DNA from: a virus
Lineage: Duplodnaviria > Caudoviricetes
Virus record (IMG/VR): IMGVR_UViG_3300042808_000057
Coordinates: 1-56,744 of that record
DNA: 56,744 nucleotides
Reading direction: 5' to 3' (one strand)
Part shown: piece by piece, positions 1 through 56,744 of the stretch
Layout of the letters: the number at the start of each line of letters is the position of its first letter
Numbering within the stretch: the stretch's first letter is position 1
Made by a program: the position numbers and the translations under genes
The notes under the pieces: generated by a model
The model's input: only the letters and a program-made list of their open reading frames with translations
Databases searched by the model: none
What the model was told of the DNA's origin: nothing

Positions 1-127
1 AGATCGCACTCATGCCATGTGGGACCCGGCAAAGGCCGTCCTCATCTATGACGGGGACACCGCAATAACTCCCTCTCGGATAGACTACGCGGGCGGGTAT
101 GTCACGTTGCAGGCGGCTCCTGCCGGT
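1..127. repeat. Terminal direct repeat, copy 1 (circular assembly overlap)
   Basis: Bases 1-127 are identical to 56618-56744. The overlap falls inside one ORF and 127 is a common assembler k-mer size. Confidence 0.95.
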
Positions 128-1195
128 GCGGTGACTTGCACTATCTATTACTTCGCAATAGAAGCATTGGGCGGTGCATATGGTTGGAAAGCAGACCTCA
201 AATCCGACACCAAAGAGGTCACGACCTTCTCAGGAACTTTGAATAGCGCCACCGCCTGGAAGGAATATGTATCCACCCTCGAAGGATGGAATTGTAGCGT
301 ATCCCGGCATTTCTTCTTGGCAAAGGCATCTGTCACAACGGCATTGGTCACGGCGGATGCGAACCTCAAATGGGAATGGAACGATCCTGGCAAGGCCGGT
401 AATGCTGAGGCAATTGTCTATGAGGCCGGGGCCGAACTGCAAATAGCCAGGGCGGCCAATGTCACGACCGTAACCTACATCGATGATACCACCATAGCCA
501 GCGACATCAAGACGCACCTTGAGGCAGATCCTGCATTGGCGGCGCTCTGGAGCCTGAGCTATCCGACAACGGACTATAACGCGGGATTCCACCAAGGCGG
601 GGCGAATCCGTCCATTGACATCAGCGGCGGGACCGATACCAGCTTCAATATCAAGGCCGATTCTGAGTCTACCGCTCACCTGATTACTCTGACTGTCGCG
701 GGCCTGAATAGCGGCGTTGCAATCGCTTCCGCGATGCAAACGGCGATCAGAGCTTTAGGCGGTGCGTACACTTCCGTAACCGTATCCTATGAGGGAGCGC
801 CTGACACTGATTATTACCTGATCACTTCTGGCACCACCGGCGCAGCATCTGCCATTACCATCACCGACGCTACCAGCAACAACCTAGCTGATAACCTGAA
901 GATTGCAGTAGCCAACGGCGGTACATCCACCGCAGGCAATGATGGAACCGGCGCGGGCAAGGTCGGGGCAGTCACGCATACCCACGCCAGCGGAGGCAGG
1001 GATAGCTCAGATATAGCCAAGCTCGGTACGAAATGCCTATGCGTGATGTATCTGGACAACACTACGGGCTCAATCGGCAAGCTGGAAGGCATCGGCACAC
1101 TAACCGGCCTGGGCCCAACTTGCACCCTGGAATCCCTGGTAGAATCGGATGTGACCTTTGAGGGAACTAGCGCATTGCGATATCACACGGTGTAA
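17..1195 (+). CDS. 3' part of a long tail-tube-like protein with large insertions (true start 56496, crossing the junction, about 438 aa)
   Basis: Motifs WKADLKSDTKEVT, TAWKEYVSTLEGW and VTFEGTSAL align with the 132-aa tail tube ORF at 56063-56461. Confidence 0.75.
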   Translation: MWDPAKAVLIYDGDTAITPSRIDYAGGYVTLQAAPAGAVTCTIYYFAIEALGGAYGWKADLKSDTKEVTTFSGTLNSATAWKEYVSTLEGWNCSVSRHFFLAKASVTTALVTADANLKWEWNDPGKAGNAEAIVYEAGAELQIARAANVTTVTYIDDTTIASDIKTHLEADPALAALWSLSYPTTDYNAGFHQGGANPSIDISGGTDTSFNIKADSESTAHLITLTVAGLNSGVAIASAMQTAIRALGGAYTSVTVSYEGAPDTDYYLITSGTTGAASAITITDATSNNLADNLKIAVANGGTSTAGNDGTGAGKVGAVTHTHASGGRDSSDIAKLGTKCLCVMYLDNTTGSIGKLEGIGTLTGLGPTCTLESLVESDVTFEGTSALRYHTV

Positions 1196-1197
1196 CC

Positions 1198-1332
1198 ATG
1201 CCGGAAATATGCAAGCAGTGCGGGAAGGAACACGCCACCCTGGAAGAGCTACAGGCGAAGGCAAAGCCCAAGCGGATCAAGGTTAAGAAAAAGTCTATGA
1301 CATTGCAGGAAGATCCTGAGAAAATGACATAG
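1198..1332 (+). CDS. Small basic protein with CxxC-x3-H motif (44 aa; not in ORF track)
   Basis: ATG 2 nt after the previous stop; translates MPEICKQCGKEHATLEELQAKAKPKRIKVKKK. Confidence 0.5.
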   Translation: MPEICKQCGKEHATLEELQAKAKPKRIKVKKKSMTLQEDPEKMT

Positions 1333-1450
1333 GACTAATTGAGCCTCGATGAAGATCCACCAAGATCTGAGGGGCTCCCTTGCTTTATTTAGACATTTTT
1401 ATCAATAGTAAAATGAGTTGAAAAAGCAATACTTTCAAGGGAGAATTTGT

Positions 1451-1639
1451 ATGGAAAATGATGATTATGGCAAAGGTGGCGTGGTGCATCAGCAAAACAC
1501 GCCGGGCGAACTTGGCTCTGAAATCGTGGTGCCAATCAAGTTAATGATGCCAAATTGTGCGGAAGATCTGGAGAGTTTCATTGATTCCAGAATCGAATAT
1601 AAAATTAAACAAATGATGCTCAGAGGGAGAATACCATGA
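1451..1639 (+). CDS. Hypothetical protein
   Basis: ORF with ATGA overlap to the next gene. Confidence 0.45.
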   Translation: MENDDYGKGGVVHQQNTPGELGSEIVVPIKLMMPNCAEDLESFIDSRIEYKIKQMMLRGRIP

Positions 1640-1851
1640 TAACAGTCGACTTGAAGCAACAAAAGATCTTTGCAGACGGCAAAGAGATCACCGGAATAAG
1701 AGATTTCACGCTTGCTTATGTGCCAGGCCACAAGCAACTTTCTGCCAGCCGAATCCAAACGGATGCGTCCGGGCGGCCAGTTGCAGAATTTGGCGCCACA
1801 TTTGAACAGGATTTGAGATTTGTAGATGATCAGTTTGAAGTTATAGCTTAA
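1636..1851 (+). CDS. Hypothetical protein
   Basis: GGGAG ribosome-binding site; coupled within the tail operon. Confidence 0.55.
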   Translation: MITVDLKQQKIFADGKEITGIRDFTLAYVPGHKQLSASRIQTDASGRPVAEFGATFEQDLRFVDDQFEVIA

Positions 1852-1874
1852 AAATTTCAAGGGAGAAATGACAC

Positions 1875-2384
1875 ATGAAATCTACACCATTTTTAGTGGG
1901 CGGCCAAGAGCTGTCTATCAGGTATGAAAACAAGCAACAGCAAGACATCAAGCACAACGCACCTAAGAAATTCTTCCCAGATGCGAAGGGCCTGCGGTTT
2001 AAATCCTCCATGGAACTCCTCAATCACCTCGGAGATACCGATATCGAGATTTACCTCCTGCAAAAGGGCCTGGAATGGTCCGGCTCTGGTATTGGCAAAG
2101 TTACTGAGGAGGTTGCCGGACAACTTCGCCAGGACTATCTCGAAGAAGGCGAGGCCGATTCCGGCGAGAAATACGAGGCGTTCGTGGCGCTTTTGGCCGA
2201 TGCTCTCAGCCTTAACGTGATTGGTGCATCTGGAAAAAAGCTCCAGGAGAAGGCCAAGATTACCCAGGAGAAGACCAAGGACGCGAAGATCGAGGAGCTG
2301 GCGATAATCTACGAAGCTCAGAAGATCGCGAACGAACGCTACTCGATGAGGAAGAGTACGAACGAATCTCCCTCGGACTCCTAA
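1875..2384 (+). CDS. Tail assembly chaperone (gpG-like)
   Basis: Lies between tail tube and tape measure genes and contains an in-frame A AAA AAG slippery heptamer. Confidence 0.8.
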   Translation: MKSTPFLVGGQELSIRYENKQQQDIKHNAPKKFFPDAKGLRFKSSMELLNHLGDTDIEIYLLQKGLEWSGSGIGKVTEEVAGQLRQDYLEEGEADSGEKYEAFVALLADALSLNVIGASGKKLQEKAKITQEKTKDAKIEELAIIYEAQKIANERYSMRKSTNESPSDS

Positions 2385-2641
2385 ATTTATCTTATGAGGA
2401 GTTCCTTCATTCAACTCCACCTGAAATTAACATCAAAGTCGAAGCTTGGAATGAGGCCCGGAAACGTGACGCACTCCGGGATTATGCCGCAATAAGGCTA
2501 TCTTCATGGGCTTATAATAGCCCCAACAAATTCCCAACTTTTGAACAGTTTTATCCAGAACAGGCGGCACCACCACCGAAAAAGCCGCTCGCAATGACAG
2601 ATCAGGAAGCTAAAAGGGACATTCTTTTGATGGCCCCTTAA
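2234..2641 (+). CDS. -1 frameshift extension of the tail assembly chaperone (gpGT-like)
   Basis: A AAA AAG at 2234-2240; the -1 frame is open to TAA at 2639-2641 and encodes LGLLNLSYEEFLHSTPPEI, typical of gpT-like segments. Confidence 0.75.
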   Translation, partial: KKAPGEGQDYPGEDQGREDRGAGDNLRSSEDRERTLLDEEEYERISLGLLNLSYEEFLHSTPPEINIKVEAWNEARKRDALRDYAAIRLSSWAYNSPNKFPTFEQFYPEQAAPPPKKPLAMTDQEAKRDILLMAP

Positions 2642-2661
2642 TTTTTTATTGAGGTTACTAT

Positions 2662-5600
2662 ATGCCAGGTGAACAGGTTGGAAGTGCATACGCCAAGATT
2701 TCGTTAGATGATTCCGCTCTGGATAGTGGCCTCAATTCGGCCAAAGGCAAGTTCTCTGCTGCACTGAGTAGCATGGAAGGCAAGGCCGTAGGTGTCGGAA
2801 AATCCATAGGGACAGCACTCGCAGCAGGAACGGTAGCCGCTGGCGTGGCTATGGCGGGCGTTGCCACTGTCGGTGTCAAGTCCTACATGGACATTGAGAG
2901 CGCCGCCGCCGATGCTGCTTCTAAGATGGATCTGTCTGCTATTGCACAGAAAAATGGCACCACCGTGGGCGAAGCTTTCAATGGTATTAAGCAGCACGTT
3001 ATTGAGGTTTCCAGGGAGCTGGGACAGCTTAACACCAACGCATTTGACCCAACACAAATAGCGACGGCCCTATCTGGATTGGCCGCGGGTGGATTCGATG
3101 TAGCTTCCGCCAGCGCCGAAAACCTGTCATCAATATTGTCATTGGCGACGGCCACCAACTACGATTTAGCCGATTCGTCTGGAATGGCAATGGCTGCCAT
3201 GAACACATTTGGCATGACGGTGGATGATCTGGGGCGCATTGCAGATGTATACACAACCGCGTGCGGGGCATCTGCTGTTGGTATGGGTGATCTCAACTAT
3301 GCCATGCAACAGGCGGGTCCGGTGGCATCTGTCGCTAACGTAAGTTTTGAAACATTGACTGCATGTATCGAGCAGTTATCACAAAGCAATATCAAAGGCG
3401 AAAAGGCAGGCACCGCACTAAGAGGATCAATCAACACTCTAATAACCCCCTCCAAGACCTTAACTGACAACCTGGCTGCCATCGGCTTAACGATGAAAGA
3501 CGTTGATCCCAGGACCAACGACTTTGTAGACATCTTAGAAAAGATGAAATCGCAAGCAGACAAAAGCGGGCTTGGCCTCTCAGCATTCACAAAAATATTC
3601 GGTGCAGAAGGCGGATTAATTTATAAGATGGCAGAAGGGACCGATGGAATCAACACATTCCGGGACGGCCTTCTGAATTGCGAGGGTGCGTCTGGCAACA
3701 TGGCCAAAATGATGCTTGACACACTCAAAGGTTCTTTTGATGCAGCACTAGGCACCGCAACCGATTTGGCTATAGGTATCGGCCAGGATTTGGCCCCGAC
3801 CATCAAGGGCCTGCTAGATTGGTTCTCATCAGATGGCGCTCCGGCCATCCGAGAGCTTTACACCGCTTTCAAAGAGGGTGATTGGGGCAAGATAGGTGAT
3901 ACGATCGCTTCAGCCGTAAAGGCCGGGTGGTCCAAGCTCAAGGACATCGGTAGTCAGCTATTTGGATGGCTCAAGGCCGTTAATTGGGGCGGCGTAGGGG
4001 AATATATCGTAAATGGCATAAAGGCTGCTTGGAACGAGCTGATGAGCCTTGGCGGGCAATTGCTATCCGCCTTGATGGCCGTTGATTGGATGTCAGTAGG
4101 AACGTCCATATTAGATTCTATCAGTTCTGCAATTGATTCCGTCATCGATTATGCAGAAGGCATTTATGATTACTTTGCTAATATCGATTGGGGCAGCGTT
4201 TGGGATTCGCTGGTTTCAGCATGGGATTCTGCCATTGAAAGCCTGTCGAATGTCGGCGAAACTATCTTAGGATATTTTGACTCAATCGATTGGGGAACCG
4301 TAGGATTCAAGATTGGTCAGGCCATCAGGGATGCTATCGCGACATTGGCTGACATTGGGCAGAAGGTTTGGGACTATCTGACATCTGCCGATTGGTCCGG
4401 TGCTGGAAGCAGCATTACGGAAAAGATCAAGGGTGGCCTCGATAAGCTCAAAGAGTTCTGGAATGAGTTCAAAACCGGCCTTTCTGTAGTAGATTTCACC
4501 ACTGCCGGAAAAGAAATCGGCGAGAAGATCACAAAGGGCCTCGGCCAAATTACCGACTATGCAAAATCCATCTATGACAAACTAAAGAAGGGTTGGGATG
4601 ACTGGATTGCTGCTGATGGCCCCGCCAAACTCGGAGCGAGCTTCGGCCACAGCCTCATAAAAGGCGTGGTGGATCTTGGAAAGTGGATCTACGACAAGAT
4701 AGCAGATTATTGGAAGAGCAACGGCAGCTCGATTGGCTCAAATTTCGCGGCATTATTCCACAGTGCTATAGACTTCGGGAAGACCGCGCTCAAAGCCGCT
4801 TATGATTTTGTGGTAGGATTCGGAAATACAGTACTAAAGGCCGGAAAGGGCACAATAGGCGCGTCCATCCTGGAAATCATCGGCAATGCGATGAATGACG
4901 CATGGTCCGGGGCAGGTGATAGCCTCATAGAAGCTGCGAAAGAGTGGCGCAAAGACGCGGAATCGATATGGGAAGCGTCTGACTTCGATACTACCATTGC
5001 GGCTACGGTTGATTGGTTGGGTGGGACACCGCTACCAGCGGACGGTGAGCGCCGGAGTGTCATCTATGACGTAACGACCACCGGCGGCCCGAATCTTACA
5101 CCGCTCAGGGGCGGAACGGGTCAGCCCGTGGTATCCTACCAGGGCGGCCAACTTTCGACACAACTCCAGAACGGAAACTGGATGAGTGCTACCAATTGGG
5201 CTAACCAGTTGGGTGCAAGCGGCCAGACCGAAACGGCTGCATTCCTCGCCGAGATCAAAACCTGGAAGGTCGCCGGATTCAACCTTCCGCCGAGTGAGAT
5301 CGAAAAGCTAACGGCGGCGTTCGTGGCAGGCCGCGACAAATACGAGGCAGATAAGGCGGCCCGCGAGGCCCCGGCCAAAGAAGAAGCTGCTATAGGCATA
5401 GAGGGCGCAAAAGAAGAGGCCGAAATAGAAACTGACGCTGCCGAAGATGCAGCAACTACCAAAACTACCGCCGCAAAAGAAGCCGCTGCAACTGAAACCA
5501 CGGCAGCAAAAGATGTCACTCTTACCTTCCGCCAACAGATCTGGAAAGCCGTCGATGACGCAAATACTCTCTGGCGGCAAGGCGGCGAGGCCATCAAGTA

Positions 5601-7620
5601 TGGCATGACCGAAGACGGCAGAAAGATAGCCGTCATCGGGCAAGTAGCTCAGAGACAATTTGAGGGCGCGGGCGGTAAATGGGTAGCCGGAACCACGGCG
5701 GCATCTAACCAATTTTGTACCGCTATCGGAATGAGTGGCCATGAGCTAGCGGTCACGTTGGGCCTTGCCAGTGGCGAAACCTCACGCGGTATAATAGCGG
5801 CAGCAGGGATCTTTCAAGGAGTGATCGATGGCAGCGGGCAACAGTTCAAGCTTGCCACCGGCAATGCTGTCACCGATCTAACCACCAAAGTCAAGAATAC
5901 GGCTACTGATTGGATCACTAAATATTCGATAGCCAGCACCAATGAACAAACCAAGCTAATCACGACCGGCGCGGGCATACGAAATAACCTCGATATGGGC
6001 GGCCTGAGTGCAAAGAACAATCTTGTAGCGGGTGGAAATTGGATATATGAGAAGGGTGTGGCGGCTGGAAATTCGATAAGCAACGCCGCCTCTACATTAT
6101 TTTCACGTGTAAGTTCGCTGATTTCCAGTGCGAACAATACGATTTCCAACACGAGGACGCTGTATTTCACAAATTCTGCAAGCAATCCCGCGAACGCCGC
6201 AACCGGAAAAACCGCTGCTCAGATCACAACCGGCAGCTTTTCAGACCCCTGGATGAATGCACCAAAAGGCACCTCACCGAAAGGGTTCGCGGTGGGCACC
6301 ATGGCCACCGGCCCGCAACTATCCCTCATAGGAGAAGATGGCCCGGCCAACCCAGAGTTTGTCATCCCAACCAAGACGAAAAGATGGGATCTACTCTTCG
6401 CTGCAATGCGTTCTTATGGCATTCCCGGTTTCGCAGAAGGCACATCGACCGGTACCGCCTCAAGCGATGCCGTAGATGCTGACAAGATGACCGCCTACTT
6501 CGGCATAGTGGGCCTGGCATCAATGTCTAAGCAGGTCAAAAAGATCATTACCGATCTCAAAGACTTCTTCAGGATTTCATGGGGCATCGTCAAGGCGGAA
6601 GGCTCAACCTACTGGAAGCAGATCAACGCGGTTCTGACAACTGAAATTACCGCGATCAGGGATAACGGCTGGCAGGCCGCGCTCGATATACGCAACGCCT
6701 GGATAGCCACCTCGGCAGGCATCCTGGATGACGCAAAGGCGCAATGGGCCTCCTATTGGCCCGCCATAGAGCCCTCCCTAAGCAGCCTGAAGGATTCGCT
6801 CATAAGTTCCTTTGAGCAGGCAGGAGACGGCGCTAAGAACGCGATAGATAGCATGGTGATGAACTCAGAGTCCTCTCTGCAAGCCTTCGGGCAGGCGTGG
6901 GCGGAAATCTGGTCGCAGCTTGTAACCGACATGGATGCGGCACAAACCCAGATTTCAGAAGGCGTGGCGGCAATTGCCGAAATGCTGAAATCGATATCTG
7001 TAAATGTCAATATTTCTGGCGGTGGCGGATATGGAGGAGGCGGGGGGGGAGGTGGTGGCGGCTTCCCAGGAGATTGGGACTTTGGCGGCGGCGGTGATTG
7101 GTTAGCACCTACCGGGGATTGGTCTGATTGGGGTGGTGGAAATAGCTATAATATCAACACCAATGGGGGGGGATGTACGATAGGCGGTGGCGGATGCACA
7201 CTTACTGCGGGTGGATGCCCTAGCTATTTAGCGGCAGTGCAATCGAGTACTGGCCCGTTGGCTACGGCTGGGTTGGGTTATACAGGTGGCTCTTCATATT
7301 CTGGTGGGGGTGGATATGCTGACATCTCTTATGCGCTGCCTGCGATCTTCCGGGCCAAAGGCGCGTTGGTGGACAAAGGGCCGGAGCTATCCATCATAGG
7401 AGAATCCGGGCCTGAGATGGTCCTTCCTGCCAAGCTCACCCGCATGTTCGTTAGCCTCGCAGATATGGGCGCCAACGCAATCGGCGGCGGGCGGCAAGTA
7501 ATCGAGGACCGCACCGTTCATGAGCATCATCACTATTGGGACGGAAAACGGGTTACCGATATGGTTATGACTGCCAGCATGAAGAGATTACAACTGAGGG
7601 GCGCGGTCCCATCGAGGTAA
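2662..7620 (+). CDS. Tail tape measure protein (TP901-type core)
   Basis: 1652 aa, Ala/Gly-rich; N-terminal VGSAYAKISLD; KGEKAGTALR core; repeated DW helical units; two GPxLSxIGExGP motifs. Confidence 0.95.
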   Translation: MPGEQVGSAYAKISLDDSALDSGLNSAKGKFSAALSSMEGKAVGVGKSIGTALAAGTVAAGVAMAGVATVGVKSYMDIESAAADAASKMDLSAIAQKNGTTVGEAFNGIKQHVIEVSRELGQLNTNAFDPTQIATALSGLAAGGFDVASASAENLSSILSLATATNYDLADSSGMAMAAMNTFGMTVDDLGRIADVYTTACGASAVGMGDLNYAMQQAGPVASVANVSFETLTACIEQLSQSNIKGEKAGTALRGSINTLITPSKTLTDNLAAIGLTMKDVDPRTNDFVDILEKMKSQADKSGLGLSAFTKIFGAEGGLIYKMAEGTDGINTFRDGLLNCEGASGNMAKMMLDTLKGSFDAALGTATDLAIGIGQDLAPTIKGLLDWFSSDGAPAIRELYTAFKEGDWGKIGDTIASAVKAGWSKLKDIGSQLFGWLKAVNWGGVGEYIVNGIKAAWNELMSLGGQLLSALMAVDWMSVGTSILDSISSAIDSVIDYAEGIYDYFANIDWGSVWDSLVSAWDSAIESLSNVGETILGYFDSIDWGTVGFKIGQAIRDAIATLADIGQKVWDYLTSADWSGAGSSITEKIKGGLDKLKEFWNEFKTGLSVVDFTTAGKEIGEKITKGLGQITDYAKSIYDKLKKGWDDWIAADGPAKLGASFGHSLIKGVVDLGKWIYDKIADYWKSNGSSIGSNFAALFHSAIDFGKTALKAAYDFVVGFGNTVLKAGKGTIGASILEIIGNAMNDAWSGAGDSLIEAAKEWRKDAESIWEASDFDTTIAATVDWLGGTPLPADGERRSVIYDVTTTGGPNLTPLRGGTGQPVVSYQGGQLSTQLQNGNWMSATNWANQLGASGQTETAAFLAEIKTWKVAGFNLPPSEIEKLTAAFVAGRDKYEADKAAREAPAKEEAAIGIEGAKEEAEIETDAAEDAATTKTTAAKEAAATETTAAKDVTLTFRQQIWKAVDDANTLWRQGGEAIKYGMTEDGRKIAVIGQVAQRQFEGAGGKWVAGTTAASNQFCTAIGMSGHELAVTLGLASGETSRGIIAAAGIFQGVIDGSGQQFKLATGNAVTDLTTKVKNTATDWITKYSIASTNEQTKLITTGAGIRNNLDMGGLSAKNNLVAGGNWIYEKGVAAGNSISNAASTLFSRVSSLISSANNTISNTRTLYFTNSASNPANAATGKTAAQITTGSFSDPWMNAPKGTSPKGFAVGTMATGPQLSLIGEDGPANPEFVIPTKTKRWDLLFAAMRSYGIPGFAEGTSTGTASSDAVDADKMTAYFGIVGLASMSKQVKKIITDLKDFFRISWGIVKAEGSTYWKQINAVLTTEITAIRDNGWQAALDIRNAWIATSAGILDDAKAQWASYWPAIEPSLSSLKDSLISSFEQAGDGAKNAIDSMVMNSESSLQAFGQAWAEIWSQLVTDMDAAQTQISEGVAAIAEMLKSISVNVNISGGGGYGGGGGGGGGGFPGDWDFGGGGDWLAPTGDWSDWGGGNSYNINTNGGGCTIGGGGCTLTAGGCPSYLAAVQSSTGPLATAGLGYTGGSSYSGGGGYADISYALPAIFRAKGALVDKGPELSIIGESGPEMVLPAKLTRMFVSLADMGANAIGGGRQVIEDRTVHEHHHYWDGKRVTDMVMTASMKRLQLRGAVPSR

Positions 7621-7621
7621 A

Positions 7622-8113
7622 ATGCCAGACACTTCTACAAGAAATTCATTGAATTTGCCGCTGTCTACGGACGGCGGCCAAACCTCATATACTAGCTGGC
7701 ACACGAATTTTGAGATCATAGATGCCGCTATCGCAAAATGCAACTGGGACTCCGCGACCGATCCGGGCACAGGAGATGACAGTGCAGATGGCTATGTGGC
7801 CGGGTCCTTCTGGCTCAATACGACTGCTCATTACCTCTGGATATGTGAGGACAATACGGCAGGAAACGCTATCTGGCGGCAATTGTATCCCTCCGCCGCG
7901 ATCACTACAAAGGTCTGCGGGGCGAAAGTAACCGCCACCGGAACCAGTATCACCGTGCCCAATACACCAGTTGCCAACACCTACAAACTTTTCAAGAACG
8001 GCCTAAGACTGCTTGAAGGCAGCGGCGAAGGGTTCACGCGAGATGGAACGGCGGTCACTCTGACGACTTCAGCCGAAGAAGACGACGTTTTTTGGCATGA
8101 TTATGAGTATTGA
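7622..8113 (+). CDS. Tail-associated protein
   Basis: Directly after the tape measure gene; DPGTGDD..GYVAGSFWLN..WICEDNTAGNAIW motif resembles virion fibre proteins. Confidence 0.6.
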   Translation: MPDTSTRNSLNLPLSTDGGQTSYTSWHTNFEIIDAAIAKCNWDSATDPGTGDDSADGYVAGSFWLNTTAHYLWICEDNTAGNAIWRQLYPSAAITTKVCGAKVTATGTSITVPNTPVANTYKLFKNGLRLLEGSGEGFTRDGTAVTLTTSAEEDDVFWHDYEY

Positions 8114-8122
8114 GGTTCCTAC

Positions 8123-9943
8123 ATGCTAGTAAAAATTGGCACCACGGAACTATATACACAGACCACTCTCGCGGAAGCTTTAGGTAGTGACGACAGCACG
8201 CCGCTCTCTGAGTCCATGCCGGAAAGCATGACGTTGGCTGAAATCTTCCCGGTCGAAAGCAAGCTCCTTAACGAATCCGGCATAAACATCGAGCATTTTG
8301 TAGATGGCCGGGCAACATGTGGGTTTACCGTTCTCGATGAAGCCGGAACGATGGCATTTTATGAGAGGATGAAAGTCGAAATCAAGGATTTAGATAACAA
8401 TCTCTCCTATGCCGGATTGGTGCAGAGTGGCGAAATCGTCAAGGTTCCCGGAACATCGATCAAATTCCATGTAATCGATTCACCAGATTTTACCGCCATG
8501 CTCGACTGGCGCATAGTGGATTATGCAGCTACAAATAAGCTCGCAGGCGATGCCGTAAAGGAGATACTGGCAGAATATCTAGCTGAAGAGGGCATAACCG
8601 AAGGCTACATTGAGGACGGTGTTGAGCTATCCGAGATTAGCCTGGGTGATGTGACCGCGACCGTGGCCTTGCAGAAATTGGCCGATTCGCAGGGGTTCGT
8701 TTTCTATTTGGACTATGATCTAAAGCTATATTTCCATACCAGGAGCCTTTATGCCGCTGATTGGAGCATTACGGATACTGAGGATATTCTTTCTGACAGC
8801 CTATCGATAACCCGCGCCAATCCAGGTTACCGTAATACTGAGATTGGCAAAGGGGGCTATGCAGAAACTGATCTGATGACAGATACGTTCATCGGGGACG
8901 GCACCACAAAGACCTTCCCGCTTGCGTATCCTGTCAATCGCATTTCGACCGTGACCGTGGCGGGTCACGAAATGACAGTGGGCCAAAAAGGCACGGATAC
9001 CGGCAGCTATGAGTCTTATTATGCCGTCCAATCCGAGACTTTCACGTTTGAAACTGCCCCTGCCGACTCGGCTGCAATCGAAATACAGTATTATGGACTG
9101 TGGAAAGCCAAAAGCAAAGCAGAAGATCTTTCTGCCATAGCTGCCAATGCCGCCAGGCAGGGGGTAGGCTCTGGCAAGGTTGAGCACATCACAAGCGACG
9201 ATTCCCTCACATCAATTGAGGCAATGGGCGAATACCTTAACGCTTCGCTGGCTAACTATGCGACCGATGGAATACAAATAAAATACAAGACGCGGCGGGC
9301 CGGTTTAGCTGCCGGAACCTTGCAGCATATCGCCTTAGACGATATAGATGAGGACTTCTTAATCACGAACGTTTCAGAGTCTCACAAGGACGGGGATACG
9401 GAATATACCGTATCGGGCTGCTATGGCCCGGTGCAACCCGAATGGGATCTGTACTTTCGTTCGGCATTCGAGGTCGTACAAAATGCTATCAGTGAAGGCG
9501 TAGATGCAAGTGGTGTCACGAAATTATACAATTTTTCGCATACTTACCTTGATGCAGATAGGACTCCTGCCCATGCGCATTCTGATATTTTCACTCATGC
9601 GATGATAGGAGAAGGGCTTGCGGTATCGAGCGATACATGGCCGTGCTTCGATCCCACCGACCGGGTAGAGTATATCGAGTTCTGGAAAGACGACGCTTGC
9701 GTTTTCCGCAAGCAGCATACGTCAGTTGTGGATGAGGCGCTTGATACGGATATTCATAGTTATTCCTACATAGCACCGGCTGAAGCGATTGGCGATATAG
9801 AGGAGGTTGTCTTTTTCGGGGGGTCATTAGCCACCTCTGTATATGGTACAGGCGTTGAAATCTATCGGGCGGATTTCGTGAAGACGAAGACCATTTTGGA
9901 GAGCTTACAATTGAACATGAATTATATTAATGGAAGTGTCTAA
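8123..9943 (+). CDS. Tail tip / baseplate hub protein
   Basis: 606 aa, acidic; ALQKLAD..FYLDYDLKLYF hub-like motif; GDGTTKTF insertion; position in tail operon. Confidence 0.75.
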   Translation: MLVKIGTTELYTQTTLAEALGSDDSTPLSESMPESMTLAEIFPVESKLLNESGINIEHFVDGRATCGFTVLDEAGTMAFYERMKVEIKDLDNNLSYAGLVQSGEIVKVPGTSIKFHVIDSPDFTAMLDWRIVDYAATNKLAGDAVKEILAEYLAEEGITEGYIEDGVELSEISLGDVTATVALQKLADSQGFVFYLDYDLKLYFHTRSLYAADWSITDTEDILSDSLSITRANPGYRNTEIGKGGYAETDLMTDTFIGDGTTKTFPLAYPVNRISTVTVAGHEMTVGQKGTDTGSYESYYAVQSETFTFETAPADSAAIEIQYYGLWKAKSKAEDLSAIAANAARQGVGSGKVEHITSDDSLTSIEAMGEYLNASLANYATDGIQIKYKTRRAGLAAGTLQHIALDDIDEDFLITNVSESHKDGDTEYTVSGCYGPVQPEWDLYFRSAFEVVQNAISEGVDASGVTKLYNFSHTYLDADRTPAHAHSDIFTHAMIGEGLAVSSDTWPCFDPTDRVEYIEFWKDDACVFRKQHTSVVDEALDTDIHSYSYIAPAEAIGDIEEVVFFGGSLATSVYGTGVEIYRADFVKTKTILESLQLNMNYINGSV

Positions 9944-10636
9944 ATGGCCTACACGGCGACCAACTGGCTTGAGCTTTCGATGTCTACGGCGCAAAAGCTA
10001 ACTGCCTTGGATAATTTAGAAAGCATGTATTCTCAGGCAGTTTCATATATAGACGCGATTACCCACAGCAGCAGCTACTATACGGATGCCCAGGCAGCCG
10101 CACGCTATTTTTCGGCAGATACGGATGGCTCCGGGACCGGCTTGGTAGCAGCCACATTGGACGGCTCAACCGCCGATGAAATAATAGCAGGCGGCACGCC
10201 ATCAGGATCTATCTGCTGGTGGTCCGGGTCGGATGTTTCCGTTCCTGCCGGGTGGTATGTCTGCAATGGGCTAAACGGCACGCCGGACCTGCGAAATAAA
10301 TTCATTGTCGGTGCGGGAAGCCACTACAGTAAAGGTGATACGGGCGGCGCGAATACCGTCACCACAGAGGCAACGATAACAATAGCGGGGCATAGCCTGA
10401 CTGCGACAGAAATCGCGAAGCACACGCATGGGACGATCACAGATTATTATGCGAGCACTTCGCTAGGATACCATTATGGTGTTGGTGGTTCGTATGTGGA
10501 TTTCTCGGAAGTTCCACGCGATACTGGACCTACGGGATCTGGTAACGCCCATACACACGATGCGACTTATACCGGCACGGGCAGTCAAGCAAAGATACCA
10601 CCATATCTCGCACTTTATTTAATTATGAAGAGCTGA
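9944..10636 (+). CDS. Tail fibre with tail-collar domain, paralog 1
   Basis: GSICWWSG..VPAGWYVCNGLNGTPDLRNKFIVGAG, HxH motifs, C-terminal PPYLALYLIMK. Confidence 0.85.
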   Translation: MAYTATNWLELSMSTAQKLTALDNLESMYSQAVSYIDAITHSSSYYTDAQAAARYFSADTDGSGTGLVAATLDGSTADEIIAGGTPSGSICWWSGSDVSVPAGWYVCNGLNGTPDLRNKFIVGAGSHYSKGDTGGANTVTTEATITIAGHSLTATEIAKHTHGTITDYYASTSLGYHYGVGGSYVDFSEVPRDTGPTGSGNAHTHDATYTGTGSQAKIPPYLALYLIMKS

Positions 10637-10640
10637 TCAC

Positions 10641-11348
10641 ATGACTTACACCAAATTTCATGAGTCTTGGTCAGCTACGGATGAGCTAACCGGCGCGGCT
10701 TTTAATCACATCGAAACGCAATGGACATTGGCAAAAATCGATATCGACGCCCATAACCACGACACCAGATATTACACCAAAACGCTTGCAGACACTACTT
10801 TCTTCAGCACTTCATTCTACACCGGATTCGATGCGGATAAGGTAGACGGTCAGCACCTATCAGATCTGGTAGCGGCGGTAATGCCCATAGGGGCCATCAT
10901 GATATGGTCAGGCACGGACGCGAACGTGCCTACTGGCTGGCATATCGCAGACGGCGGGACATATAGCGGCACGGTGACACCCAATCTACGAGATAGATTT
11001 GTAATAGGCGCGGGCGATACATATGCAGTAAATGCGACATCCGGCCCGGCCAACTGGAACGGCACCATATCACCAACGGGTACGGTCACTGTAGGAGATC
11101 ATACGCTAACCACTGCGGAACTGCCTACACATACTCATGGATTTACTGAATATTATTCACCGCTGGCAGGATATAGCGACAGCGCGTCTCAACCAACAAA
11201 TCGCGTTATTGTGTCCACCCCTCGATCAATCGGGAATCAGGCGGATGGCGACGGATCACATGGTCACACTGGCTCGACCGCGAGCTTTACCGGCATCGAT
11301 CCCAGGTCGACATACTACAGTTTATATTATATTTGCAAGGTGTCATAG
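10641..11348 (+). CDS. Tail fibre with tail-collar domain, paralog 2
   Basis: GAIMIWSG..VPTGWHIADG..TPNLRDRFVIGAG, HTH/HGH motifs, C-terminal YYSLYYICK. Confidence 0.85.
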   Translation: MTYTKFHESWSATDELTGAAFNHIETQWTLAKIDIDAHNHDTRYYTKTLADTTFFSTSFYTGFDADKVDGQHLSDLVAAVMPIGAIMIWSGTDANVPTGWHIADGGTYSGTVTPNLRDRFVIGAGDTYAVNATSGPANWNGTISPTGTVTVGDHTLTTAELPTHTHGFTEYYSPLAGYSDSASQPTNRVIVSTPRSIGNQADGDGSHGHTGSTASFTGIDPRSTYYSLYYICKVS

Positions 11349-12062
11349 ATGGCCTACACAAAAAACGAAGACCCCTGGTCGGCTGAAGATCTAATAACCG
11401 CTGCGATTATGGACAATTTTGAGACAATATATACCGAGTGCTCGACTTACCTATCTACTCATCTGCATGATGATCTCTACCAGACGAAAGCAGAAATGGA
11501 AGCGGCGTATTGGTATGCGGGAAATGATGGCTCAGGCAGCGGTGCAGACGCTGATCTAATCTATAAGGCATCTGGAAATCTACATGCTGCATCTTTTTCA
11601 GGGCTCGGAGTGGATACGGGACTGATCATCCTCTGGTATGGCTCAACTGGCAGCATCCCGGCTGGCTGGCATCTATGCGACGGTACGGGTGGTACGATAG
11701 ACCTGCGGAATCGCTTCCCGGTGGGTGCTGGAAGCACTTATGAGGCGGGAGATACAGGCGGCTCGGCCACATTCGCAGCAGCTGGTAGCATTTCCGTAAG
11801 CGGTCATTCGCTTTCGGTGGCAGAAATGGCGGCACATGTCCACCCGTTCTTGGATTGGACCCCCACCTACCACGCAGCGACAGGAGTATCTCAAAATTGG
11901 ATATGCCAGGGCACCGCGACGACATCAGGCGCCACGGCAAGCGCGGGCAGCGGCGATGCTCACGGTCACAGCACGGCAGAAGGTACACACTTTGATGGAG
12001 ATGCCGTAGCCAGCCTGCCGTTCTGTCTGGCATTATGCTACATACAAAAAATTGCTGCCTAA
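11349..12062 (+). CDS. Tail fibre with tail-collar domain, paralog 3
   Basis: GLIILWYG..IPAGWHLCDGTGGTIDLRNRFPVGAG, C-terminal PFCLALCYIQK. Confidence 0.85.
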   Translation: MAYTKNEDPWSAEDLITAAIMDNFETIYTECSTYLSTHLHDDLYQTKAEMEAAYWYAGNDGSGSGADADLIYKASGNLHAASFSGLGVDTGLIILWYGSTGSIPAGWHLCDGTGGTIDLRNRFPVGAGSTYEAGDTGGSATFAAAGSISVSGHSLSVAEMAAHVHPFLDWTPTYHAATGVSQNWICQGTATTSGATASAGSGDAHGHSTAEGTHFDGDAVASLPFCLALCYIQKIAA

Positions 12063-12069
12063 AAAAGTT

Positions 12070-12402
12070 TTACTTGAAGGCTTTGACCGCCTCAACTTGC
12101 TTATTGAGGCTGTCCACCTTTATGCCCGCCTGCCGGTACTCATGCTGCGCCTTGCGGCCCTCTCTCTCGGCGATATGTAGGGCCGTAAGAAGCTCCCTTG
12201 TGGCCTTCTGGGCCTTTTGGTGCTGGCGGGCTTCTTCTGTTATGCCGTCGAGCCGGGCCTCGTCTAAGGCTCTATTATATGCCTCCTCGCGGGCTTCTAC
12301 AGCAGCTATGCGCTTCTCTTCGGCGGTGTATTGGGCCGTGCCCTTCTCGATCAGGACGTTATAGGCTTCGGCTATCTGGTCTACGATATTGGGCGCAATC
12401 AT
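12070..12402 (-). CDS. Coiled-coil hypothetical protein
   Basis: Ala/Glu/Arg-rich helical ORF coupled to the upstream gene. Confidence 0.65.
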   Translation of the reverse strand: MIAPNIVDQIAEAYNVLIEKGTAQYTAEEKRIAAVEAREEAYNRALDEARLDGITEEARQHQKAQKATRELLTALHIAEREGRKAQHEYRQAGIKVDSLNKQVEAVKAFK

Positions 12403-12863
12403 TAGACCCCCCCAAGATAATTGCCCGTGTTATCGCTATACGTGCCGGTGGTGGCATTGTACCGGGCAGTGTCCGGCAGTAGGTTAGCGTCATTTGTGGT
12501 ATATTTTGCCCCGCCACCGACACCGCCGTCTATCTTATGGATCGGACCGCTGCCAGTTACATTAGCCACGATTAGCGGCTTATTCAGGTCTTGGAAGATG
12601 GGCGGCAAGGTATAGGCGGTATTCTTCGGCAGGTTGCCCCATTTGGCATCGGTGTATCCTACTGAGGCAAGCCAGGTGTTGAGGTCAGCAATCAGGCCAT
12701 TGTACTCAGCCTCTTTTGCCTGATCCGTTTGGCCTAAGATCGCTAAGGCTCCGATGCGATAACCTTCCTGGATGCCCTGATAATAGGCGGTTTCGGTGAA
12801 ATTCATTCCCTGGGTAGTCCCTGCCAGAAAAAGCAGGGCTAGAATTACAAGATAGTGCTTCAT
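12402..12863 (-). CDS. Secreted protein with N-terminal signal peptide
   Basis: MKHYLVILALLFLAGTTQG; sequons NFT, NVT, NAT. Confidence 0.7.
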   Translation of the reverse strand: MKHYLVILALLFLAGTTQGMNFTETAYYQGIQEGYRIGALAILGQTDQAKEAEYNGLIADLNTWLASVGYTDAKWGNLPKNTAYTLPPIFQDLNKPLIVANVTGSGPIHKIDGGVGGGAKYTTNDANLLPDTARYNATTGTYSDNTGNYLGGV

Positions 12864-12994
12864 TCACTTTTCTCCTTATTCTCTCTCACCAATCTTAATA
12901 CGTATTCGGGCCACGTTTCGCCTTTTCTTTTTAGGCTCGCAGCCTCTGCATATTCGTCTGTGTCAAATTTTAATGGCACCGTTCTAACCGGCAT
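12860..12994 (-). CDS. Small RHH-like regulator (44 aa; not in ORF track)
   Basis: MPVRTVPLKFDTDEYAEAASLKRKGETWPEYVLRLV; ATGA overlap with the next gene. Confidence 0.6.
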   Translation of the reverse strand: MPVRTVPLKFDTDEYAEAASLKRKGETWPEYVLRLVRENKEKSE

Positions 12995-13038
12995 GGAATT
13001 ACTACAGTAATAACCACTATATATAGGTGATCCTCTTC

Positions 13039-14628
13039 ATGAAATTACTACCACTCTTAGCCATAACCCTCTTAATCGTTGGGGTCGCATTCGCGGCAGA
13101 ACCGAAGATTAACCCAGGCACTCAGATTAATTGGAATAAAAACATAAGTGCCCACATGCATGGGCTGATAAACGGATCTGGCCAGGATGCCGCCACGTAT
13201 TCGCAATTGGTGGCCGCCAATAGCTCGATGAAGTCTTACGTAGATATTGCTAACAGTTCCATGAAGGATTATGTAGATGCGCTACCCACCGGGGCGTCTA
13301 AGGTGAACATATCAGGCGACACAATGGATGGCGTGCTGAATGTCGTCAACGGCACCGGGCAGGCGGCGGCGAGCTATGCACAACTCCAGCAGCCAGGAAG
13401 TAATATATCATATGGTGGATACGTCCAATCGGGAAGGATCGCACCCACACGAAAGGCGGAGGTTTTTCTTTACACTTTGCCGTGGGTCGGATTGCAGATG
13501 GCGGTTGCAATGCGGACAGATGGATGGCCAATTTCGATCAGTGCCACAAATTCCACTGCGATCCAAGCTGCAATTACGAGCATACACAATTCTGGAGGCG
13601 GGCAAGTTGTCTTGGCATCTCGATTTACCGGAATAGCAACCACGATAAACAGTTATACCGACGTCCAGTTAGTAGGATATGGTATAAGTACTGGACTCGA
13701 AGGTACTGCAAATCCTGTGCTAAAAATTACCGGGTCGAAATCATGGATAAGGTCCGAAATATTGTCGAACATGGCAATAACTGCAACAGCAAACAACGAT
13801 GCGGTTAAGTTAGATCATCCCCTGTGTGGTGATTTAAGCAAATTAAATCTGACTGTCGCGGGGAATGGTTCATGTCTGGATATTCACGCATGGTCGGTTA
13901 GTACCATCAGTGGATGCGGTTTTATGACACAATCTAACAACCGTTCTGGCAATGGACTGAGAATCAGAGGAGACGCCACGCATGGTGCGGTTGGTGTGAA
14001 CATAGTACAAAGTTCATTTTATTATTTGGATAAAGCGATATGGATTGACACCACCACGGCAGCTTGGACACAGGGTTTGTTCCTATCGGGAATTACTGCA
14101 TGTGGCAACAACTATCATATCTGGATAGGGCAAGTGATGGATTTCACCTGCACCAACAGCAATTTAGACGGTGCCGTCATTGAAGCTATCCACATCGAAG
14201 GGGGCTCATATTTCAGATTTTCTCAGTGTTGGATTGATGCGGATTCAGGCAGTGCGATAAATGCCACTAAAATAAACAGTTTTATTTCCGTATTATCGAT
14301 TAACCAGTGTGCAATTCACGCCGACAAAACTGCGCTGATGTCGGCTATATCGGCAGCAGAGGTTAGTCATTTAATGGTGGAAAATTCACTTATTGTGGGA
14401 TATAACGGGATCAATGTCACAAAGGGATATTGTTCCTACATGAGCGTAATCGGAAATAATATGGCCACTTGCCATTATGGGATACGTGTCCCTGCGACAA
14501 ACGGCCTTGCCTTTTCGGTCATTAATAGCAATATGATGTGGGGCGTTGCTATCCCTATTTACAATACCGCAGGGATAGTAGCTAGTCGGGCGTCTGGGAA
14601 TCTAAATTTGACTGATGCCACATGGTAG
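13039..14628 (+). CDS. Right-handed beta-helix spike/adhesin with signal peptide
   Basis: AGGTGA RBS; MKLLPLLAITLLIVGVAFA; TNSTAIQAAI..GGGQVVL pectin-lyase-fold cap; fibre-like repeats DAATYSQL and ANSSMKxYVD. Confidence 0.75.
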   Translation: MKLLPLLAITLLIVGVAFAAEPKINPGTQINWNKNISAHMHGLINGSGQDAATYSQLVAANSSMKSYVDIANSSMKDYVDALPTGASKVNISGDTMDGVLNVVNGTGQAAASYAQLQQPGSNISYGGYVQSGRIAPTRKAEVFLYTLPWVGLQMAVAMRTDGWPISISATNSTAIQAAITSIHNSGGGQVVLASRFTGIATTINSYTDVQLVGYGISTGLEGTANPVLKITGSKSWIRSEILSNMAITATANNDAVKLDHPLCGDLSKLNLTVAGNGSCLDIHAWSVSTISGCGFMTQSNNRSGNGLRIRGDATHGAVGVNIVQSSFYYLDKAIWIDTTTAAWTQGLFLSGITACGNNYHIWIGQVMDFTCTNSNLDGAVIEAIHIEGGSYFRFSQCWIDADSGSAINATKINSFISVLSINQCAIHADKTALMSAISAAEVSHLMVENSLIVGYNGINVTKGYCSYMSVIGNNMATCHYGIRVPATNGLAFSVINSNMMWGVAIPIYNTAGIVASRASGNLNLTDATW

Positions 14629-14643
14629 TCGGCGACCGCCCGA

Positions 14644-15024
14644 TCACCCCCCTCCACGGCTCTTCTGCCCACCACGTCGCAGATAACTCTTAACTGTGCT
14701 CCAGGCATAGCCCGTGGCATTCGCGATGTCCGCAATATTCTTCCCTTCTGCGATCATCGCAGCTATTTTCGCGACCAATTGCGGATCATCTGCGATTCTT
14801 GGCCGTTTGATTTCGCCCTCTCGCGAGACAGGCGGCTTATCATTTTTTATGATTTCCTTCTGTGATGTGGCCGTAGGTGTCGGTTTTTCTTCGCGATCTA
14901 AGTAAGCGATCAAGGCCTCGTGTATTAGTTTGCTTTTTCCTCCATGCACGCGACCGAATAGCTTGAGTGCTAATGCTTCCAATCGCGTATTTTCTTCAGG
15001 ATTCAATTCTACACATACTTTCAT
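14644..15024 (-). CDS. Transcriptional regulator with N-terminal RHH-like and C-terminal HTH domains
   Basis: MKVCVEL..KSKLIHEALIAYL and GKNIADIANATGYAWSTVKSYL; the ORF-track start at 15300 is probably over-extended. Confidence 0.7.
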   Translation of the reverse strand: MKVCVELNPEENTRLEALALKLFGRVHGGKSKLIHEALIAYLDREEKPTPTATSQKEIIKNDKPPVSREGEIKRPRIADDPQLVAKIAAMIAEGKNIADIANATGYAWSTVKSYLRRGGQKSRGGG

Positions 15025-15062
15025 GATTGCATATATGCGCGATTGGTAGATATGCTTATTCA

Positions 15063-15092
15063 TTTGCGCAATTGCGCAAAAGGTATATATAT
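15063..15092. promoter_or_regulatory. Perfect 18-bp palindrome next to a BRE/TATA box of a divergent promoter
   Basis: TTTGCGCAATTGCGCAAA at 15063-15080, followed by AGGTATATATAT about 25 nt before ATG 15115. Confidence 0.65.
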
Positions 15093-15114
15093 TAGTGGCT
15101 ACTAATAGGGTAGT

Positions 15115-15465
15115 ATGCAAGAAACTACTAAGACTCGGAGCGTATACAGGTATATCATCGAGGCCGCCGGGTGCCTCGATTTCGCAGACAGCATCGAAGG
15201 TGCAGTGGCAAAGGTGGCCCAAAAAACGTATCTGGAGTGTGAAATTGCTGCCTCCCCCGCCTGGCGGCAATCTAGGCATCCCCACGAGGACGAGGAGCAC
15301 ATTGAGGCTCTCGCCACGGGCGAGAGCCTGAAAGGGTTCGCCTACGAGGCGAACAAATTCCGTTCAGTGGCTAAAGCCGCTGAGATGAATGCGAACGTGG
15401 CCCGGCTGGCCGCCAACGCGACGGGGCAGGCGGTAGGCATTATAAGCCGAAAGAAGGCTGCTTAA
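15115..15465 (+). CDS. Hypothetical protein
   Basis: Leaderless ORF after a TATA box. Confidence 0.65.
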   Translation: MQETTKTRSVYRYIIEAAGCLDFADSIEGAVAKVAQKTYLECEIAASPAWRQSRHPHEDEEHIEALATGESLKGFAYEANKFRSVAKAAEMNANVARLAANATGQAVGIISRKKAA

Positions 15466-15594
15466 TGCCCGCCGCTAAACCTCTTTCCGAGCACGCCGCC
15501 CGGCGGCATGTAGATTTCCGGCCAGACCAAGACGCCAAATGCCAGCGGCTCGCGAAGAAGCGACGGCTATCTGGGGTTTGCCAGCGGGCGGTAG

Positions 15595-16506
15595 ATGAAT
15601 ATGATGGATGAGTATCATATTAAGCAGGCCCATTCTGCTATAGATTCGCTCGCGGCAGAACTTGCGACCGCCAAAAAGGAGCTCGGAGAGCAAAAGGCAC
15701 TGACTTGCGGCAAGCTTCTGCCCGTGGTAGATTACCCGATGGGGCAGGCAATGGCAAGCATGGGCAGCTACCATACGCCGGAAAAGGCCCGAAAAGAGAT
15801 GGATGCTCTTTATCAGAAATGCCTCGCCCTAAAAGAGGCCAACCAGACGGCGATAAAGAACAATCAGGCGGTTTATGATGGTCTTAGGAAACTTATAGCC
15901 GCTATAGGCATCCCATCGAGCTATAATAAAATAGTCAACCGACGATCATATAAGACCGAATCGGTGCCATACGATTGGACAGATGGATTAAGGCGATTGG
16001 TGGCCGTCCATGACGGCTGGCCGGATGTCCAGCGAACTTATGACCAGAAAATAGCAGAAATCACAAAATGGGAAAAGGAGATCGCGGCCAAAGAAGAGGA
16101 AGAAAAGCGGGCAGCGGAAGCAGAAATCAAGAACGTCGAAAAGATTAAGACTCTCGGAATATTGGCCGATAGATACGGATTGCCATTATCTGCCAATGAT
16201 CATGAGATCTTAGATGCTGTCCTGGCAAAAGACAAGTATCTCGATTTGGGCCATAGCCTGATGCTGAATAGGCTGGATTGGAATGAAGGGCCGTATCATG
16301 CCCGATGCGGCTTGGATCGCTTCGCAGTTATCTCTGATATCGATCATGCCATATATGCAGAAATTCGCGGCTTAATCGATGATTGGCAGGGAGATGGGCG
16401 GGTTTTCCGGGATGCCGAATATGGATATGATGCGCTTTTCGGTCTTGCTGATCAGGCAATTCTGGCAGATTATAAGAAGCTGACTGAATACATGGAGCTA
16501 GTATGA
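15595..16506 (+). CDS. Hypothetical protein with coiled-coil segment
   Basis: 303-aa ORF coupled to the next gene. Confidence 0.75.
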   Translation: MNMMDEYHIKQAHSAIDSLAAELATAKKELGEQKALTCGKLLPVVDYPMGQAMASMGSYHTPEKARKEMDALYQKCLALKEANQTAIKNNQAVYDGLRKLIAAIGIPSSYNKIVNRRSYKTESVPYDWTDGLRRLVAVHDGWPDVQRTYDQKIAEITKWEKEIAAKEEEEKRAAEAEIKNVEKIKTLGILADRYGLPLSANDHEILDAVLAKDKYLDLGHSLMLNRLDWNEGPYHARCGLDRFAVISDIDHAIYAEIRGLIDDWQGDGRVFRDAEYGYDALFGLADQAILADYKKLTEYMELV

Positions 16507-17252
16507 TCGATAGGATACGGGGCACCCGAACCGATGTGCTCCTACGCCTCCTGGAAGGCCCGCAACCTATCGCCGCCTTGGTGGAGAGGCTGAAGAAAAA
16601 TAAAGCGGGCATCCATCATGAGTTAGCTGCGCTTATCGAGGCGGGCGAGGTGGCCCGGTGCAATGCGAAATATGAATTGTCGCAAGTTGGCAGGATAAAG
16701 GCCCAAATGCTCTGCGACATGCTAGCATGTAGCAAGGTGCTGGATGAGCATAAGGACTTCTGGCAGGGTCACGACCTGAGCGGCATTCCAGGGAGGTTAC
16801 AGGAGCTGTTAGGAGAGTTGACAGGATGCAAACTTATACGAGATTGCCCGGATGCACCGATCGATCATCAGGCGGCGTTTGCCGACGCCATCATGCGAGC
16901 TAAAGAGATCTATGGCCTATCTGGTATCATAGAGCCAGGGTACGCCGAAGCAATCTTGGCCGTCTTGGCACAGGGCGCAGAGGTTAGCCTTATCCTCTCG
17001 GAGTGGGTTATTAGCCAGATAGAGCCCAGGATGCTAGAAAAGGCACTATCTTATGAGAACTTTAGCCTTTATCAGCTAGACGGGCTAAAAGTGGCCTTCA
17101 CGGTCACTGATGAGCTGATCAGTCTTGCATTATACGACCATGTAGGTGTATATGATCCCTGGCAAGATCTGATATGCGAGGGAGATCGGGCGGTTACATG
17201 GGGGAAGGAATTGTTTGAGCATTATAAGGATATGGCGAAGGTGGTTAAGTGA
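16503..17252 (+). CDS. Winged-helix regulator of the methanogen DUF1724 / FilR1-like family, without receiver domain
   Basis: N-terminal ArsR-like wHTH; FWQGHDLSGIP motif; C-terminal FTVTDELISLAL..YD...LICE..AVTWGKELFEHY. Confidence 0.8.
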   Translation: MIDRIRGTRTDVLLRLLEGPQPIAALVERLKKNKAGIHHELAALIEAGEVARCNAKYELSQVGRIKAQMLCDMLACSKVLDEHKDFWQGHDLSGIPGRLQELLGELTGCKLIRDCPDAPIDHQAAFADAIMRAKEIYGLSGIIEPGYAEAILAVLAQGAEVSLILSEWVISQIEPRMLEKALSYENFSLYQLDGLKVAFTVTDELISLALYDHVGVYDPWQDLICEGDRAVTWGKELFEHYKDMAKVVK

Positions 17253-17377
17253 CCGCATATCGATATATTTTGGGCCATTGCGATGAATGTAAGAAAGAAA
17301 TCACTATGGGACAAACAGATTTCTACCATAAGACACTGATATGTTTTGATTGCAGAGATAAGCAATCTAAAAAATAA
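17249..17377 (+). CDS. Small CxxC-CxxC zinc-finger protein (42 aa; not in ORF track)
   Basis: GTGA overlap; HCDECKKEI...LICFDC. Confidence 0.55.
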   Translation: MTAYRYILGHCDECKKEITMGQTDFYHKTLICFDCRDKQSKK

Positions 17378-17395
17378 AATCCCGTCTATGCCGCC

Positions 17396-17962
17396 TTACT
17401 CGCGGCCTCTTCTCGTATTATGCAAGATCCTGATATCTTGCATGGCGGCCCGGAAGACCCCGGACGGCCTAATTTCTGGATGCTCATTGAGGAAGGTGCG
17501 GTCTTCCTCTGATATGGAAATGGTGATTTTTGGGAGGTGTATTGTAGGACAAACATCGATGTTTTGTTTAGCGCATAAATCGCAAAACGCGGCTTGTAGC
17601 TCAGGCGCGGGGCACTCAAACTGCCTCCACTCTTCCGAGTCTTTTATCATAACACTGTATTTATGACAAACGACGTTTCCGGGAACTATCCAAACATGGC
17701 ATAATGACAAAGAATCCTGCTTATCAAATGCCATGAATATAAAATCATCTGCCTCGCCGTTTCCGTTTATGACAAAGTTCCAATACCGAGCACTCGACTT
17801 GCCAGATGGCATCGCCGCTTTTACGTCGATTTTTTCGCCCGTTGGTAAGACAAAATCAAACTTTGGGTTATTTGGTGGCATTCGTGTCCAGTCTGGATGT
17901 GCCGATGCTATGACATTTTCGGCAATCGTTATGCCCAAAAAACCGGGACTGCTTCGCTTCAT
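17396..17962 (-). CDS. PD-(D/E)XK-like endonuclease with C-terminal RHH-like extension
   Basis: NPKFDFVL..KIDVKAA catalytic-like motif, ADDFIFMAFD..HVWIVP, and C-terminal KITISISEEDR..FRAAM. Confidence 0.65.
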   Translation of the reverse strand: MKRSSPGFLGITIAENVIASAHPDWTRMPPNNPKFDFVLPTGEKIDVKAAMPSGKSSARYWNFVINGNGEADDFIFMAFDKQDSLSLCHVWIVPGNVVCHKYSVMIKDSEEWRQFECPAPELQAAFCDLCAKQNIDVCPTIHLPKITISISEEDRTFLNEHPEIRPSGVFRAAMQDIRILHNTRRGRE

Positions 17963-18096
17963 GCTACCACCGGCAGCTTTACATTTTTTCGGCAAGCCGG
18001 GCAGGAAACATAAGCCGGAATTTTCGGCGTGCTTCGCTTCGGGCCTTTATAGTCCCACGCATGTTTGCACCGGGGGCAAAAAGTAGAAATGGGCAT
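17959..18096 (-). CDS. Small zinc-ribbon protein (45 aa; not in ORF track)
   Basis: MPISTFCPRCKHAWDYKG...VSCPACRKNV; ATGA overlap with the nuclease gene. Confidence 0.65.
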   Translation of the reverse strand: MPISTFCPRCKHAWDYKGPKRSTPKIPAYVSCPACRKNVKLPVVA

Positions 18097-18378
18097 TTAT
18101 TGCTTCCCCCATTTTCCTAAGTATTCGTTGTGCTTCCGCACCGATCCCGGATACGGCCCCCATTCGTCTGCTTTCCACGAGGGACATTCGTGATGCACCG
18201 GCACCGACTTGGATCTATAATTGCCGAAGTACACTTGCGTTTCCGGGGTGGCATAGACGGTTTTCTCCTCTGCTAGTATGCAGCCCTCTCCGTTCAGGCC
18301 GCATTTGTCCACCATGCACCGCACACTGCCATCCAGATAATGATAATGGCACTTGATTAATACGTCTCGATTGCTCAT
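18097..18378 (-). CDS. Cys-rich hypothetical protein
   Basis: Leaderless ORF after TTTATATA on the minus strand. Confidence 0.6.
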   Translation of the reverse strand: MSNRDVLIKCHYHYLDGSVRCMVDKCGLNGEGCILAEEKTVYATPETQVYFGNYRSKSVPVHHECPSWKADEWGPYPGSVRKHNEYLGKWGKQ

Positions 18379-18438
18379 AGTCAGTAATAGTAAGTAATAG
18401 TATATAAACTTTGCTCTAAATACCTCTATATAGATTCT

Positions 18439-18453
18439 ACCAACCTACCATAA
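18439..18453 (+). repeat. 15-bp direct repeat, copy 1 (ACCAACCTACCATAA)
   Basis: Exact second copy at 19365-19379. Confidence 0.85.
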
Positions 18454-18456
18454 ACT

Positions 18457-19194
18457 ATGTATAAATTTCTAAAACATTTACCTCTATCCGCCCTATGGAT
18501 AGCATTCGTCGAAACGTTTTGGATTGTCATTTTGGCCGATCTTTGCCGCCTGCCTATCCCTTATGCGGCCATTCCGGCAGTTTTCCTTCTAGTGTTCGCG
18601 GTCTATGCCAATGACCATGCAAAAGGGTCAGATGAGGACAGGCTAAATAATCCTGATCGAATTATTCAGTATCCCATTGAAAGGATCGCCAATTGTGCCG
18701 GCGTTCTTGCCATTATCATAGTCGCTGCAACCGATTATACCAAGTTGCCCTTTGTCCTTGTGCCGGTCATTGTGGGTCATTCCTACACGCGAAAAATAGG
18801 CAATTTCAGGCCAAAGGACCTTCCCGGCCTAAAGACTCTGATTGTGGCGGCCCCGACCGCCTACTGTTACGCGGGCCTGGTTGGCGGTGATTGGCGGGCC
18901 TATGCACTGGTATTCCTGGTTACTGTCATAGATACTACCCTCTGCGATATTCGCGACCTGAGGGGGGATGCCGCCAATGGGGTCCGCACCATTCCGGTAA
19001 TTTGGGGCAGATCGCGAACGCTTCTAGCATTGGCGGCCATTGACATAGCGATATTTGCCTTATCGCCTACCATCGCGATCCTGGGTGGCCTATGGCTTGC
19101 CTACTTCGCGAAGGATCGGCCCATTTGGCATTATGATATCCTGGTCGATGGCTGGATTTTATGGGCCTCAATCGCTCTCTACCTCCACCAGTAG
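18457..19194 (+). CDS. UbiA-family membrane prenyltransferase
   Basis: Multiple transmembrane helices; Asp-rich motifs YANDH...EDRLNNPDR and DIRDLRGDAANGVRTIP; RPKDLPGLKT. Confidence 0.85.
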   Translation: MYKFLKHLPLSALWIAFVETFWIVILADLCRLPIPYAAIPAVFLLVFAVYANDHAKGSDEDRLNNPDRIIQYPIERIANCAGVLAIIIVAATDYTKLPFVLVPVIVGHSYTRKIGNFRPKDLPGLKTLIVAAPTAYCYAGLVGGDWRAYALVFLVTVIDTTLCDIRDLRGDAANGVRTIPVIWGRSRTLLALAAIDIAIFALSPTIAILGGLWLAYFAKDRPIWHYDILVDGWILWASIALYLHQ

Positions 19195-19323
19195 GACCAA
19201 TGCTTTCTTTTTGGCATGATCGACCCCGATATAGAGGCGGCCATTCTTGTCTATCTCGCGGATTTTTGGGGGCGCTACCAGGTTGCTGTCTAAATATCCG
19301 GCAATTGCTTCATGCAGTTTCAT
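19168..19323 (-). CDS. Small AbrB/SpoVT-like swapped-hairpin regulator (51 aa; not in ORF track)
   Basis: MKLHEAIAGYLDSNLVAPPKIREIDKNGRLYIGVDHAKKKALVLLVEVESD. Confidence 0.65.
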   Translation of the reverse strand: MKLHEAIAGYLDSNLVAPPKIREIDKNGRLYIGVDHAKKKALVLLVEVESD

Positions 19324-19364
19324 GATCTGACGATGTATTCACTGATATATATCGATGTCCACCA

Positions 19365-19379
19365 ACCAACCTACCATAA
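19365..19379 (+). repeat. 15-bp direct repeat, copy 2 (ACCAACCTACCATAA)
   Basis: Exact match to 18439-18453. Confidence 0.85.
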
Positions 19380-19517
19380 TCTATAAATATCATATGTACT
19401 AATCTTCTGAATGTAGAAAAGTTATACTGCTTAAATAGCAGTGTAAAAAAAGTACACTTAACACTTTCACACCACGCGAGGAAAATAGCCAAATAACCAG
19501 GAGGGAATTATCAAGAA

Positions 19518-19823
19518 ATGCAACACAAGAAGACCCGCACCTTTCGACCTAAGCCAAGAATTGCGACTCTGCTAGAGGAAATGGTCGAGCGCACTGGAAA
19601 AAGTTACAACGACACCATAGAGGATGCTATTGAATTTTACGCCAATTGTGGCCCTAATATGGCAAGGGCTGTAGAGGCAGGCGCTACCAAATTGGTACAA
19701 AACCAGACAAAAGAACTTTTGGAGGGTGTCAGAACGATATTGAGGGAAGAATTGGACACTAAAGATGTCAAAAAGATTTCACAAGTGTTAAATATACGAA
19801 ATAATGATGCGGTAATGGAATAA
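19518..19823 (+). CDS. RHH/CopG-like regulator
   Basis: TRTFR..LLEEMVERTGKSYNDTIEDAIEFY. Confidence 0.7.
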   Translation: MQHKKTRTFRPKPRIATLLEEMVERTGKSYNDTIEDAIEFYANCGPNMARAVEAGATKLVQNQTKELLEGVRTILREELDTKDVKKISQVLNIRNNDAVME

Positions 19824-20010
19824 GTATTAAGAGAAGATCCGCCCAATAAAGCCCGGCTACCACCCCGGACCAGGCGGATCTTTGGGAGCGTTATGGTCAC
19901 ATGACAGGCCACAACTGACCTCTAATGGTAGAGGCTGGATAGGAATAGGCTCTACGCCTATTTAGGTTTTTTGTGTGACTGTGGCTCATGGTGGCATGAG
20001 GCATGGTAAC

Positions 20011-20556
20011 ATGGATATTCTAATTGCATGTGAGTTTTCCGGCATAGTCAGAGACGCTTTTATCGCCCGTGGGCATGATGCCATATCATGCGATTTGTTG
20101 CCGTCCGAGAGACCGGGGCCACATATCCAGGATGACGTCCTGAAGCATCTCTCGGATGGGTTTGATTTGATGATCGCACATCCACCTTGCACCCATCTGG
20201 CGGTTTCAGGCGCGAGATGGTTCCGCAATAAACAGCAAGAACAGAAAGAAGCACTTGATTTTGTCAGGGCGCTTATGGCTGCGAAAATTCCTAAAATCGC
20301 AATCGAGAACCCGAAAAGCGTTATCTCTTCTCAGATCAGAAAGCCAGATCAGATAATACACCCCTGGCAATTCGGGCACGGTGAGAAAAAGGAAACCCAT
20401 CTCTGGCTGAAGAATCTGCCGAAGTTGCAACCTACTGATATCGTGGCGGGCCGATTGCCACGAGTCCATTTCGAGGGGCCTGGGCCAGAACGGGCAAAGA
20501 ATCGATCTAGGACATACCAAGGAATTGCAAACGCGATGGCTGCGCAGTGGGGGTAG
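20011..20556 (+). CDS. Short phage-type C5 DNA cytosine methyltransferase
   Basis: ILIACEFSG motif I, AHPPCT catalytic motif IV, IENP motif VI, C-terminal RSRTYQGIANAMAAQWG. Confidence 0.85.
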   Translation: MDILIACEFSGIVRDAFIARGHDAISCDLLPSERPGPHIQDDVLKHLSDGFDLMIAHPPCTHLAVSGARWFRNKQQEQKEALDFVRALMAAKIPKIAIENPKSVISSQIRKPDQIIHPWQFGHGEKKETHLWLKNLPKLQPTDIVAGRLPRVHFEGPGPERAKNRSRTYQGIANAMAAQWG

Positions 20557-20640
20557 CATGGATATTTCAAAGTACATCTTGATCGGTGCCACGTTGGTTG
20601 CTCTTTTTGCGTTGTGGAGAGTGTGGCGATTTAAGCCGGT

Positions 20641-21027
20641 GTGGTGGCCTGCATGAAGCTATCCAGCACCGAACGGGAAGCTGCCCGCGTTTTGCATCAT
20701 GTCATGGGCATGGGAACCTACCAGTGCTCGCGCATTTTCGGTGTTTGGCCAAGCAGCATGACTCGGATTTTGAGAAATGTGTCTTTGCCGAAGTATAAAA
20801 ATTTCAGTAAAGGCAGATACAACAAGGATCGGGAAGAGATTCTTGCCTATATTGCCCAAAACGGTCCATGTTCTACATTCGATATAGAATTGTGCTTACA
20901 TCATGAGAATGGTCCCGTTTTGAGGCATTTGAAGGGCCTCCTAGAAGAAGGCAAGATCACCAAGGCGGGGAAATTCTACCAGATCACTATTATAACGAAT
21001 TATATTTCAGAGGAGATTTTAGCATGA
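20641..21027 (+). CDS. HTH/wHTH protein
   Basis: REEILAYIAQNGPCSTFDI..LRHLKGLLEEGKI. Confidence 0.6.
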   Translation: MVACMKLSSTEREAARVLHHVMGMGTYQCSRIFGVWPSSMTRILRNVSLPKYKNFSKGRYNKDREEILAYIAQNGPCSTFDIELCLHHENGPVLRHLKGLLEEGKITKAGKFYQITIITNYISEEILA

Positions 21028-21236
21028 ACGATTTTGAAGCCGTTGCAATGCGAAGACATGAAGATTTAATGAAGACTCATCCAATCCATAGCAAAAAGGA
21101 CTTACCACCCAGGCCGACCATGCGATTGATTCCGGTACATGAGAAGATAGCGCAACTCGCCGAAGCCCGCGATTGCTACCAGGAGAGGGTGGATTGGTGC
21201 AATGCTGAAATAGCGATTTTGGAGGGGGACCAATGA
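21024..21236 (+). CDS. Hypothetical protein
   Basis: AGGAG RBS and ATGA coupling. Confidence 0.55.
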   Translation: MNDFEAVAMRRHEDLMKTHPIHSKKDLPPRPTMRLIPVHEKIAQLAEARDCYQERVDWCNAEIAILEGDQ

Positions 21237-21514
21237 GCGACCAATCCGATGCTCTAATGTCCATTTGGAACATGAAACCTGCCCCGGCCATCACTCTCTA
21301 TACGATCCCCGAAACCTGCCCAAAATGCAAGGAAGTTAAGGCCATTCTTCTCGATCGCTGCATACCATTTTTGGAGAAGGATCTTCGCGAAATGTCCGGC
21401 GAAGAGAAGACCGATTTTATCATCACGAGGCTTTTCCCGCCAATGGTGGCTCCGGTGGCTCGATGGGGCAATGACTGGCTGACATGCGAGGAGATTATGG
21501 AGAGATTGGTATGA
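21233..21514 (+). CDS. Glutaredoxin/NrdH-like protein
   Basis: ITLYT..TCPKCKEVKAIL..IPFLEKD..APV. Confidence 0.7.
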   Translation: MSDQSDALMSIWNMKPAPAITLYTIPETCPKCKEVKAILLDRCIPFLEKDLREMSGEEKTDFIITRLFPPMVAPVARWGNDWLTCEEIMERLV

Positions 21515-21521
21515 GGTTCAT

Positions 21522-21752
21522 GTGGATGCGGCGGTGCATTCTGTTTACAGTTGTGAAGATTCTGAGAACTATGAGGATGATATGAACGATATCCTAGCTC
21601 GCCTCAAATCCGAAAAATGGCAGGGTTGCCTGTGGATAGATTTCCGGCAAGATTTACCATTTTTATTCATGCTAGATTATACGTATGTGGGCCGGGGCAA
21701 GACGGCAGAATCGGCTATGATCGAAGCAATTCAGGCGATGGATGCCAAATGA
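21522..21752 (+). CDS. Hypothetical protein with HicB-like GxGKTxExA motif
   Basis: YVGRGKTAESAMIEAI; ATGA overlap with the deaminase gene. Confidence 0.45.
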   Translation: MDAAVHSVYSCEDSENYEDDMNDILARLKSEKWQGCLWIDFRQDLPFLFMLDYTYVGRGKTAESAMIEAIQAMDAK

Positions 21753-22294
21753 AGCAAGCCACCTCAATAGAGTTCCCATGGGTCGGGGCTACGATCCTAT
21801 ATCCTGGCCAAAGGCAGGCACCATGGGAATATTACCTTAATCTCGCCCAGATGGCCGCTACAAGAAGCCCATGCCTAAAAAGGAAAGTTGGGGCGGTACT
21901 GGTCAGAGACAAGCGAATTATCGCCACTGGCTACAATGGGCCTGCTAGCGGCCTGCCCCATTGCTCCGATTGCAAGCGCGCAATTCCCGGCCAAGACTTA
22001 CATGATTGCCAGGCCATCCATGCTGAAGCTAACGCGATTCTTTGGGCAGGCATTCCGTTAGCGACTGGGGCATCTCTGTATTGTACTCATCTACCTTGCT
22101 TCCATTGCGCTAAATTGATTATACAGGCAAAAATAAAAGAGGTGTCATATATCCATTCATATCCTGACGAAAGGGGAGTGGCGCTGCTGAAAAAAGCAGG
22201 AATTGAGGTTTATCAATGGCCTGGAAACAGGAGGCAAATCGAGGATCGGCTGGAATGGGGGGCAAGTCATTGGTTGCCAGGGGGTGAACCATGA
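21749..22294 (+). CDS. dCMP deaminase (ComEB-like)
   Basis: RSPCLKRKVGAVLV..IIATGYNG, IHAEANAI and PCFHCAKLIIQA zinc motifs. Confidence 0.92.
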   Translation: MKQATSIEFPWVGATILYPGQRQAPWEYYLNLAQMAATRSPCLKRKVGAVLVRDKRIIATGYNGPASGLPHCSDCKRAIPGQDLHDCQAIHAEANAILWAGIPLATGASLYCTHLPCFHCAKLIIQAKIKEVSYIHSYPDERGVALLKKAGIEVYQWPGNRRQIEDRLEWGASHWLPGGEP

Positions 22295-22587
22295 GCGAAT
22301 ATCCATCAGATGAATTTTTGCAAAGCGTCCGAACTTATGATGTCATCAAGAATGGCCCATGCAACCTGATCAGAAGCCTAAAGGATGAATGGAGATGGCC
22401 CGATTACATCAGGTGGCATCCTAAGACAAGGACGCTAAAAATTTCTACAGGCGGTTGGTCCGGGCATGAAGACATCATGCAGGCGCTTGCAGAAAACCGG
22501 ATGTTTTTCATGATGTATTGGCGAGCATCGCTTGTGGGCGGGCATTATACGTTTCGGATAAGGAAGATAGACGGGGTGCCAGAATGA
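22291..22587 (+). CDS. Phage hypothetical protein
   Basis: STGGWSGHEDI..GGHY motif; GGGGTGA RBS. Confidence 0.65.
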   Translation: MSEYPSDEFLQSVRTYDVIKNGPCNLIRSLKDEWRWPDYIRWHPKTRTLKISTGGWSGHEDIMQALAENRMFFMMYWRASLVGGHYTFRIRKIDGVPE

Positions 22588-22675
22588 AGGAAGAAGATGA
22601 AAAGAAAAAGATAGACCTTCGATTGTGGTTGCCTGATCCATTGGCACTATTTAGAAGGATTCTTGCGGTGATAAC

Positions 22676-22912
22676 ATGAGGGCATTTGTCGCATTTGCGC
22701 TTCTGGTCGCATTGGCCTTCATGGTTGCAGATCGCGTTTTGTCCGAAGAGGCAAGCGATCTGTCATCATTAATGCAGACCGACGCAGGCGGTGATTTGCG
22801 ATCTCACATGTTCCTCGCAGCATTCCACGGCTATGAGGTATCTGCGGGTGGAATCGTGGCCTTAGACGGCATGAAATATGAGATTTGGCCGGAAGTCAGG
22901 CTTATACAGTGA
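22676..22912 (+). CDS. Small membrane or secreted protein
   Basis: Hydrophobic N-terminus MRAFVAFALLVALAFMVA. Confidence 0.55.
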   Translation: MRAFVAFALLVALAFMVADRVLSEEASDLSSLMQTDAGGDLRSHMFLAAFHGYEVSAGGIVALDGMKYEIWPEVRLIQ

Positions 22913-22990
22913 TGTACGAAGATTAGCATTTTCGTACATGTAAACCTATGATGGAATAGGAAGTTTACAACTACCAGATAGGGAGCTATA

Positions 22991-23239
22991 ATGAGGACCA
23001 AAGGCAAAACCGGAAGCAAAGAGTTTCATCGATTATTAGAAGAATCCCGCCTTCATGAACTGGATTCCCATCCGATGACATCAAGGGAAATGGAACTTGC
23101 ACCTCAACTCGTGATGAGGCTCAAGGTTAAGGGGGTGATAGTGGGTTGTGGCAAGGTTAGCAATTTCCATAGGCAATATATCCTATGGGGGCCGGGACCG
23201 CGCTATAAGCATTACATGAAGGAATGGGGCTGGCTATGA
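22991..23239 (+). CDS. Small wHTH-like protein
   Basis: MTSREM..VMRLKVKGVI..WGPGPRY; resembles the C-terminus of the ORF at 34231-34569 (WKAGPRL). Confidence 0.5.
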   Translation: MRTKGKTGSKEFHRLLEESRLHELDSHPMTSREMELAPQLVMRLKVKGVIVGCGKVSNFHRQYILWGPGPRYKHYMKEWGWL

Positions 23240-23607
23240 TGGCCGCCGCGAGTGCTCCGGGGCTGGATGCGGAGAATAGGCAACTGAGGGCGGAAATAGA
23301 GCAACTAAATGCCGTGATAAGCGATATGCGTATTGAACTTGATTCTGTCTGGAAGGAGTTTAGTTCTACCAATCGCAGAGTTTCCAAGCTGGAGAAGGTC
23401 AGGCCGTCCAGGGGATCGCTTGAACATCTCGATAAGCTGGAATTGGAGATAAAAAAGCGTGGTGTTCCAGGAGTCACATTCAAGGCCGCTGCCGAATTGC
23501 TAGGGATAGATAGGTCAAGCGTTAGTAAGTTGAGTTCTAAAATCAAGGATGATCCGCGCTTCTCCGTTCGCTTCCACGGAAAGAAAAAAGTGATTGAGCT
23601 TCTTTAA
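23236..23607 (+). CDS. Coiled-coil plus wHTH protein, candidate replication initiator 1
   Basis: Heptad N-terminus; HLDKL..GVTFKAAAELLGIDRSSVSKL; similar to the ORF at 49172-49741; followed by an origin-like sequence. Confidence 0.6.
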   Translation: MMAAASAPGLDAENRQLRAEIEQLNAVISDMRIELDSVWKEFSSTNRRVSKLEKVRPSRGSLEHLDKLELEIKKRGVPGVTFKAAAELLGIDRSSVSKLSSKIKDDPRFSVRFHGKKKVIELL

Positions 23608-23615
23608 CAAATCGT

Positions 23616-23862
23616 TTTTCATCCGTTTTGCCTTCAAGTGTGCGTTCACACGCACACCCCATTTTCTCTTATGCGTGAGGTGCATAGGTCGTATATATAT
23701 ATATTATCGTATTAACAATCGTTATTATTATTATATATTATTATGCGTTGTGTTGCACACATACGAACACAAGCAAAAGTAATACGTTTTTATGGTTCGG
23801 ATACACCATTTCTATAGAGATAAAATCCGGTGTTCCTGTGAACGCACACCAAGGGATGAAAA
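23616..23862. other. Candidate replication origin 1
   Basis: 13-bp inverted repeat GTGTGCGTTCACA (23638-50) / TGTGAACGCACAC (23837-49), outer 9-bp inverted repeat TTTTCATCC/GGATGAAAA, very AT-rich core at about 23691-23745. Confidence 0.6.
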
Positions 23863-23955
23863 TGACTTTTCTGGAAGATTGGCAAAATGCGTATTTGTAA
23901 AACATTGCTATAACCTATCGTTAGGTTTATATAGTATAGCGATATAGTAGGGTAC

Positions 23956-24156
23956 ATGGCAAACCACACTGTTCTGGCTGCAATGCCAGACCACGCAATG
24001 TCCGGCTACAAGTACACCGCTGCTATCTCTTATGAGGACGGCAGCATTTACCCATTATGTGGGTGCATCACCAAGAAAGATGCCCTCGCAGTCTGCAAAG
24101 GCTGGATGAAATCCGCCAAGAAGGCAATCTGTGCAGACATCCTTCTGAGGGCTTAA
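23956..24156 (+). CDS. Hypothetical protein
   Basis: Leaderless ORF after GGTTTATATA. Confidence 0.55.
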   Translation: MANHTVLAAMPDHAMSGYKYTAAISYEDGSIYPLCGCITKKDALAVCKGWMKSAKKAICADILLRA

Positions 24157-24300
24157 AATGCCCTCCGATTGTTTATTATGTACTAATTGTGGAGGGAAAT
24201 CTCGCGATATAGACCCAGGCGAACATTTTGATCTATATTGTAAGATATATGGAGATATCGATAATTTTTATGGGTGCAAGAAATTCGCGGCGGTGTCGAC

Positions 24301-24636
24301 ATGAGAAACGGCGATATCGCCCTTACACCGGGCACAGATGGGCCGTATGCAGGCAAGCCGGCACTTGTAATTGGTCGGAAAGGATATACGACCACGGTAC
24401 ACACCGGGCGTTTTGAGCTGGTTTATGAAACCGCGCAACTTATGCCACATGGCCGGGCCCGGCGCATAAAGACATATAGGACGTTAGGACATAACGAATT
24501 TGCACAATTTAATGTCAATTTCGGAGAGTTCGATTGTACTGTGGACGTAAAAGTAACCGATTCCCTCTATAAAATCGAAGATCTCAGAAAGGCAGCATTC
24601 CTGGAAGCATTGGAGAAATTCAATGATTCTTCCTAG
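24301..24636 (+). CDS. Hypothetical protein with KOW/SH3-like N-terminus
   Basis: GDIALT..GPYAGKPALVI. Confidence 0.5.
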   Translation: MRNGDIALTPGTDGPYAGKPALVIGRKGYTTTVHTGRFELVYETAQLMPHGRARRIKTYRTLGHNEFAQFNVNFGEFDCTVDVKVTDSLYKIEDLRKAAFLEALEKFNDSS

Positions 24637-24760
24637 ATATAAGTGTCTTCGGTGCGGTAAGGAATGGACGCCCCGCATAGAGCATCCGAGAGTTTGCCCC
24701 AAATGCAATTCTCCATATTGGGATAAACCTAGAAAATCAAAGGTGATAAAACCTGATTGA
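24623..24760 (+). CDS. Small zinc-ribbon protein (45 aa; not in ORF track)
   Basis: MILPRYKCLRCGKEWTPR..PRVCPKCNSPYWDKPR. Confidence 0.7.
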   Translation: MILPRYKCLRCGKEWTPRIEHPRVCPKCNSPYWDKPRKSKVIKPD

Positions 24761-25097
24761 CATTCTCACCGTCTATCGCGAAGAAAAAAACAACCAAAAA
24801 CTCGTAGAACTGCCCGAAGCATTCTTTGATCAGGCCACCCAGGCCATCGCCGAAATGCAGGCCGAAGAAGCAGAGGGCGATCTGGAAGAAGAATTGAAGG
24901 CCCAAAACGTCAATTCATCTGGCCGGGCTCTGGTCTTGCTATCTGATCTCAGGCTGAAGAAGGTCTTGAAGGGTGCGATAGCAGACGCCTACCGGGTGAA
25001 ACCTGAGCATGGCCGGGACTTCTTTACAGGAAAAGAAAGAAAGCTTTATGAAAACATTGTCCAAGGAATTAAGGAAATAAAAGGAAAGGTGAATTAA
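24753..25097 (+). CDS. GINS (Gins15/51) A-domain-like protein with CTG start
   Basis: AGGTGA RBS at 24741, in-frame stop at 24747, CTG at 24753; ILTVYREEKNNQKLVELPEAFFD..LRLKKVL..FTGKERKLYENIV resembles the archaeal GINS helical domain. Confidence 0.7.
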   Translation: MIDILTVYREEKNNQKLVELPEAFFDQATQAIAEMQAEEAEGDLEEELKAQNVNSSGRALVLLSDLRLKKVLKGAIADAYRVKPEHGRDFFTGKERKLYENIVQGIKEIKGKVN

Positions 25098-25286
25098 ATG
25101 AGTAAATGTGCGTTTATGGATCGAGAATGTAATGAAGAATGTGTAGCTCATGTACCAACAAACGGGCCGGATCGAAGAGAAGGTTATCATTTTACGTTTC
25201 CGTGCGTTCGCTTAGATGCTCAGTATGATCAGGCGGCGGCGATCTTTCATATCTTGGAGGAGATTAGAAAAGGCAGGCTGCAATGA
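25098..25286 (+). CDS. Small Cys-containing hypothetical protein
   Basis: AGGTGA RBS; KCAFMDRECNEECVA. Confidence 0.55.
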   Translation: MSKCAFMDRECNEECVAHVPTNGPDRREGYHFTFPCVRLDAQYDQAAAIFHILEEIRKGRLQ

Positions 25287-25337
25287 TTGGCGGCAAGAAG
25301 GGAATAGGTGGCATCAATAAGGATGCCCTTTCTTTTC

Positions 25338-27264
25338 TTATACTTTATAAGAACATCGATCCAGATCGCGGGCGGCTTCGGATAGCCAATGTTCTTTTTG
25401 TGGGCAGTCTACGAACTCCACGCATTTGGTATCACATTCGCGCGGGCAGGGCAAAGCGATACGAAGGAATCTCGCTTTTAGGTCTATCGCGATTTCCCGC
25501 CATTTGGCAAGCTCCTTCTGCAATTCCAGCACATTGCTATGATGCATCTGGATAGTGATCTGGTTTTGGGCAAGAAGATCGTCCTTGGCGGCAAGTTCTT
25601 TTTCCATGTCATGCATCATGTCCCGTTGATCGCGACACAGTTCTGCATATTGTTTTATCTCGTCCATTTCCATTGCTCCTTATGAACGGTTTTATATTCT
25701 TTTTTGTAATTCTCATCTAACCATTTTATATAACTCAGATTTTTGATTAGATTGTTTTTTTGCTCATTGTTTTCTTCTCGGAGCCGCTTGATCTCGGCCA
25801 CCAATTCAGGCACAATTTCTTTCAGTTGCATATACCTTCTCGCATATGCCTCTCGTTGCGCATTCCATGATTGGCCGCCTCTGTGCCCGGCGCATAGGGC
25901 TTCAGCTTTCTCTATGAGGTCGTCACTCATCGCAGTGCCTCCGATTTATATTTCTTACGAAATATAATATCCCGAAACATGCTATTGCACCAGCCACGAA
26001 CCCGGTCCAAAATTCATTCATTGCTTATCCTCCTTGAAAATCTCAGGCATCTTGCGAGCCAATTCAATGATAGCATCCTTTTTATGCGTTCCCGCAGAGC
26101 ATACCGCACGACCACAATCTCCTTGACATTTATAATACAAATGATATGCTCTCTCTGTTATGAGGGCAGCTTTCAGGGCGGCAAGCTGTTTATCCTGGGC
26201 ATTGATATGCTCCAACAGTACAGGAAGCATTTCGGCTGCCTCAGATACACATATCGGCTCGCATTCTGGATGATAGCCATTCGCCTTTTCGGCATAATAT
26301 TGTTGCAGATATTCGTTTCGGGTTCTGGCTCTGGTCAATTCGTCTGCATTCATTCTCTTGCCTCTTGTTTTATGGGAATTTTATATTTTATATCCAGTAC
26401 TTCGTAGAATATACTCATCAATAGAAGAAAATTAACTATGTCGATTGTAGATACACCGAAGTACCCAAAAACCAAAAATATGATAGAATAGCCGGTCATT
26501 CGCAAATATGACATAAACGCCGGTTTCTCGCGTGCCTTTGACACGAATTGTTTCAGTCTTTCCTGGAGCATTCTCTTGCCTCCATCTTCGCGGCGATCGA
26601 TTGATATCGGCGCAAGACCTCGATTATTTTCGCATCGTCTGTCGTTATGAACGCAGACATCGCCATCAGCAGAATATGGCCATCACCTGGCCGGATCTCG
26701 CCCAGGACTTCAAGCAGCGCAGGGGCGGCCTCATGTAGATCATGCGACCATGTGCCGGATGCCCTCACATCGAGCGGGTCCTTTACGGCGCGTGCCCGCA
26801 TATCTTTGAGCCGGGCCACGGTTTTGCATAGGGATTCTGTCATTGTCTCAGCTCCTCTAGCAAATCTTGTATTTCTTCCAGCTCTTCTATCAGATGTGGC
26901 CTCGCTACCATGAAGTTAGACTCCAAGCGAGTTATCGTGTTATCGATTCTAGCTTGAATCTTGTCTATTTTCAGGTTATTGACGTTAATCTCTGTCATTG
27001 GTGCATCGCCTCGATTTTGGCTAATGTTTCTTGGTGCGCTTGCATCTCGCGCAGGGCTTTCACCATCGCGGTCTTCTCGCGATCTATGAGGAAGTCTTTG
27101 GCTTCTTGCCATGAGTCGAAATAGTTCATGCCGTTGTCAGATCGTTTCGCATCGCGTCTTGGGCTATTATACGAGTTCGGCTCAAGTACCACGAATTTTG
27201 CAGTTTCCTTGATTACCTCAACTTCTTCTATCCTATCATCATACCGGGTGCGGAATTTCTTCAT
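25338..27264 (-). other. Cluster of short overlapping minus-strand hypothetical genes (25655-25930, 26018-26353, 26350-26571, 26553-26843, 26995-27264 and others)
   Basis: ATGA overlaps and AGGAG/GAGG RBSs; several share an Ead/Ea22-like P.L+AE+..L coiled-coil motif. Confidence 0.6.
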
Positions 27265-27779
27265 GTTTTTGGCTCCTTTATTTCTTCGATTACTACATTG
27301 TAATACTTCTGCCGTATCGGATTCTTCGCGGCTACAATCTCTTTAGGAATACGTAGCCTGTATGTTTGATCAAGCATGGTTTCGAATGAGATGTTTTTAA
27401 TGCGCCTTTTCATGATTCGTTTTGGTGGCACGAACTGATTAATTGTCTCTAGCACGCGTTGAATTTCGCTGTCGTGCATCGCGAAATATTCCCTGCCACG
27501 CGTTGGGTTAGATCCGATATTTTTTAGTAGGTATTGTTCAAGTTCATGTGCGAACGGCGTTTCTATCAAATACAAAATCTCCAAATGCCGTTGGTTTGCG
27601 CTGTAATGCATTGTCAGCCGGTTTAACAGTACGGTAGTGCTTCCTATCTTCATTGTACCATCTGAGAATCGCACAACATAAACGCACCCCCGTTCTTTGT
27701 TGCTTATCGGTTTAACTATTTCCTGCAAATCTGAAAAGTTCGACGCGTGTTTGTTTACGGCAGTTATTGTGGGTGTCAT
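27261..27779 (-). CDS. GIY-YIG (T5orf172/MUG113-like) protein with C-terminal AbrB-like segment
   Basis: GCVYVV..MKIGST..RL..ELEQYL..GREYF, then MLDQTYRLRIPKEIV. Confidence 0.75.
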   Translation of the reverse strand: MTPTITAVNKHASNFSDLQEIVKPISNKERGCVYVVRFSDGTMKIGSTTVLLNRLTMHYSANQRHLEILYLIETPFAHELEQYLLKNIGSNPTRGREYFAMHDSEIQRVLETINQFVPPKRIMKRRIKNISFETMLDQTYRLRIPKEIVAAKNPIRQKYYNVVIEEIKEPKT

Positions 27780-27917
27780 CTAAAATTCCTCGTTGGCCGG
27801 GCGCGTTCTCACCCTCAACCAATCACCCGGTTTGTATTTCGCTTGATCAATCGTCTCTTTTGGGATCTGTAACCGCCCGCGCGAATCCACCCGCGCTAAG
27901 AACTCGTAGTATGTCAT
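27780..27917 (-). CDS. AbrB/MazE-family regulator (45 aa; not in ORF track)
   Basis: MTYYEFLARVDSRGRLQIPKETIDQAKYKPGDWLRV. Confidence 0.8.
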   Translation of the reverse strand: MTYYEFLARVDSRGRLQIPKETIDQAKYKPGDWLRVRTRPANEEF

Positions 27918-28042
27918 CTATGCAACTAATTAGCATCGATAGTATATATAGTTTATCTATGTCGATATGCTCAAGCGAAAACTATTTATTCTCATAAAAT
28001 AAGCTAGTATTGCCCTAATACCAAGGGCAGGGAGCAAAATAC

Positions 28043-28165
28043 ATGGACCAAAATTATAGGCAACTCTTAGAGAAGAATTTAGACTTCTTCTGCCAGCATG
28101 AAGAGGAAAACCCCGGCTATTACGGCCCGAAGATCCGGGAATTAAGCGACCGCCTGGGGGTCTAG
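28043..28165 (+). CDS. Small hypothetical protein (40 aa)
   Basis: GGGAG RBS; MDQNYRQLLEKNLDFF. Confidence 0.45.
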   Translation: MDQNYRQLLEKNLDFFCQHEEENPGYYGPKIRELSDRLGV

Positions 28166-28247
28166 AATTATGATTATCATCTTTAGCAGGAGGTGGTAGC
28201 GAAAAGTTGCCAATTGTGTCTGACCGTTTGAATCTTCCTCCATTGCG

Positions 28248-28303
28248 ATCGCTCGATATCATGGTGTCCCAAAGGGGCGCGGGTCCGATTCCCGCCGGGC
28301 GAT
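28248..28303 (+). ncRNA. tRNA-like mini-structure A
   Basis: Acceptor-like ATCGCTCG/CGGGCGAT stacked on T-arm GCGGG-TCCGATT-CCCGC; one small hairpin, no D arm or anticodon arm. Confidence 0.5.
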
Positions 28304-28323
28304 ATTCCTCAGGTGATATAAAT

Positions 28324-28524
28324 ATGGACAAATCCGAAGTAATAGCCTTAATGGAAAGCTCAAAAAGTGACAATGAATGGAATGAAAACTGCGATAAGGT
28401 AAAGGATGCCTGTAATGGATATCCGGATTACTGGTATCGGGAAATTGTAATGTCTGGTCTTTGTGATCGCGTGTCACAAAAATTCGGTGGCAGCGGTTCA
28501 AAGATAACGATTTCAAAATGGTAG
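28324..28524 (+). CDS. Small hypothetical protein
   Basis: AGGTGA RBS; MDKSEVIALMESSKS..WNENCDKVK..YPDYW. Confidence 0.65.
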   Translation: MDKSEVIALMESSKSDNEWNENCDKVKDACNGYPDYWYREIVMSGLCDRVSQKFGGSGSKITISKW

Positions 28525-28567
28525 GCAGCCGTTGGCCCTTGCCCGGATCGATGCCGGGCACTGCCCA
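28524..28567 (+). ncRNA. tRNA-like mini-structure B
   Basis: GGCAG/CTGCC closing stem with TGCCCGG-ATCGATG-CCGGGCA T-arm-like hairpin, ending in CCA. Confidence 0.4.
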
Positions 28568-28622
28568 TTGCCAGGCCATCTAATTCCCCCGAATTGCGAT
28601 AATCTGCCTGGCATTGCTACCT

Positions 28623-28743
28623 GTAGAATCAGCATGTGCGTATCGTCTGGGCGCGCGCCGGGCTTTCGGCTCCATGCGCTGTCGCATCCTTCGGTCGCTC
28701 CGATTGGCCCGACAGAGAACCGGGTTCGACTCCCGGATTTTAC
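28623..28743 (+). ncRNA. tRNA-like structure C with enlarged internal domain
   Basis: 7-bp acceptor-like GTAGAAT/ATTTTAC, canonical T-arm CCGGG-TTCGACT-CCCGG, internal stem CTGTCG/CGACAG. Confidence 0.55.
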
Positions 28744-28761
28744 TTTCAGTAGGTGACATAA

Positions 28762-28995
28762 ATGAACTTCAACAAATTTGTAGGTGAGAAGGTTGTGCTT
28801 TCCGCTATGCCCAACCTGAGAATAGAAGGCAAGGTACTTGGTATCAAGAATACCGACAATTGCGGATCGGGCTGTGATGGCGATTGCTGCTCTCCCTGGA
28901 TGGAAATCGAGCTATCCGCCGATGACAAGACCCTGGATGGCAAGACGGCTCTGGTGGACTGCGGCATGATAACTTGTGTGGTGGAGATGGAATAG
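28762..28995 (+). CDS. Small beta-barrel protein, possibly Sm/LSm-like, with Cys-rich loop
   Basis: AGGTGA RBS; FVGEKVVL..IEGKVLGI..LVDCGMITCV. Confidence 0.5.
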   Translation: MNFNKFVGEKVVLSAMPNLRIEGKVLGIKNTDNCGSGCDGDCCSPWMEIELSADDKTLDGKTALVDCGMITCVVEME

Positions 28996-29148
28996 ATGGC
29001 CCAAGCAGACCCAGTTTTCCGAGTAGATCTTTTCTCGGATCTACTGGCACAATTATCCGATGAGGGCATAAGCAATTTGCGCGGGGCAATCGCGTGCGAA
29101 GATGGCAGGCGAATCAAAATCAAAGACCAATTCCCGGAGCTGAGATAA

Positions 29149-30006
29149 ATGGCAGGAAAAATCGACCTCAAAGAACTAACCCAGGCAGTTCAACAGATTG
29201 GCTACCCAGCCAGCAAGGTAACCGATACCATGTGGGAGGTCACACTTCCAGATGGCTCTAAAGCCACTGTAGGGCTCAAGGACGGGCTTTTGGACTGTCC
29301 GAGGAGCAAAGATCTCAAAGACAAGGTATCTCTCCTTATAGCCGACATTAGGGCCGGTATGGGGCAAGTTCCTGCTATAATGGGCGATGAGAAGACCAAG
29401 ATAATGGGCCTAATGCAACAGGTTCCCGGATTCATGCCAGAGATTAGCATAGAGATGATCGCTAACCTGGTCCATTGCCCAGAGGCCACTGCGGAAGATC
29501 TCATGATGCTGGCAGTCACGGCCAAGAACATCGGGGCGAATCCGTTCCTCCCGGGGGAGATATTTCTTATCAAGCCAAAGAGAAGAGACGACGGCTCACA
29601 GCCGCCTGCCTATACAGTGATCGGACAAACGCTAGTGGCCAAGAAGCTGGTCAATGCACCGGGCTTCTCTAAGGCGATAAGGGGCATCATAGTAGAGAGC
29701 AAGGAGGGGGTCGTGACCTTCAAGCAGGGCAACTATTACAACCCGAAGAGAGAAGAATTGACTGGGGCCTGGGCGGAAATCCACTACGACGATGGGAGGG
29801 TAATCCGAAAGGAAATGCCAATCCATGAGCTTTTCGGCACCAATCCGAGCCCCAACCAGAAGAAGATGCCCGGACTCATGGCTGCGAAGAGTGCCTTCAT
29901 GATGGCAGCCAGGGAAGCAGAGCCGGGCCTCATGGGCGGATGTTATGATGCTGACGAAATGGGTTGCCAGTTGAAGATGGACCCGGCAAAGGAGATCTCA
30001 GCATGA
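29149..30006 (+). CDS. Single-strand annealing recombinase (RecT/Red-beta family)
   Basis: NPFLPGEIFLIK, LTGAWAEIH, KKMPGLMAAKSA..AAREA..GCYDADEM. Confidence 0.8.
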   Translation: MAGKIDLKELTQAVQQIGYPASKVTDTMWEVTLPDGSKATVGLKDGLLDCPRSKDLKDKVSLLIADIRAGMGQVPAIMGDEKTKIMGLMQQVPGFMPEISIEMIANLVHCPEATAEDLMMLAVTAKNIGANPFLPGEIFLIKPKRRDDGSQPPAYTVIGQTLVAKKLVNAPGFSKAIRGIIVESKEGVVTFKQGNYYNPKREELTGAWAEIHYDDGRVIRKEMPIHELFGTNPSPNQKKMPGLMAAKSAFMMAAREAEPGLMGGCYDADEMGCQLKMDPAKEISA

Positions 30007-30926
30007 CGCCCCCCATTTTCAACCTAGACGATGAGGTGGAAATCATCGGCAGAGGCAGGCGGTTCAAGATATCGCAACTCCAGCGAAACTGTGATGGGTC
30101 CACGTCTTATTCATACGGCGGATTGCCTTGGTATCCTGCCAGTAGCCTGCGATTGGTGGAAGAGCTGCATATTGGTGATTATGCCGAAGTGGTCTTAACA
30201 GGCAGTTCGTTTACTGGAAAAATTGGACAAGTGACAGATGACAGCGGATTAGAGACCGTTGTATTGTACAATGTGGGTGTCTGGGACCGCCGTAACCTAC
30301 GAAAGTTGTCAGAGGAGGAAGTCAAAGAACATGTCGCACTGAAGATAGGCGATGAAGTGGAAATCACCGGTCCATGTAAGCACGGATATCGGGGAGGTGT
30401 TGGTGAACGATTTGTGATCACCAAAGCTCGTGATTGCATGTTTTCCGCCAACGGGCAATGCTGGCTGCCAGCCAGTTCCCTCCGATTGGTGGAAGAAGAG
30501 CTGAAGATCGGGGATTGGGTGGAGGTGATCGGGCCGTATGATCCAATCTTCTCGCCTGTGCCAGGCGCGCCTTCCATATTCCAGATAGATGCCATATTCA
30601 ATGCAGGCAAATGGTATAGATCGGATTATGAGGGCGATGTATGCTATCCTGCTAAGAGCCTACGAAAGCTCACCCCAGAAGAAATATCGCAGCACCAGAA
30701 AGGCCAAATCAAGGTATCTGTGAACCTGGATTGCTCAGAGTTCGCAGCCGGATTGGAGAAATGCCAGGATAAGCTCTGGAAGATCGGCATAGAGGCGCGG
30801 CTATCCACCATCGAGGCACAACAGAAAGAGATGTGGGATCGCATGGACATCAACCGCGAATTGCGTGATACGATGCAAGAATCAATGTGTCGGATGAAGA
30901 AAGCATTTCGGGAGGCGGGCCAATGA
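30003..30926 (+). CDS. Protein with four tandem KOW/SH3-like repeats and C-terminal coiled coil
   Basis: Repeats IGDxVE(I/V)...(Y/L)PA(S/K)SLR(L/K). Confidence 0.7.
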   Translation: MTPPIFNLDDEVEIIGRGRRFKISQLQRNCDGSTSYSYGGLPWYPASSLRLVEELHIGDYAEVVLTGSSFTGKIGQVTDDSGLETVVLYNVGVWDRRNLRKLSEEEVKEHVALKIGDEVEITGPCKHGYRGGVGERFVITKARDCMFSANGQCWLPASSLRLVEEELKIGDWVEVIGPYDPIFSPVPGAPSIFQIDAIFNAGKWYRSDYEGDVCYPAKSLRKLTPEEISQHQKGQIKVSVNLDCSEFAAGLEKCQDKLWKIGIEARLSTIEAQQKEMWDRMDINRELRDTMQESMCRMKKAFREAGQ

Positions 30927-31050
30927 TCCCGCCTTGCCGCCACCGATCCGGCGGCCTCCGGGGATTTCAATGCCTGAAATCCAAGATGAGCATGTCTCCA
31001 GAAGAGGCGGAAATGGTATGTGGTGGATGTAGTGAGAGGGAGGAGGTAGC

Positions 31051-32237
31051 ATGAAGGAAATAGGCGAACGTCTTCGCAAGGGGATAACCGTTGAAGAAAT
31101 TTCTGAGACATTCCGGAAACAAACGGAAGGATTGATGCCCGGAAAATGGCAATTCGTTGGCCTCCAATTTCATTTCGTTGAAGAAGAGCAATACCTCTTA
31201 GCATCGCCTGGAATATATTCAAAAGATTTTGACAGAGAAAAATATGAGGATTCGGCATGAAAAAAGAACCGCCCAAACGAAAGCGACAAGTTCCGTATAG
31301 GCCGGAAGATTACGACGGCAGCAAGGGGGATGAGGAAGAATGAACACCATCTACAAGGTCGCCGTGATGTGGTTCTTAGTCGGACTTGCCTGGGGCTATA
31401 TCATTTGGGGGTTTCGATGACGGCTGAAGAATACCAGAAGAAGGACAGCATGACCTGGATTCCCTCGTATGGCGGCAAAATCCACATATTAGGCACCATT
31501 CGACCGGGGCCGATGTGGTCCCTTTGCGGCATATCCCTTGCGCGGGATGCGGTTGAGAATCCACCAGAGGATCAGAAATGCAAGAGGTGCCTAAAACTGC
31601 ATGAGGCGATGCAATGATTGCCGCCCGTAGCCTCCTGCAAAAAGAAATCGCTGCCCGTGGTGGCAATGGTCTCTGCAATCCAGACGCAGAATGTGGTTGT
31701 GATCTGGATGATCTGGCCCCATGCGAATGCATCAATCTGGATGGATGTCATGTAGCAATCCGCAAGACCTCAGAGCCGGATTCTGAAGAGATGGCTAATT
31801 TTGGCCTGGAATATTATCAGATGATGGAATGACTGCTGAAGAGAAGCGCCGGAAGCTCATCGAGGATGCTAAGGCAGACATTAAAGAATTTGAAGAGGCC
31901 CGGAAAGATGACAGTAATTAAATTTAGCCATCGATATAACAAGATGCCGCGAGACTTTCAGAGATCGAAGCTCTTGGCGGTATTGTCGGTTAAGCTGGAA
32001 GATCTTGGGGCAGATTTCATTCTCTATGATACGGCATATGTAGACGAATTGCTGCGGGAATGTTACTATCCGTTGCCTGCCAAAGGCGATTACATGGTGC
32101 TCTTGCTACAAGCGGGCTCAGGTTGCGGCCAATTGTGGACCACCATACGAAGTCAAAAGGGCAAGAAAGGAATTGATAAGATGGCCTATTACAAGGGCAA
32201 AGTGGGTGAGGTCGTGGAATGCCGAATAACCGAATAA
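31051..32237 (+). other. Run of short hypothetical genes (31051-31260, 31614-31832, 31908-32237 and others)
   Basis: RBSs and overlaps; several are Cys-rich. Confidence 0.5.
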
Positions 32238-32983
32238 ATGCATACATAGCCGCCGGTGAAGGCGCCCGCGAAAAAGCTTTGCGGCAAGCAATCTATGTAG
32301 ATAAGCGATTTGAACCGTTGCAAGTGGCTACCGAGCTGCCCGTAGACTTGCGCTTCCATCTGGATACGGAAGACTGGAATGACCTCTTGGACATTGAGCT
32401 TAAACTGCCTCAGGACTTCGTACAATCGGTCTTATCGGGCCATCTCATGGAGCAGACACTTTCTATCCGGGAAGGCGGCAATAATGGATGTACCGTCATA
32501 TTAGGCAGCCTAGACGAGATATACGAAGCTATCCGAGCATCTGCCACCGGGCGCGGTGTAAAGAAGGCAGAGATGGGGCATGTAATAGCCACCACGCATG
32601 CCAGATGCAAGAGCTTCCGCAAGAGGTCTTTCCTGAATGGAGTGCCGATATTCCACAAGGGAGATGATAGCGGATTTTTCGATTCAGACGACCAATGGAA
32701 AGATATCTTAGAGTTGGCTCATGATTACCTTTGCGATGGCGATCTATTAGGATTTAGGCAACGGCCCGCAGAAAACGAGCGGGAAGTTTGCGCCGCTGCA
32801 ACCCTTTTTCGTGGGATTGGCCCGGAAGTCATGCGCACCCTCCTGCAGGATTACCAGCTATGTTTCGCCCCCAGGAATGGCTACGCGAGGCCCATAGAGG
32901 AGATCCCCGGCATTGGACCGAAACGAGCGCAGGCGATTAACCCACATGTGAGGATGACGTATCTCGATCGGGTGAAAGCATGA
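32219..32983 (+). CDS. ERCC4/XPF-like nuclease with helix-hairpin-helix motifs (candidate resolvase)
   Basis: LPVDL..IELKLPQDFVQSVLSGHLMEQ; FRGIGPE and IEEIPGIGPKRAQAI. Confidence 0.75.
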   Translation: MPNNRINAYIAAGEGAREKALRQAIYVDKRFEPLQVATELPVDLRFHLDTEDWNDLLDIELKLPQDFVQSVLSGHLMEQTLSIREGGNNGCTVILGSLDEIYEAIRASATGRGVKKAEMGHVIATTHARCKSFRKRSFLNGVPIFHKGDDSGFFDSDDQWKDILELAHDYLCDGDLLGFRQRPAENEREVCAAATLFRGIGPEVMRTLLQDYQLCFAPRNGYARPIEEIPGIGPKRAQAINPHVRMTYLDRVKA

Positions 32984-33500
32984 GCGGTGATTGGTTCACC
33001 GGGTCTTCCTTATCTGCAATCTGTCGAGAAATCGAGATAGCCGAACGGCAGAAACGCAAAATAGAGCGCATAGCCCGCCAAGCCGAAGCCGCGCAGCGAT
33101 TCGCGAAAGGAGGACATTGGAAATGAACCTCAGATGGAAGCTCGCTATAAAATTGGCCGGGTGGATCGGCGGTGACGATTATAGGCGAACTTATAACATG
33201 GTCGCTAGATTGGCTGACGATAGAATGAACCAAATTGATCTCGTTCCGACCTTAGAAGATAAGTGCGTTTGGTATTTGGTTGAATCACATCTGACGCCAA
33301 AAAGGAACGAAAAAATTGATACTTTGCTCGGAATGTTTATGATATGGAGATACCATGAGGTGCCTCTCCTGTAACCGTTATTTCGTTCTCCTCTCGCCCC
33401 CTGCCCGCTGCCCTGATTGCGGTGGCCCGTTGGGTGACAGGCGGGAACTGAAGGATATAAGAATATTTAGGATGATACTACCAAGAAGGAGCTAAGTAAC

Positions 33501-33815
33501 ATGGCAATTACACCAAATGAATATATCCCACATTCTGACGATACTTACAAGGATCTGGGGGCTGAAATAGGCCATCTGGTAGACCAAAAACAAGAACAAT
33601 ATGGAAATTCCTTTGGCCGATCCGGGGAAGTCTTGCAGATCCTTTATCCAAGCCTGATAAAGCCTGAGCAATATAAGGATATGTTGGCAGTATGTCGCAT
33701 AATCGATAAGCTATTCAGGATCGCTAACGGCGACCAGGGCGATGAATGCGCCTGGCAGGACATAGCAGGATACGGAATATTGGGGGCTGGTCAGAATGCA
33801 ATACGATTCAAGTAA
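33501..33815 (+). CDS. Nucleotide-modification-associated domain protein (Nmad1/DUF1599-like)
   Basis: KQEQYGNSF..RIIDKLFRIA..WQDIAGYGIL. Confidence 0.7.
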   Translation: MAITPNEYIPHSDDTYKDLGAEIGHLVDQKQEQYGNSFGRSGEVLQILYPSLIKPEQYKDMLAVCRIIDKLFRIANGDQGDECAWQDIAGYGILGAGQNAIRFK

Positions 33816-33974
33816 CAAAATATTAACCATGTCGCAAACCGATCTGGAGCACTGCGGCTTTATCTGGCTGGATTTCAAGGATATGATGTATTTGCATGGA
33901 TTTAGCGAAGCTGACATAGATGCCGCGAGGGAAGCGCATACGATTGTGGTGGCTATGCATAAGGGGCTATATAA

Positions 33975-34166
33975 ATGAGCCAAGACCAAGCCTATCAAAT
34001 TCTGCGAACATTCGGCCCCATTCCCTCGAAAGGCATAGCAGAAGCATTTGGGCAGGCCCCATATACAGTACAAAGTTCTCTAAAACGACTCTTGAAACAT
34101 GGTGATGCTAAGTATATCTCGATACCTGGCCAAAGGGGCCGGTGTGGCCTGTGGGATGCCATATGA
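33975..34166 (+). CDS. Small wHTH protein
   Basis: ILRTFGPIPSKGIAEAFG...VQSSLKRLLKHG. Confidence 0.6.
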   Translation: MSQDQAYQILRTFGPIPSKGIAEAFGQAPYTVQSSLKRLLKHGDAKYISIPGQRGRCGLWDAI

Positions 34167-34569
34167 GCGGATGGGCGGGCACCAAATACAAGAGCATCGA
34201 TGAGATGAGGGCGTTAAGGGATGCTGCCCTGTGGTATTGGCAACTAAGGACGCGAGCTTATTGGCTGCTGGAAGAGACGAATGGCTTGATGTTCTGCGAG
34301 GGGTGGAAATAATGGGATGCCAAATTCGACCCAACGCGACCGCATGTCACATGCTCAGCTTCGGAGTCAGTCCAAAAATATTGCTATCCTTGCCATGTCA
34401 TCTAATCGGGGTCCACCAAGGCGTGACCAACCGCCTGGCCTGCGACGGCATGATTATGAGGGACCACAAAGAGCGCATAAATGGATCATTAAGGATGATC
34501 TGGAAGGCCGGGCCCAGGTTGCCCGGATTGCTGAAATGGTGCCGAGAACATGGGCATCTTGAGGGTTGA

Positions 34570-35214
34570 ATGTGCCAACGTCCTCACCGAACCCGCCGCT
34601 GGTGCGTAAAATGCAAAGCAGTCACCCACTGGCAGATTGACCCGGCGATCAATCATAGCCGCTGCCTAATATGTCACTCTGATAGTAGGTTTAGCAGAAA
34701 AGTAAAAAAGACTACCAAGGAGGAGCCAAAGATGAATAAGCAATACGTAAAGGATGTCGTTGATGCTGCAATGGCAGCACTCCGAAAAGAGTATGACGAA
34801 AAGCTAGATGCTATCTACCAATGCCCAGATTGCGGCTCATTGGCTCTAAAAGGCTCAGATCATGTATGCCTGCAAGGGAAGATCCCTGTCTCAGATCCCG
34901 GAATGGTTGCAGCAAAGCCAAAACGCAAAACCATCAATGATTATGTGTTGGAGGTCTTGCCCTGCGAACCGCCTCTTATAGATGGCCCGATCCCCGAATA
35001 CACGACATACACCGCAAAAGGGATAACTGATATCGTTCTTTCCGAGGGATATCATGGCTCACCGGGTTCAATTGCTTCGGCCCTTTCCAGTATGGCGAAG
35101 GCCAAACGGATTATGCGCCGGGCTGCAACACTCACAATAACCTCTACTAGCAAAGCAAATAAGAAATTTGAGAAAGAGGTTCCTGGGTTCGTGTTCTGGA
35201 AGGCGGCGGTATGA
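34570..35214 (+). CDS. Zinc finger plus wHTH hypothetical protein
   Basis: CPDC motif; TAKGITDIV..SIASALSSM; start may be internal. Confidence 0.5.
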   Translation: MCQRPHRTRRWCVKCKAVTHWQIDPAINHSRCLICHSDSRFSRKVKKTTKEEPKMNKQYVKDVVDAAMAALRKEYDEKLDAIYQCPDCGSLALKGSDHVCLQGKIPVSDPGMVAAKPKRKTINDYVLEVLPCEPPLIDGPIPEYTTYTAKGITDIVLSEGYHGSPGSIASALSSMAKAKRIMRRAATLTITSTSKANKKFEKEVPGFVFWKAAV

Positions 35215-35531
35215 CAGCACAAGACAAAGTCACGGTTCTTACTTTTTTTGCGATAATCGTTATCATCGTGGCTATACTGAGCTTTGCGCAAAAGGCAGCA
35301 CCACGATATGATGCTTCGATCAATGGCACTTTATCGCATGATGCAGTTATTTATAGCCAAATATCGGCTTGCAATTGCTCCTATCAAAATCAAGACGTTG
35401 ATAAAATAATCGGGTGGTATCATAGCGGATCAGCCGATTGGGTGAGAGATGGCTTCTTTTATGACTGTTGTAACAGGACCGCGACCTACAAAAATGACAG
35501 CCAGTGGTATGATATACGTATAGATCGCTAA
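35211..35531 (+). CDS. Membrane-anchored exported protein
   Basis: N-terminal TM helix VLTFFAIIVIIVAILSFA; sequons NGT, NCS, NRT, NDS. Confidence 0.65.
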   Translation: MTAQDKVTVLTFFAIIVIIVAILSFAQKAAPRYDASINGTLSHDAVIYSQISACNCSYQNQDVDKIIGWYHSGSADWVRDGFFYDCCNRTATYKNDSQWYDIRIDR

Positions 35532-35684
35532 CTTTTTCCTCTTTTCCCTCTTTTATTTCCTCATCCAACCTGCACCATTTTGCTATCTATATAGTCTCTA
35601 TACTTTCCAGTGCAAACATATATATCCTATCAGTTTTATACTGCAAGTTGGGCGGGCTCTACCACCTGCCTTTAGGGAGCTTGT

Positions 35685-36230
35685 ATGTCTAAACATTCCT
35701 GTCGTTCGTGTGGTGTGAAATTATGCCGCGAAAATGCATATAAAAATAGAAAAAGAGGACACGGCTATCGTGGTATTTGTAAAGCATGCCACAATAAGCA
35801 AAGTTATGATCGAAAGCGTGTGAGCAGGACAATAAAACGGTCCTATAGATTGAAGGCAATTAATAGGGCAAAGCCTATCGAGTTTTCAAGCAGTGACGAT
35901 AAACGCCGGTTCTTGTTGCTTCGCCGCCTTCAGTCCATCGGCATAAGGCCATCTATCGGTTTTACATCGCGATTAGGTCAACGAGTAGAGCATATCGTAG
36001 AAGAGCGCAACAAAGAAACACGTGAATTAAAACGCTATTATCTTGAAACGTTATGCTCTGAATGTAGTGGAATAATCAGGTTTGATGATCGCGGTTTTAA
36101 GGTATGTGTTCATTGTGGCCTTTTGGCCGAACTGTCCACATTAGACAATGAACTTGGGCCGGAAATCGGGCCACGCGATCTAAGGCAGAACGAATATTAC
36201 AGTCATGCCGGGCCGGAAGGGGCTGATTAA
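35685..36230 (+). CDS. Basic zinc-binding protein with C-terminal TFB/TFIIB-type zinc ribbon
   Basis: CSECSGIIRFDDRGFKVCVHCGLL; N-terminal CRSC..CKAC. Confidence 0.6.
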   Translation: MSKHSCRSCGVKLCRENAYKNRKRGHGYRGICKACHNKQSYDRKRVSRTIKRSYRLKAINRAKPIEFSSSDDKRRFLLLRRLQSIGIRPSIGFTSRLGQRVEHIVEERNKETRELKRYYLETLCSECSGIIRFDDRGFKVCVHCGLLAELSTLDNELGPEIGPRDLRQNEYYSHAGPEGAD

Positions 36231-37336
36231 AGCCCCGTGCGTAAGTCCTGGCATTCTTATTACCGAAAGTTATTTATCCTATGCCACCCCTTATCCCCTC
36301 GGCATGTTGCGACGGATCGCCCTAATCCGTGGGCGCGCACTTGCCCTGTGCCGGGGTCTCTGCTCAACGCGGCCAAATGGCCTACACGGACCCGGTATCC
36401 CCCTGATACATGTCGAAATATACAGGCCATCGCTTAGACCGTTGGGCCATCGCGTTAGACCAAGAAATGATGCGCTGGCAAGATGTCATGATGGCCATAG
36501 AGGCGGCAGTAGAGGCGATATACTGCATGACGATTCCATCAGAACGGAATATTTAATACAGCGAACTCCATCCGGCAGGCGATTGGACACCTTGCCTATC
36601 ACAGTCATTACTGCAATAATGACATGCCGCGATCCCAATAGCGGGTCTTCCATTCAGGGCGGGCGGGGGCCTGCCCGGTCCTAATCATGAAGAGATTCAC
36701 CAAGGCTAAACAAGGGCTGCGCCGCTAGCATACCCGGTAAGAGCGGGTGCAAGTGTGGCCCATGCGATTATCGCGATGAGGAGGGCTTTGCCCGTCTGTG
36801 ATTCGCATTACATCTTTGTCATTGTGGTCCTGACAGCTACATGATCCAACCTGAGAAACAAACCTTTCAAAACCGGCTCGTGTCCGCGGGCCGGTTATCC
36901 TTGTCATTTTCGCGAAGTGACACTATAAATACTCAACTTCCAAGCGGCCTAAGGCGATGTGAGAAGCTTGGAAGGCATACCTTTTATTTTGCCCGGTAAG
37001 ATGTTTTTGTTCGCCCCGAAAAGTTCCGCAAACTCGCTATCCTGAGACGGCGAAAAGGCGGGTGTCATAAGGCGATTAGGTGCGGTCGGGCTTTTCTTGA
37101 TTATCTCCTTTCCTAGTCCATCCATGCAAGGACCGCCCTTAAGTGGCCTGGGTGCGGGATTCGTAGCGGCGAATCCCAACTACGCAATTGACCTTCCTGG
37201 CAGATCACGCCTGCCGGGGGTCAGATAATTATCTGATTGCCAACAAACGCCTCGCTGCCATTCCTGCATCTTTAGCTACTTATTGTCAATGAAAATATTT
37301 GCATTACATGATAAACTATTTTAGAAGGAATCCCCC

Positions 37337-37807
37337 ATTGTCCACAAATCCTGTCGTATCTGCTCCCTAGGCACCGATGTCCGCCGGGCCATAGACAACG
37401 ACATAGCCGCCCTGATGCCATATGCGCAGATAGGCCGCAAGTATGCAAAGCAGATCTCCAGGGCCGATTCCCATAGATATGTTAGCGAGCACGCTAAGCA
37501 TGTGGGGAAGCTCCCTGCCCATCGTCAGCCAATCCCCGGCACGGTTGCAGAGGAACGGGAAGTGCGGCACAGGAAGACGGTGGAAGAGAGGCAGGATCAG
37601 ATCTATGATACGGCCTTTGACCTGATTAAACAGGCTGCTGAGAAGGGCGATATTAGGGGCGCGGCAAGCTGTTTGGCTCAGGCTGCGAATGTGACGGCAC
37701 AGATGAAAGGAAGCGAGCCCGATAAGAATAACGCTCCTAAAGAATCCGCCTTCTGGAAGGCATACGGCGAACGGGCCAAAGTGGTATTTGATGGCCAACA
37801 AACCTAG
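37337..37807 (+). CDS. Terminase small subunit candidate, probably ATT start
   Basis: Directly upstream of the large subunit; the frame is open from ATT 37337 and adds a CRIC..H motif ahead of an HTH-like segment. Confidence 0.6.
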   Translation: MVHKSCRICSLGTDVRRAIDNDIAALMPYAQIGRKYAKQISRADSHRYVSEHAKHVGKLPAHRQPIPGTVAEEREVRHRKTVEERQDQIYDTAFDLIKQAAEKGDIRGAASCLAQAANVTAQMKGSEPDKNNAPKESAFWKAYGERAKVVFDGQQT

Positions 37808-39086
37808 TTTTACATGGAAGACGCCGAGCCCGAAACAGGAGCAAATTCTCTATTGGTGGTATCCTGGCAACCCATACGCAAATTGCTCTTATATCGAGCT
37901 GGAAGGAGCAGTAAGAGCAGCCAAAACCATAACAGCGAGCTATTCATTTGTCAATTGGGCCACCTACACATTTGATCAGGAAGATTTAGCTCTATGCTCC
38001 AAGACCATAGGGACATGCCTAAGAAACGTAGTAAGACCTCTTAAACGCATACTTTCAGAAGAGCCAAATTATCAAGTCAAAGAGTACCGGGCCAATGCGG
38101 AAGGCCACAGGCTAGATATTACTGACATAGATCTCGATCGCACAAATTCATTTTTCATCTATGGCGGCAAAGACGAATCCAGCCAGGATCTTTTGCAGGG
38201 AAAGACCCTCGCAGGCGGCCTATTGGACGAAGTTCTCCTTTATCCTATCAGCTTTGTTAATCAGTTCCTTTCAAGGACATCCGTCGAAGGCTCTAAGGTC
38301 TGGTTTACCTTCAACCCGGAAGCACCAACCCATGAAACTTATGTTAATATCCTAGATCCCTATAAGGCGGATGGCAAGGCGTTCTATCTACACCTTACAA
38401 TGGATGACAACCCGGACCTTTCCAAAGAAGCCAGGGAACGCATAGAAGGGCAGTGGCCGATTGGCTCGGTCTGGCATAGGAGAAACGTATTAGGGCAAAG
38501 AGTCGCGGCGGAAGGCGCGGTCTTCCCCTTCTTTACCACGGATCTGAAAGATGGCTATGTAATTAACGAACTGCCCAACGATCTAACTACCTGGCTGATG
38601 GCCGGGGATTATGGCCAACAGCATTATACAGTTTATGCCCTCGTGGGTTATAGCAGCTCTCTGCAACGGTGGATCGTTGTAAAATCCTTTTTCACCAAGG
38701 ATAAGACTAATGTCGTCTATTCTCAGGAATTTAAGAGAGAGATCCTAGATTACAATGGCGGCATACCGCTTATAGAGGCTAATATTGATCCAGGCGGCGG
38801 GGGATTATCGCTCGTAAAACAATTTTCGGAAGATTACGATAACATTTCCGTTTCCTCTGCAATAAAAAAAGACGTTGCCAAAGAGATTCAAGACCTGGCT
38901 TCAGCCCTTTTCACTCACAAACTGAGCTTATACGGCCCCGGAAATAAGCAGGGAATAGAGCAATTGGTTAGCTACATGTGGAATGATACCGCCAAGCTCC
39001 GGGGCAAGGACGAACCTCTCAAGGTAAATGATGATTTCCCGGATGCTCTGCGCTACTTATGGCAAATGTGCTTGAGGTATTCTTGA
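37788..39086 (+). CDS. terL: Terminase large subunit (PBSX family)
   Basis: Walker A-like EGAVRAAKT, Walker B LLDE, TFNPEAPTH, MDDNPDL, GDYG, NDDFPDALRY. Confidence 0.93.
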   Translation: MMANKPSFTWKTPSPKQEQILYWWYPGNPYANCSYIELEGAVRAAKTITASYSFVNWATYTFDQEDLALCSKTIGTCLRNVVRPLKRILSEEPNYQVKEYRANAEGHRLDITDIDLDRTNSFFIYGGKDESSQDLLQGKTLAGGLLDEVLLYPISFVNQFLSRTSVEGSKVWFTFNPEAPTHETYVNILDPYKADGKAFYLHLTMDDNPDLSKEARERIEGQWPIGSVWHRRNVLGQRVAAEGAVFPFFTTDLKDGYVINELPNDLTTWLMAGDYGQQHYTVYALVGYSSSLQRWIVVKSFFTKDKTNVVYSQEFKREILDYNGGIPLIEANIDPGGGGLSLVKQFSEDYDNISVSSAIKKDVAKEIQDLASALFTHKLSLYGPGNKQGIEQLVSYMWNDTAKLRGKDEPLKVNDDFPDALRYLWQMCLRYS

Positions 39087-39297
39087 CGATTTGCATCTTT
39101 GACGGTAAAGAGATCACCAAGACCGAGTATCCCATCCCGATATCGGTTTTGGAATTTCAGCCGCCCACCACGCAAGACGATCATTCTGTTGATCGTTTTA
39201 CCGCAAAATACTGCTGTCAAGAATGCTATAGGAATATCCACCGGCATATTGCCGCCGCTGCCTGTTCTGCTAGTGAAAGACTCATGGAGGCCAAAGG

Positions 39298-40704
39298 ATG
39301 ATTACAAGTTTAGATATTTTCACGCAGGGCAAGCCTTGGCCGCCCAATGATGCTGATGAGACTGCCCGGCTAGCCGAACATGCCAAAAATAGGAAGCTCT
39401 ACAATGAACTCCTGACTGAGATCTTCCCGAAATATGCCGCTTATATGGGGGATAAAACCCACGACGATAAGAAGCTGGAAATAATTCTTGGAATGGCCGA
39501 GACAGCCACGACCAACTATATGGATCTCCTCTTAGGGGAAGATCCTGAGATAGTGGCACCCACTCTCTACGAATGCCCCCATGAGGAAGTATTTATAGAT
39601 GACAGCCGGTACGGTATCGGCCTCTATGAGATCTCCGAGGACGGCATAAGCGTTCTCTCTCCTGAGAATGTTTATCTTGTTACAGATCCGGGCAATATCC
39701 GCAAGGTGACTGCCTATGTGGCCTTTTCGGAGTTCAAGCAAGGCGAGAAGGCTTACGTTAAGTTTACGATCCATGAACCGGGCAGCATAAGCCACAAAGT
39801 CTATGCGATTGTAGATGGCAAGCTCGGAGAAAAGCAAGACCTGGCGGCATTTCCCGACTTCGCAGGCATAACCCTAACCAATCCTGATGAGGGACGGCAA
39901 GATACCGGCGTTGACGACCTTCTCATAGTCCGGGTGGATAACTCCCTCTCATCAGAACGCTATTATGGCCGATCTGACTACACTCCCTCAGTACATAGCC
40001 TCATCGAGGCTCTTGTGCTGTCTTTTGCTCGACGCTCTGAAGTCCTGGCTAAATTCTCGCGTCCGGTGCCGATGGTACCCGAAAGCGCAATGCGCTTCGA
40101 CCACGCAAAGCAGAGATGGGTTTTCAAGACAGAGAATGCCATAATTCTGAAGGAAGGGCAGCCAACGGCGGGCTACATGAATCCGCCTTCTTCTCTAGCA
40201 GATGTAGAGCGGGAAATAGAGCAATTGTTTACTCAGCTTTTGATGAAGTTGAAGATAAGCAAAGTGCTTCTGGCTGGAGAGAACCAGGGGCAAGCGGAAT
40301 CAGGCACTGCACTCAGGATAAGATTAATACCGACTTTGAGCAAAGTGCGTAAGTTTGCTTCGGCTCTATTGGTTGCCGCCCCTCTGGTTATGTCTCTGAA
40401 GTCCAAGTTGGATGTGGCCCTATCGCTGCCTAATGCGATTGCCTTTGAGCCTGATGAAGTCAAGATAACTTTGCAGGATGGCATTCCCTCTGACCCGATG
40501 GAAGAGGCCCAAATTGGCTTAGTGCGATCTCAGTCCATTGCTGCCCTAAAGACGGCGGGCGTGCTCGATAACAAAGCGGCCATGCGTGTCGCTATCGGCT
40601 ATGGCATCCTGACACATGAGATGCTTGCGCCATCGGACGACGCAGCACTTGAGGCGGTAATCCAGACAGTTAGTGATGATTCAATCCAGCAAGGGGGCTT
40701 TTAG
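39298..40704 (+). CDS. Portal protein (SPP1 gp6-like)
   Basis: 468 aa after the terminase; WPP, YGRSDY and ESGTALRIRL motifs. Confidence 0.88.
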   Translation: MITSLDIFTQGKPWPPNDADETARLAEHAKNRKLYNELLTEIFPKYAAYMGDKTHDDKKLEIILGMAETATTNYMDLLLGEDPEIVAPTLYECPHEEVFIDDSRYGIGLYEISEDGISVLSPENVYLVTDPGNIRKVTAYVAFSEFKQGEKAYVKFTIHEPGSISHKVYAIVDGKLGEKQDLAAFPDFAGITLTNPDEGRQDTGVDDLLIVRVDNSLSSERYYGRSDYTPSVHSLIEALVLSFARRSEVLAKFSRPVPMVPESAMRFDHAKQRWVFKTENAIILKEGQPTAGYMNPPSSLADVEREIEQLFTQLLMKLKISKVLLAGENQGQAESGTALRIRLIPTLSKVRKFASALLVAAPLVMSLKSKLDVALSLPNAIAFEPDEVKITLQDGIPSDPMEEAQIGLVRSQSIAALKTAGVLDNKAAMRVAIGYGILTHEMLAPSDDAALEAVIQTVSDDSIQQGGF

Positions 40705-41040
40705 GTGGAAAGGCAACGGCGATATGCTAGATATGCAAATATTCGTTCTCAGATGAACTATTACAATTGTTCCGAAAACGAGGCGGCTAGATTCATACCG
40801 TTTGAAGCTGATATATTCAGAAAACGAAATGGTATTCCTTCTCCCTCAGAAGAAAGATGGCGCAGAATCATGGGCGGCGAGGATGATATTTAATGTCTCT
40901 GCATAACGGTTCGTCTAAATCTACCAATAGACGAAATAAGGACAAACTGAGAGAAGAACCTAAAGAGAAAACTGCGAAACTTACAAAGAAGCGTTTTTCC
41001 TGATTATCAAGGTTACGCATACCTAATGCGGTGAATAATT

Positions 41041-41676
41041 ATGGTTGATGAAATTAACGAGCAGACTTCCAGCTCTAAATTGGAAGGCGATTCCACGTCA
41101 GAATCTAAAACAAAGACGGAAAAGAAACTTGAATTTTCACAAGACGAATTGGATAAGAAATTTGCGGAGCGACAGAAGCGCGGAGAAGACGCCGCTGCAA
41201 AGCGTTTCCAAAAGCAAATAGACGATCTCAATTCGCAAATTGAGGAGTTCAAAGGGAAAGACCTGGGCGAACTGGATAAGCTCAAAAACAAGGTCGAAAA
41301 GCTGACCAAAGATCTGAATGAAAAGGATACTGAGCTATCTGGCATTCTCCTAAAGAACGCAAAGATGGAAGCCCTACTCAACGCGGGCATTCCATCGGCA
41401 AAGATCCCCAAGCTCCTCAAAAGAGTATCAGGCACGACTCCTGAAGAAATCCAGTCGGACGTTCTTGAACTTATTGAGGATCTGAAACTTATCGAGCCGG
41501 GCCCGGAAACACCTCATAAGGGCGCAAAGGGCAGCGGCCATCAGAAGGTGAATGATCCTCCAGGCGTTAAGACATTCACAAGAAAACAACTTGCCGCCAT
41601 GACGGGCGAAGAATACGAAACAAATCGGGCAGACATCATGAAATCGATGGAAGCAGGCAAGATAACGGAAGGTTAA
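41041..41676 (+). CDS. Capsid scaffolding protein
   Basis: FSQDELDK, coiled coil, C-terminal MTGEEYE..IMKSMEAGKI; directly before the capsid gene. Confidence 0.85.
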   Translation: MVDEINEQTSSSKLEGDSTSESKTKTEKKLEFSQDELDKKFAERQKRGEDAAAKRFQKQIDDLNSQIEEFKGKDLGELDKLKNKVEKLTKDLNEKDTELSGILLKNAKMEALLNAGIPSAKIPKLLKRVSGTTPEEIQSDVLELIEDLKLIEPGPETPHKGAKGSGHQKVNDPPGVKTFTRKQLAAMTGEEYETNRADIMKSMEAGKITEG

Positions 41677-41680
41677 TTTT

Positions 41681-42547
41681 ATGGGACTTGGAAATTTTAT
41701 ACCTGAGATATGGTCTAACGAAGTACAAAGGAACTTAGAGAAGTTCCTTGTCTTCGGACAGGCTGGAATTGTAAATCGTGATTATGAAGGGCTTATTTCC
41801 GGCGCGGGTGACACCGTTAAGATTAACGGTATTGGCCCGGTGACTGTCAAGACCTACACCAAGAACACTGACATTGCCGACCCCGAAACCCTCACGGATG
41901 CCCAAACCACCCTCCTGATCGATCAGCAGGATTACTTCAACTTCCAGGTTGATGACATAGACCGGGCGCAGCAGGCCCCTAAGATCATGGCCGCCGCAAT
42001 GGCCGAAGCATCCTATGCACTCAGGGACGGCGTTGACCAGTTCTTAGCATCCTTCTATACGGATGCCAGCGCAAGCAACCTGGTAGGCTCCGATGCATCC
42101 CCCAAGGTGCCGAATAACACCGCCGGGGATGCTCAGAACGTCTACAATCTCCTGGTAGATTGTGCGGTCAAACTGACTGATAGCAAAGTTCCGACTGAGG
42201 GTCGATGGGTAATCGTTCCTCCCTGGTTCTATGGCAGGCTCCTCAAAGAGCCCAATTTCATAGATGCTTCCAAGGCAGGCACCACAGCGGGCCTGAGAAA
42301 TGGCCAGGTTGGGCAGGCGGCAGGATTCCAGATCCTGCAATCTCATAACGTGCCCAACACCGGAGCCACAAAGTACAAGATCATGTTCGGAACCAGCCGC
42401 GCCCTCTCCTTTGCCAATCAGATCGTCAAGGTGGAGCCCTACCGGGTGGAGAAGAGGTTTGCCGATGCCGTAAAGGGCCTGAATGTGTACGGCGCAAAGG
42501 TAGTTAGACCTGAAGCCCTTGGCGTTCTGACTTGCAATACTGCTTAG
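41681..42547 (+). CDS. Major capsid protein (HK97 fold, P22 gp5-like family)
   Basis: NFIPEIWS..VNRDYEG..GDTVKI..FADAVKGLNVYGAKVVRPEAL. Confidence 0.93.
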   Translation: MGLGNFIPEIWSNEVQRNLEKFLVFGQAGIVNRDYEGLISGAGDTVKINGIGPVTVKTYTKNTDIADPETLTDAQTTLLIDQQDYFNFQVDDIDRAQQAPKIMAAAMAEASYALRDGVDQFLASFYTDASASNLVGSDASPKVPNNTAGDAQNVYNLLVDCAVKLTDSKVPTEGRWVIVPPWFYGRLLKEPNFIDASKAGTTAGLRNGQVGQAAGFQILQSHNVPNTGATKYKIMFGTSRALSFANQIVKVEPYRVEKRFADAVKGLNVYGAKVVRPEALGVLTCNTA

Positions 42548-42558
42548 GAGGTGCTGAA

Positions 42559-42996
42559 ATGAGACAAATCCTTATTCTTTTCATTGCATTTCTGGCAATG
42601 ATCGGTATGGCCGGGGCAACCGATACCGCGATTACGGCAGCGGTGGCACTCGATGATTACAATGATTATGCGTCCGCACCTTCCGGTTGGACTACACTAA
42701 ACGGCAACGGCTCAATTAATTCCTATGTGTGGCCTGCCGGATACGAGCTTATCCTGATGGCCAATGTGACGGGCATACTTGATGATAATTATCTGTCAAT
42801 CATCGCAGGAGATAACCCGCCTGCATTCCGGTCTATGCTCGGAAATATGACGATCTCGGATTGGACGGATGGTGGAAATGAGGTGCGCTACATCGGCCCG
42901 CTGGAGTCTGCAAGATTCATCAATGATACGGGCTACCTGACCATATCCAGCCTCAATCTGACGGGCAAGGTGGCCATCCTGAAGGTAAAAGGATGA
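42559..42996 (+). CDS. Capsid decoration-like protein with N-terminal signal peptide
   Basis: GGAGGTG RBS; MRQILILFIAFLAMIGMAGA; AGDNPPAF..G..IGPLESARF motif recalled from proteins encoded after capsid genes of this type. Confidence 0.65.
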   Translation: MRQILILFIAFLAMIGMAGATDTAITAAVALDDYNDYASAPSGWTTLNGNGSINSYVWPAGYELILMANVTGILDDNYLSIIAGDNPPAFRSMLGNMTISDWTDGGNEVRYIGPLESARFINDTGYLTISSLNLTGKVAILKVKG

Positions 42997-43127
42997 TCTA
43001 CAAGAATAAGCGCACCGGGGCGGTTTGGGAGGTTCCCGGCGGATCTCCCGCCGCCAACAGGATAGCCGCCAATCCCAACGAATACGAGATTGTAGAGGAG
43101 AAAAAGAAGAAGGGGGCCCCTGAGTGA
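42993..43127 (+). CDS. Small head-associated protein (44 aa; not in ORF track)
   Basis: MIYKNKRTGAVWEV..NEYEIVEE; overlaps both neighbours. Confidence 0.6.
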   Translation: MIYKNKRTGAVWEVPGGSPAANRIAANPNEYEIVEEKKKKGAPE

Positions 43128-43438
43128 CGGCCCCCGATAACTTCCCGGACATGGGCCGGGCGATCGTGGTCGCGCTGGAAAATATGGCCACGGCGCTTGC
43201 CGTCAATTCCAATCAGGGCGAAGGTAGCATAGTGGCCGGGGCAAACTATGCCGACGTGACGCATTCGCTTGGCGCGGTTCCTACGTTCATTGCCATCACT
43301 CCTGAGACTGGTTTGGATGCGCCTTATGAGATTGTGCGAGCAAGCACTTCAGCAACCATTTTCAGAGTGGCCTATAAAGGCGGGCTAACCCAACCGGCAG
43401 GAACTACGGGATACTTCTTGTGGAGGGCAATCGAATGA
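43124..43438 (+). CDS. Small beta-rich virion protein
   Basis: VTHSLGAVPTFIAITP..FLWRA, typical of fibre-tip-like domains. Confidence 0.6.
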   Translation: MTAPDNFPDMGRAIVVALENMATALAVNSNQGEGSIVAGANYADVTHSLGAVPTFIAITPETGLDAPYEIVRASTSATIFRVAYKGGLTQPAGTTGYFLWRAIE

Positions 43439-44226
43439 TTAAGAAACTTCTTATAATGTTCTTGCTGCTATCGGTTGCTTCTGCCTATCAGCTACCAAGT
43501 ACATACGTGAATGGCGGGCTGAATGTCAAGAATACATCGGCCCTGAATGTCACCACTGCAACCACGTTGGCGGTTTCCGGCACCACGGACCTGAATGGCG
43601 CAACCACTGCCGCAAATATTACGCTCGATGCCAACAAAAGCATAGTGTTGTCTGGCACAGGCAGGATAAGTGGCGCGGCTTCCGTGAGTGCAACCGCTTT
43701 GGCGGGCGAGCTAACCGGAAATGTCACCGGCACAGGAACTTTGCAAGGCGAACAAATCACATCCACCGACGATATAACAGCGGGCGGCATAATCCGCGGC
43801 GAGCACCTGACCAGCACCGATGATGCCACCGTTTACGATACGCTCACCACAGATCACATTTGGGTAAATGAATCGTCTGATTTCCTCGGAGAAATCGAGG
43901 CATCGGTGGCGATAGACCGCACGCCGTATGAAATCGATGTTAATACAAGCATCTCGGACAGTAATATTCCTGGCCTGTATTTTGTCGGTAATGCCAGTGT
44001 CAATCAGTCTATTGAGTTGCCTACTGCTGCTGCTGGAGATGGAACGACCTTAACCTTTGTGGTCGCAACCGATCCTGGGTCGTTTTACTTTATCTTGGAA
44101 GGAGCAGGGTCCGAAAAGATCAACGGTGCCGCAAATAAGATGTCTACTGCGCTGTATGATGTAATCGAGGTTACAAGCAACGGTACGGCCTGGTTTGTAA
44201 CGGATAGTGTGGGAACTTGGGCATAG
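43435..44226 (+). CDS. Head fibre / decoration protein with N-terminal signal peptide
   Basis: MIKKLLIMFLLLSVASA; repeats GE(Q/H)(I/L)TSTDD; C-terminal LPTAAAGDG..KING..SNGTAW beta-sandwich. Confidence 0.65.
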   Translation: MIKKLLIMFLLLSVASAYQLPSTYVNGGLNVKNTSALNVTTATTLAVSGTTDLNGATTAANITLDANKSIVLSGTGRISGAASVSATALAGELTGNVTGTGTLQGEQITSTDDITAGGIIRGEHLTSTDDATVYDTLTTDHIWVNESSDFLGEIEASVAIDRTPYEIDVNTSISDSNIPGLYFVGNASVNQSIELPTAAAGDGTTLTFVVATDPGSFYFILEGAGSEKINGAANKMSTALYDVIEVTSNGTAWFVTDSVGTWA

Positions 44227-44254
44227 TTCCTATTATTATTTTTGGTGAATTATA

Positions 44255-44794
44255 ATGACTGATACTGCCGTTTCTGATAGCTACGTCGCGACCGTTGAAG
44301 CGGCGGATGCGTTTTTTGCAAAGAAAATGAGCGCCGCGACTTGGGCACTTTCGACAACTACCTCTGCGATCAAGGCCAAAGCATTACAGGAGGCCACGGC
44401 CATAATTGATGCCCTGCCCCTGGCAGGCTATCGCTTTGAGTCTCATTACCTGAAAAATGGCACCCAATACGACCTCAACCAGGATGGCCTAACCCAAACG
44501 CTAGAATTTCCAAGAGTCATCGATGGGGTCACGGTGGATTATGATTTTGCTACTGATCTGCCATTGGTGCCGCAAGCGGTGAAAGATGCATGTTGCTGGA
44601 TAGCTCTCTCTCTGATTGATGCTGATTCGGATATCTCCGAGAAGTCCTTGCAAGAGGCTGGCATACAATCTTTCAGCCGGGGCAAACTTTCTGTGACCTT
44701 TGTTAGCGGCGCTGCAAATCGATTTCTCGGATTGCCTCAGAAGGCTTACGACTTGCTGAAGAAGTTCTTAGATCAAACTCCGGTGGTTCTGTGA
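44255..44794 (+). CDS. Head-tail adaptor protein
   Basis: DSYVATVEAADAFF..ALQEATAIID..LEFPR..VPQAVKDACCWIAL. Confidence 0.8.
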   Translation: MTDTAVSDSYVATVEAADAFFAKKMSAATWALSTTTSAIKAKALQEATAIIDALPLAGYRFESHYLKNGTQYDLNQDGLTQTLEFPRVIDGVTVDYDFATDLPLVPQAVKDACCWIALSLIDADSDISEKSLQEAGIQSFSRGKLSVTFVSGAANRFLGLPQKAYDLLKKFLDQTPVVL

Positions 44795-45336
44795 AAATCC
44801 TTACCTTCCCGGATGCCGCCTACATCGTCACCAAGGCCCCCGTAACCTTCCATAACGGTGTTTCTTCTGCGAACTTAACACTTACTGGAACATGGCCCGC
44901 AAACGGCTCTAAGATCGCTATAACGGCCTCTGCGATCACGGGTCACGCGGATTGTAGCGGCACTCTGGTAATCAATGGGACTGAGACGATAACTTTTACT
45001 CAGGCAGGACGGAAAACAAATACTGTGAACCTGACTGCCCGGCCTGCTATCACCACATCAAACTTAGACTGCAATCTCCTGATCACCTGCCTGGATTCGG
45101 GGCTTGCTCCTATCGAAACCGAAACTGCCGCCGCCACCAAGATCCAATTTGAGAATACCTCTTCGGGCTTTTTCAATTCTCAAGGAGTCTGGACGGTCTA
45201 TTCTGGTAGTTATGCACTTTGCAAGGATGCCGCGATAGTTAGCGATGTCTTGCGATATGGCTCGGACATGATTATCAAAAAGGTGGACGTAGAAAAATGG
45301 TTTAGCAAAATTCTGTATTATATTTTCTACCTATGA
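44791..45336 (+). CDS. Head closure-like protein
   Basis: Position after the adaptor; beta-rich sequence. Confidence 0.5.
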   Translation: MKILTFPDAAYIVTKAPVTFHNGVSSANLTLTGTWPANGSKIAITASAITGHADCSGTLVINGTETITFTQAGRKTNTVNLTARPAITTSNLDCNLLITCLDSGLAPIETETAAATKIQFENTSSGFFNSQGVWTVYSGSYALCKDAAIVSDVLRYGSDMIIKKVDVEKWFSKILYYIFYL

Positions 45337-45469
45337 GGGCATATTTGCGGTGCAACTGCCATCTTTACCCGGCCCCTGATCCTTTTTGCAAAATTTGTTT
45401 CCGGCAATTTGATGCCCAAATGCGAGAGAAATGGGATAGTAAAGATAAGAATTACGAGATGAATAATAG

Positions 45470-45889
45470 ATGCCTAATATCGAAATAATTTGTCCCATCT
45501 GTGAAAAAGACATCTCACTCACAGAACGGGAAATAAAGCTCGCAGTGCGAGCGAAAAAGGACACCGGCGGCATGATCCTGGTTAGCTGCCCCGAATGTTG
45601 CCGTGTGCTCAGAATCGCCTCCGAGGTGCCTGATGACATCACGGAATGGATAGCAGAAGCTGCGGAAGATCCTGATCAATGCTGCCCATGCGTGCCCATG
45701 CTGGACTCCACCCAGGAACAGATACCTAACGGCTCCTATGCTGATCTAGGGGTTACGTTCTACCGGCCTGGAAACGGTGGCAAGCCGATGAAGAAAAGAG
45801 CATACATGACGACTTATGGCATAAATCCTGAATGCCACATGGCAAAGAATCCGGGGCTGGGCGGCAAGCCCTTCAAGATAGGAGACTAA
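45470..45889 (+). CDS. Zinc-finger protein
   Basis: CPIC..CPECC..CCPC. Confidence 0.65.
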   Translation: MPNIEIICPICEKDISLTEREIKLAVRAKKDTGGMILVSCPECCRVLRIASEVPDDITEWIAEAAEDPDQCCPCVPMLDSTQEQIPNGSYADLGVTFYRPGNGGKPMKKRAYMTTYGINPECHMAKNPGLGGKPFKIGD

Positions 45890-46037
45890 ATCATGAGACT
45901 GTCAATTCTGCTAAGATGTGGTGCAGCATGAAAGCGGAACCTGGCGAGGAGATCTATGAGAAGGGCGGCAAGCGATATGTTATCAGGTGGTCGAATCGCC
46001 TGCCCGGCGAGCAAGAACCAATTGAGGTGGAAGTAGA

Positions 46038-46196
46038 ATGAAATACAAAATTCGGAAGGATTTCGAGTACGGGTCGGTCTCCGATCCGCAAAAAATGGTA
46101 GCGGGCAACGTATTTGAGGCGGATACCCTGGAGGAGGCCACGCCGGAAAGGCTGGCGAAGTGGGTAGAGATGGGATGGGTTGAGGCGGTGGAATAG
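46038..46196 (+). CDS. Small hypothetical protein (52 aa; not in ORF track)
   Basis: GAGGTG RBS; MKYKIRKDFEYG..LAKWVEMGWVE. Confidence 0.55.
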   Translation: MKYKIRKDFEYGSVSDPQKMVAGNVFEADTLEEATPERLAKWVEMGWVEAVE

Positions 46197-46400
46197 ATGG
46201 CAAACGGCGAAGGCTTCAAAATGGCAATCGTATTGATCGTAAGCTTCATGCTTATGGCTATTGCGTCATTTGCCCTGATTTATATGGGCAGGGTGGATAT
46301 ATCCACCCTGAAAGAGATATACATCGGCCTTGGCACGCTGGCGGCAATGTTTGGCATACCGGGGATAATCGCGTCTTGGGTGACTACGAGGACAGCATGA
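46197..46400 (+). CDS. Two-TM membrane protein (holin candidate)
   Basis: Two hydrophobic helices in 67 aa near the end of the late operon. Confidence 0.55.
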   Translation: MANGEGFKMAIVLIVSFMLMAIASFALIYMGRVDISTLKEIYIGLGTLAAMFGIPGIIASWVTTRTA

Positions 46401-46792
46401 AGCAATTCCTAGTGACTTTAGGCGATGACGGCTTAATTCAGGATATGGAAGAGCTGCCCGATGAGGAAAAGGATGTCTGCGAGGGTTGCGAAGAGTTGCG
46501 AGATGCCACGTTAAGCGGCTTCCGAGAGCTGCGGGAAGAAATTGCGGTCCTGAAGCAGTCCATCCAGGACCATAAGAAGGTGATTAAGGAACTGCAATCT
46601 GCGAACTATCGCCCGGTTTACATTCCCTTTCCAGAGCCGTATCCCGCGCCGTTGCCGCCTACCATCTACGAATATACCGTAACATGTAGCAAGATTTGAG
46701 GCAAGGAATCCCGATGACACTACCATCAAGACACCTTGCCGATAGGCTATACAGCGATTGCCGATATATATTTTTCGCTCGGAGGTGCCAAA

Positions 46793-47026
46793 TTGACACC
46801 TGACGAAGATACCGACGTGTCGATTGCATCGATGGCAAAGGACATCGAGTACATCAGGCTCAAAATAACCGATCACTGCAACGACATGAGGGACATAAAG
46901 ACCGAACAAAAAAACACCAATATTCGGGTATCCTCTTTAGAGAATTTTAAGTCACAGGCAACCGCGATAGGCTGTTTAATTATTCTGATTATTGGCTGGA
47001 TTATCTCGCTTCTGAAGGTGCTATGA
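46793..47026 (+). CDS. Coiled-coil protein with C-terminal TM helix (lysis-associated candidate)
   Basis: GGAGGTG RBS before TTG; RVSSLENFKSQ followed by a hydrophobic helix. Confidence 0.5.
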   Translation: MTPDEDTDVSIASMAKDIEYIRLKITDHCNDMRDIKTEQKNTNIRVSSLENFKSQATAIGCLIILIIGWIISLLKVL

Positions 47027-47153
47027 TGCGATTCATAGATTGCGATTTCAACCAGATTGTACCAACCTGGCCGCCGGAAGACATCATGAAGATGATGACA
47101 ATATGTCAAAATGCGCTGGCATTTCCGCGACAAAGATATCCCAAAATTCAGGG

Positions 47154-47180
47154 AGCCGAGTGAGACGGCACCCGGCTTTT
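47154..47180 (+). terminator. Hairpin plus T-tract between convergent transcription units
   Basis: AGCCGAGTG..CACCCGGCT followed by TTT. Confidence 0.45.
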
Positions 47181-47364
47181 ATAATCCCTCAAATTCAAAC
47201 CCAAACTTGTCTCGGTGCGTAATCATGAGTTTTCCGATAGCCAATTCGGGCCATTTGCCACAGCCCCAAATTTCCTTATGACCTTCCAGATATGCCATAT
47301 AGTCATCTGATCGCTTCTCGATGATGATCCTCATTCTTCCTCCTTTGCTTCCCATCCCTTGCAA
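47179..47364 (-). CDS. HicB-like small protein
   Basis: IIIEKRSDDYMAYL..WGCGKWPELAI. Confidence 0.5.
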   Translation of the reverse strand: MQGMGSKGGRMRIIIEKRSDDYMAYLEGHKEIWGCGKWPELAIGKLMITHRDKFGFEFEGL

Positions 47365-47810
47365 GAATCTCTCTCATTCACCAGGCCAAAATCCGGGCAT
47401 GCCATATCTGAATCCCGGCCCCGGTAATCTTCAGGATGTGGGATGGCATGGCGACAGGTTAGGCAGGTGGGCATTTCAGATCGCCCCGATTGCCGCCAAA
47501 TGCTTCTTCGCCTTTTCCTGGTACATCACCCGGACCTTCTCGCCAGTCGAGGCGTTAGGCTCTGTGTCGAAGTCCCACACATCATATAACGATTGAGGTA
47601 CTTTCCCATTTACCATATCACGAAAGAAGATGGCCTTGGCGGCCTCTTCGATCAATACATCCATCATGATCATTTCCGCACTTCCCTATACCAATCCGCA
47701 ATCTTCCCCAATTCGGCCTCTGTCATCGGCTCTTCCGGGGGCTGCGATGCGCAGCCGGAGCAATCGGAGCCATGCAGGCCACAGATGGTGCAGTCGTCTA
47801 TCATGTTTCC

Positions 47811-48338
47811 TCAGCAACAGCAAAGCAGATAAGGCTGTCTGCACATGGTACAAACACGCCCCATTTTTCTTTCACGTTCGATAGCTTCACCGTGTTTTTT
47901 TCCACATTCGGCACACGCCACCCCCGCGAACAGCGGGAAACAAGCCACCTCTGATTTATCAAGGTCGCGACCACATCCGGTACATCGATAACGATTGGCG
48001 GCCCGCATTGCAATCATTTTGTCTAGCAGGCTTTCAGGAGCAGACACGGCAAGCGATTTCTCCTCATCAGTCAGCTTGTAGCCGTGCCTTCCGCCATCTG
48101 TCCATGCTGATAAGTGTTTGGGCTCTGTCCAAATCGTGCAATGGTTCTTGGTTCTAACTCCGAATTGGTCGGGCTTGTAATTGCCAGCGTCGTCAGTCCA
48201 TTGTGCGATACCGCTTAACATGACTGGGCTTTCTTTTGCGCATCGATTACAGAATAAATTGCCTTTGTCGTCTGTATGCGGTGTATTCCAAGCGGCGTCT
48301 TTTCCGCACTTGGAACATTTGCCGATTCTTGTTTGCAT
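47811..48338 (-). CDS. Multi-zinc-finger protein
   Basis: Several CxxC pairs and a CCC C-terminus; GGGAGG RBS. Confidence 0.65.
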   Translation of the reverse strand: MQTRIGKCSKCGKDAAWNTPHTDDKGNLFCNRCAKESPVMLSGIAQWTDDAGNYKPDQFGVRTKNHCTIWTEPKHLSAWTDGGRHGYKLTDEEKSLAVSAPESLLDKMIAMRAANRYRCTGCGRDLDKSEVACFPLFAGVACAECGKKHGEAIERERKMGRVCTMCRQPYLLCCC

Positions 48339-48366
48339 GGTTGTCTTAGCCTCCCTTGAAAAAGAA

Positions 48367-48537
48367 TTAAGCCACCTCAACATCCGGAAAGTCATAATTG
48401 GTATCCGTGGTTGACCATTCTAAGTCTTCCTTAATGTCGTATGCCTTTTTAGCTGCCTCGTGTTTGTCGGTTGCCTCGATTTCGACCACAACGGTTTGCG
48501 TCATGGTTCTTAACATCTCAACTTGGAATTTTGGCAT
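48367..48537 (-). CDS. DpnD/PcfM-like small protein (56 aa; not in ORF track)
   Basis: MPKFQVEMLRTMTQTVVVEIEATDKHEAAKKAYD. Confidence 0.55.
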   Translation of the reverse strand: MPKFQVEMLRTMTQTVVVEIEATDKHEAAKKAYDIKEDLEWSTTDTNYDFPDVEVA

Positions 48538-48751
48538 GTCTCTTAGCTCCTCTCGTTTTCCGGTATAGTCACATACACAGTCTTGCCCTCGGCGGTTACA
48601 TGCTTATACAGTTTCACGTTTTCGAGCTTATCAGTCATCTTTCGCATGATACCTAGTAGGCTTCCCTAGTATATATAGCTATCTGTTGCTATACGCACAT
48701 ATACGCACCTAAGATAACCTATATATAGGACAACCTGCCATAGATTAACGC

Positions 48752-48934
48752 ATGGAAGAAAAAATAACGACTATCCGGCTAAAACCGGAAACCAGGGATC
48801 GATTCAAGTATTATGGCTATAAGACAGAAACCTTTGATTCCATGCTGAATAGGTTGCTGGATGAAGTAGAAATCGCGAGAAAGCAAATAGGTGAGTCAAA
48901 GGGAAACGATAAAGCCCTTTGCTCATCTATGTGA
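48752..48934 (+). CDS. RHH/CopG-like regulator
   Basis: ITTIRLKPETRDRF..ETFDSMLNRLLD; leaderless after CTATATATA. Confidence 0.75.
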   Translation: MEEKITTIRLKPETRDRFKYYGYKTETFDSMLNRLLDEVEIARKQIGESKGNDKALCSSM

Positions 48935-48959
48935 GTAGGTTCTTGGGAGGGACTTACTC

Positions 48960-49175
48960 ATGCAAGCCGTTGGCCGCAATGATATTTATAACTTCGCGAA
49001 GGCAATCGCAGGGCAAGCAGACAATAAACCGCTTGTCGTCATCGATGGTTATCCCTACTTCGCGAGAGATCTGGTTTTCCGCACCGCCCTGGATATGTAT
49101 CGCGAGAAATGGGGCAGTATGCCTATCGCGAAGGTGGTGGAGGGATGCGATCTGGTTTGGGGGCTGCGACAATGA
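48960..49175 (+). CDS. Hypothetical protein
   Basis: GGGAGG RBS; ATGA overlap with the next gene. Confidence 0.55.
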   Translation: MQAVGRNDIYNFAKAIAGQADNKPLVVIDGYPYFARDLVFRTALDMYREKWGSMPIAKVVEGCDLVWGLRQ

Positions 49176-49741
49176 ACGCCTCCCTGGAAGAGCCGACTTT
49201 CATCATATCCAAGACGACCTTAGAAGAGATGCTAAAAGCGGCTTCGTGTAAGGCCCAAGAATCGATTATCTTACTCCAAGATGAACTAAGACAAGGCAAA
49301 GAACGAGAAAGCGCCGCTAACGCGAAATTAGACGCTCTTTTAGCCGATCTGAAGAAGTACAAAGTATTTTCTGATGGTCTGCGAATAGAAGAGCTTCGCG
49401 AGGAAGTTGATACTCTAAAAGCAGAAGTCGCGAGGTTGCAAGGCGCACGCAAACCAGGATCTAAGCAGTCTGCCCGGCTCGCGAAGTTAGATCAACTTTT
49501 GCTGTCGCGAAATAATTCTCCAATGACTTTCGCAGAGATAGGCAAGATCTTGGAGTTGGGCAGTCATTCCCCGGATGGCAAGAAAAACACTCGCCGCCAA
49601 AACATGACTCTCCTGGGAAAGACCTTAGAAGCCCTTCCAGATCGTTTTGAGGTATTCAATAGTAAAACCCAAAACGGTAAGATGGTAAAGTTAACACGCG
49701 AATACTTCCAGCACCTCGTGAGGGTCAGCCAAGGGGTGTAA
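49172..49741 (+). CDS. Coiled-coil plus wHTH protein, candidate replication initiator 2
   Basis: RLAKLDQLLL..PMTFAEIGKILELG; similar to 23236-23607; its stop codon overlaps the first repeat of origin-like element 2. Confidence 0.6.
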   Translation: MNASLEEPTFIISKTTLEEMLKAASCKAQESIILLQDELRQGKERESAANAKLDALLADLKKYKVFSDGLRIEELREEVDTLKAEVARLQGARKPGSKQSARLAKLDQLLLSRNNSPMTFAEIGKILELGSHSPDGKKNTRRQNMTLLGKTLEALPDRFEVFNSKTQNGKMVKLTREYFQHLVRVSQGV

Positions 49742-49937
49742 ATGTTTACACTTTACAAGATAGGCTAACTCTCTATAAGGTTCTCTGACCTTCTCGGAAG
49801 ATAATAATAAAAGCATGTGGTTTGTGCATGTTTTTATATTAAGTTAGTTTGGAGAAGGAGAAGAGATAAGATAGATATTATACTAGAAGTTAAATCTTAT
49901 CTATAGAGAAGATTGCCTGTAAAGTGTAAAGTTTACA
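49737..49937. other. Candidate replication origin 2
   Basis: 13-bp inverted repeat TTTACACTTTACA (49745-57) / TGTAAAGTGTAAA (49918-30) with extra TGTAAA..TTTACA units, around an AT-rich spacer. Confidence 0.6.
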
Positions 49938-49947
49938 GCGATACAAG

Positions 49948-50454
49948 ATGTCCGATAAGTCCGGTGTTTACGTTATAAGATGCCATAACCACTACAAGAT
50001 TGGCAAAGCAGATGATCTAAAGCAGCGACTTCATGATCTTCAAGTAGGATGCCCTTACGAGCTATCCGTTTCTGCCTTCTTGCCATGTGAGCTATCCGAG
50101 GCGTTCAAACTTGAGCAAATGCTTCATAGAAAATACAGTGGTTGCCGTGCTCGTGGTGAATGGTTCAAGTTAAGCAGAGCGGATCTAAAGGAGATATGTA
50201 GTTTCAATGAACGCGGCATATCCGGGTTAATCGATGTCTCTCTCAAAGAGCATACTTTTGCTGAATATGACAAGGCAGTTCTTGATATAATAAGATCAAT
50301 ATATAAAATAAACAAAATCGCATTTGAATCTATAATTATCGAATGTTCTGAGCAGATAGGAATAAGTGAAATCGACATCAAGGAAACTATTAAGCGGTTA
50401 ATGCAATATGGTGAAATAGAATCTCCATGCAAAGGCGCATTCCAGCCAGCTTGA
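49948..50454 (+). CDS. GIY-YIG (T5orf172/MUG113-like) protein with C-terminal wHTH
   Basis: GVYVI..YKIGKA..RL..LQVGCP..LEQMLH..GEWF; C-terminal TIKRLMQYGEIESP resembles an archaeal MCM-type wHTH. Confidence 0.8.
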   Translation: MSDKSGVYVIRCHNHYKIGKADDLKQRLHDLQVGCPYELSVSAFLPCELSEAFKLEQMLHRKYSGCRARGEWFKLSRADLKEICSFNERGISGLIDVSLKEHTFAEYDKAVLDIIRSIYKINKIAFESIIIECSEQIGISEIDIKETIKRLMQYGEIESPCKGAFQPA

Positions 50455-50491
50455 TAGCGAATAATTATACGGTTTAGGAGAGAATTATAAT

Positions 50492-50743
50492 TTGTCTCAT
50501 ACTAAGCGAATCTACAACCGCAAGCCCCTTCTCGGAGGCCCTGGCCTGAAAGGATGGATCACAAGCAATCTCGATGATCCTGAGATAGTAGCCATCGCAG
50601 AGGCTAATTATGTCTTTAGGCGGTATGGCGAATACTGCATGGGGCATTGCCATCATTGTAGGGATTGGCGATTAGATAGCAGAAGAAGACAGGAATGGAA
50701 GAGGGAGGAGAGATATGAATCAACTGCCAGATTGCATTTTTGA
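50492..50743 (+). CDS. Small basic hypothetical protein
   Basis: AGGAG RBS and TTG start; CMGHCHHC motif. Confidence 0.5.
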   Translation: MSHTKRIYNRKPLLGGPGLKGWITSNLDDPEIVAIAEANYVFRRYGEYCMGHCHHCRDWRLDSRRRQEWKREERYESTARLHF

Positions 50744-51407
50744 AAGTTCAAACGATGATGGCATACCAGATCTCCTGAAATCGATGGAAGCCGATTATGC
50801 AGATTACCCTCTCGCTTATGGATCTGTTCGCCGGGATCGCGATTATGTAGGCAGGACGATTCATTTCTATGTGGATGACTACCGCTTTAACGCTCTCGGA
50901 AATGCCGTCGAATACGGGCAAGAGTTCTGGAAGCTCTGGGAAAGACCTGACCGTATTTGGCGAAGCGGTGCACCCTCATTTTGTGAGATTAACTTTTCCA
51001 CTTCCAATGCACAACCAAGGGCGCGGGCCATCTGGCAGATCTACAAGAAAAGACATCTCTCGCGATATCTTCAGGAACAGGGGATGAGATGTTTTGTTGA
51101 CCTAAATGTCGCTCCAAGATGGGCTGAAGAGAACCTTCTAGGCGTGCCTCTCGGATGGAAGGCATTTGCTACTAGGGTACATAAAAACGACTCGTTGCAA
51201 ACGATTACAGATCAAGCCTCCCTGGCAGAAAGCCACGCGGGAACCGATCAAATCAAGTTCATGGTCTATGGGCACCGTCGCGAAATAGAAGAATTGTGCA
51301 AACGATCCGGCTGGATATATGTCTCTGAGCAGGCTAGTATCTGGCAAAAGCGAGATGAATCTAAGGCAATGAAGCGAATGGAAAGACCAATCGAGGTGTT
51401 TTGTTAA
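50715..51407 (+). CDS. DUF4417-like protein
   Basis: IHFYVDDYRF..NFST..AIWQIYKKRHLSRYLQEQG..LLGVP. Confidence 0.7.
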   Translation: MNQLPDCIFESSNDDGIPDLLKSMEADYADYPLAYGSVRRDRDYVGRTIHFYVDDYRFNALGNAVEYGQEFWKLWERPDRIWRSGAPSFCEINFSTSNAQPRARAIWQIYKKRHLSRYLQEQGMRCFVDLNVAPRWAEENLLGVPLGWKAFATRVHKNDSLQTITDQASLAESHAGTDQIKFMVYGHRREIEELCKRSGWIYVSEQASIWQKRDESKAMKRMERPIEVFC

Positions 51408-51745
51408 TGGGAGCTGGGGCAGGTGGTGGTGGGAATGGTGGTAGACCGGGCGGTGGTGGAGGCGGGCAATCAGGCCAACCGCAACCAGGAGATACTGCGC
51501 TAACCGCAAATATGCGAAAATACTACGAGCCGGGCGGGGCAACCGTGCAGCAATTCAGCGACGGCGGCGTGCAAGCGACACATCCGGCGGCAACAATACG
51601 GATCTATGCGGATAGATCCGCTGAGGTGTGGTCGTCTCGCGACGGGACAAAAGCATTCAAACCGCAAGCGGGCAGACTGCAAACGTATAAAGATCCCATG
51701 AAGGCCCTCGGAGAGTTTGAAAAAAGAACTGGAATAATCACTTAG
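51407..51745 (+). CDS. Protein with Gly-rich N-terminus, coupled to the DUF4417-like gene
   Basis: MGAGAGGGGNGGRPGGGGG; TAATG overlap. Confidence 0.6.
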   Translation: MGAGAGGGGNGGRPGGGGGGQSGQPQPGDTALTANMRKYYEPGGATVQQFSDGGVQATHPAATIRIYADRSAEVWSSRDGTKAFKPQAGRLQTYKDPMKALGEFEKRTGIIT

Positions 51746-52177
51746 AGGCGGCGATTTCTAGCAGCTTCTTTACGGCGGCTTCCGCCGGATAACCATATTC
51801 CCGGATGGCCTCTAAAGTATCTTTCGATACCTGCATAGAGGTCATCACGGGTTCCCGGATGACGCATTCATCCTCGGTATTCAAGATGCATGAATCACCC
51901 GGTTGGGCCTCAGGATGCTTGCAGTATCCATGAAAGCCATCTGGCTGATCCTTCCAAAATATGCATGAGGGCATTAGTAGCCCTCATCATTGTGTACTTG
52001 GTCGGGTTCGGTCCCTGCCGGGTAATCAACTGTGATTGGCTTGGATCTCATTGCCATCTCGGCGATAGGGGCCAATCTCCTTACATCGGCTTCAGTCATA
52101 TTCAGTTCCTTGGCGATTATCTGAATTTCGGCTTCGCTCATGGGTTGCATTTTAGTATCAATCCTGTGCCTTTGCAC
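51738..52177 (-). other. Two small minus-strand hypothetical genes (51738-51974, 51974-52177)
   Basis: Coupled ORFs downstream of a TATTTATA box. Confidence 0.5.
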
Positions 52178-52340
52178 AATACCTTATAGAATCTATAAGT
52201 ATAAATAACCTTCCCTCACCATGTTCCATGCTACCACATGGCACGCCTACAACTTACACGCATGTAAAAAACGACATCACCTGACGCGATACTTATAAAC
52301 ATCATTACGTTTATCTAACACCAGTTTAGATAAAACAATT

Positions 52341-52423
52341 GCTGGATAGGCTGATCCCCGAAAACCGCTTTCGCAGGCGGCTTCCAGCTCTTAAACTCCT
52401 GCGATACACGATGCGAGGTGTAT
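52341..52423 (+). ncRNA. Structured leader RNA with a loop complementary to two downstream sites
   Basis: GCTGGA/TCCAGC and CCGC/GCGG stems; TCGCAGG complements CCTGCGA (52398-404); hairpin ATACAC/GTGTAT partly covers the RBS GAGGTG. Confidence 0.55.
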
Positions 52424-52426
52424 TAA

Positions 52427-52750
52427 GTGATGAGACATAACATAGCGGGCTCAGTTTATGTTTTGGAAGAATACGTGGGATTTTTTAATAATTATAAGGT
52501 AGGCATTTCAGGGAACGTCGATAAGCGTATTAGTGCATTGTCGTCGCGTTCTGTTGGCAATCTCTCCCTAGTATATAGAAAGGATTTCAAGTTTTGGGAA
52601 GATGCGCAAGATGTAGAATTGGCCGCGCATAGCTTTTTGTCTGATTATAGGATACCAGGTAAAGGTAGGGAGTGGTATAGAACCGATTTAAATAACATAA
52701 TCCGTACGATTGAGACAATAATACATCCTAACAACGAATGTTATACATAG
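52427..52750 (+). CDS. GIY-YIG (T5orf172/MUG113-like) protein
   Basis: GSVYVL..YKVGIS..KRI..VELAAH..GREWY. Confidence 0.8.
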   Translation: MMRHNIAGSVYVLEEYVGFFNNYKVGISGNVDKRISALSSRSVGNLSLVYRKDFKFWEDAQDVELAAHSFLSDYRIPGKGREWYRTDLNNIIRTIETIIHPNNECYT

Positions 52751-52973
52751 TCATGAGAAAATCGATCAAACAACGCTTTTAGCAAAGATCACATTCCTAT
52801 AGTATTGGTAAATTGTGGTTTACAACTCACTGATACCGATAAATCGGTATCAGCGAAAACGAAATTTTGCGGTAGAATCCGTCGCGTCACCCTATACCTT
52901 TCGACCGCGAAAGGTGGCTTATAAAAATATGTTATCGCTTTTAGCAGACATCGCAAAATGCAGGTTACATGCA

Positions 52974-53222
52974 CTAAGCTGGCATCCAATCAATCCGATC
53001 TGATATGATTGTATCCTTCTCGACGACCAGGGCATTGATAAGCAATATGGTGCCGCGATTCTTTACGTTCTGCATGGGGCCGGACATCTCGATTACTGGA
53101 TACTTAGCGCCTATCAACATGGTGGCGTTCGGGATTTTGGTAGTGTATCGTTGCGAGAAGCTACCATAGCGGGTTGGCAATCCCAAAAAATCTATTGTGA
53201 AATTTCTTGCCTTAATTTCCAT
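52974..53222 (-). CDS. Hypothetical protein
   Basis: Leaderless ORF after a TATTTA box. Confidence 0.45.
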   Translation of the reverse strand: MEIKARNFTIDFLGLPTRYGSFSQRYTTKIPNATMLIGAKYPVIEMSGPMQNVKNRGTILLINALVVEKDTIISDRIDWMPA

Positions 53223-53270
53223 AGGCAGCTATTGATTTCATAGGATAAATAATTATCGGAGCGTCCATTC

Positions 53271-53696
53271 ATGTCTATAATTTCTGATATATGCAACCAC
53301 CTAGCGGATATGCCTAACCAGACACTACCAATCTATCCTATGCAATTCCCATCCGATGTGGTCAACTGCATTTGCATTTTCCCTACAGGCGGCGGCGTGG
53401 GTGGCAATATCGGTAATAGGCCCTCCGCGACCTTCGGCCAATCTCTCGCGACAGTGGGATATATCGATTATCCCGGTTGCCAAATTCAGGTTCGCTATAC
53501 CGATCCTTGGAATGCTTTTCGCATAGCAGAGGACATACGGCAATGGCTGGATGAGAACCTGCCCACCGGATATCTGAGATGTGATACTAATAGGAGCCTG
53601 CCCGACGATTTGACGAATGATGCTGATTTAGGGATGTCCGGAGGCCCGGCATATCGATTTTCGGTTGACTTTAGCATGAGGAAGGTGCGGGCATAA
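53271..53696 (+). CDS. Tail terminator / tail completion protein
   Basis: IDYPGCQIQVR..AFRIAEDI..YRFSVDF. Confidence 0.7.
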   Translation: MSIISDICNHLADMPNQTLPIYPMQFPSDVVNCICIFPTGGGVGGNIGNRPSATFGQSLATVGYIDYPGCQIQVRYTDPWNAFRIAEDIRQWLDENLPTGYLRCDTNRSLPDDLTNDADLGMSGGPAYRFSVDFSMRKVRA

Positions 53697-55348
53697 TGGT
53701 AGATACTCCTATCCAGCAGATTGGCGATGAATACGCCGCGAAGGTTGCAGAATCCTTTGAGGCGTGGGCAGAAGATGCAAAGGCATCCTACCCAAACATC
53801 AAACCGTTTGACCCGACTCCCATCTTACAAGAGGCCATGATGGCCGCTGGTGATGCTCAGTTGGCAGAACTTAGTGGCCTGGTAGGATTCAAGGTTAAGT
53901 TTGACCTTAAATCTCCCGAAGCAATCGCCTGGGCGAAAGAATATGGTGCTGAGCAAGTCAAATATGTCAATGCTTCCACCAAAACCGCGATTAGACAGAT
54001 AACCGTTCGCGGCTTGAACGATGGCCTATCGCCGCAAGCTCAGAAGAAAGCGATAAAAGAAATCGTCGGGCTCTTGCCTCAGCATGTGGTTGCAGTCCAA
54101 TCTTACCGCGAGAGCTTGTTATCTTCCGGCATGGATTCTGGCAGCGTTGACCGGCTTGCTGCTAAATATGTAGATAAGTTGCTGAGATATCGGGCCGGGA
54201 CCATTGGCTTAACAGAATCACATACCGCGACCAATGAAGGCGCAAGACAGGTCAATCAAGATGCTGTTAAGCGTGGTGTCCTGGCAGAAAATGAATACCT
54301 GCAAGAATGGCTTTCCGCCGGGGATAAGCGGCGGTGTTCTCGATGTGGTGGCCTGCAAGGCAAGACTGCTAAGATAAACGGGGATTTTGCGGGTGATGGC
54401 AGGGGGCCGCCTTTACATCCGAGATGTCGGTGTACGGTGGTCCTGGTTAAGAATCCTGAATATAAACCAATTACCCGAATACAAGACCTGATAGCAGGGA
54501 TAGATTCGAAGTCGCTCAGATATAGGCCATTGTCAGAGGAAAGGGCTGCGATTCTTGCACAAGCAAACCGTGATGTTCTCGCGGCACGATCTAAATTAAC
54601 TGCCTTCGACCTCAAAAAAATAAATCCGTTGGGTGCGAGATTCGAGGCAGCGGTTGGAAAAGAACAGGAAGCTTTGCAAGTAGAATTAGAAAAACTCGCA
54701 GTCAAACGAGCCACACTATCGAACGCATTGGCAGAAAAAAGCTTAAAAGTTGATCGGATACGGCTATCTCAAGTTTATTCAAGGGGATATGATCTATCCG
54801 GTTTTAAGATTGACGGCGATTTGGTGGACGTATCTGTAACTGAATTAAATAACGGAATGCGTATAATTGTTAATAAGGAGTTCGCAGACAAATCAATCTA
54901 CAACCCCGCCGTTTTGTTCCGAAAATATGAAGAGATGCCAGATCTTCTGAAGTCTGGCATTGATGACATATACGTTCTCGGACGCGACGGCATTAATCCG
55001 GGATGGGGCTTGTCAGGGGCAGACGCATCACATAGCGTAGATGAAATCGGGCGGCATTATGTAACATTATATAGGCCGTCCGGTGTGGGCGTATTCAAGC
55101 ACGAAGCAGCACACGGATTAGAGCAAAAGATGCCGAGAATATCTGGCAAGATGTTTTCTGATTCGCCCATGTGGGTAGAAGCACAAAAGGCAGATGTAAA
55201 ATACCCATCGCGGTATGCAAAAGAGGGCGGTAACTGGGAAGACTTTGCGGATTCTGTTGACATCTTCCTGAGCATGCCTGAAAAGTTTAAAGCCGCATGT
55301 CCCAACCGGTCAAAGATATTGGAGGAAATGTTCAATGTCAAAGACTGA
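53696..55348 (+). CDS. MuF / SPP1 gp7-like head morphogenesis protein with C-terminal HExxH metallopeptidase-like domain
   Basis: TIGLTE..WLSAGDKRRCSRC..PPLHPRCRC, then a coiled coil and FKHEAAHGLE..SRYA..EDFADSV..CPNR. Confidence 0.85.
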   Translation: MVDTPIQQIGDEYAAKVAESFEAWAEDAKASYPNIKPFDPTPILQEAMMAAGDAQLAELSGLVGFKVKFDLKSPEAIAWAKEYGAEQVKYVNASTKTAIRQITVRGLNDGLSPQAQKKAIKEIVGLLPQHVVAVQSYRESLLSSGMDSGSVDRLAAKYVDKLLRYRAGTIGLTESHTATNEGARQVNQDAVKRGVLAENEYLQEWLSAGDKRRCSRCGGLQGKTAKINGDFAGDGRGPPLHPRCRCTVVLVKNPEYKPITRIQDLIAGIDSKSLRYRPLSEERAAILAQANRDVLAARSKLTAFDLKKINPLGARFEAAVGKEQEALQVELEKLAVKRATLSNALAEKSLKVDRIRLSQVYSRGYDLSGFKIDGDLVDVSVTELNNGMRIIVNKEFADKSIYNPAVLFRKYEEMPDLLKSGIDDIYVLGRDGINPGWGLSGADASHSVDEIGRHYVTLYRPSGVGVFKHEAAHGLEQKMPRISGKMFSDSPMWVEAQKADVKYPSRYAKEGGNWEDFADSVDIFLSMPEKFKAACPNRSKILEEMFNVKD

Positions 55349-55472
55349 ACTCCGTCCGGGTGTATTCCTGTTTGAATATGACAATGGGAAAAGGTATATC
55401 CAAATATTTGAAAATGGTGTCATGGTAAAAGAGGCGTTTTTCGGAGTGAGCGATGCCAGTCACTTGGAATGA
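55335..55472 (+). CDS. Small protein overlapping the MuF stop codon (45 aa; not in ORF track)
   Basis: GGAGG RBS; MSKTELRPGVFLFEYDNGKRYIQIFENGVMVKEAFF. Confidence 0.55.
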   Translation: MSKTELRPGVFLFEYDNGKRYIQIFENGVMVKEAFFGVSDASHLE

Positions 55473-55788
55473 TACCGCCTTCAAGAAATCCACCAAAACC
55501 AAAGGCATGGACGGCATTCATGAATGGTGTCTTACCGTCTGGCATCCGCAAGCCGCCAGAGATTGCCCGGTGGATGGCGGCACCATGAAAGGCTCGCTTG
55601 GGGTCGAAAGGGACGACGCCGCTAAATGTTGCTATGTGGGTGGTGGAGGTGCGGCTAGGGATTACATTCTGAAGCAAGAGCTTGATTCTAGCCTTCATCA
55701 TACAGTTGGCAAGTCTCATTTCATTTCGGATGCCGTGCAACAGAATATAAGTAAACTGCCTCAATATGTTAAGAAACATGTAGGCTAA
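55453..55788 (+). CDS. HK97 gp10-like neck/tail protein
   Basis: CPVDGGTMKGS..YILKQE..HHTVGKSHFISDAV. Confidence 0.75.
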   Translation: MPVTWNDTAFKKSTKTKGMDGIHEWCLTVWHPQAARDCPVDGGTMKGSLGVERDDAAKCCYVGGGGAARDYILKQELDSSLHHTVGKSHFISDAVQQNISKLPQYVKKHVG

Positions 55789-55938
55789 TCATTTGGGCGT
55801 ATCCGGGTAAAGATGGCCGTGCGCCTCGCATACCCCATGAGCTTCACAATAATATTCTTGAAATCCGCTCCACCAAGTACCGGGTTTGCCACAGAAGCAG
55901 CACGGTCCGGTATAACCGTTATATTCTGACTTTTTCAT
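55789..55938 (-). CDS. Small antisense zinc-finger gene (49 aa; not in ORF track)
   Basis: MKKSEYNGYTGPCCFCGKPG..YYCEAH; TTTAAATA box upstream on the minus strand. Confidence 0.5.
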   Translation of the reverse strand: MKKSEYNGYTGPCCFCGKPGTWWSGFQEYYCEAHGVCEAHGHLYPDTPK

Positions 55939-56028
55939 AGGCGTTTGTTAAGAACCAATTCTATTTAAATCTTTTCTCTTCTGTGATTGCTTCGCTGCAA
56001 TGCGATTCATGAGATGCTAGCATGTAAG

Positions 56029-56046
56029 ATATAGTTGCAACTATAT
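56029..56046. promoter_or_regulatory. Perfect 18-bp palindrome before the tail tube RBS
   Basis: ATATAGTTGCAACTATAT directly followed by AAGGAG. Confidence 0.5.
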
Positions 56047-56062
56047 AAGGAGATAAATACAA

Positions 56063-56461
56063 ATGACAATATTAGCCGGAAAGGCTGGAAAAGTAACACA
56101 GGCTACAGAGTTCGTAGCAGAAATTAAGGCATGGAAGATCAATCTCAAAGCAGATACCAAGGAAACAACCCCAATGGCCACAGATAGTTCAACCGCCTGG
56201 AAGACCTACCTGTCCACCCTCAAGGGATGGGATGGCAGCATAGATACCGTAGGCCTGGATATGACTGACACCAACGGGCAGCTTGCCCTATTCAATCTGA
56301 TAGGCGGCGCAAGCGTTGCCATGAAGTTCTACGTCAATGATACCAATTACTTCTCTGGTAGCGCATTGATCACCGGCCTTTCGCCTTCCGCTGACGTATC
56401 AGATGTCGTGCAGGGCGGCAGCTTCTCCTTCCAGGGAACCGGCGCACTGACATATAGCTGA
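56063..56461 (+). CDS. Major tail tube protein
   Basis: 132 aa; WKTYLSTLKGWDGSI..YFSGSALIT..SFSFQGTGAL, typical of siphovirus tail tubes. Confidence 0.88.
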   Translation: MTILAGKAGKVTQATEFVAEIKAWKINLKADTKETTPMATDSSTAWKTYLSTLKGWDGSIDTVGLDMTDTNGQLALFNLIGGASVAMKFYVNDTNYFSGSALITGLSPSADVSDVVQGGSFSFQGTGALTYS

Positions 56462-56495
56462 GGTGTCCAATGATAACTTTTTTCGGAGGTGACAC

Positions 56496-56744
56496 ATGAC
56501 GATAATTACGGGCAAGAAGGCTGGCTTTTGGGCACCTCACCAAGAAGCAGTATCCGTCATAGGCGGCACTAAAGAAGCCATGACGCAGGTAGGCAGCACT
56601 CTGGAATACTACATCACAGATCGCACTCATGCCATGTGGGACCCGGCAAAGGCCGTCCTCATCTATGACGGGGACACCGCAATAACTCCCTCTCGGATAG
56701 ACTACGCGGGCGGGTATGTCACGTTGCAGGCGGCTCCTGCCGGT
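56496..56744 (+). CDS. 5' part of the long tail-tube paralog (continues at 17-1195)
   Basis: GGAGGTGA RBS; ATG 56496 MTIITGKKAG is in frame with the MWDP at position 17. Confidence 0.8.
   Translation, partial: MTIITGKKAGFWAPHQEAVSVIGGTKEAMTQVGSTLEYYITDRTHAMWDPAKAVLIYDGDTAITPSRIDYAGGYVTLQAAPAG
56618..56744. repeat. Terminal direct repeat, copy 2
   Basis: Identical to 1-127. Confidence 0.95.

What the first reader, a model, noticed from the sequence alone, without database searches (positions are those of the whole stretch)
23236..23862. Initiator-origin module 1: wHTH gene followed by an inverted-repeat-flanked AT-rich element
Seen: just after the stop of a coiled-coil/wHTH ORF, a perfect 13-bp inverted repeat (GTGTGCGTTCACA/TGTGAACGCACAC) and an outer 9-bp inverted repeat enclose a nearly pure A/T tract of about 55 bp. 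TCTATAGAGA (23811-20) lies inside the right arm. Known: archaeal origins consist of inverted initiator boxes around an unwinding element next to the initiator gene. This protein is not Orc1/Cdc6 because it has no AAA+ domain. Inferred: an uncharacterised minimal initiator family, with a GINS-like gene about 0.9 kb downstream.
Basis: partly seen in the sequence, partly recalled or inferred. Interest (0 to 1): 0.75.

Follow-up and report, generated by a model that had tools for sequence, protein, structure and literature searches.

The report
Viral DNA-binding gene with matching sites
In an archaeal tailed virus, a small dimeric DNA-binding protein gene sits right next to its own set of matching binding sites around the most A/T-rich DNA of the genome, a cassette that recurs in related viruses and is either a gene switch or the replication origin.

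Summary
The window is a complete 56.7-kb tailed archaeal virus with 127-bp terminal repeats. ORF 23236-23607 encodes a long N-terminal coiled coil plus a C-terminal winged helix. It is followed by the strongest inverted repeat and the most A/T-rich tract of the genome. A composite site, TGCGT-N6-GCACAC, occurs at three places in the genome, all inside this 210-bp element.

Ten scored loci of this protein family, plus L014 read by eye, carry a long inverted repeat starting -23 to +31 nt from the stop. The repeats differ between loci and flank 148-210 bp of A/T-rich DNA; 0 of 216 control windows come close. A syntenic relative (L022) has a diverged winged helix and three copies of a different palindrome. 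The protein and the sites are therefore a co-evolving cassette.

Function is open. In the relatives a TATA-like box, the right arm, a ribosome-binding site and a gene start follow in order, which favours a dedicated regulator with operators (about 0.45). An ATPase-less origin-binding protein with its origin remains a strong rival (about 0.35). The family has no curated name, and the "GINS-like" neighbour is only weakly supported.

The parts
23236..23607 (+). Gene for a 123-aa protein: N-terminal 45-residue helix (predicted parallel coiled-coil dimer) plus C-terminal winged helix-turn-helix. The ORF is open from 23224; homologs align from the Met at 23236/23239.
   Evidence: AlphaFold2 mean pLDDT 92.3, helix 8-52, winged helix 59-122. 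Fold matches are generic winged helices. Dimer prediction ipSAE 0.44 against best control 0.00.
23616..23627 (.). Outer left arm (TTTTCATCCGTT), pairs with 23851-23862.
   Evidence: pair I3: 12 nt, 92% complementary.
23638..23657 (.). Left binding site: 20-bp palindrome GTGTGCGT-TCAC-ACGCACAC. It is the core of the 32-nt left arm 23638-23669.
23690..23741 (.). A/T tract of about 52 nt with 5 G/C, holding the most A/T-rich 50-bp window of the genome. It contains TATA-like octamers, for example TTATATAT at 23731-23738.
23744..23760 (+). Middle site TGCGT-TGTGTT-GCACAC, with the same half-sites and spacing as the left site. It abuts the right edge of the A/T tract, 5 nt after the TATA-like octamer.
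   Evidence: the composite pattern (up to 1 mismatch) occurs at only 3 places in 56.7 kb, expected 0.59 matches. Half-site enrichment.
23811..23818 (.). 8-bp palindrome TCTATAGA at the inner edge of the right arm; function unknown.
   Evidence: pair I6.
23818..23849 (.). Extended right arm. Its core site, 23830-23849, is the reverse complement of the left site with 3 changes in the inner half-site.
23851..23862 (.). Outer right arm (AAGGGATGAAAA).
   Evidence: pair I3.
23926..23933 (+). Canonical archaeal TATA box TTTATATA, 22 nt before the ATG at 23956. This is the promoter of the leaderless downstream operon, and it lies outside the repeat-flanked element.
   Evidence: The same TATA-N22-ATG geometry occurs on the minus strand at 18408 -> 18378.
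23956..24156 (+). First gene of the downstream operon (66 aa, no family match).
24753..25097 (+). GINS-like gene (context only). The full-length frame has no ATG/GTG/TTG before 24855. Homologs begin M-IDIL, which places the start at the CTG codon 24753.

Best explanation
The ORF and the element form a self-contained cis/trans cassette. The 123-aa protein dimerises through a parallel N-terminal coiled coil. This presents two winged helices to palindromic sites of the form TGCGT-N6-GCACAC. Three such sites (23638-57, 23744-60, 23830-49) lie directly downstream of its own stop codon, arranged as an inverted pair plus a middle site around an A/T-rich tract.

Most likely function (inferred, about 0.45): a dedicated transcriptional switch at the boundary between two early, same-strand operons. 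Protein made from the last gene of the upstream operon would occupy a site just downstream of a TATA-like element. In the window this is TTATATAT at 23731 followed by the site at 23744. In the relatives it is TATATAAA followed 32-37 nt later by the right arm. The second, inverted site at the gene's end would act as an auxiliary operator, giving cooperative bridging or looping and possibly a roadblock to read-through. The result would be control of transcription entering the next operon.

Shown: the sites, their uniqueness in the genome, the gene-site linkage and its co-variation across loci, the fold, and a predicted dimer. Inferred: actual binding, looping, the direction of regulation, and promoter activity inside the element.
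For: (1) Linkage. The window and 9 scored relatives (10 of 10) have an inverted repeat of score 15-26 starting -23 to +31 nt from the stop. It flanks 148-159 bp in 9 loci and 210 bp in one. By comparison, 0 of 216 control 420-bp windows exceed 13. L014 shows the same repeat by eye.

(2) Co-variation. Arm sequences differ between loci while the two arms within a locus match at 84-100%. The syntenic relative L022 shares the first 16 residues (15 identical) of the protein, and a near-identical DNA block at the gene start. Its winged helix is diverged (36% identity overall), and it has three copies of a different 11-bp palindrome. These are the only three in 30.5 kb, and all lie within 232 bp after the gene.

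(3) Each arm contains its own palindrome, as expected for a dimer. The dimer prediction gives an in-register parallel coiled coil over residues 7-53. Score 0.44, best of 3 controls 0.00. The mark was reached by 20 of 30 proteins solved as pairs of one chain and by 1 of 23 solved as single chains. The runs agree in at least 79% of contacts, and partner pLDDT is at least 73. Coiled coils may pass by likeness to solved structures.

(4) Promoter layout in relatives. All 9 loci have a TATA-like octamer in the interior, 32-37 nt before the right arm in 8 of 9. A GGAGG-type ribosome-binding site and an ORF start follow 15-35 nt after the arm in 6 of 9. That leaves no room for another promoter.

(5) The nearest structures include ArsR/SmtB/MarR repressors (Foldseek E 5e-3 to 4e-2; VIA Z 9.2-7.5).

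(6) The sites occur only here: window and the 70.7-kb relative G001 (2 sites). This fits a dedicated local regulator.
Against: In the window and in L022 the canonical promoter of the downstream leaderless operon lies 50-75 bp outside the element (TTTATATA at 23926). Occlusion of that promoter therefore cannot be the mechanism here. The proposed internal promoter is only a TATA-like octamer inside very A/T-rich DNA, where such octamers are cheap.

TATATAAA is the reverse complement of TTTATATA, so its direction cannot be read from the sequence.

The arms are longer and more perfect (22-26 nt at 100% in 4 loci) than ordinary operators need. They are also polar, and always inverted. A 52-nt tract of about 90% A+T exceeds what a promoter needs.

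No transcription start data exist. No integrase or other lysogeny gene was recognised by Pfam or PHROG, so an immunity repressor is not expected. Binding was not measured.
Confidence: 0.45

Rival explanations
1. Origin of replication with a minimal, ATPase-less origin-binding protein. Dimers would bind the inverted composite sites and the middle site, the A/T tract between them would serve as the unwinding element, and the protein would recruit host Orc1/Cdc6-MCM, perhaps together with the viral GINS-like protein. The logic would resemble EBNA1-DS, papillomavirus E2 or lambda O (these comparisons are recalled, not tested).
For: The genome is complete (direct terminal repeats, 100% by CheckV). 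No polymerase, primase, MCM, Orc or Rep was recognised among the ORFs scanned, so a host-dependent origin must exist somewhere.

The element combines the strongest inverted repeat with the most A/T-rich DNA of the genome. In every relative the interior also holds the most, or nearly the most, A/T-rich 50 bp of the locus.

Three full sites occur only here, one of them abutting the A/T tract. The arms are polar and inverted in all 10 scored loci, and perfect over 22-26 nt in 4.

The cassette lies among DNA-metabolism genes. PCNA is 2.3 kb upstream in L004. The GINS-like gene follows in the window and in L022. RecT is 5.5 kb downstream.

The specificity part (winged helix plus sites) is exchanged as a unit between syntenic viruses, as with lambdoid O/ori (recalled). 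The promoter of the next operon lies outside the element in the window and in L022.
Against: No replication data exist. Cumulative GC skew rises almost monotonically and shows no turn at 23.7 kb. Transcription runs the same way on both sides of the element. The protein is only a coiled coil plus a generic winged helix, with no domain known to load a helicase. In the relatives the interior contains conserved promoter-like blocks in a fixed register with the right arm and the next gene. The family was not found on plasmids or in cellular genomes, where a replicon function could have been seen in isolation.
Confidence: 0.35
2. The inverted repeat flanks a small non-coding RNA or micro-ORF gene, or acts at the RNA level as a long-range stem in a read-through transcript. 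On this reading the winged-helix gene is merely adjacent.
For: The interior contains TATA-like boxes and a T5 run at 23788-92. Conserved interior blocks exist in the relatives. The region folds far better than shuffles.
Against: There is no Rfam match at E up to 1. Mismatches between the arms are mostly not G-U compatible: by my reading of the arm sequences, the counts are window 0 of 5, L018 0 of 3, L005 0 of 1, L007 2 of 3. Each arm carries its own internal palindrome, which an RNA stem does not need. Arm sequence co-varies with the adjacent DNA-binding domain.
Confidence: 0.07
3. A mobile or rearranging DNA element: either a miniature inverted-repeat transposable element or an invertible promoter segment.
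For: The element has terminal inverted repeats of 22-45 nt around a short non-coding segment that holds a promoter-like box.
Against: There is one copy per genome. It is always at the same place relative to the same gene family, with locus-specific arms. I saw no flanking direct duplication in the sequence. No transposase or recombinase domain was found in the window. The interior has the same orientation in all 9 relatives with a TATA-like box.
Confidence: 0.03

Closest known systems
Archaeal chromosomal origins: Orc1/Cdc6 gene next to inverted ORB boxes around an A/T-rich unwinding element (recalled from the literature, not from a call)
   Same: A DNA-binding gene lies directly beside inverted, polar sites that bracket the most A/T-rich DNA. 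The DNA-binding part is a winged helix.
   Different: There is no AAA+ ATPase. The element lies downstream, not upstream, of the gene. Site sequences are virus-specific and vary between relatives rather than following a host ORB consensus. Initiation was not mapped.
ATPase-less origin-binding proteins that use host machinery: EBNA1 with the oriP dyad-symmetry element, papillomavirus E2, lambda O with its iterons (recalled)
   Same: A small dimeric site-specific binder with several palindromic sites next to A/T-rich DNA. Specificity co-evolves with the sites, and the virus has no helicase of its own.
   Different: There is no sequence or specific fold relationship; only a generic winged helix was found. 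Lambda ori lies inside the O gene. No partner recruitment is shown here.
Winged-helix repressors of the ArsR/SmtB and MarR type, and archaeal repressors that bind at or just after the TATA box (the latter recalled)
   Same: The best structural matches are of this kind. The sites are palindromic. A site lies 5 nt (window) or 32-37 nt (relatives) downstream of a TATA-like octamer.
   Different: Dimerisation is predicted through a 45-residue N-terminal parallel coiled coil, not through helices packed around the winged helix. No Pfam family is matched above threshold; among 38 relatives, 1 matches HTH_23. The sites are downstream of the regulator gene, long, polar and inverted.
Two-operator looping systems such as the gal repressosome or lac O1-O3 (recalled)
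   Same: Two equivalent sites bracket a promoter-like region. Centre-to-centre spacing is 175-180 bp in 9 of 10 loci, computed (using the 32-nt arms for the window).
   Different: Looping is not shown. A tetramer was not tested. In the window the main promoter lies outside the would-be loop.

Membership tests
Orc1/Cdc6-ORB archaeal origin | Initiator carries an AAA+ ATPase domain | tested here: not met
   Pfam and PHROG give no ATPase match. The 123-aa model is one long helix plus a winged helix.
Orc1/Cdc6-ORB archaeal origin | Inverted recognition boxes flank an A/T-rich unwinding element beside the initiator gene | tested here: met
   for the window; for 9 relatives. This shows the form only, not function.
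Orc1/Cdc6-ORB archaeal origin | Replication initiates at the element | not testable with these tools
   Only assembled contigs of the source runs were available, so no depth profile could be made. GC skew is uninformative.
ArsR/SmtB/MarR winged-helix repressors | Winged helix-turn-helix fold | tested here: met
   Foldseek best hits are CadC, NolR, PefR and SmtB (E 4.8e-3 to 1e-2). VIA Z 9.2 for Rv1404 and 8.5 for AntR. Other winged helices (Z-alpha, TFIIIC, ORC) score the same.
ArsR/SmtB/MarR winged-helix repressors | Sequence membership: Pfam HTH_5, MarR or similar above the gathering score | tested here: not met
   For the window protein only sub-threshold hits, for example HTH_37 at 17.2 bits against a cut-off of 27. 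A PDB profile search hits MarR at E 8e-4. Of 38 relatives, 1 passes HTH_23.
ArsR/SmtB/MarR winged-helix repressors | Operator overlaps the regulated promoter | tested here: inconclusive
   The layout fits in relatives, and in the window for a putative internal TATA. The window's canonical promoter at 23926 is outside the element. There is no transcription start data.
Iteron-plasmid Rep (RepA/RepE type) or lambda O-type initiators | Rep_3, Phage_rep_O or a tandem winged-helix architecture | tested here: not met
   No such Pfam or PHROG match. The model has a single winged helix.
Invertible promoter (inverton) | Adjacent site-specific recombinase, and both orientations present in the population | tested here: not met
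   No recombinase domain in the window. Same orientation in all 9 relatives. Laid contigs show no strand-change joints, but contigs drop rare variants.
Miniature inverted-repeat transposable element | Multiple copies and target-site duplication | tested here: not met
   Single copy in the window and in G001. No flanking direct repeat seen.
GINS (Sld5/Psf helical-bundle domain), for the neighbour gene 24753-25097 | Match to PF05916 or to a GINS structure | tested here: inconclusive
   PF05916 at E 0.032, 14.9 bits against a cut-off of 22.3, but covering 8-101 of 102 profile positions. 6 of 13 homologs match at E up to 0.1. A PDB profile search hits 'GINS' 7yil at E 0.12. The model has pLDDT 68.9, and the top two Foldseek rows are archaeal GINS at E 1.6 and 2.7. 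One homolog is named GINS by its source.

The most novel reading that the evidence does not exclude
The coiled-coil winged-helix proteins are a new family of ATPase-less origin-binding initiators of archaeal tailed viruses. Each is physically fused to its own origin: inverted composite sites around an unwinding tract that start at, or even inside, the stop codon. The DNA-binding domain and origin are swapped as one specificity cassette between related viruses. The protein recruits the host Orc/MCM machinery much as EBNA1 or E2 does in eukaryotic hosts, possibly with the viral GINS-like protein.
Probability: 0.33. Interest if true: 0.8.

Novelty: new variant of a known kind. Interest (0 to 1): 0.55.

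Why it matters
Very little is known about how tailed viruses of methanogen-type archaea replicate or time their genes. This virus encodes no recognisable replication enzyme. The cassette is the best-defined cis/trans pair in the genome, and it gives a concrete, small target for experiment: a 123-aa protein and a 250-bp DNA.

If it is an origin, it would be a first handle on host-dependent replication of these viruses and a possible basis for shuttle vectors. If it is a switch, the family still offers a set of natural, mutually different protein-operator pairs for archaeal genetics. At least six clearly different arm sequences were seen.

Tried and rejected
Searches for close relatives of the window protein:
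- None in IMG/VR, JGI metagenomes or GTDB genomes.
- The three close homologs (57-67% identity) sit on short ENA contigs that no open tool could fetch. The window's own site sequence could therefore not be compared with a near relative.
- The exact 20-mer of the left site was not found in IMG/VR.
- The family was not found in GTDB genomes with the distant alignment, in GenBank phages, in plasmids, or with P0008 in IMG/VR.

RNA and expression:
- Rfam gave no match locally at E up to 1 or window-wide at gathering scores.
- Sequencing runs: no RNA holder listed. The two DNA holders are probably the source assemblies and are kept as contigs only, so there is no depth profile, no starts and no joints.

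Other negative or uninformative results:
- GC skew shows no turn at the element.
- MCM (PF00493) has no match in the window or in four relatives' records, which are 27-67% complete.
- Looser copies of the 13-mer elsewhere in the window are at chance level.
- The unit 7-mers are not enriched in the interiors of the relatives, except in L013.
- The pattern control (the pattern read backwards) gives 4 matches in 30.5 kb. For L022 the argument therefore rests on clustering, not on count.

Literature: three full-text searches (listings and abstract starts only) returned nothing on this protein family or on origins of Methanosarcinales tailed viruses. No paper was read in full.

Full report
WHAT THE WINDOW IS

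The 56,744-base window is a whole virus record with direct terminal repeats, rated 100% complete. I found the repeat to be 127 bp.

It is a tailed virus. Recognised genes include:
- tape measure protein, 2662-7620
- large terminase, 37788-39086
- portal, 39298-40704
- major capsid protein, 41681-42547
- head-tail adaptor
- major tail protein
- three tail-fibre paralogs

Several observations point to an archaeal, Methanosarcinales-type host:
- The best capsid match in GenBank is Caudoviricetes sp. vir515, host Methanosarcinales, at 57% identity.
- The window has a FilR1-type regulator gene at 16503-17252.
- Operon-first genes follow a canonical archaeal TATA box at leaderless distance (TTTATATA-N22-ATG at 23926 -> 23956 and, on the minus strand, 18408 -> 18378).
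- Relatives of the cassette carry PCNA and a fragment of methyl-coenzyme M reductase beta.

Among the 80 ORFs scanned with Pfam and 73 with PHROGs, no polymerase, primase, helicase, Orc/Cdc6, Rep, integrase or partition gene was recognised. A six-frame search for MCM was negative. RecT (29149-30006), a dCMP deaminase and a DNA methyltransferase are present.

THE OBSERVATION

- The 13-mer GTGTGCGTTCACA occurs exactly twice, inverted, at 23638 and 23837. Looser copies elsewhere are at chance level (7 found, 9.09 expected).
- The repeat extends to 32-nt arms (84% complementary, 148 nt apart), and an outer 12-nt pair (92%) lies at 23616/23851.
- It ranks first of the 12 inverted repeats found genome-wide.
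- As single-stranded DNA the region folds with z = -5.05 against shuffles.
- The tract 23690-23741 contains the only 50-bp window of the genome with 90% A+T.

I add two points. First, the left arm is itself a 20-bp palindrome. Second, the composite pattern TGCGT-N6-GCACAC (up to 1 mismatch) occurs at three places in the whole genome: 23638-57, 23744-60 and 23830-46. That is four matches counting both strands of the palindrome, against 0.59 expected; 1 of 100 shuffles reaches four. The middle site touches the right edge of the A/T tract. Half-sites are also enriched: 4 of the 22 genome matches to GTGTGCGT (up to 1 mismatch) lie in 281 bp, where 0.11 is expected by length.

THE PROTEIN

The ORF has no family match above threshold in Pfam or PHROGs.

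The word-indexed search found only three relatives besides itself, at 57-67% identity, on short ENA contigs.

A profile search of 1.84 billion representatives found 76 proteins at E up to 1e-3. I aligned the window protein with 33 relatives: the three close ones and 30 of the 76. The 30 were picked by hand among those of 115-188 aa within the first 43 rows. I left out the long coiled-coil proteins of 516-3206 aa, which match the helix only, together with several short rows among the first 43 and all lower rows. The alignment is A2.

They share one architecture: a heptad-rich N-terminal helix, a conserved R-x4-E motif, a linker, and a C-terminal domain with a conserved D-x-R-F wing. Of 38 members scanned, 1 reaches a Pfam cut-off (HTH_23).

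The AlphaFold2 model from A2 is confident (mean pLDDT 92.3). It shows a helix at 8-52, followed by helix-strand-helix-helix-hairpin at 59-122, which is a winged helix.

Structure searches give only generic winged helices:
- ArsR/SmtB/MarR repressors (Foldseek E 4.8e-3 and weaker; none at E up to 1e-3).
- Z-alpha, TFIIIC, MarR-like and TFE at VIA Z 9.5-9.0, and ORC/Cdc6 winged helices at Z 8.6 and 7.6.

The fold therefore does not separate a regulator from an initiator.

A two-copy prediction gives an in-register parallel coiled coil over residues 7-53. The score is 0.44 against a best of 0.00 in 3 controls. The mark was reached by 20 of 30 proteins solved as pairs of one chain and by 1 of 23 solved as single chains. 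The runs agree in at least 79% of contacts, and pLDDT is at least 73. Coiled coils may pass by likeness to solved structures.

Using distant family members I fetched 4 distinct IMG/VR loci and 10 JGI metagenome loci. Among the JGI loci, three duplicate IMG/VR loci, L014 is close to L013, and L019 ends 8 nt after the stop and cannot be judged.

In a uniform scan from 40 nt before the stop to 380 nt after it, the window and 9 relatives all have a best inverted repeat of score 15-26. The relatives scanned were L004, L005, L007, L009, L011, L012, L013, L016 and L018.
- The repeat starts -23 to +31 nt from the stop.
- The gap between arms is 148-159 nt in nine loci and 210 nt in L009.
- In 216 non-overlapping control windows from the same sequences the mean best score is 7.7 and the maximum is 13.
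- L014 shows the same repeat by eye.

In five loci the left arm overlaps the last codons and the stop codon. The arms are perfect over 22-26 nt in L004, L009, L011 and L012.

Arm sequences differ between loci. The A/T-rich TTAAACG and TTCAACG types, TTCATCG, the G-rich CCCCAAATTTGGGG type and the window's GTGTGCGT type were all seen. Within a locus the two arms match.

Read from the sequences, each arm consists of a palindrome plus a third unit on the inner side. The arms are therefore polar, and always inverted.

In the 70.7-kb relative G001 the palindrome occurs only at the two arms.

In every locus the interior contains the most A/T-rich, or nearly the most A/T-rich, 50 bp of the locus.

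A CLOSER, SYNTENIC RELATIVE

Through the GINS-like gene I reached L022. It has the same upstream gene, a family member, a 340-bp A/T-rich gap and then the GINS-like gene.
- The family member's first 16 residues (15 identical) match the window protein's, and the DNA is near-identical over about 65 nt at the gene start.
- The rest of the protein, including the winged helix, is diverged (36% identity overall).
- Instead of the window's sites it has three copies of TCTAA-N-TTAGA at 3537, 3585 and 3758. These are the only three in the 30.5-kb record, all within 232 bp after the gene. The last two bracket about 160 bp of A/T-rich DNA.
- The backward-pattern control gives 4 matches in that record, so the argument rests on the clustering, not the count.

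The DNA-binding domain and the sites have thus been exchanged together between otherwise syntenic viruses. This is the strongest evidence that the protein binds these sites.

WHAT IT DOES: TWO LIVE READINGS

For a transcriptional switch:
- The eight loci L004, L005, L007, L011, L012, L013, L016 and L018 align across the module. The alignment shows two conserved interior blocks, although the arms differ.
- One block is close to AAAAAGTATGCTAAAAA-ATATT. The other is a TATA-like octamer (TATATAAA, TATTTAAA or TATAAAAA).
- That octamer lies 32-37 nt before the right arm in all eight of these loci, and 11 nt before it in L009. In six of the nine relatives a GGAGG-type ribosome-binding site and an ORF start follow 15-35 nt after the arm.
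- This leaves no room for another promoter. With the usual archaeal start about 25 nt after the TATA box (established knowledge, not tested here), the right arm would sit at roughly +10 to +35 of the transcript.
- In the window the middle site begins 5 nt after TTATATAT (23731-38).

A dedicated regulator, made from the last gene of one early operon and acting on the promoter region of the next, is an ordinary arrangement. The second, inverted arm would serve as an auxiliary site for bridging.

Against the switch, and for an origin:
- In the window and in L022 the canonical promoter of the next, leaderless operon lies outside the element.
- TATA-like octamers are cheap in such A/T-rich DNA, and TATATAAA reads TTTATATA on the other strand.
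- The arms are longer, more perfect and more consistently polar-inverted than operators need.
- A 52-nt tract of about 90% A+T exceeds what a promoter needs.
- The genome is complete, has no recognised initiator, and must have an origin.
- The cassette sits among DNA-metabolism genes: PCNA in L004, the GINS-like gene in the window and L022, and RecT nearby.

Origin-binding proteins without an ATPase that rely on host ORC/MCM are known from eukaryotic viruses (EBNA1, E2; recalled).

Against an origin, there is no skew signal and no replication data. The protein has nothing beyond a coiled coil and a generic winged helix, and the relatives show a promoter-like register.

I put the switch at about 0.45 and the origin at about 0.35. 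The two are not exclusive, because promoter-containing origins exist in phages (recalled).

RNA-level function is unlikely. By my reading of the arm sequences, arm mismatches are mostly not G-U compatible. There is also no Rfam match.

A mobile element or an invertible segment is also unlikely. The element is single-copy, fixed to one gene family, has no recombinase nearby and has one orientation in all nine relatives.

THE GINS-LIKE NEIGHBOUR

The frame 24753-25097 has 12 homologs of 111-115 aa at 58-82% identity that cover it fully. GINS evidence is weak but consistent:
- Pfam Sld5 at E 0.032 over the whole domain, with 6 of 13 members matching at E up to 0.1.
- One PDB 'GINS' chain at E 0.12.
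- A poor model (pLDDT 68.9) whose top two Foldseek rows are archaeal GINS at non-significant E values of 1.6 and 2.7.
- One source-given name.

I treat it as plausible, not established.

COMPARISON, NOVELTY AND SCORE

The protein family has no curated name, and I found no member in GenBank phages, plasmids or GTDB genomes. The kind of thing, a dimeric winged-helix protein with adjacent palindromic sites, is well known. New here are the coiled-coil architecture and the tight gene-site fusion with long polar inverted arms around A/T-rich DNA. Its recurrence, with many specificities, in archaeal tailed viruses is also new. I call it a new variant of a known kind, interest 0.55. It would be considerably higher if the origin reading is proven.

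Noticed in passing
window 24623-25097: The GINS-like frame has no ATG/GTG/TTG before 24855. However, 12 homologs of 111-115 aa begin M-IDIL (one with a GTG-type start), aligned to the window's CTG at 24753. This suggests a CTG start or a sequence variant. The frame is +1 relative to the zinc-ribbon ORF 24623-24760, which overlaps it by 8 nt.
   Followed up: partly
window 23224-23290 and L022 3063-3130: A stretch of about 65 nt at the start of the winged-helix gene is near-identical between the window and L022, while the DNA on both sides is diverged (alignment A8). It looks like a mosaic recombination boundary in front of the specificity cassette.
   Followed up: partly
L004, L005, L007, L011, L012, L013, L016, L018 interiors (alignment A5 columns about 123-145): A block of about 23 nt close to AAAAAGTATGCTAAAAA-ATATT is conserved in the interior of eight loci even though their arms differ. 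It is likely bound by a conserved (host?) factor or is a second promoter. Unexplained.
   Followed up: no
window 27261-27779 (-), 49948-50454 (+), 52427-52750 (+): Three ORFs carry T5orf172/MUG113 (GIY-YIG-related) domains scattered through the genome. They may be homing-endonuclease-like genes.
   Followed up: no
window 9944-12062: Three tandem paralogous tail-fibre or collar genes of about 230 aa each, all matching phrog_5795.
   Followed up: no
window 16503-17252 and 18457-19194: The virus carries a FilR1-type regulator (PF08350, E 4.9e-25) and a sub-threshold UbiA-like prenyltransferase ORF (PF01040, 32.3 bits against a cut-off of 34.2). Both are host-like genes unusual for a virus.
   Followed up: no
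L017 3862-4176: A 104-aa ORF in a relative's contig matches the N-terminal domain of methyl-coenzyme M reductase beta (PF02783, E 1.7e-5, 25.0 bits against a cut-off of 22.2). It is a fragment of a methanogenesis gene in a virus-like context.
   Followed up: no
window 22991-23239; L022 2860-3090; L004 3247-3528: A second small ORF lies just upstream of the coiled-coil gene in several loci. In L004 it matches the winged-helix family HTH_45 (E 2.7e-11). The window and L022 ORFs are unassigned. This may be a two-gene unit.
   Followed up: no
window 1-127 and 56618-56744: An exact 127-bp direct terminal repeat, in line with the record's 'direct terminal repeats' class.
   Followed up: yes

What the first reader, a model, noticed from the sequence alone, without database searches (positions are those of the whole stretch)
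42559..44226. Capsid decoration and head-fibre proteins carry Sec signal peptides and dense N-glycosylation sequons
Seen: between the capsid and head-tail adaptor genes, two ORFs begin with cleavable-type leaders (MRQILILFIAFLAMIGMAGA and MIKKLLIMFLLLSVASA) at starts supported by an RBS or ATGA coupling. They have 5 and 10 N-x-S/T sequons (10 of 16 Asn in the second), against 1 in the capsid protein. The spike at 13039 shows the same pattern. Known: Caudoviricetes assemble in the cytoplasm, while archaeal AglB glycosylates proteins on the outer face of the membrane. From recall, the AGDxPPA/IGPxESARF family follows similar capsid genes in bacterial phages without a leader. Inferred: these parts are exported, glycosylated and loaded onto capsids outside the cytoplasm (for example inside a sheath or at lysis), giving a host-glycan-coated tailed virion. 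Caveat: Ser/Thr-rich proteins gain sequons by chance; the leaderless ORF at 44791 has 5.
Basis: partly seen in the sequence, partly recalled or inferred. Interest (0 to 1): 0.85.

Follow-up and report, generated by a model that had tools for sequence, protein, structure and literature searches.

The report
Exported glycoproteins in tailed-virus head module
A tailed virus of the sheathed methanogen Methanothrix encodes, among its capsid genes, proteins that carry export signals and conserved sugar-attachment sites, which suggests that parts of the virus particle, or helpers made with it, are finished outside the cell membrane.

Summary
ORF 42559-42996 (gpA) and ORF 43435-44226 (gpC) start with Sec-type leaders ending in A-x-A, and carry 5 and 10 N-x-S/T sequons (shuffle p 0.008 and 0.002). 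Leaders and sequon columns are conserved in relatives.

gpA belongs to a large family (694 representatives) that follows the capsid gene. Most members are about 120 aa, have no leader, and begin where the predicted cleavage site lies. The leader-bearing forms are compatible with one clade, occur in Methanothrix genomes and viruses, and have about 4.5 sequons against 1.25. Leaderless members in the same host family have 0-1. The leaderless ORF at 44791 has unconserved sequons.

Export and N-glycosylation are therefore likely (about 0.8). That the proteins then sit on capsids is untested (about 0.4). No known decoration fold was found. gpA and the capsid gene recombine freely. One Methanothrix genome keeps a leaderless and a leader-bearing copy side by side. 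A published model has viruses of sheathed archaea secreting proteins to weaken the sheath for exit; this is the main rival. Relatives carry glycosyltransferase genes next to the exported fibre.

The parts
41681..42547 (+). Major capsid protein (288 aa). No leader; 1 sequon of 19 Asn.
   Evidence: phrog_267 E 4e-77, Pfam Phage_capsid_4; shuffle test.
42546..42553 (+). Shine-Dalgarno-like AGGAGGTG, 5 nt before the gpA start.
   Evidence: Read.
42559..42996 (+). gpA (P0001, 145 aa). Residues 1-20 are the Sec-type leader (42559-42618), with predicted cleavage after A-G-A. The mature part is a beta-sandwich with sequons at N50, N69, N96, N122 and N133.
   Evidence: (phrog_24894, E 1.7e-8).
42993..43127 (+). 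44-aa ORF overlapping both neighbours (ATGA, GTGA). A similar small ORF precedes the gpB/gpC pair in L037.
43124..43438 (+). gpB (P0003, 104 aa). No leader, 0 sequons. Present in all 5 loci that have a gpC homolog.
43435..44226 (+). gpC (P0002, 263 aa). Residues 1-17 are the leader (43435-43485), ending A-S-A. It has a Thr/Asn-rich fibre-like middle and a C-terminal beta-sandwich (172-261) of the kind found in phage tailspikes. 10 sequons.
44255..44794 (+). Head-tail adaptor (179 aa), no leader.
   Evidence: phrog_477 E 4e-14, Pfam DnaT_2.
44791..45336 (+). Leaderless 181-aa ORF used as a control. Its 5 sequons are not conserved.
13039..14628 (+). Leader-bearing parallel beta-helix protein (P0004; 529 aa from ATG 13039). 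14 sequons. Its conserved N-terminal module is joined to different C-termini in relatives.
12402..12863 (-). Leader-bearing 153-aa protein (P0248) with paralogs in a Methanothrix chromosome. Another exported product of this virus.
35211..35531 (+). 106-aa protein (P0247) with an N-terminal membrane segment. 4 of 5 Asn lie in sequons (p 0.0015).

Best explanation
gpA and gpC are late proteins, made with the capsid genes of a Methanothrix tailed virus. They are sent through the Sec pathway, lose a leader of about 17-20 residues, and are N-glycosylated by the host AglB on the outer face of the membrane.

gpA comes from a family of leaderless beta-sandwich proteins of about 120 aa that follows the capsid gene in hundreds of bacterial phages. 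One clade of Methanothrix viruses added the leader, apparently once, and then fixed 4-6 sequons. gpC is a fibre with a conserved N-terminus and an exchangeable tailspike-type C-terminal domain. The beta-helix protein at 13039 follows the same plan.

Proposed mechanism:
1. The glycoproteins collect in the closed space between the cell membrane and the protein sheath.
2. Capsids and tails assemble in the cytoplasm.
3. When the membrane is breached, the particles meet and bind the glycoproteins, which gives glycan-bearing outer parts.

Shown here: leader pattern, single-clade origin, sequon enrichment and conservation, link between leader and sequons, host oligosaccharyltransferase, and gene position.

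Inferred: export, cleavage, glycosylation (together about 0.8) and binding to virions (about 0.4 for the whole chain).
For: Leader:
- 54 of 67 gpA relatives have at least 15 residues before the aligned mature start. 10 more begin inside the leader. 3 have none.
- A at -3 in 47 of 54 and A at -1 in 49 of 54.
- Bacterial proviruses in Chloroflexota and Acidimicrobiaceae MAGs encode the family straight after the capsid gene. Their residue 2 aligns with the first residue after the predicted cleavage site.
- Family size: 694 representatives at E<=0.001. Of the best 150, 15 pass my hydrophobicity cut and 2 more visibly carry the leader. The remaining 133 start at profile position 20-22.
- Tree of 151 rows: 19 of 20 leader rows lie in one set with support 98. 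Two changes are needed against 19 for shuffled labels. A single clade is not rejected (p-AU 0.75).

Sequons:
- Conserved columns at N50 (50 of 67), N69 (65), N96 (51), N122 (64, with nine different triplets) and N133 (52).
- Mean 4.5 sequons in leader forms against 1.25 in leaderless forms.
- In 86 viral and genomic loci, 59 have the leader (4-7 sequons; 2 in two cut copies; GC 0.46-0.56). 24 have no leader (0-3 sequons). 3 are unclear.
- Within Methanotrichaceae genomes, leaderless copies have 0-1 sequons and leader-bearing copies 4-7.
- In the related virus vir515, the gpA homolog is the only one of 57 CDS with a leader. It has 7 sequons against 1.7 expected.

gpC and the spike:
- gpC family: 15 of 19 homologs have a leader, 1 is cut, and 3 distant ones have none. 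Sequon columns are kept in 13 of 14, 13 of 15 and 12 of 15.
- Spike: 4 of 4 homologs have a leader.

Host: two Methanothrix genomes with related proviruses each have two STT3/AglB genes.

Virion ancestry:
- A capsid gene lies next to gpA in 83 of 86 loci.
- The genes overlap tightly from capsid to neck.
- The motifs invariant in bacterial and archaeal forms (G84, A89-R91, G113-F120) are retained.
- The gpC C-terminus matches tailspike domains: Solidus gp83 (Z 10.7, rmsd 2.5, 81 aligned), CBA120 TSP4 (Z 9.5) and the Pa223 capsid spike (Z 6.5).
- Bacterial loci L070, L071, L080 and L081 have a multi-domain paralog before the single-domain one.

Glycan theme: GT2 genes (E 4e-16 and 1e-15), plus pieces with weaker GT4 (E 1e-4, below Pfam's cut-off) and GT1 (E 4.5e-6) matches, lie next to the exported fibre in L037 and L011.
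Against: - No experiment and no SignalP run. Export, cleavage and glycosylation are all inferred.
- The gpA model (pLDDT 88.5) is a generic beta-sandwich. No solved decoration protein came up (best Z 7.2, SIDT1 and lambda tail-tip domains), so the capsid role rests on gene order.
- gpA and the capsid gene recombine. Mature gpA 97-100% identical is paired with capsid proteins 50-53% identical (for example L015 against L016). Capsid proteins 94-96% identical are paired with gpA 46-50% identical (L014-L019 against L040). Pearson r is 0.51 over 1225 pairs.
- One Methanothrix genome (L005 = L105) has a leaderless copy (1 sequon) and a leader-bearing copy (6 sequons) in tandem, so the exported copy may do something else.
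- In 14 of 28 non-redundant loci, nothing lies between gpA and the adaptor, so gpC is optional cargo.
- The true tail fibres (9944-12062) have no leader.
- Two leader-bearing homologs are labelled as bacterial MAGs: Mesotoga (P0059) and Dehalococcoidia (L003). Both are on short contigs.
- For the haloarchaeal tailed virus HRTV-DL1, deleting aglB did not affect the virus (PMC10384203, passages read).
Confidence: 0.4

Rival explanations
1. The proteins are exported and glycosylated but never join the virion. They act on the host envelope, for instance by loosening or binding the sheath, plugs or S-layer to allow exit, or by removing or masking receptors so that progeny are not trapped and the cell is not superinfected. 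On this reading gpA is an exapted capsid-module gene.
For: [quoted passage not shown] It proposes that they weaken the sheath for egress.
- This window encodes further exported proteins with no virion flavour: P0248, with 4 paralogs in a Methanothrix chromosome, and P0247.
- gpA is exchanged independently of the capsid gene.
- Leaderless and leader-bearing copies coexist in L105.
- P0004 is a parallel beta-helix of the depolymerase kind.
- The leader clade is so far confined to a sheathed host family.
Against: - gpA has about 700 relatives in phages of bacteria that have no archaeal sheath, and it keeps their invariant motifs.
- Neither gpC nor its family profile matches anything in two Methanothrix genomes.
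- gpA, gpC and P0004 all have virion-appendage features: gene position, a tailspike-type domain, and a conserved N-terminal module with swapped C-termini.
- gpA is translationally placed right behind the capsid gene, with a strong ribosome-binding site.
Confidence: 0.35
2. The leader is not cleaved but acts as a signal anchor. The glycosylated domains are displayed on the membrane of the infected or lysogenic cell, for example as superinfection-exclusion proteins.
For: - In the Methanothrix provirus L004, the slot after gpA holds a 209-aa protein with an N-terminal membrane segment and no A-x-A. It has 6 sequons (p 0.04).
- P0247 has the same build.
- Proviruses with these genes are common: 15 of 105 Methanotrichaceae genomes.
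Against: - gpA, gpC and P0004 have short h-regions (10-14 residues) followed by a conserved A-x-A, the pattern of cleaved leaders.
- The residues just after the site are highly conserved and match the free N-terminus of the bacterial forms.
- The genes sit in the late structural operon, not in a lysogeny module.
Confidence: 0.08
3. Leaders and sequons have no function in export. The proteins stay in the cytoplasm and decorate capsids in the ordinary way, and the sequons reflect Asn/Ser/Thr-rich composition.
For: - Ser/Thr-rich phage fibres gain sequons by chance. The leaderless ORF 44791 has 5.
- Large leaderless proteins in the same slot in relatives carry 11 and 13.
Against: - Those leaderless proteins are not enriched over shuffles (p 0.62, 0.14, 0.05, 0.19, 0.24, 0.81, 0.89).
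- The sequons of 44791 are not conserved.
- Sequons of gpA and gpC are enriched, exceed the reversed motif, and sit in conserved columns whose middle residue varies.
- A hydrophobic leader with K/R before it and A-x-A after it is kept across proteins only 40% identical.
Confidence: 0.04

Closest known systems
Secreted sheath-like (SH-like) proteins of viruses of sheathed archaea (PMC11576556; section 11 and passages read, supplements not available)
   Same: Same host group (Methanotrichales). Virus-encoded proteins with Sec signal peptides, made to act outside the membrane. The authors also raise a possible role in particle assembly.
   Different: - SH-like proteins are 159-288 aa with a core of two six-stranded sheets, and some are 75-94% identical to host sheath proteins.
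- gpA is 145 aa with about 8 strands in its model. It has hundreds of leaderless bacterial-phage relatives, and its only matches in Methanotrichaceae genomes lie beside capsid genes.
- gpC has no host match.
- The main text of that paper does not mention glycosylation or sequons.
- Whether gpC-type proteins are in its Table S1f could not be checked.
Capsid decoration proteins that bind finished capsids (lambda gpD, T4 Hoc and Soc, phage L Dec; recalled, not tested here)
   Same: Small accessory proteins encoded in the head module. They can be added after the shell is built, so late or outside addition is physically plausible. A multi-domain paralog in bacterial relatives recalls Hoc-like chains.
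   Different: Those proteins are cytoplasmic, have no leader and are unglycosylated. No fold or sequence link to gpA was found.
Glycoproteins of enveloped, pleomorphic and spindle-shaped archaeal viruses (HRPV-1/HFPV-1 spike, SSV1, SSV19; as summarised in PMC10384203, passages read)
   Same: Virion surface proteins N-glycosylated by the host machinery after passing the membrane.
   Different: Those viruses bud or carry membranes, so their proteins pass the membrane naturally. A tailed, lytic, membrane-free virion has no known route of this kind.
Mycobacteriophage virion glycosylation by phage glycosyltransferases (recalled, not read here)
   Same: Tailed phages with glycosyltransferase genes near the structural genes and sugar-coated capsids. 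Relatives of this virus have GT2 genes in the head module.
   Different: There the sugars are added in the cytoplasm directly to capsid and tail proteins. Here the signature is Sec export plus N-x-S/T sites for an outward-facing oligosaccharyltransferase.
Acidianus two-tailed virus, which grows its tails outside the host (recalled)
   Same: A precedent for virion morphogenesis continuing outside the cell in an archaeal virus.
   Different: It has a different virus architecture. No separately exported components are known, and no link to glycosylation.

Membership tests
phrog_24894 / family with the AGDNPPAFR and IGPLESARF motifs, encoded after the capsid gene | Sequence match to the family profile | tested here: met
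   phrog_24894 E 1.7e-8, residues 40-143. A profile search found 694 representatives.
phrog_24894 / family with the AGDNPPAFR and IGPLESARF motifs, encoded after the capsid gene | Invariant motif residues | tested here: met
   G84, A89, F90, R91, G95, G113-E116 and A118-F120 are invariant in 67 sequences.
phrog_24894 / family with the AGDNPPAFR and IGPLESARF motifs, encoded after the capsid gene | Gene directly downstream of a phrog_267-type capsid gene | tested here: met
   83 of 86 loci; also in the window.
phrog_24894 / family with the AGDNPPAFR and IGPLESARF motifs, encoded after the capsid gene | About 120 aa, starting at the first beta-strand with no leader (the majority form) | tested here: not met
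   gpA has 20 extra N-terminal residues; 133 of the 150 best representatives do not. It is a variant within the family.
Sec signal peptide cleaved by signal peptidase I | Basic n-region, 10-15 residue hydrophobic h-region, small residues at -3 and -1 | tested here: met
Sec signal peptide cleaved by signal peptidase I | Call by a trained predictor (SignalP, archaeal model) and experimental cleavage | not testable with these tools
   No predictor was on hand and no protein data exist.
Archaeal N-glycoprotein (AglB substrate) | N-x-S/T sequons enriched over composition and conserved in position | tested here: met
Archaeal N-glycoprotein (AglB substrate) | Host has an STT3/AglB oligosaccharyltransferase | tested here: met
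   2 of 2 Methanothrix genomes with related proviruses, two genes each, above the Pfam cut-off. The exact host of this virus is not known.
Archaeal N-glycoprotein (AglB substrate) | Glycan attached to Asn | not testable with these tools
   Needs glycoproteomics.
Capsid decoration protein | Binds the outside of the capsid shell; present in virions | tested here: inconclusive
   No virion data exist. Independent shuffling of gpA and the capsid gene neither fits nor excludes it.
Capsid decoration protein | Fold shared with a solved decoration or cement protein | tested here: inconclusive
   Foldseek against the PDB gave nothing at E<=0.001. VIA-align best Z was 7.2, to unrelated beta-sandwiches.
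Viral sheath-like (SH-like) proteins | Core of two six-stranded sheets; similarity to host sheath proteins | tested here: inconclusive
   The gpA model has about 8 strands. No sheath chain was among the fold matches. gpC and its profile were not found in two Methanothrix genomes with these queries.
Phage fibre / tailspike proteins (gpC, P0004) | Domain shared with solved tailspikes; conserved N-terminal module with exchangeable C-terminus | tested here: met
   gpC residues 172-261 against Solidus gp83 (Z 10.7) and CBA120 TSP4 (Z 9.5), well above the next unrelated rows. Module swapping is seen. P0004 is a beta-helix by Atlas leads only.

The most novel reading that the evidence does not exclude
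Two-compartment assembly of a tailed virus. Head, tail and DNA are put together in the cytoplasm. The outermost parts (a capsid-binding beta-sandwich, a fibre and a beta-helix spike) are exported beforehand, N-glycosylated by the host, and stored in the sheath-enclosed space. They snap onto the particles only after the membrane gives way. The released virion then wears host-made (or, where the virus carries glycosyltransferases, virus-edited) N-glycans.
Probability: 0.33. Interest if true: 0.9.

Novelty: new variant of a known kind. Interest (0 to 1): 0.72.

Why it matters
Tailed viruses are thought to be built entirely in the cytoplasm. N-glycans in archaea are added only outside the membrane. 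A head-module gene family that gained an export leader and conserved glycosylation sites in one archaeal-virus clade gives a concrete, testable case of how a tailed virion might obtain N-glycans.

If the proteins do not join the virion, it is instead a clean example of a structural gene recruited for work at the cell envelope. Either way:
- It gives a sequence marker (leader plus sequons on the gene after the capsid gene) for viruses of Methanothrix, a globally important acetate-using methanogen with no cultured virus.
- It points to virus-encoded glycosyltransferases in the same gene slot.
- It would also help explain faint glycoprotein bands reported for other tailed archaeal viruses.

Tried and rejected
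- Complex prediction of the capsid protein with mature gpA (alignments A4 and A2, residues 21-145) gave no answer: score 0.00, mark 0.32, controls not run. It counts neither way.
- Fold searches of the gpA model against the PDB (Foldseek, VIA-align wide) gave only generic beta-sandwich matches. BFVD gave small uncharacterised phage proteins.
- A profile search against PDB sequences found nothing relevant.
- Pfam found nothing for gpA, gpB, P0004, P0247 or P0248, and only sub-threshold Bactofilin/DUF5649 for gpC.
- A leaderless bacterial member (P0105) searched against 50,697 deposited phage genomes found only vir515. No cultured phage with this family is at hand to say what it does.
- The AF2 model of gpC is poor outside the C-terminal domain (mean pLDDT 66).
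- I first took P0248 for the published sheath-like protein. Its sequence looks partly helical and was not modelled, so I do not name it so.
- No glycosyltransferase was found among the 39 window ORFs scanned with Pfam; the smaller ORFs were not scanned.
- The look-up of sequencing runs did not complete in three tries, so no expression data were obtained.
- The 2023 compendium of methanogen viruses is not held. Supplements of PMC11576556 were not available.
- Literature searches found no paper that describes leaders or sequons on head-module proteins of tailed archaeal viruses. This holds only for the held library.
Full report
**What the window is.** The window is a complete virus record of 56,744 bp with a 127-bp direct terminal repeat.

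Its head module reads as follows:
- Large terminase, 37788-39086.
- Portal, 39298-40704.
- Scaffold-like gene, 41041-41676.
- Major capsid protein, 41681-42547 (phrog_267, E 4e-77).
- gpA, 42559-42996.
- A 44-aa ORF, 42993-43127.
- gpB, 43124-43438.
- gpC, 43435-44226.
- Head-tail adaptor, 44255-44794 (phrog_477).
- A 181-aa ORF, 44791-45336.

From gpA onward the genes overlap by ATGA or GTGA or lie within 28 nt of each other. gpA has AGGAGGTG 5 nt before its ATG.

The tail module wraps around the record ends. It holds a major tail protein (56063-56461), a tape measure (2662-7620) and three leaderless tail-fibre paralogs (9944-12062).

**Host.** The only similar deposited genome is Caudoviricetes sp. 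vir515, with host given as Methanosarcinales. In one-genome-per-species collections, leader-bearing gpA homologs next to capsid genes 70-73% identical to the window's lie in Methanothrix genomes (L004, in a 3.6-Mb chromosome; L005). A survey found hits in 15 of 105 genomes of that family. The window also encodes a FilR1-type methanogen regulator. I take the host to be Methanothrix or a close relative. This is an inference.

Shuffling each protein 2000 times gives:
- gpA: 5 sequons against 1.4 expected (p 0.008).
- gpC: 10 against 3.9 (p 0.002).
- The spike: 14 against 7.2 (p 0.0065).
- The capsid protein: 1 against 2.1.

The fourth ORF with p<0.01 is 35211-35531, which also has an N-terminal membrane segment. 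This gives 4 of 9 ORFs with an N-terminal hydrophobic segment against 0 of 110 others (Fisher p 1.6e-5). The gene list behind this count is a crude longest-ORF call and contains spurious ORFs.

**The leader is an addition, gained once.** Of 67 gpA relatives at 40-75% identity, 54 have a full leader, 10 were called from a start inside it, and 3 distant ones have none.

Proviruses in Chloroflexota and Acidimicrobiaceae MAGs encode a 123-131-aa homolog straight after a capsid gene. In the Chloroflexota loci a 179-aa ORF follows in the adaptor position. Their second residue aligns with the first residue after the predicted A-G-A cleavage site of gpA.

A profile search of 1.84 billion representatives found 694 family members. 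Among the best 150, 133 start at profile position 20-22, which means they have no leader.

On a tree of 151 members, 19 of the 20 leader-bearing rows form one well-supported set. Forcing all 20 together is not rejected. That tree is a quick one on 123 columns, with many unresolved forks.

**Sequons go with the leader, not with the host or the composition.**
- Five sequon columns are kept in 50-65 of 67 gpA relatives. At N122 the middle residue varies across nine triplets, as expected if the sequon itself is selected.
- Leader forms average 4.5 sequons and leaderless forms 1.25.
- In 86 loci, 59 have the leader (4-7 sequons; 2 in two cut copies; GC 0.46-0.56). 24 have no leader (0-3 sequons; GC 0.58-0.69, except L082 at 0.51 and L087 at 0.39). 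3 are unclear (L026, L062, L078).
- Inside Methanotrichaceae genomes, leaderless copies (L107-L110) have 0-1 sequons and leader-bearing copies 4-7. L107 has GC 0.60 and may be contamination.
- In vir515 the gpA homolog is the only one of 57 CDS with a leader. It has 7 sequons against 1.7 expected.
- Large leaderless proteins found between gpA and the adaptor in relatives carry up to 13 sequons, but no more than their composition predicts.
- Two Methanothrix genomes with related proviruses each have two STT3/AglB genes.

**gpC and the spike.**
- Fifteen of 19 gpC homologs have a leader, one is cut at a contig end, and three distant leaderless ones share only the GEQ.TSTDD repeats.
- The mature N-terminus of gpC is conserved while the C-terminal half is swapped among relatives.
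- Sequon columns are kept in 13 of 14, 13 of 15 and 12 of 15.
- The confident part of the model (residues 172-261) matches domains of solved phage tailspikes well above the background: Z 10.7, 9.5, 9.2 and 8.7. It also matches a capsid spike of phage Pa223 at Z 6.5.
- P0004 looks like a parallel beta-helix by Atlas leads. All four of its homologs have a leader, and they share its N-terminal module with different C-termini.
- Three exported proteins therefore have the build of virion appendages, while the core parts and the three tail-fibre paralogs have no leader.

**What is not shown.**
- Nothing here shows that gpA binds capsids.
- Its model (pLDDT 88.5) is a plain beta-sandwich with no solved decoration relative.
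- No cultured phage has the family.
- Two results argue against a tight capsid partnership. Nearly identical gpA is found with capsid proteins about 50% identical, and the reverse also occurs. One Methanothrix genome carries a leaderless and a leader-bearing copy in tandem.
- In favour of a virion partner: the motifs invariant in bacterial and archaeal forms are kept after the leader was gained, and the only gene shared by nearly all loci is the capsid gene. This is an argument, not a test.

**Literature.** PMC11576556 (section 11 and passages read) reports that viruses of sheathed archaea, including 13 of 16 Methanotrichales viruses, encode secreted sheath-like proteins of 159-288 aa. It proposes that they disturb sheath assembly to let particles out, and it mentions help in particle assembly as another option. 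Its screen took proteins of 150-350 aa, so gpA (145 aa) fell below it. Its main text does not mention glycosylation.

gpA and gpC do not look sheath-derived. I could not see the paper's supplementary tables.

PMC10384203 (passages read) reports faint glycoprotein staining of a haloarchaeal tailed virus, and no effect of deleting aglB. My eight searches of the held library found no description of leaders or sequons on head-module proteins of tailed archaeal viruses.

**Glycosyltransferases.** In relatives L037 and L011, a GT2 gene (E 4e-16 and 1e-15) lies directly after the exported fibre gene, between gpA and the adaptor. L011 also has pieces with weaker GT4 (E 1e-4, below Pfam's cut-off) and GT1 (E 4.5e-6) matches there. 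This fits a virus interest in the glycan that ends up on exported proteins. None was found among the window ORFs that I scanned.

**Verdict.** Export and N-glycosylation of gpA, gpC and the spike are likely (about 0.8). Their final place is open: on the virion after the membrane is breached inside the sheath (about 0.4 for the whole chain), at the envelope for exit or exclusion (about 0.35), or as membrane-displayed proteins (about 0.08). Chance is unlikely (about 0.04).

Noticed in passing
L037:4206-4892; L011:4791-6486: Relatives carry a GT2 glycosyltransferase gene in the head module, right after the leader-bearing fibre gene and before the head-tail adaptor. L011 also has pieces with weaker GT4 and GT1 matches there, possibly a split gene.
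   Followed up: partly
L105:1501-2205 (= L005:5610-6438): A Methanothrix MAG has two family members in tandem after the capsid gene: a leaderless 120-aa copy with 1 sequon, then a leader-bearing 150-aa copy with 6.
   Followed up: partly
L014-L025, L040 (viral contigs): gpA and the capsid gene are exchanged independently. The same gpA (97-100% identical) occurs with two capsid types about 50% identical to each other, so a recombination joint lies between the two genes.
   Followed up: partly
window 12402-12863 (-): A 153-aa leader-bearing protein on the opposite strand, between the tail fibres and the spike. It has four paralogs spread over a Methanothrix chromosome (best E 7e-13, 35% identity). 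It is a host-derived exported protein of unknown role.
   Followed up: partly
window 35211-35531 (+): A 106-aa protein with an N-terminal membrane segment, four Cys, and 4 of 5 Asn in sequons (p 0.0015). No family match.
   Followed up: no
window 16503-17252 (+): Virus-encoded regulator with a FilR1 middle domain (methanogenesis regulatory protein family, E 5e-25) and an N-terminal helix-turn-helix.
   Followed up: no
window 18457-19194 (+): Membrane protein with a weak UbiA prenyltransferase match (E 8e-8, just under the Pfam cut-off). Unusual for a tailed virus.
   Followed up: no
window 21617-22294, 27261-27779 (-), 49948-50454, 50715-51407: A dCMP deaminase gene, two T5orf172/MUG113 genes and a DUF4417 gene. 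The stretch 45.4-53.7 kb, with mostly non-structural genes, splits the head genes from the Mu F-like minor head gene (53696-55348) and the major tail gene.
   Followed up: no
L080:1775-3230, L070:3153-4086, L071:3726-4803, L081:1-847: In high-GC, presumably bacterial, viral contigs, a longer protein with three to four repeats of the gpA-type domain precedes the single-domain gene.
   Followed up: no
L003 (2.7-kb contig); P0059: Two leader-bearing gpA homologs sit in MAGs labelled Dehalococcoidia and Mesotoga. The contigs are short and the genes are of the Methanothrix-virus type, so mis-binning is likely, but a bacterial host is not excluded.
   Followed up: no
L004:6656-7285: In the Methanothrix provirus, the slot after gpA holds an unrelated 209-aa protein with an N-terminal membrane anchor and 6 sequons (p 0.04). 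The slot seems to collect exported cargo.
   Followed up: partly
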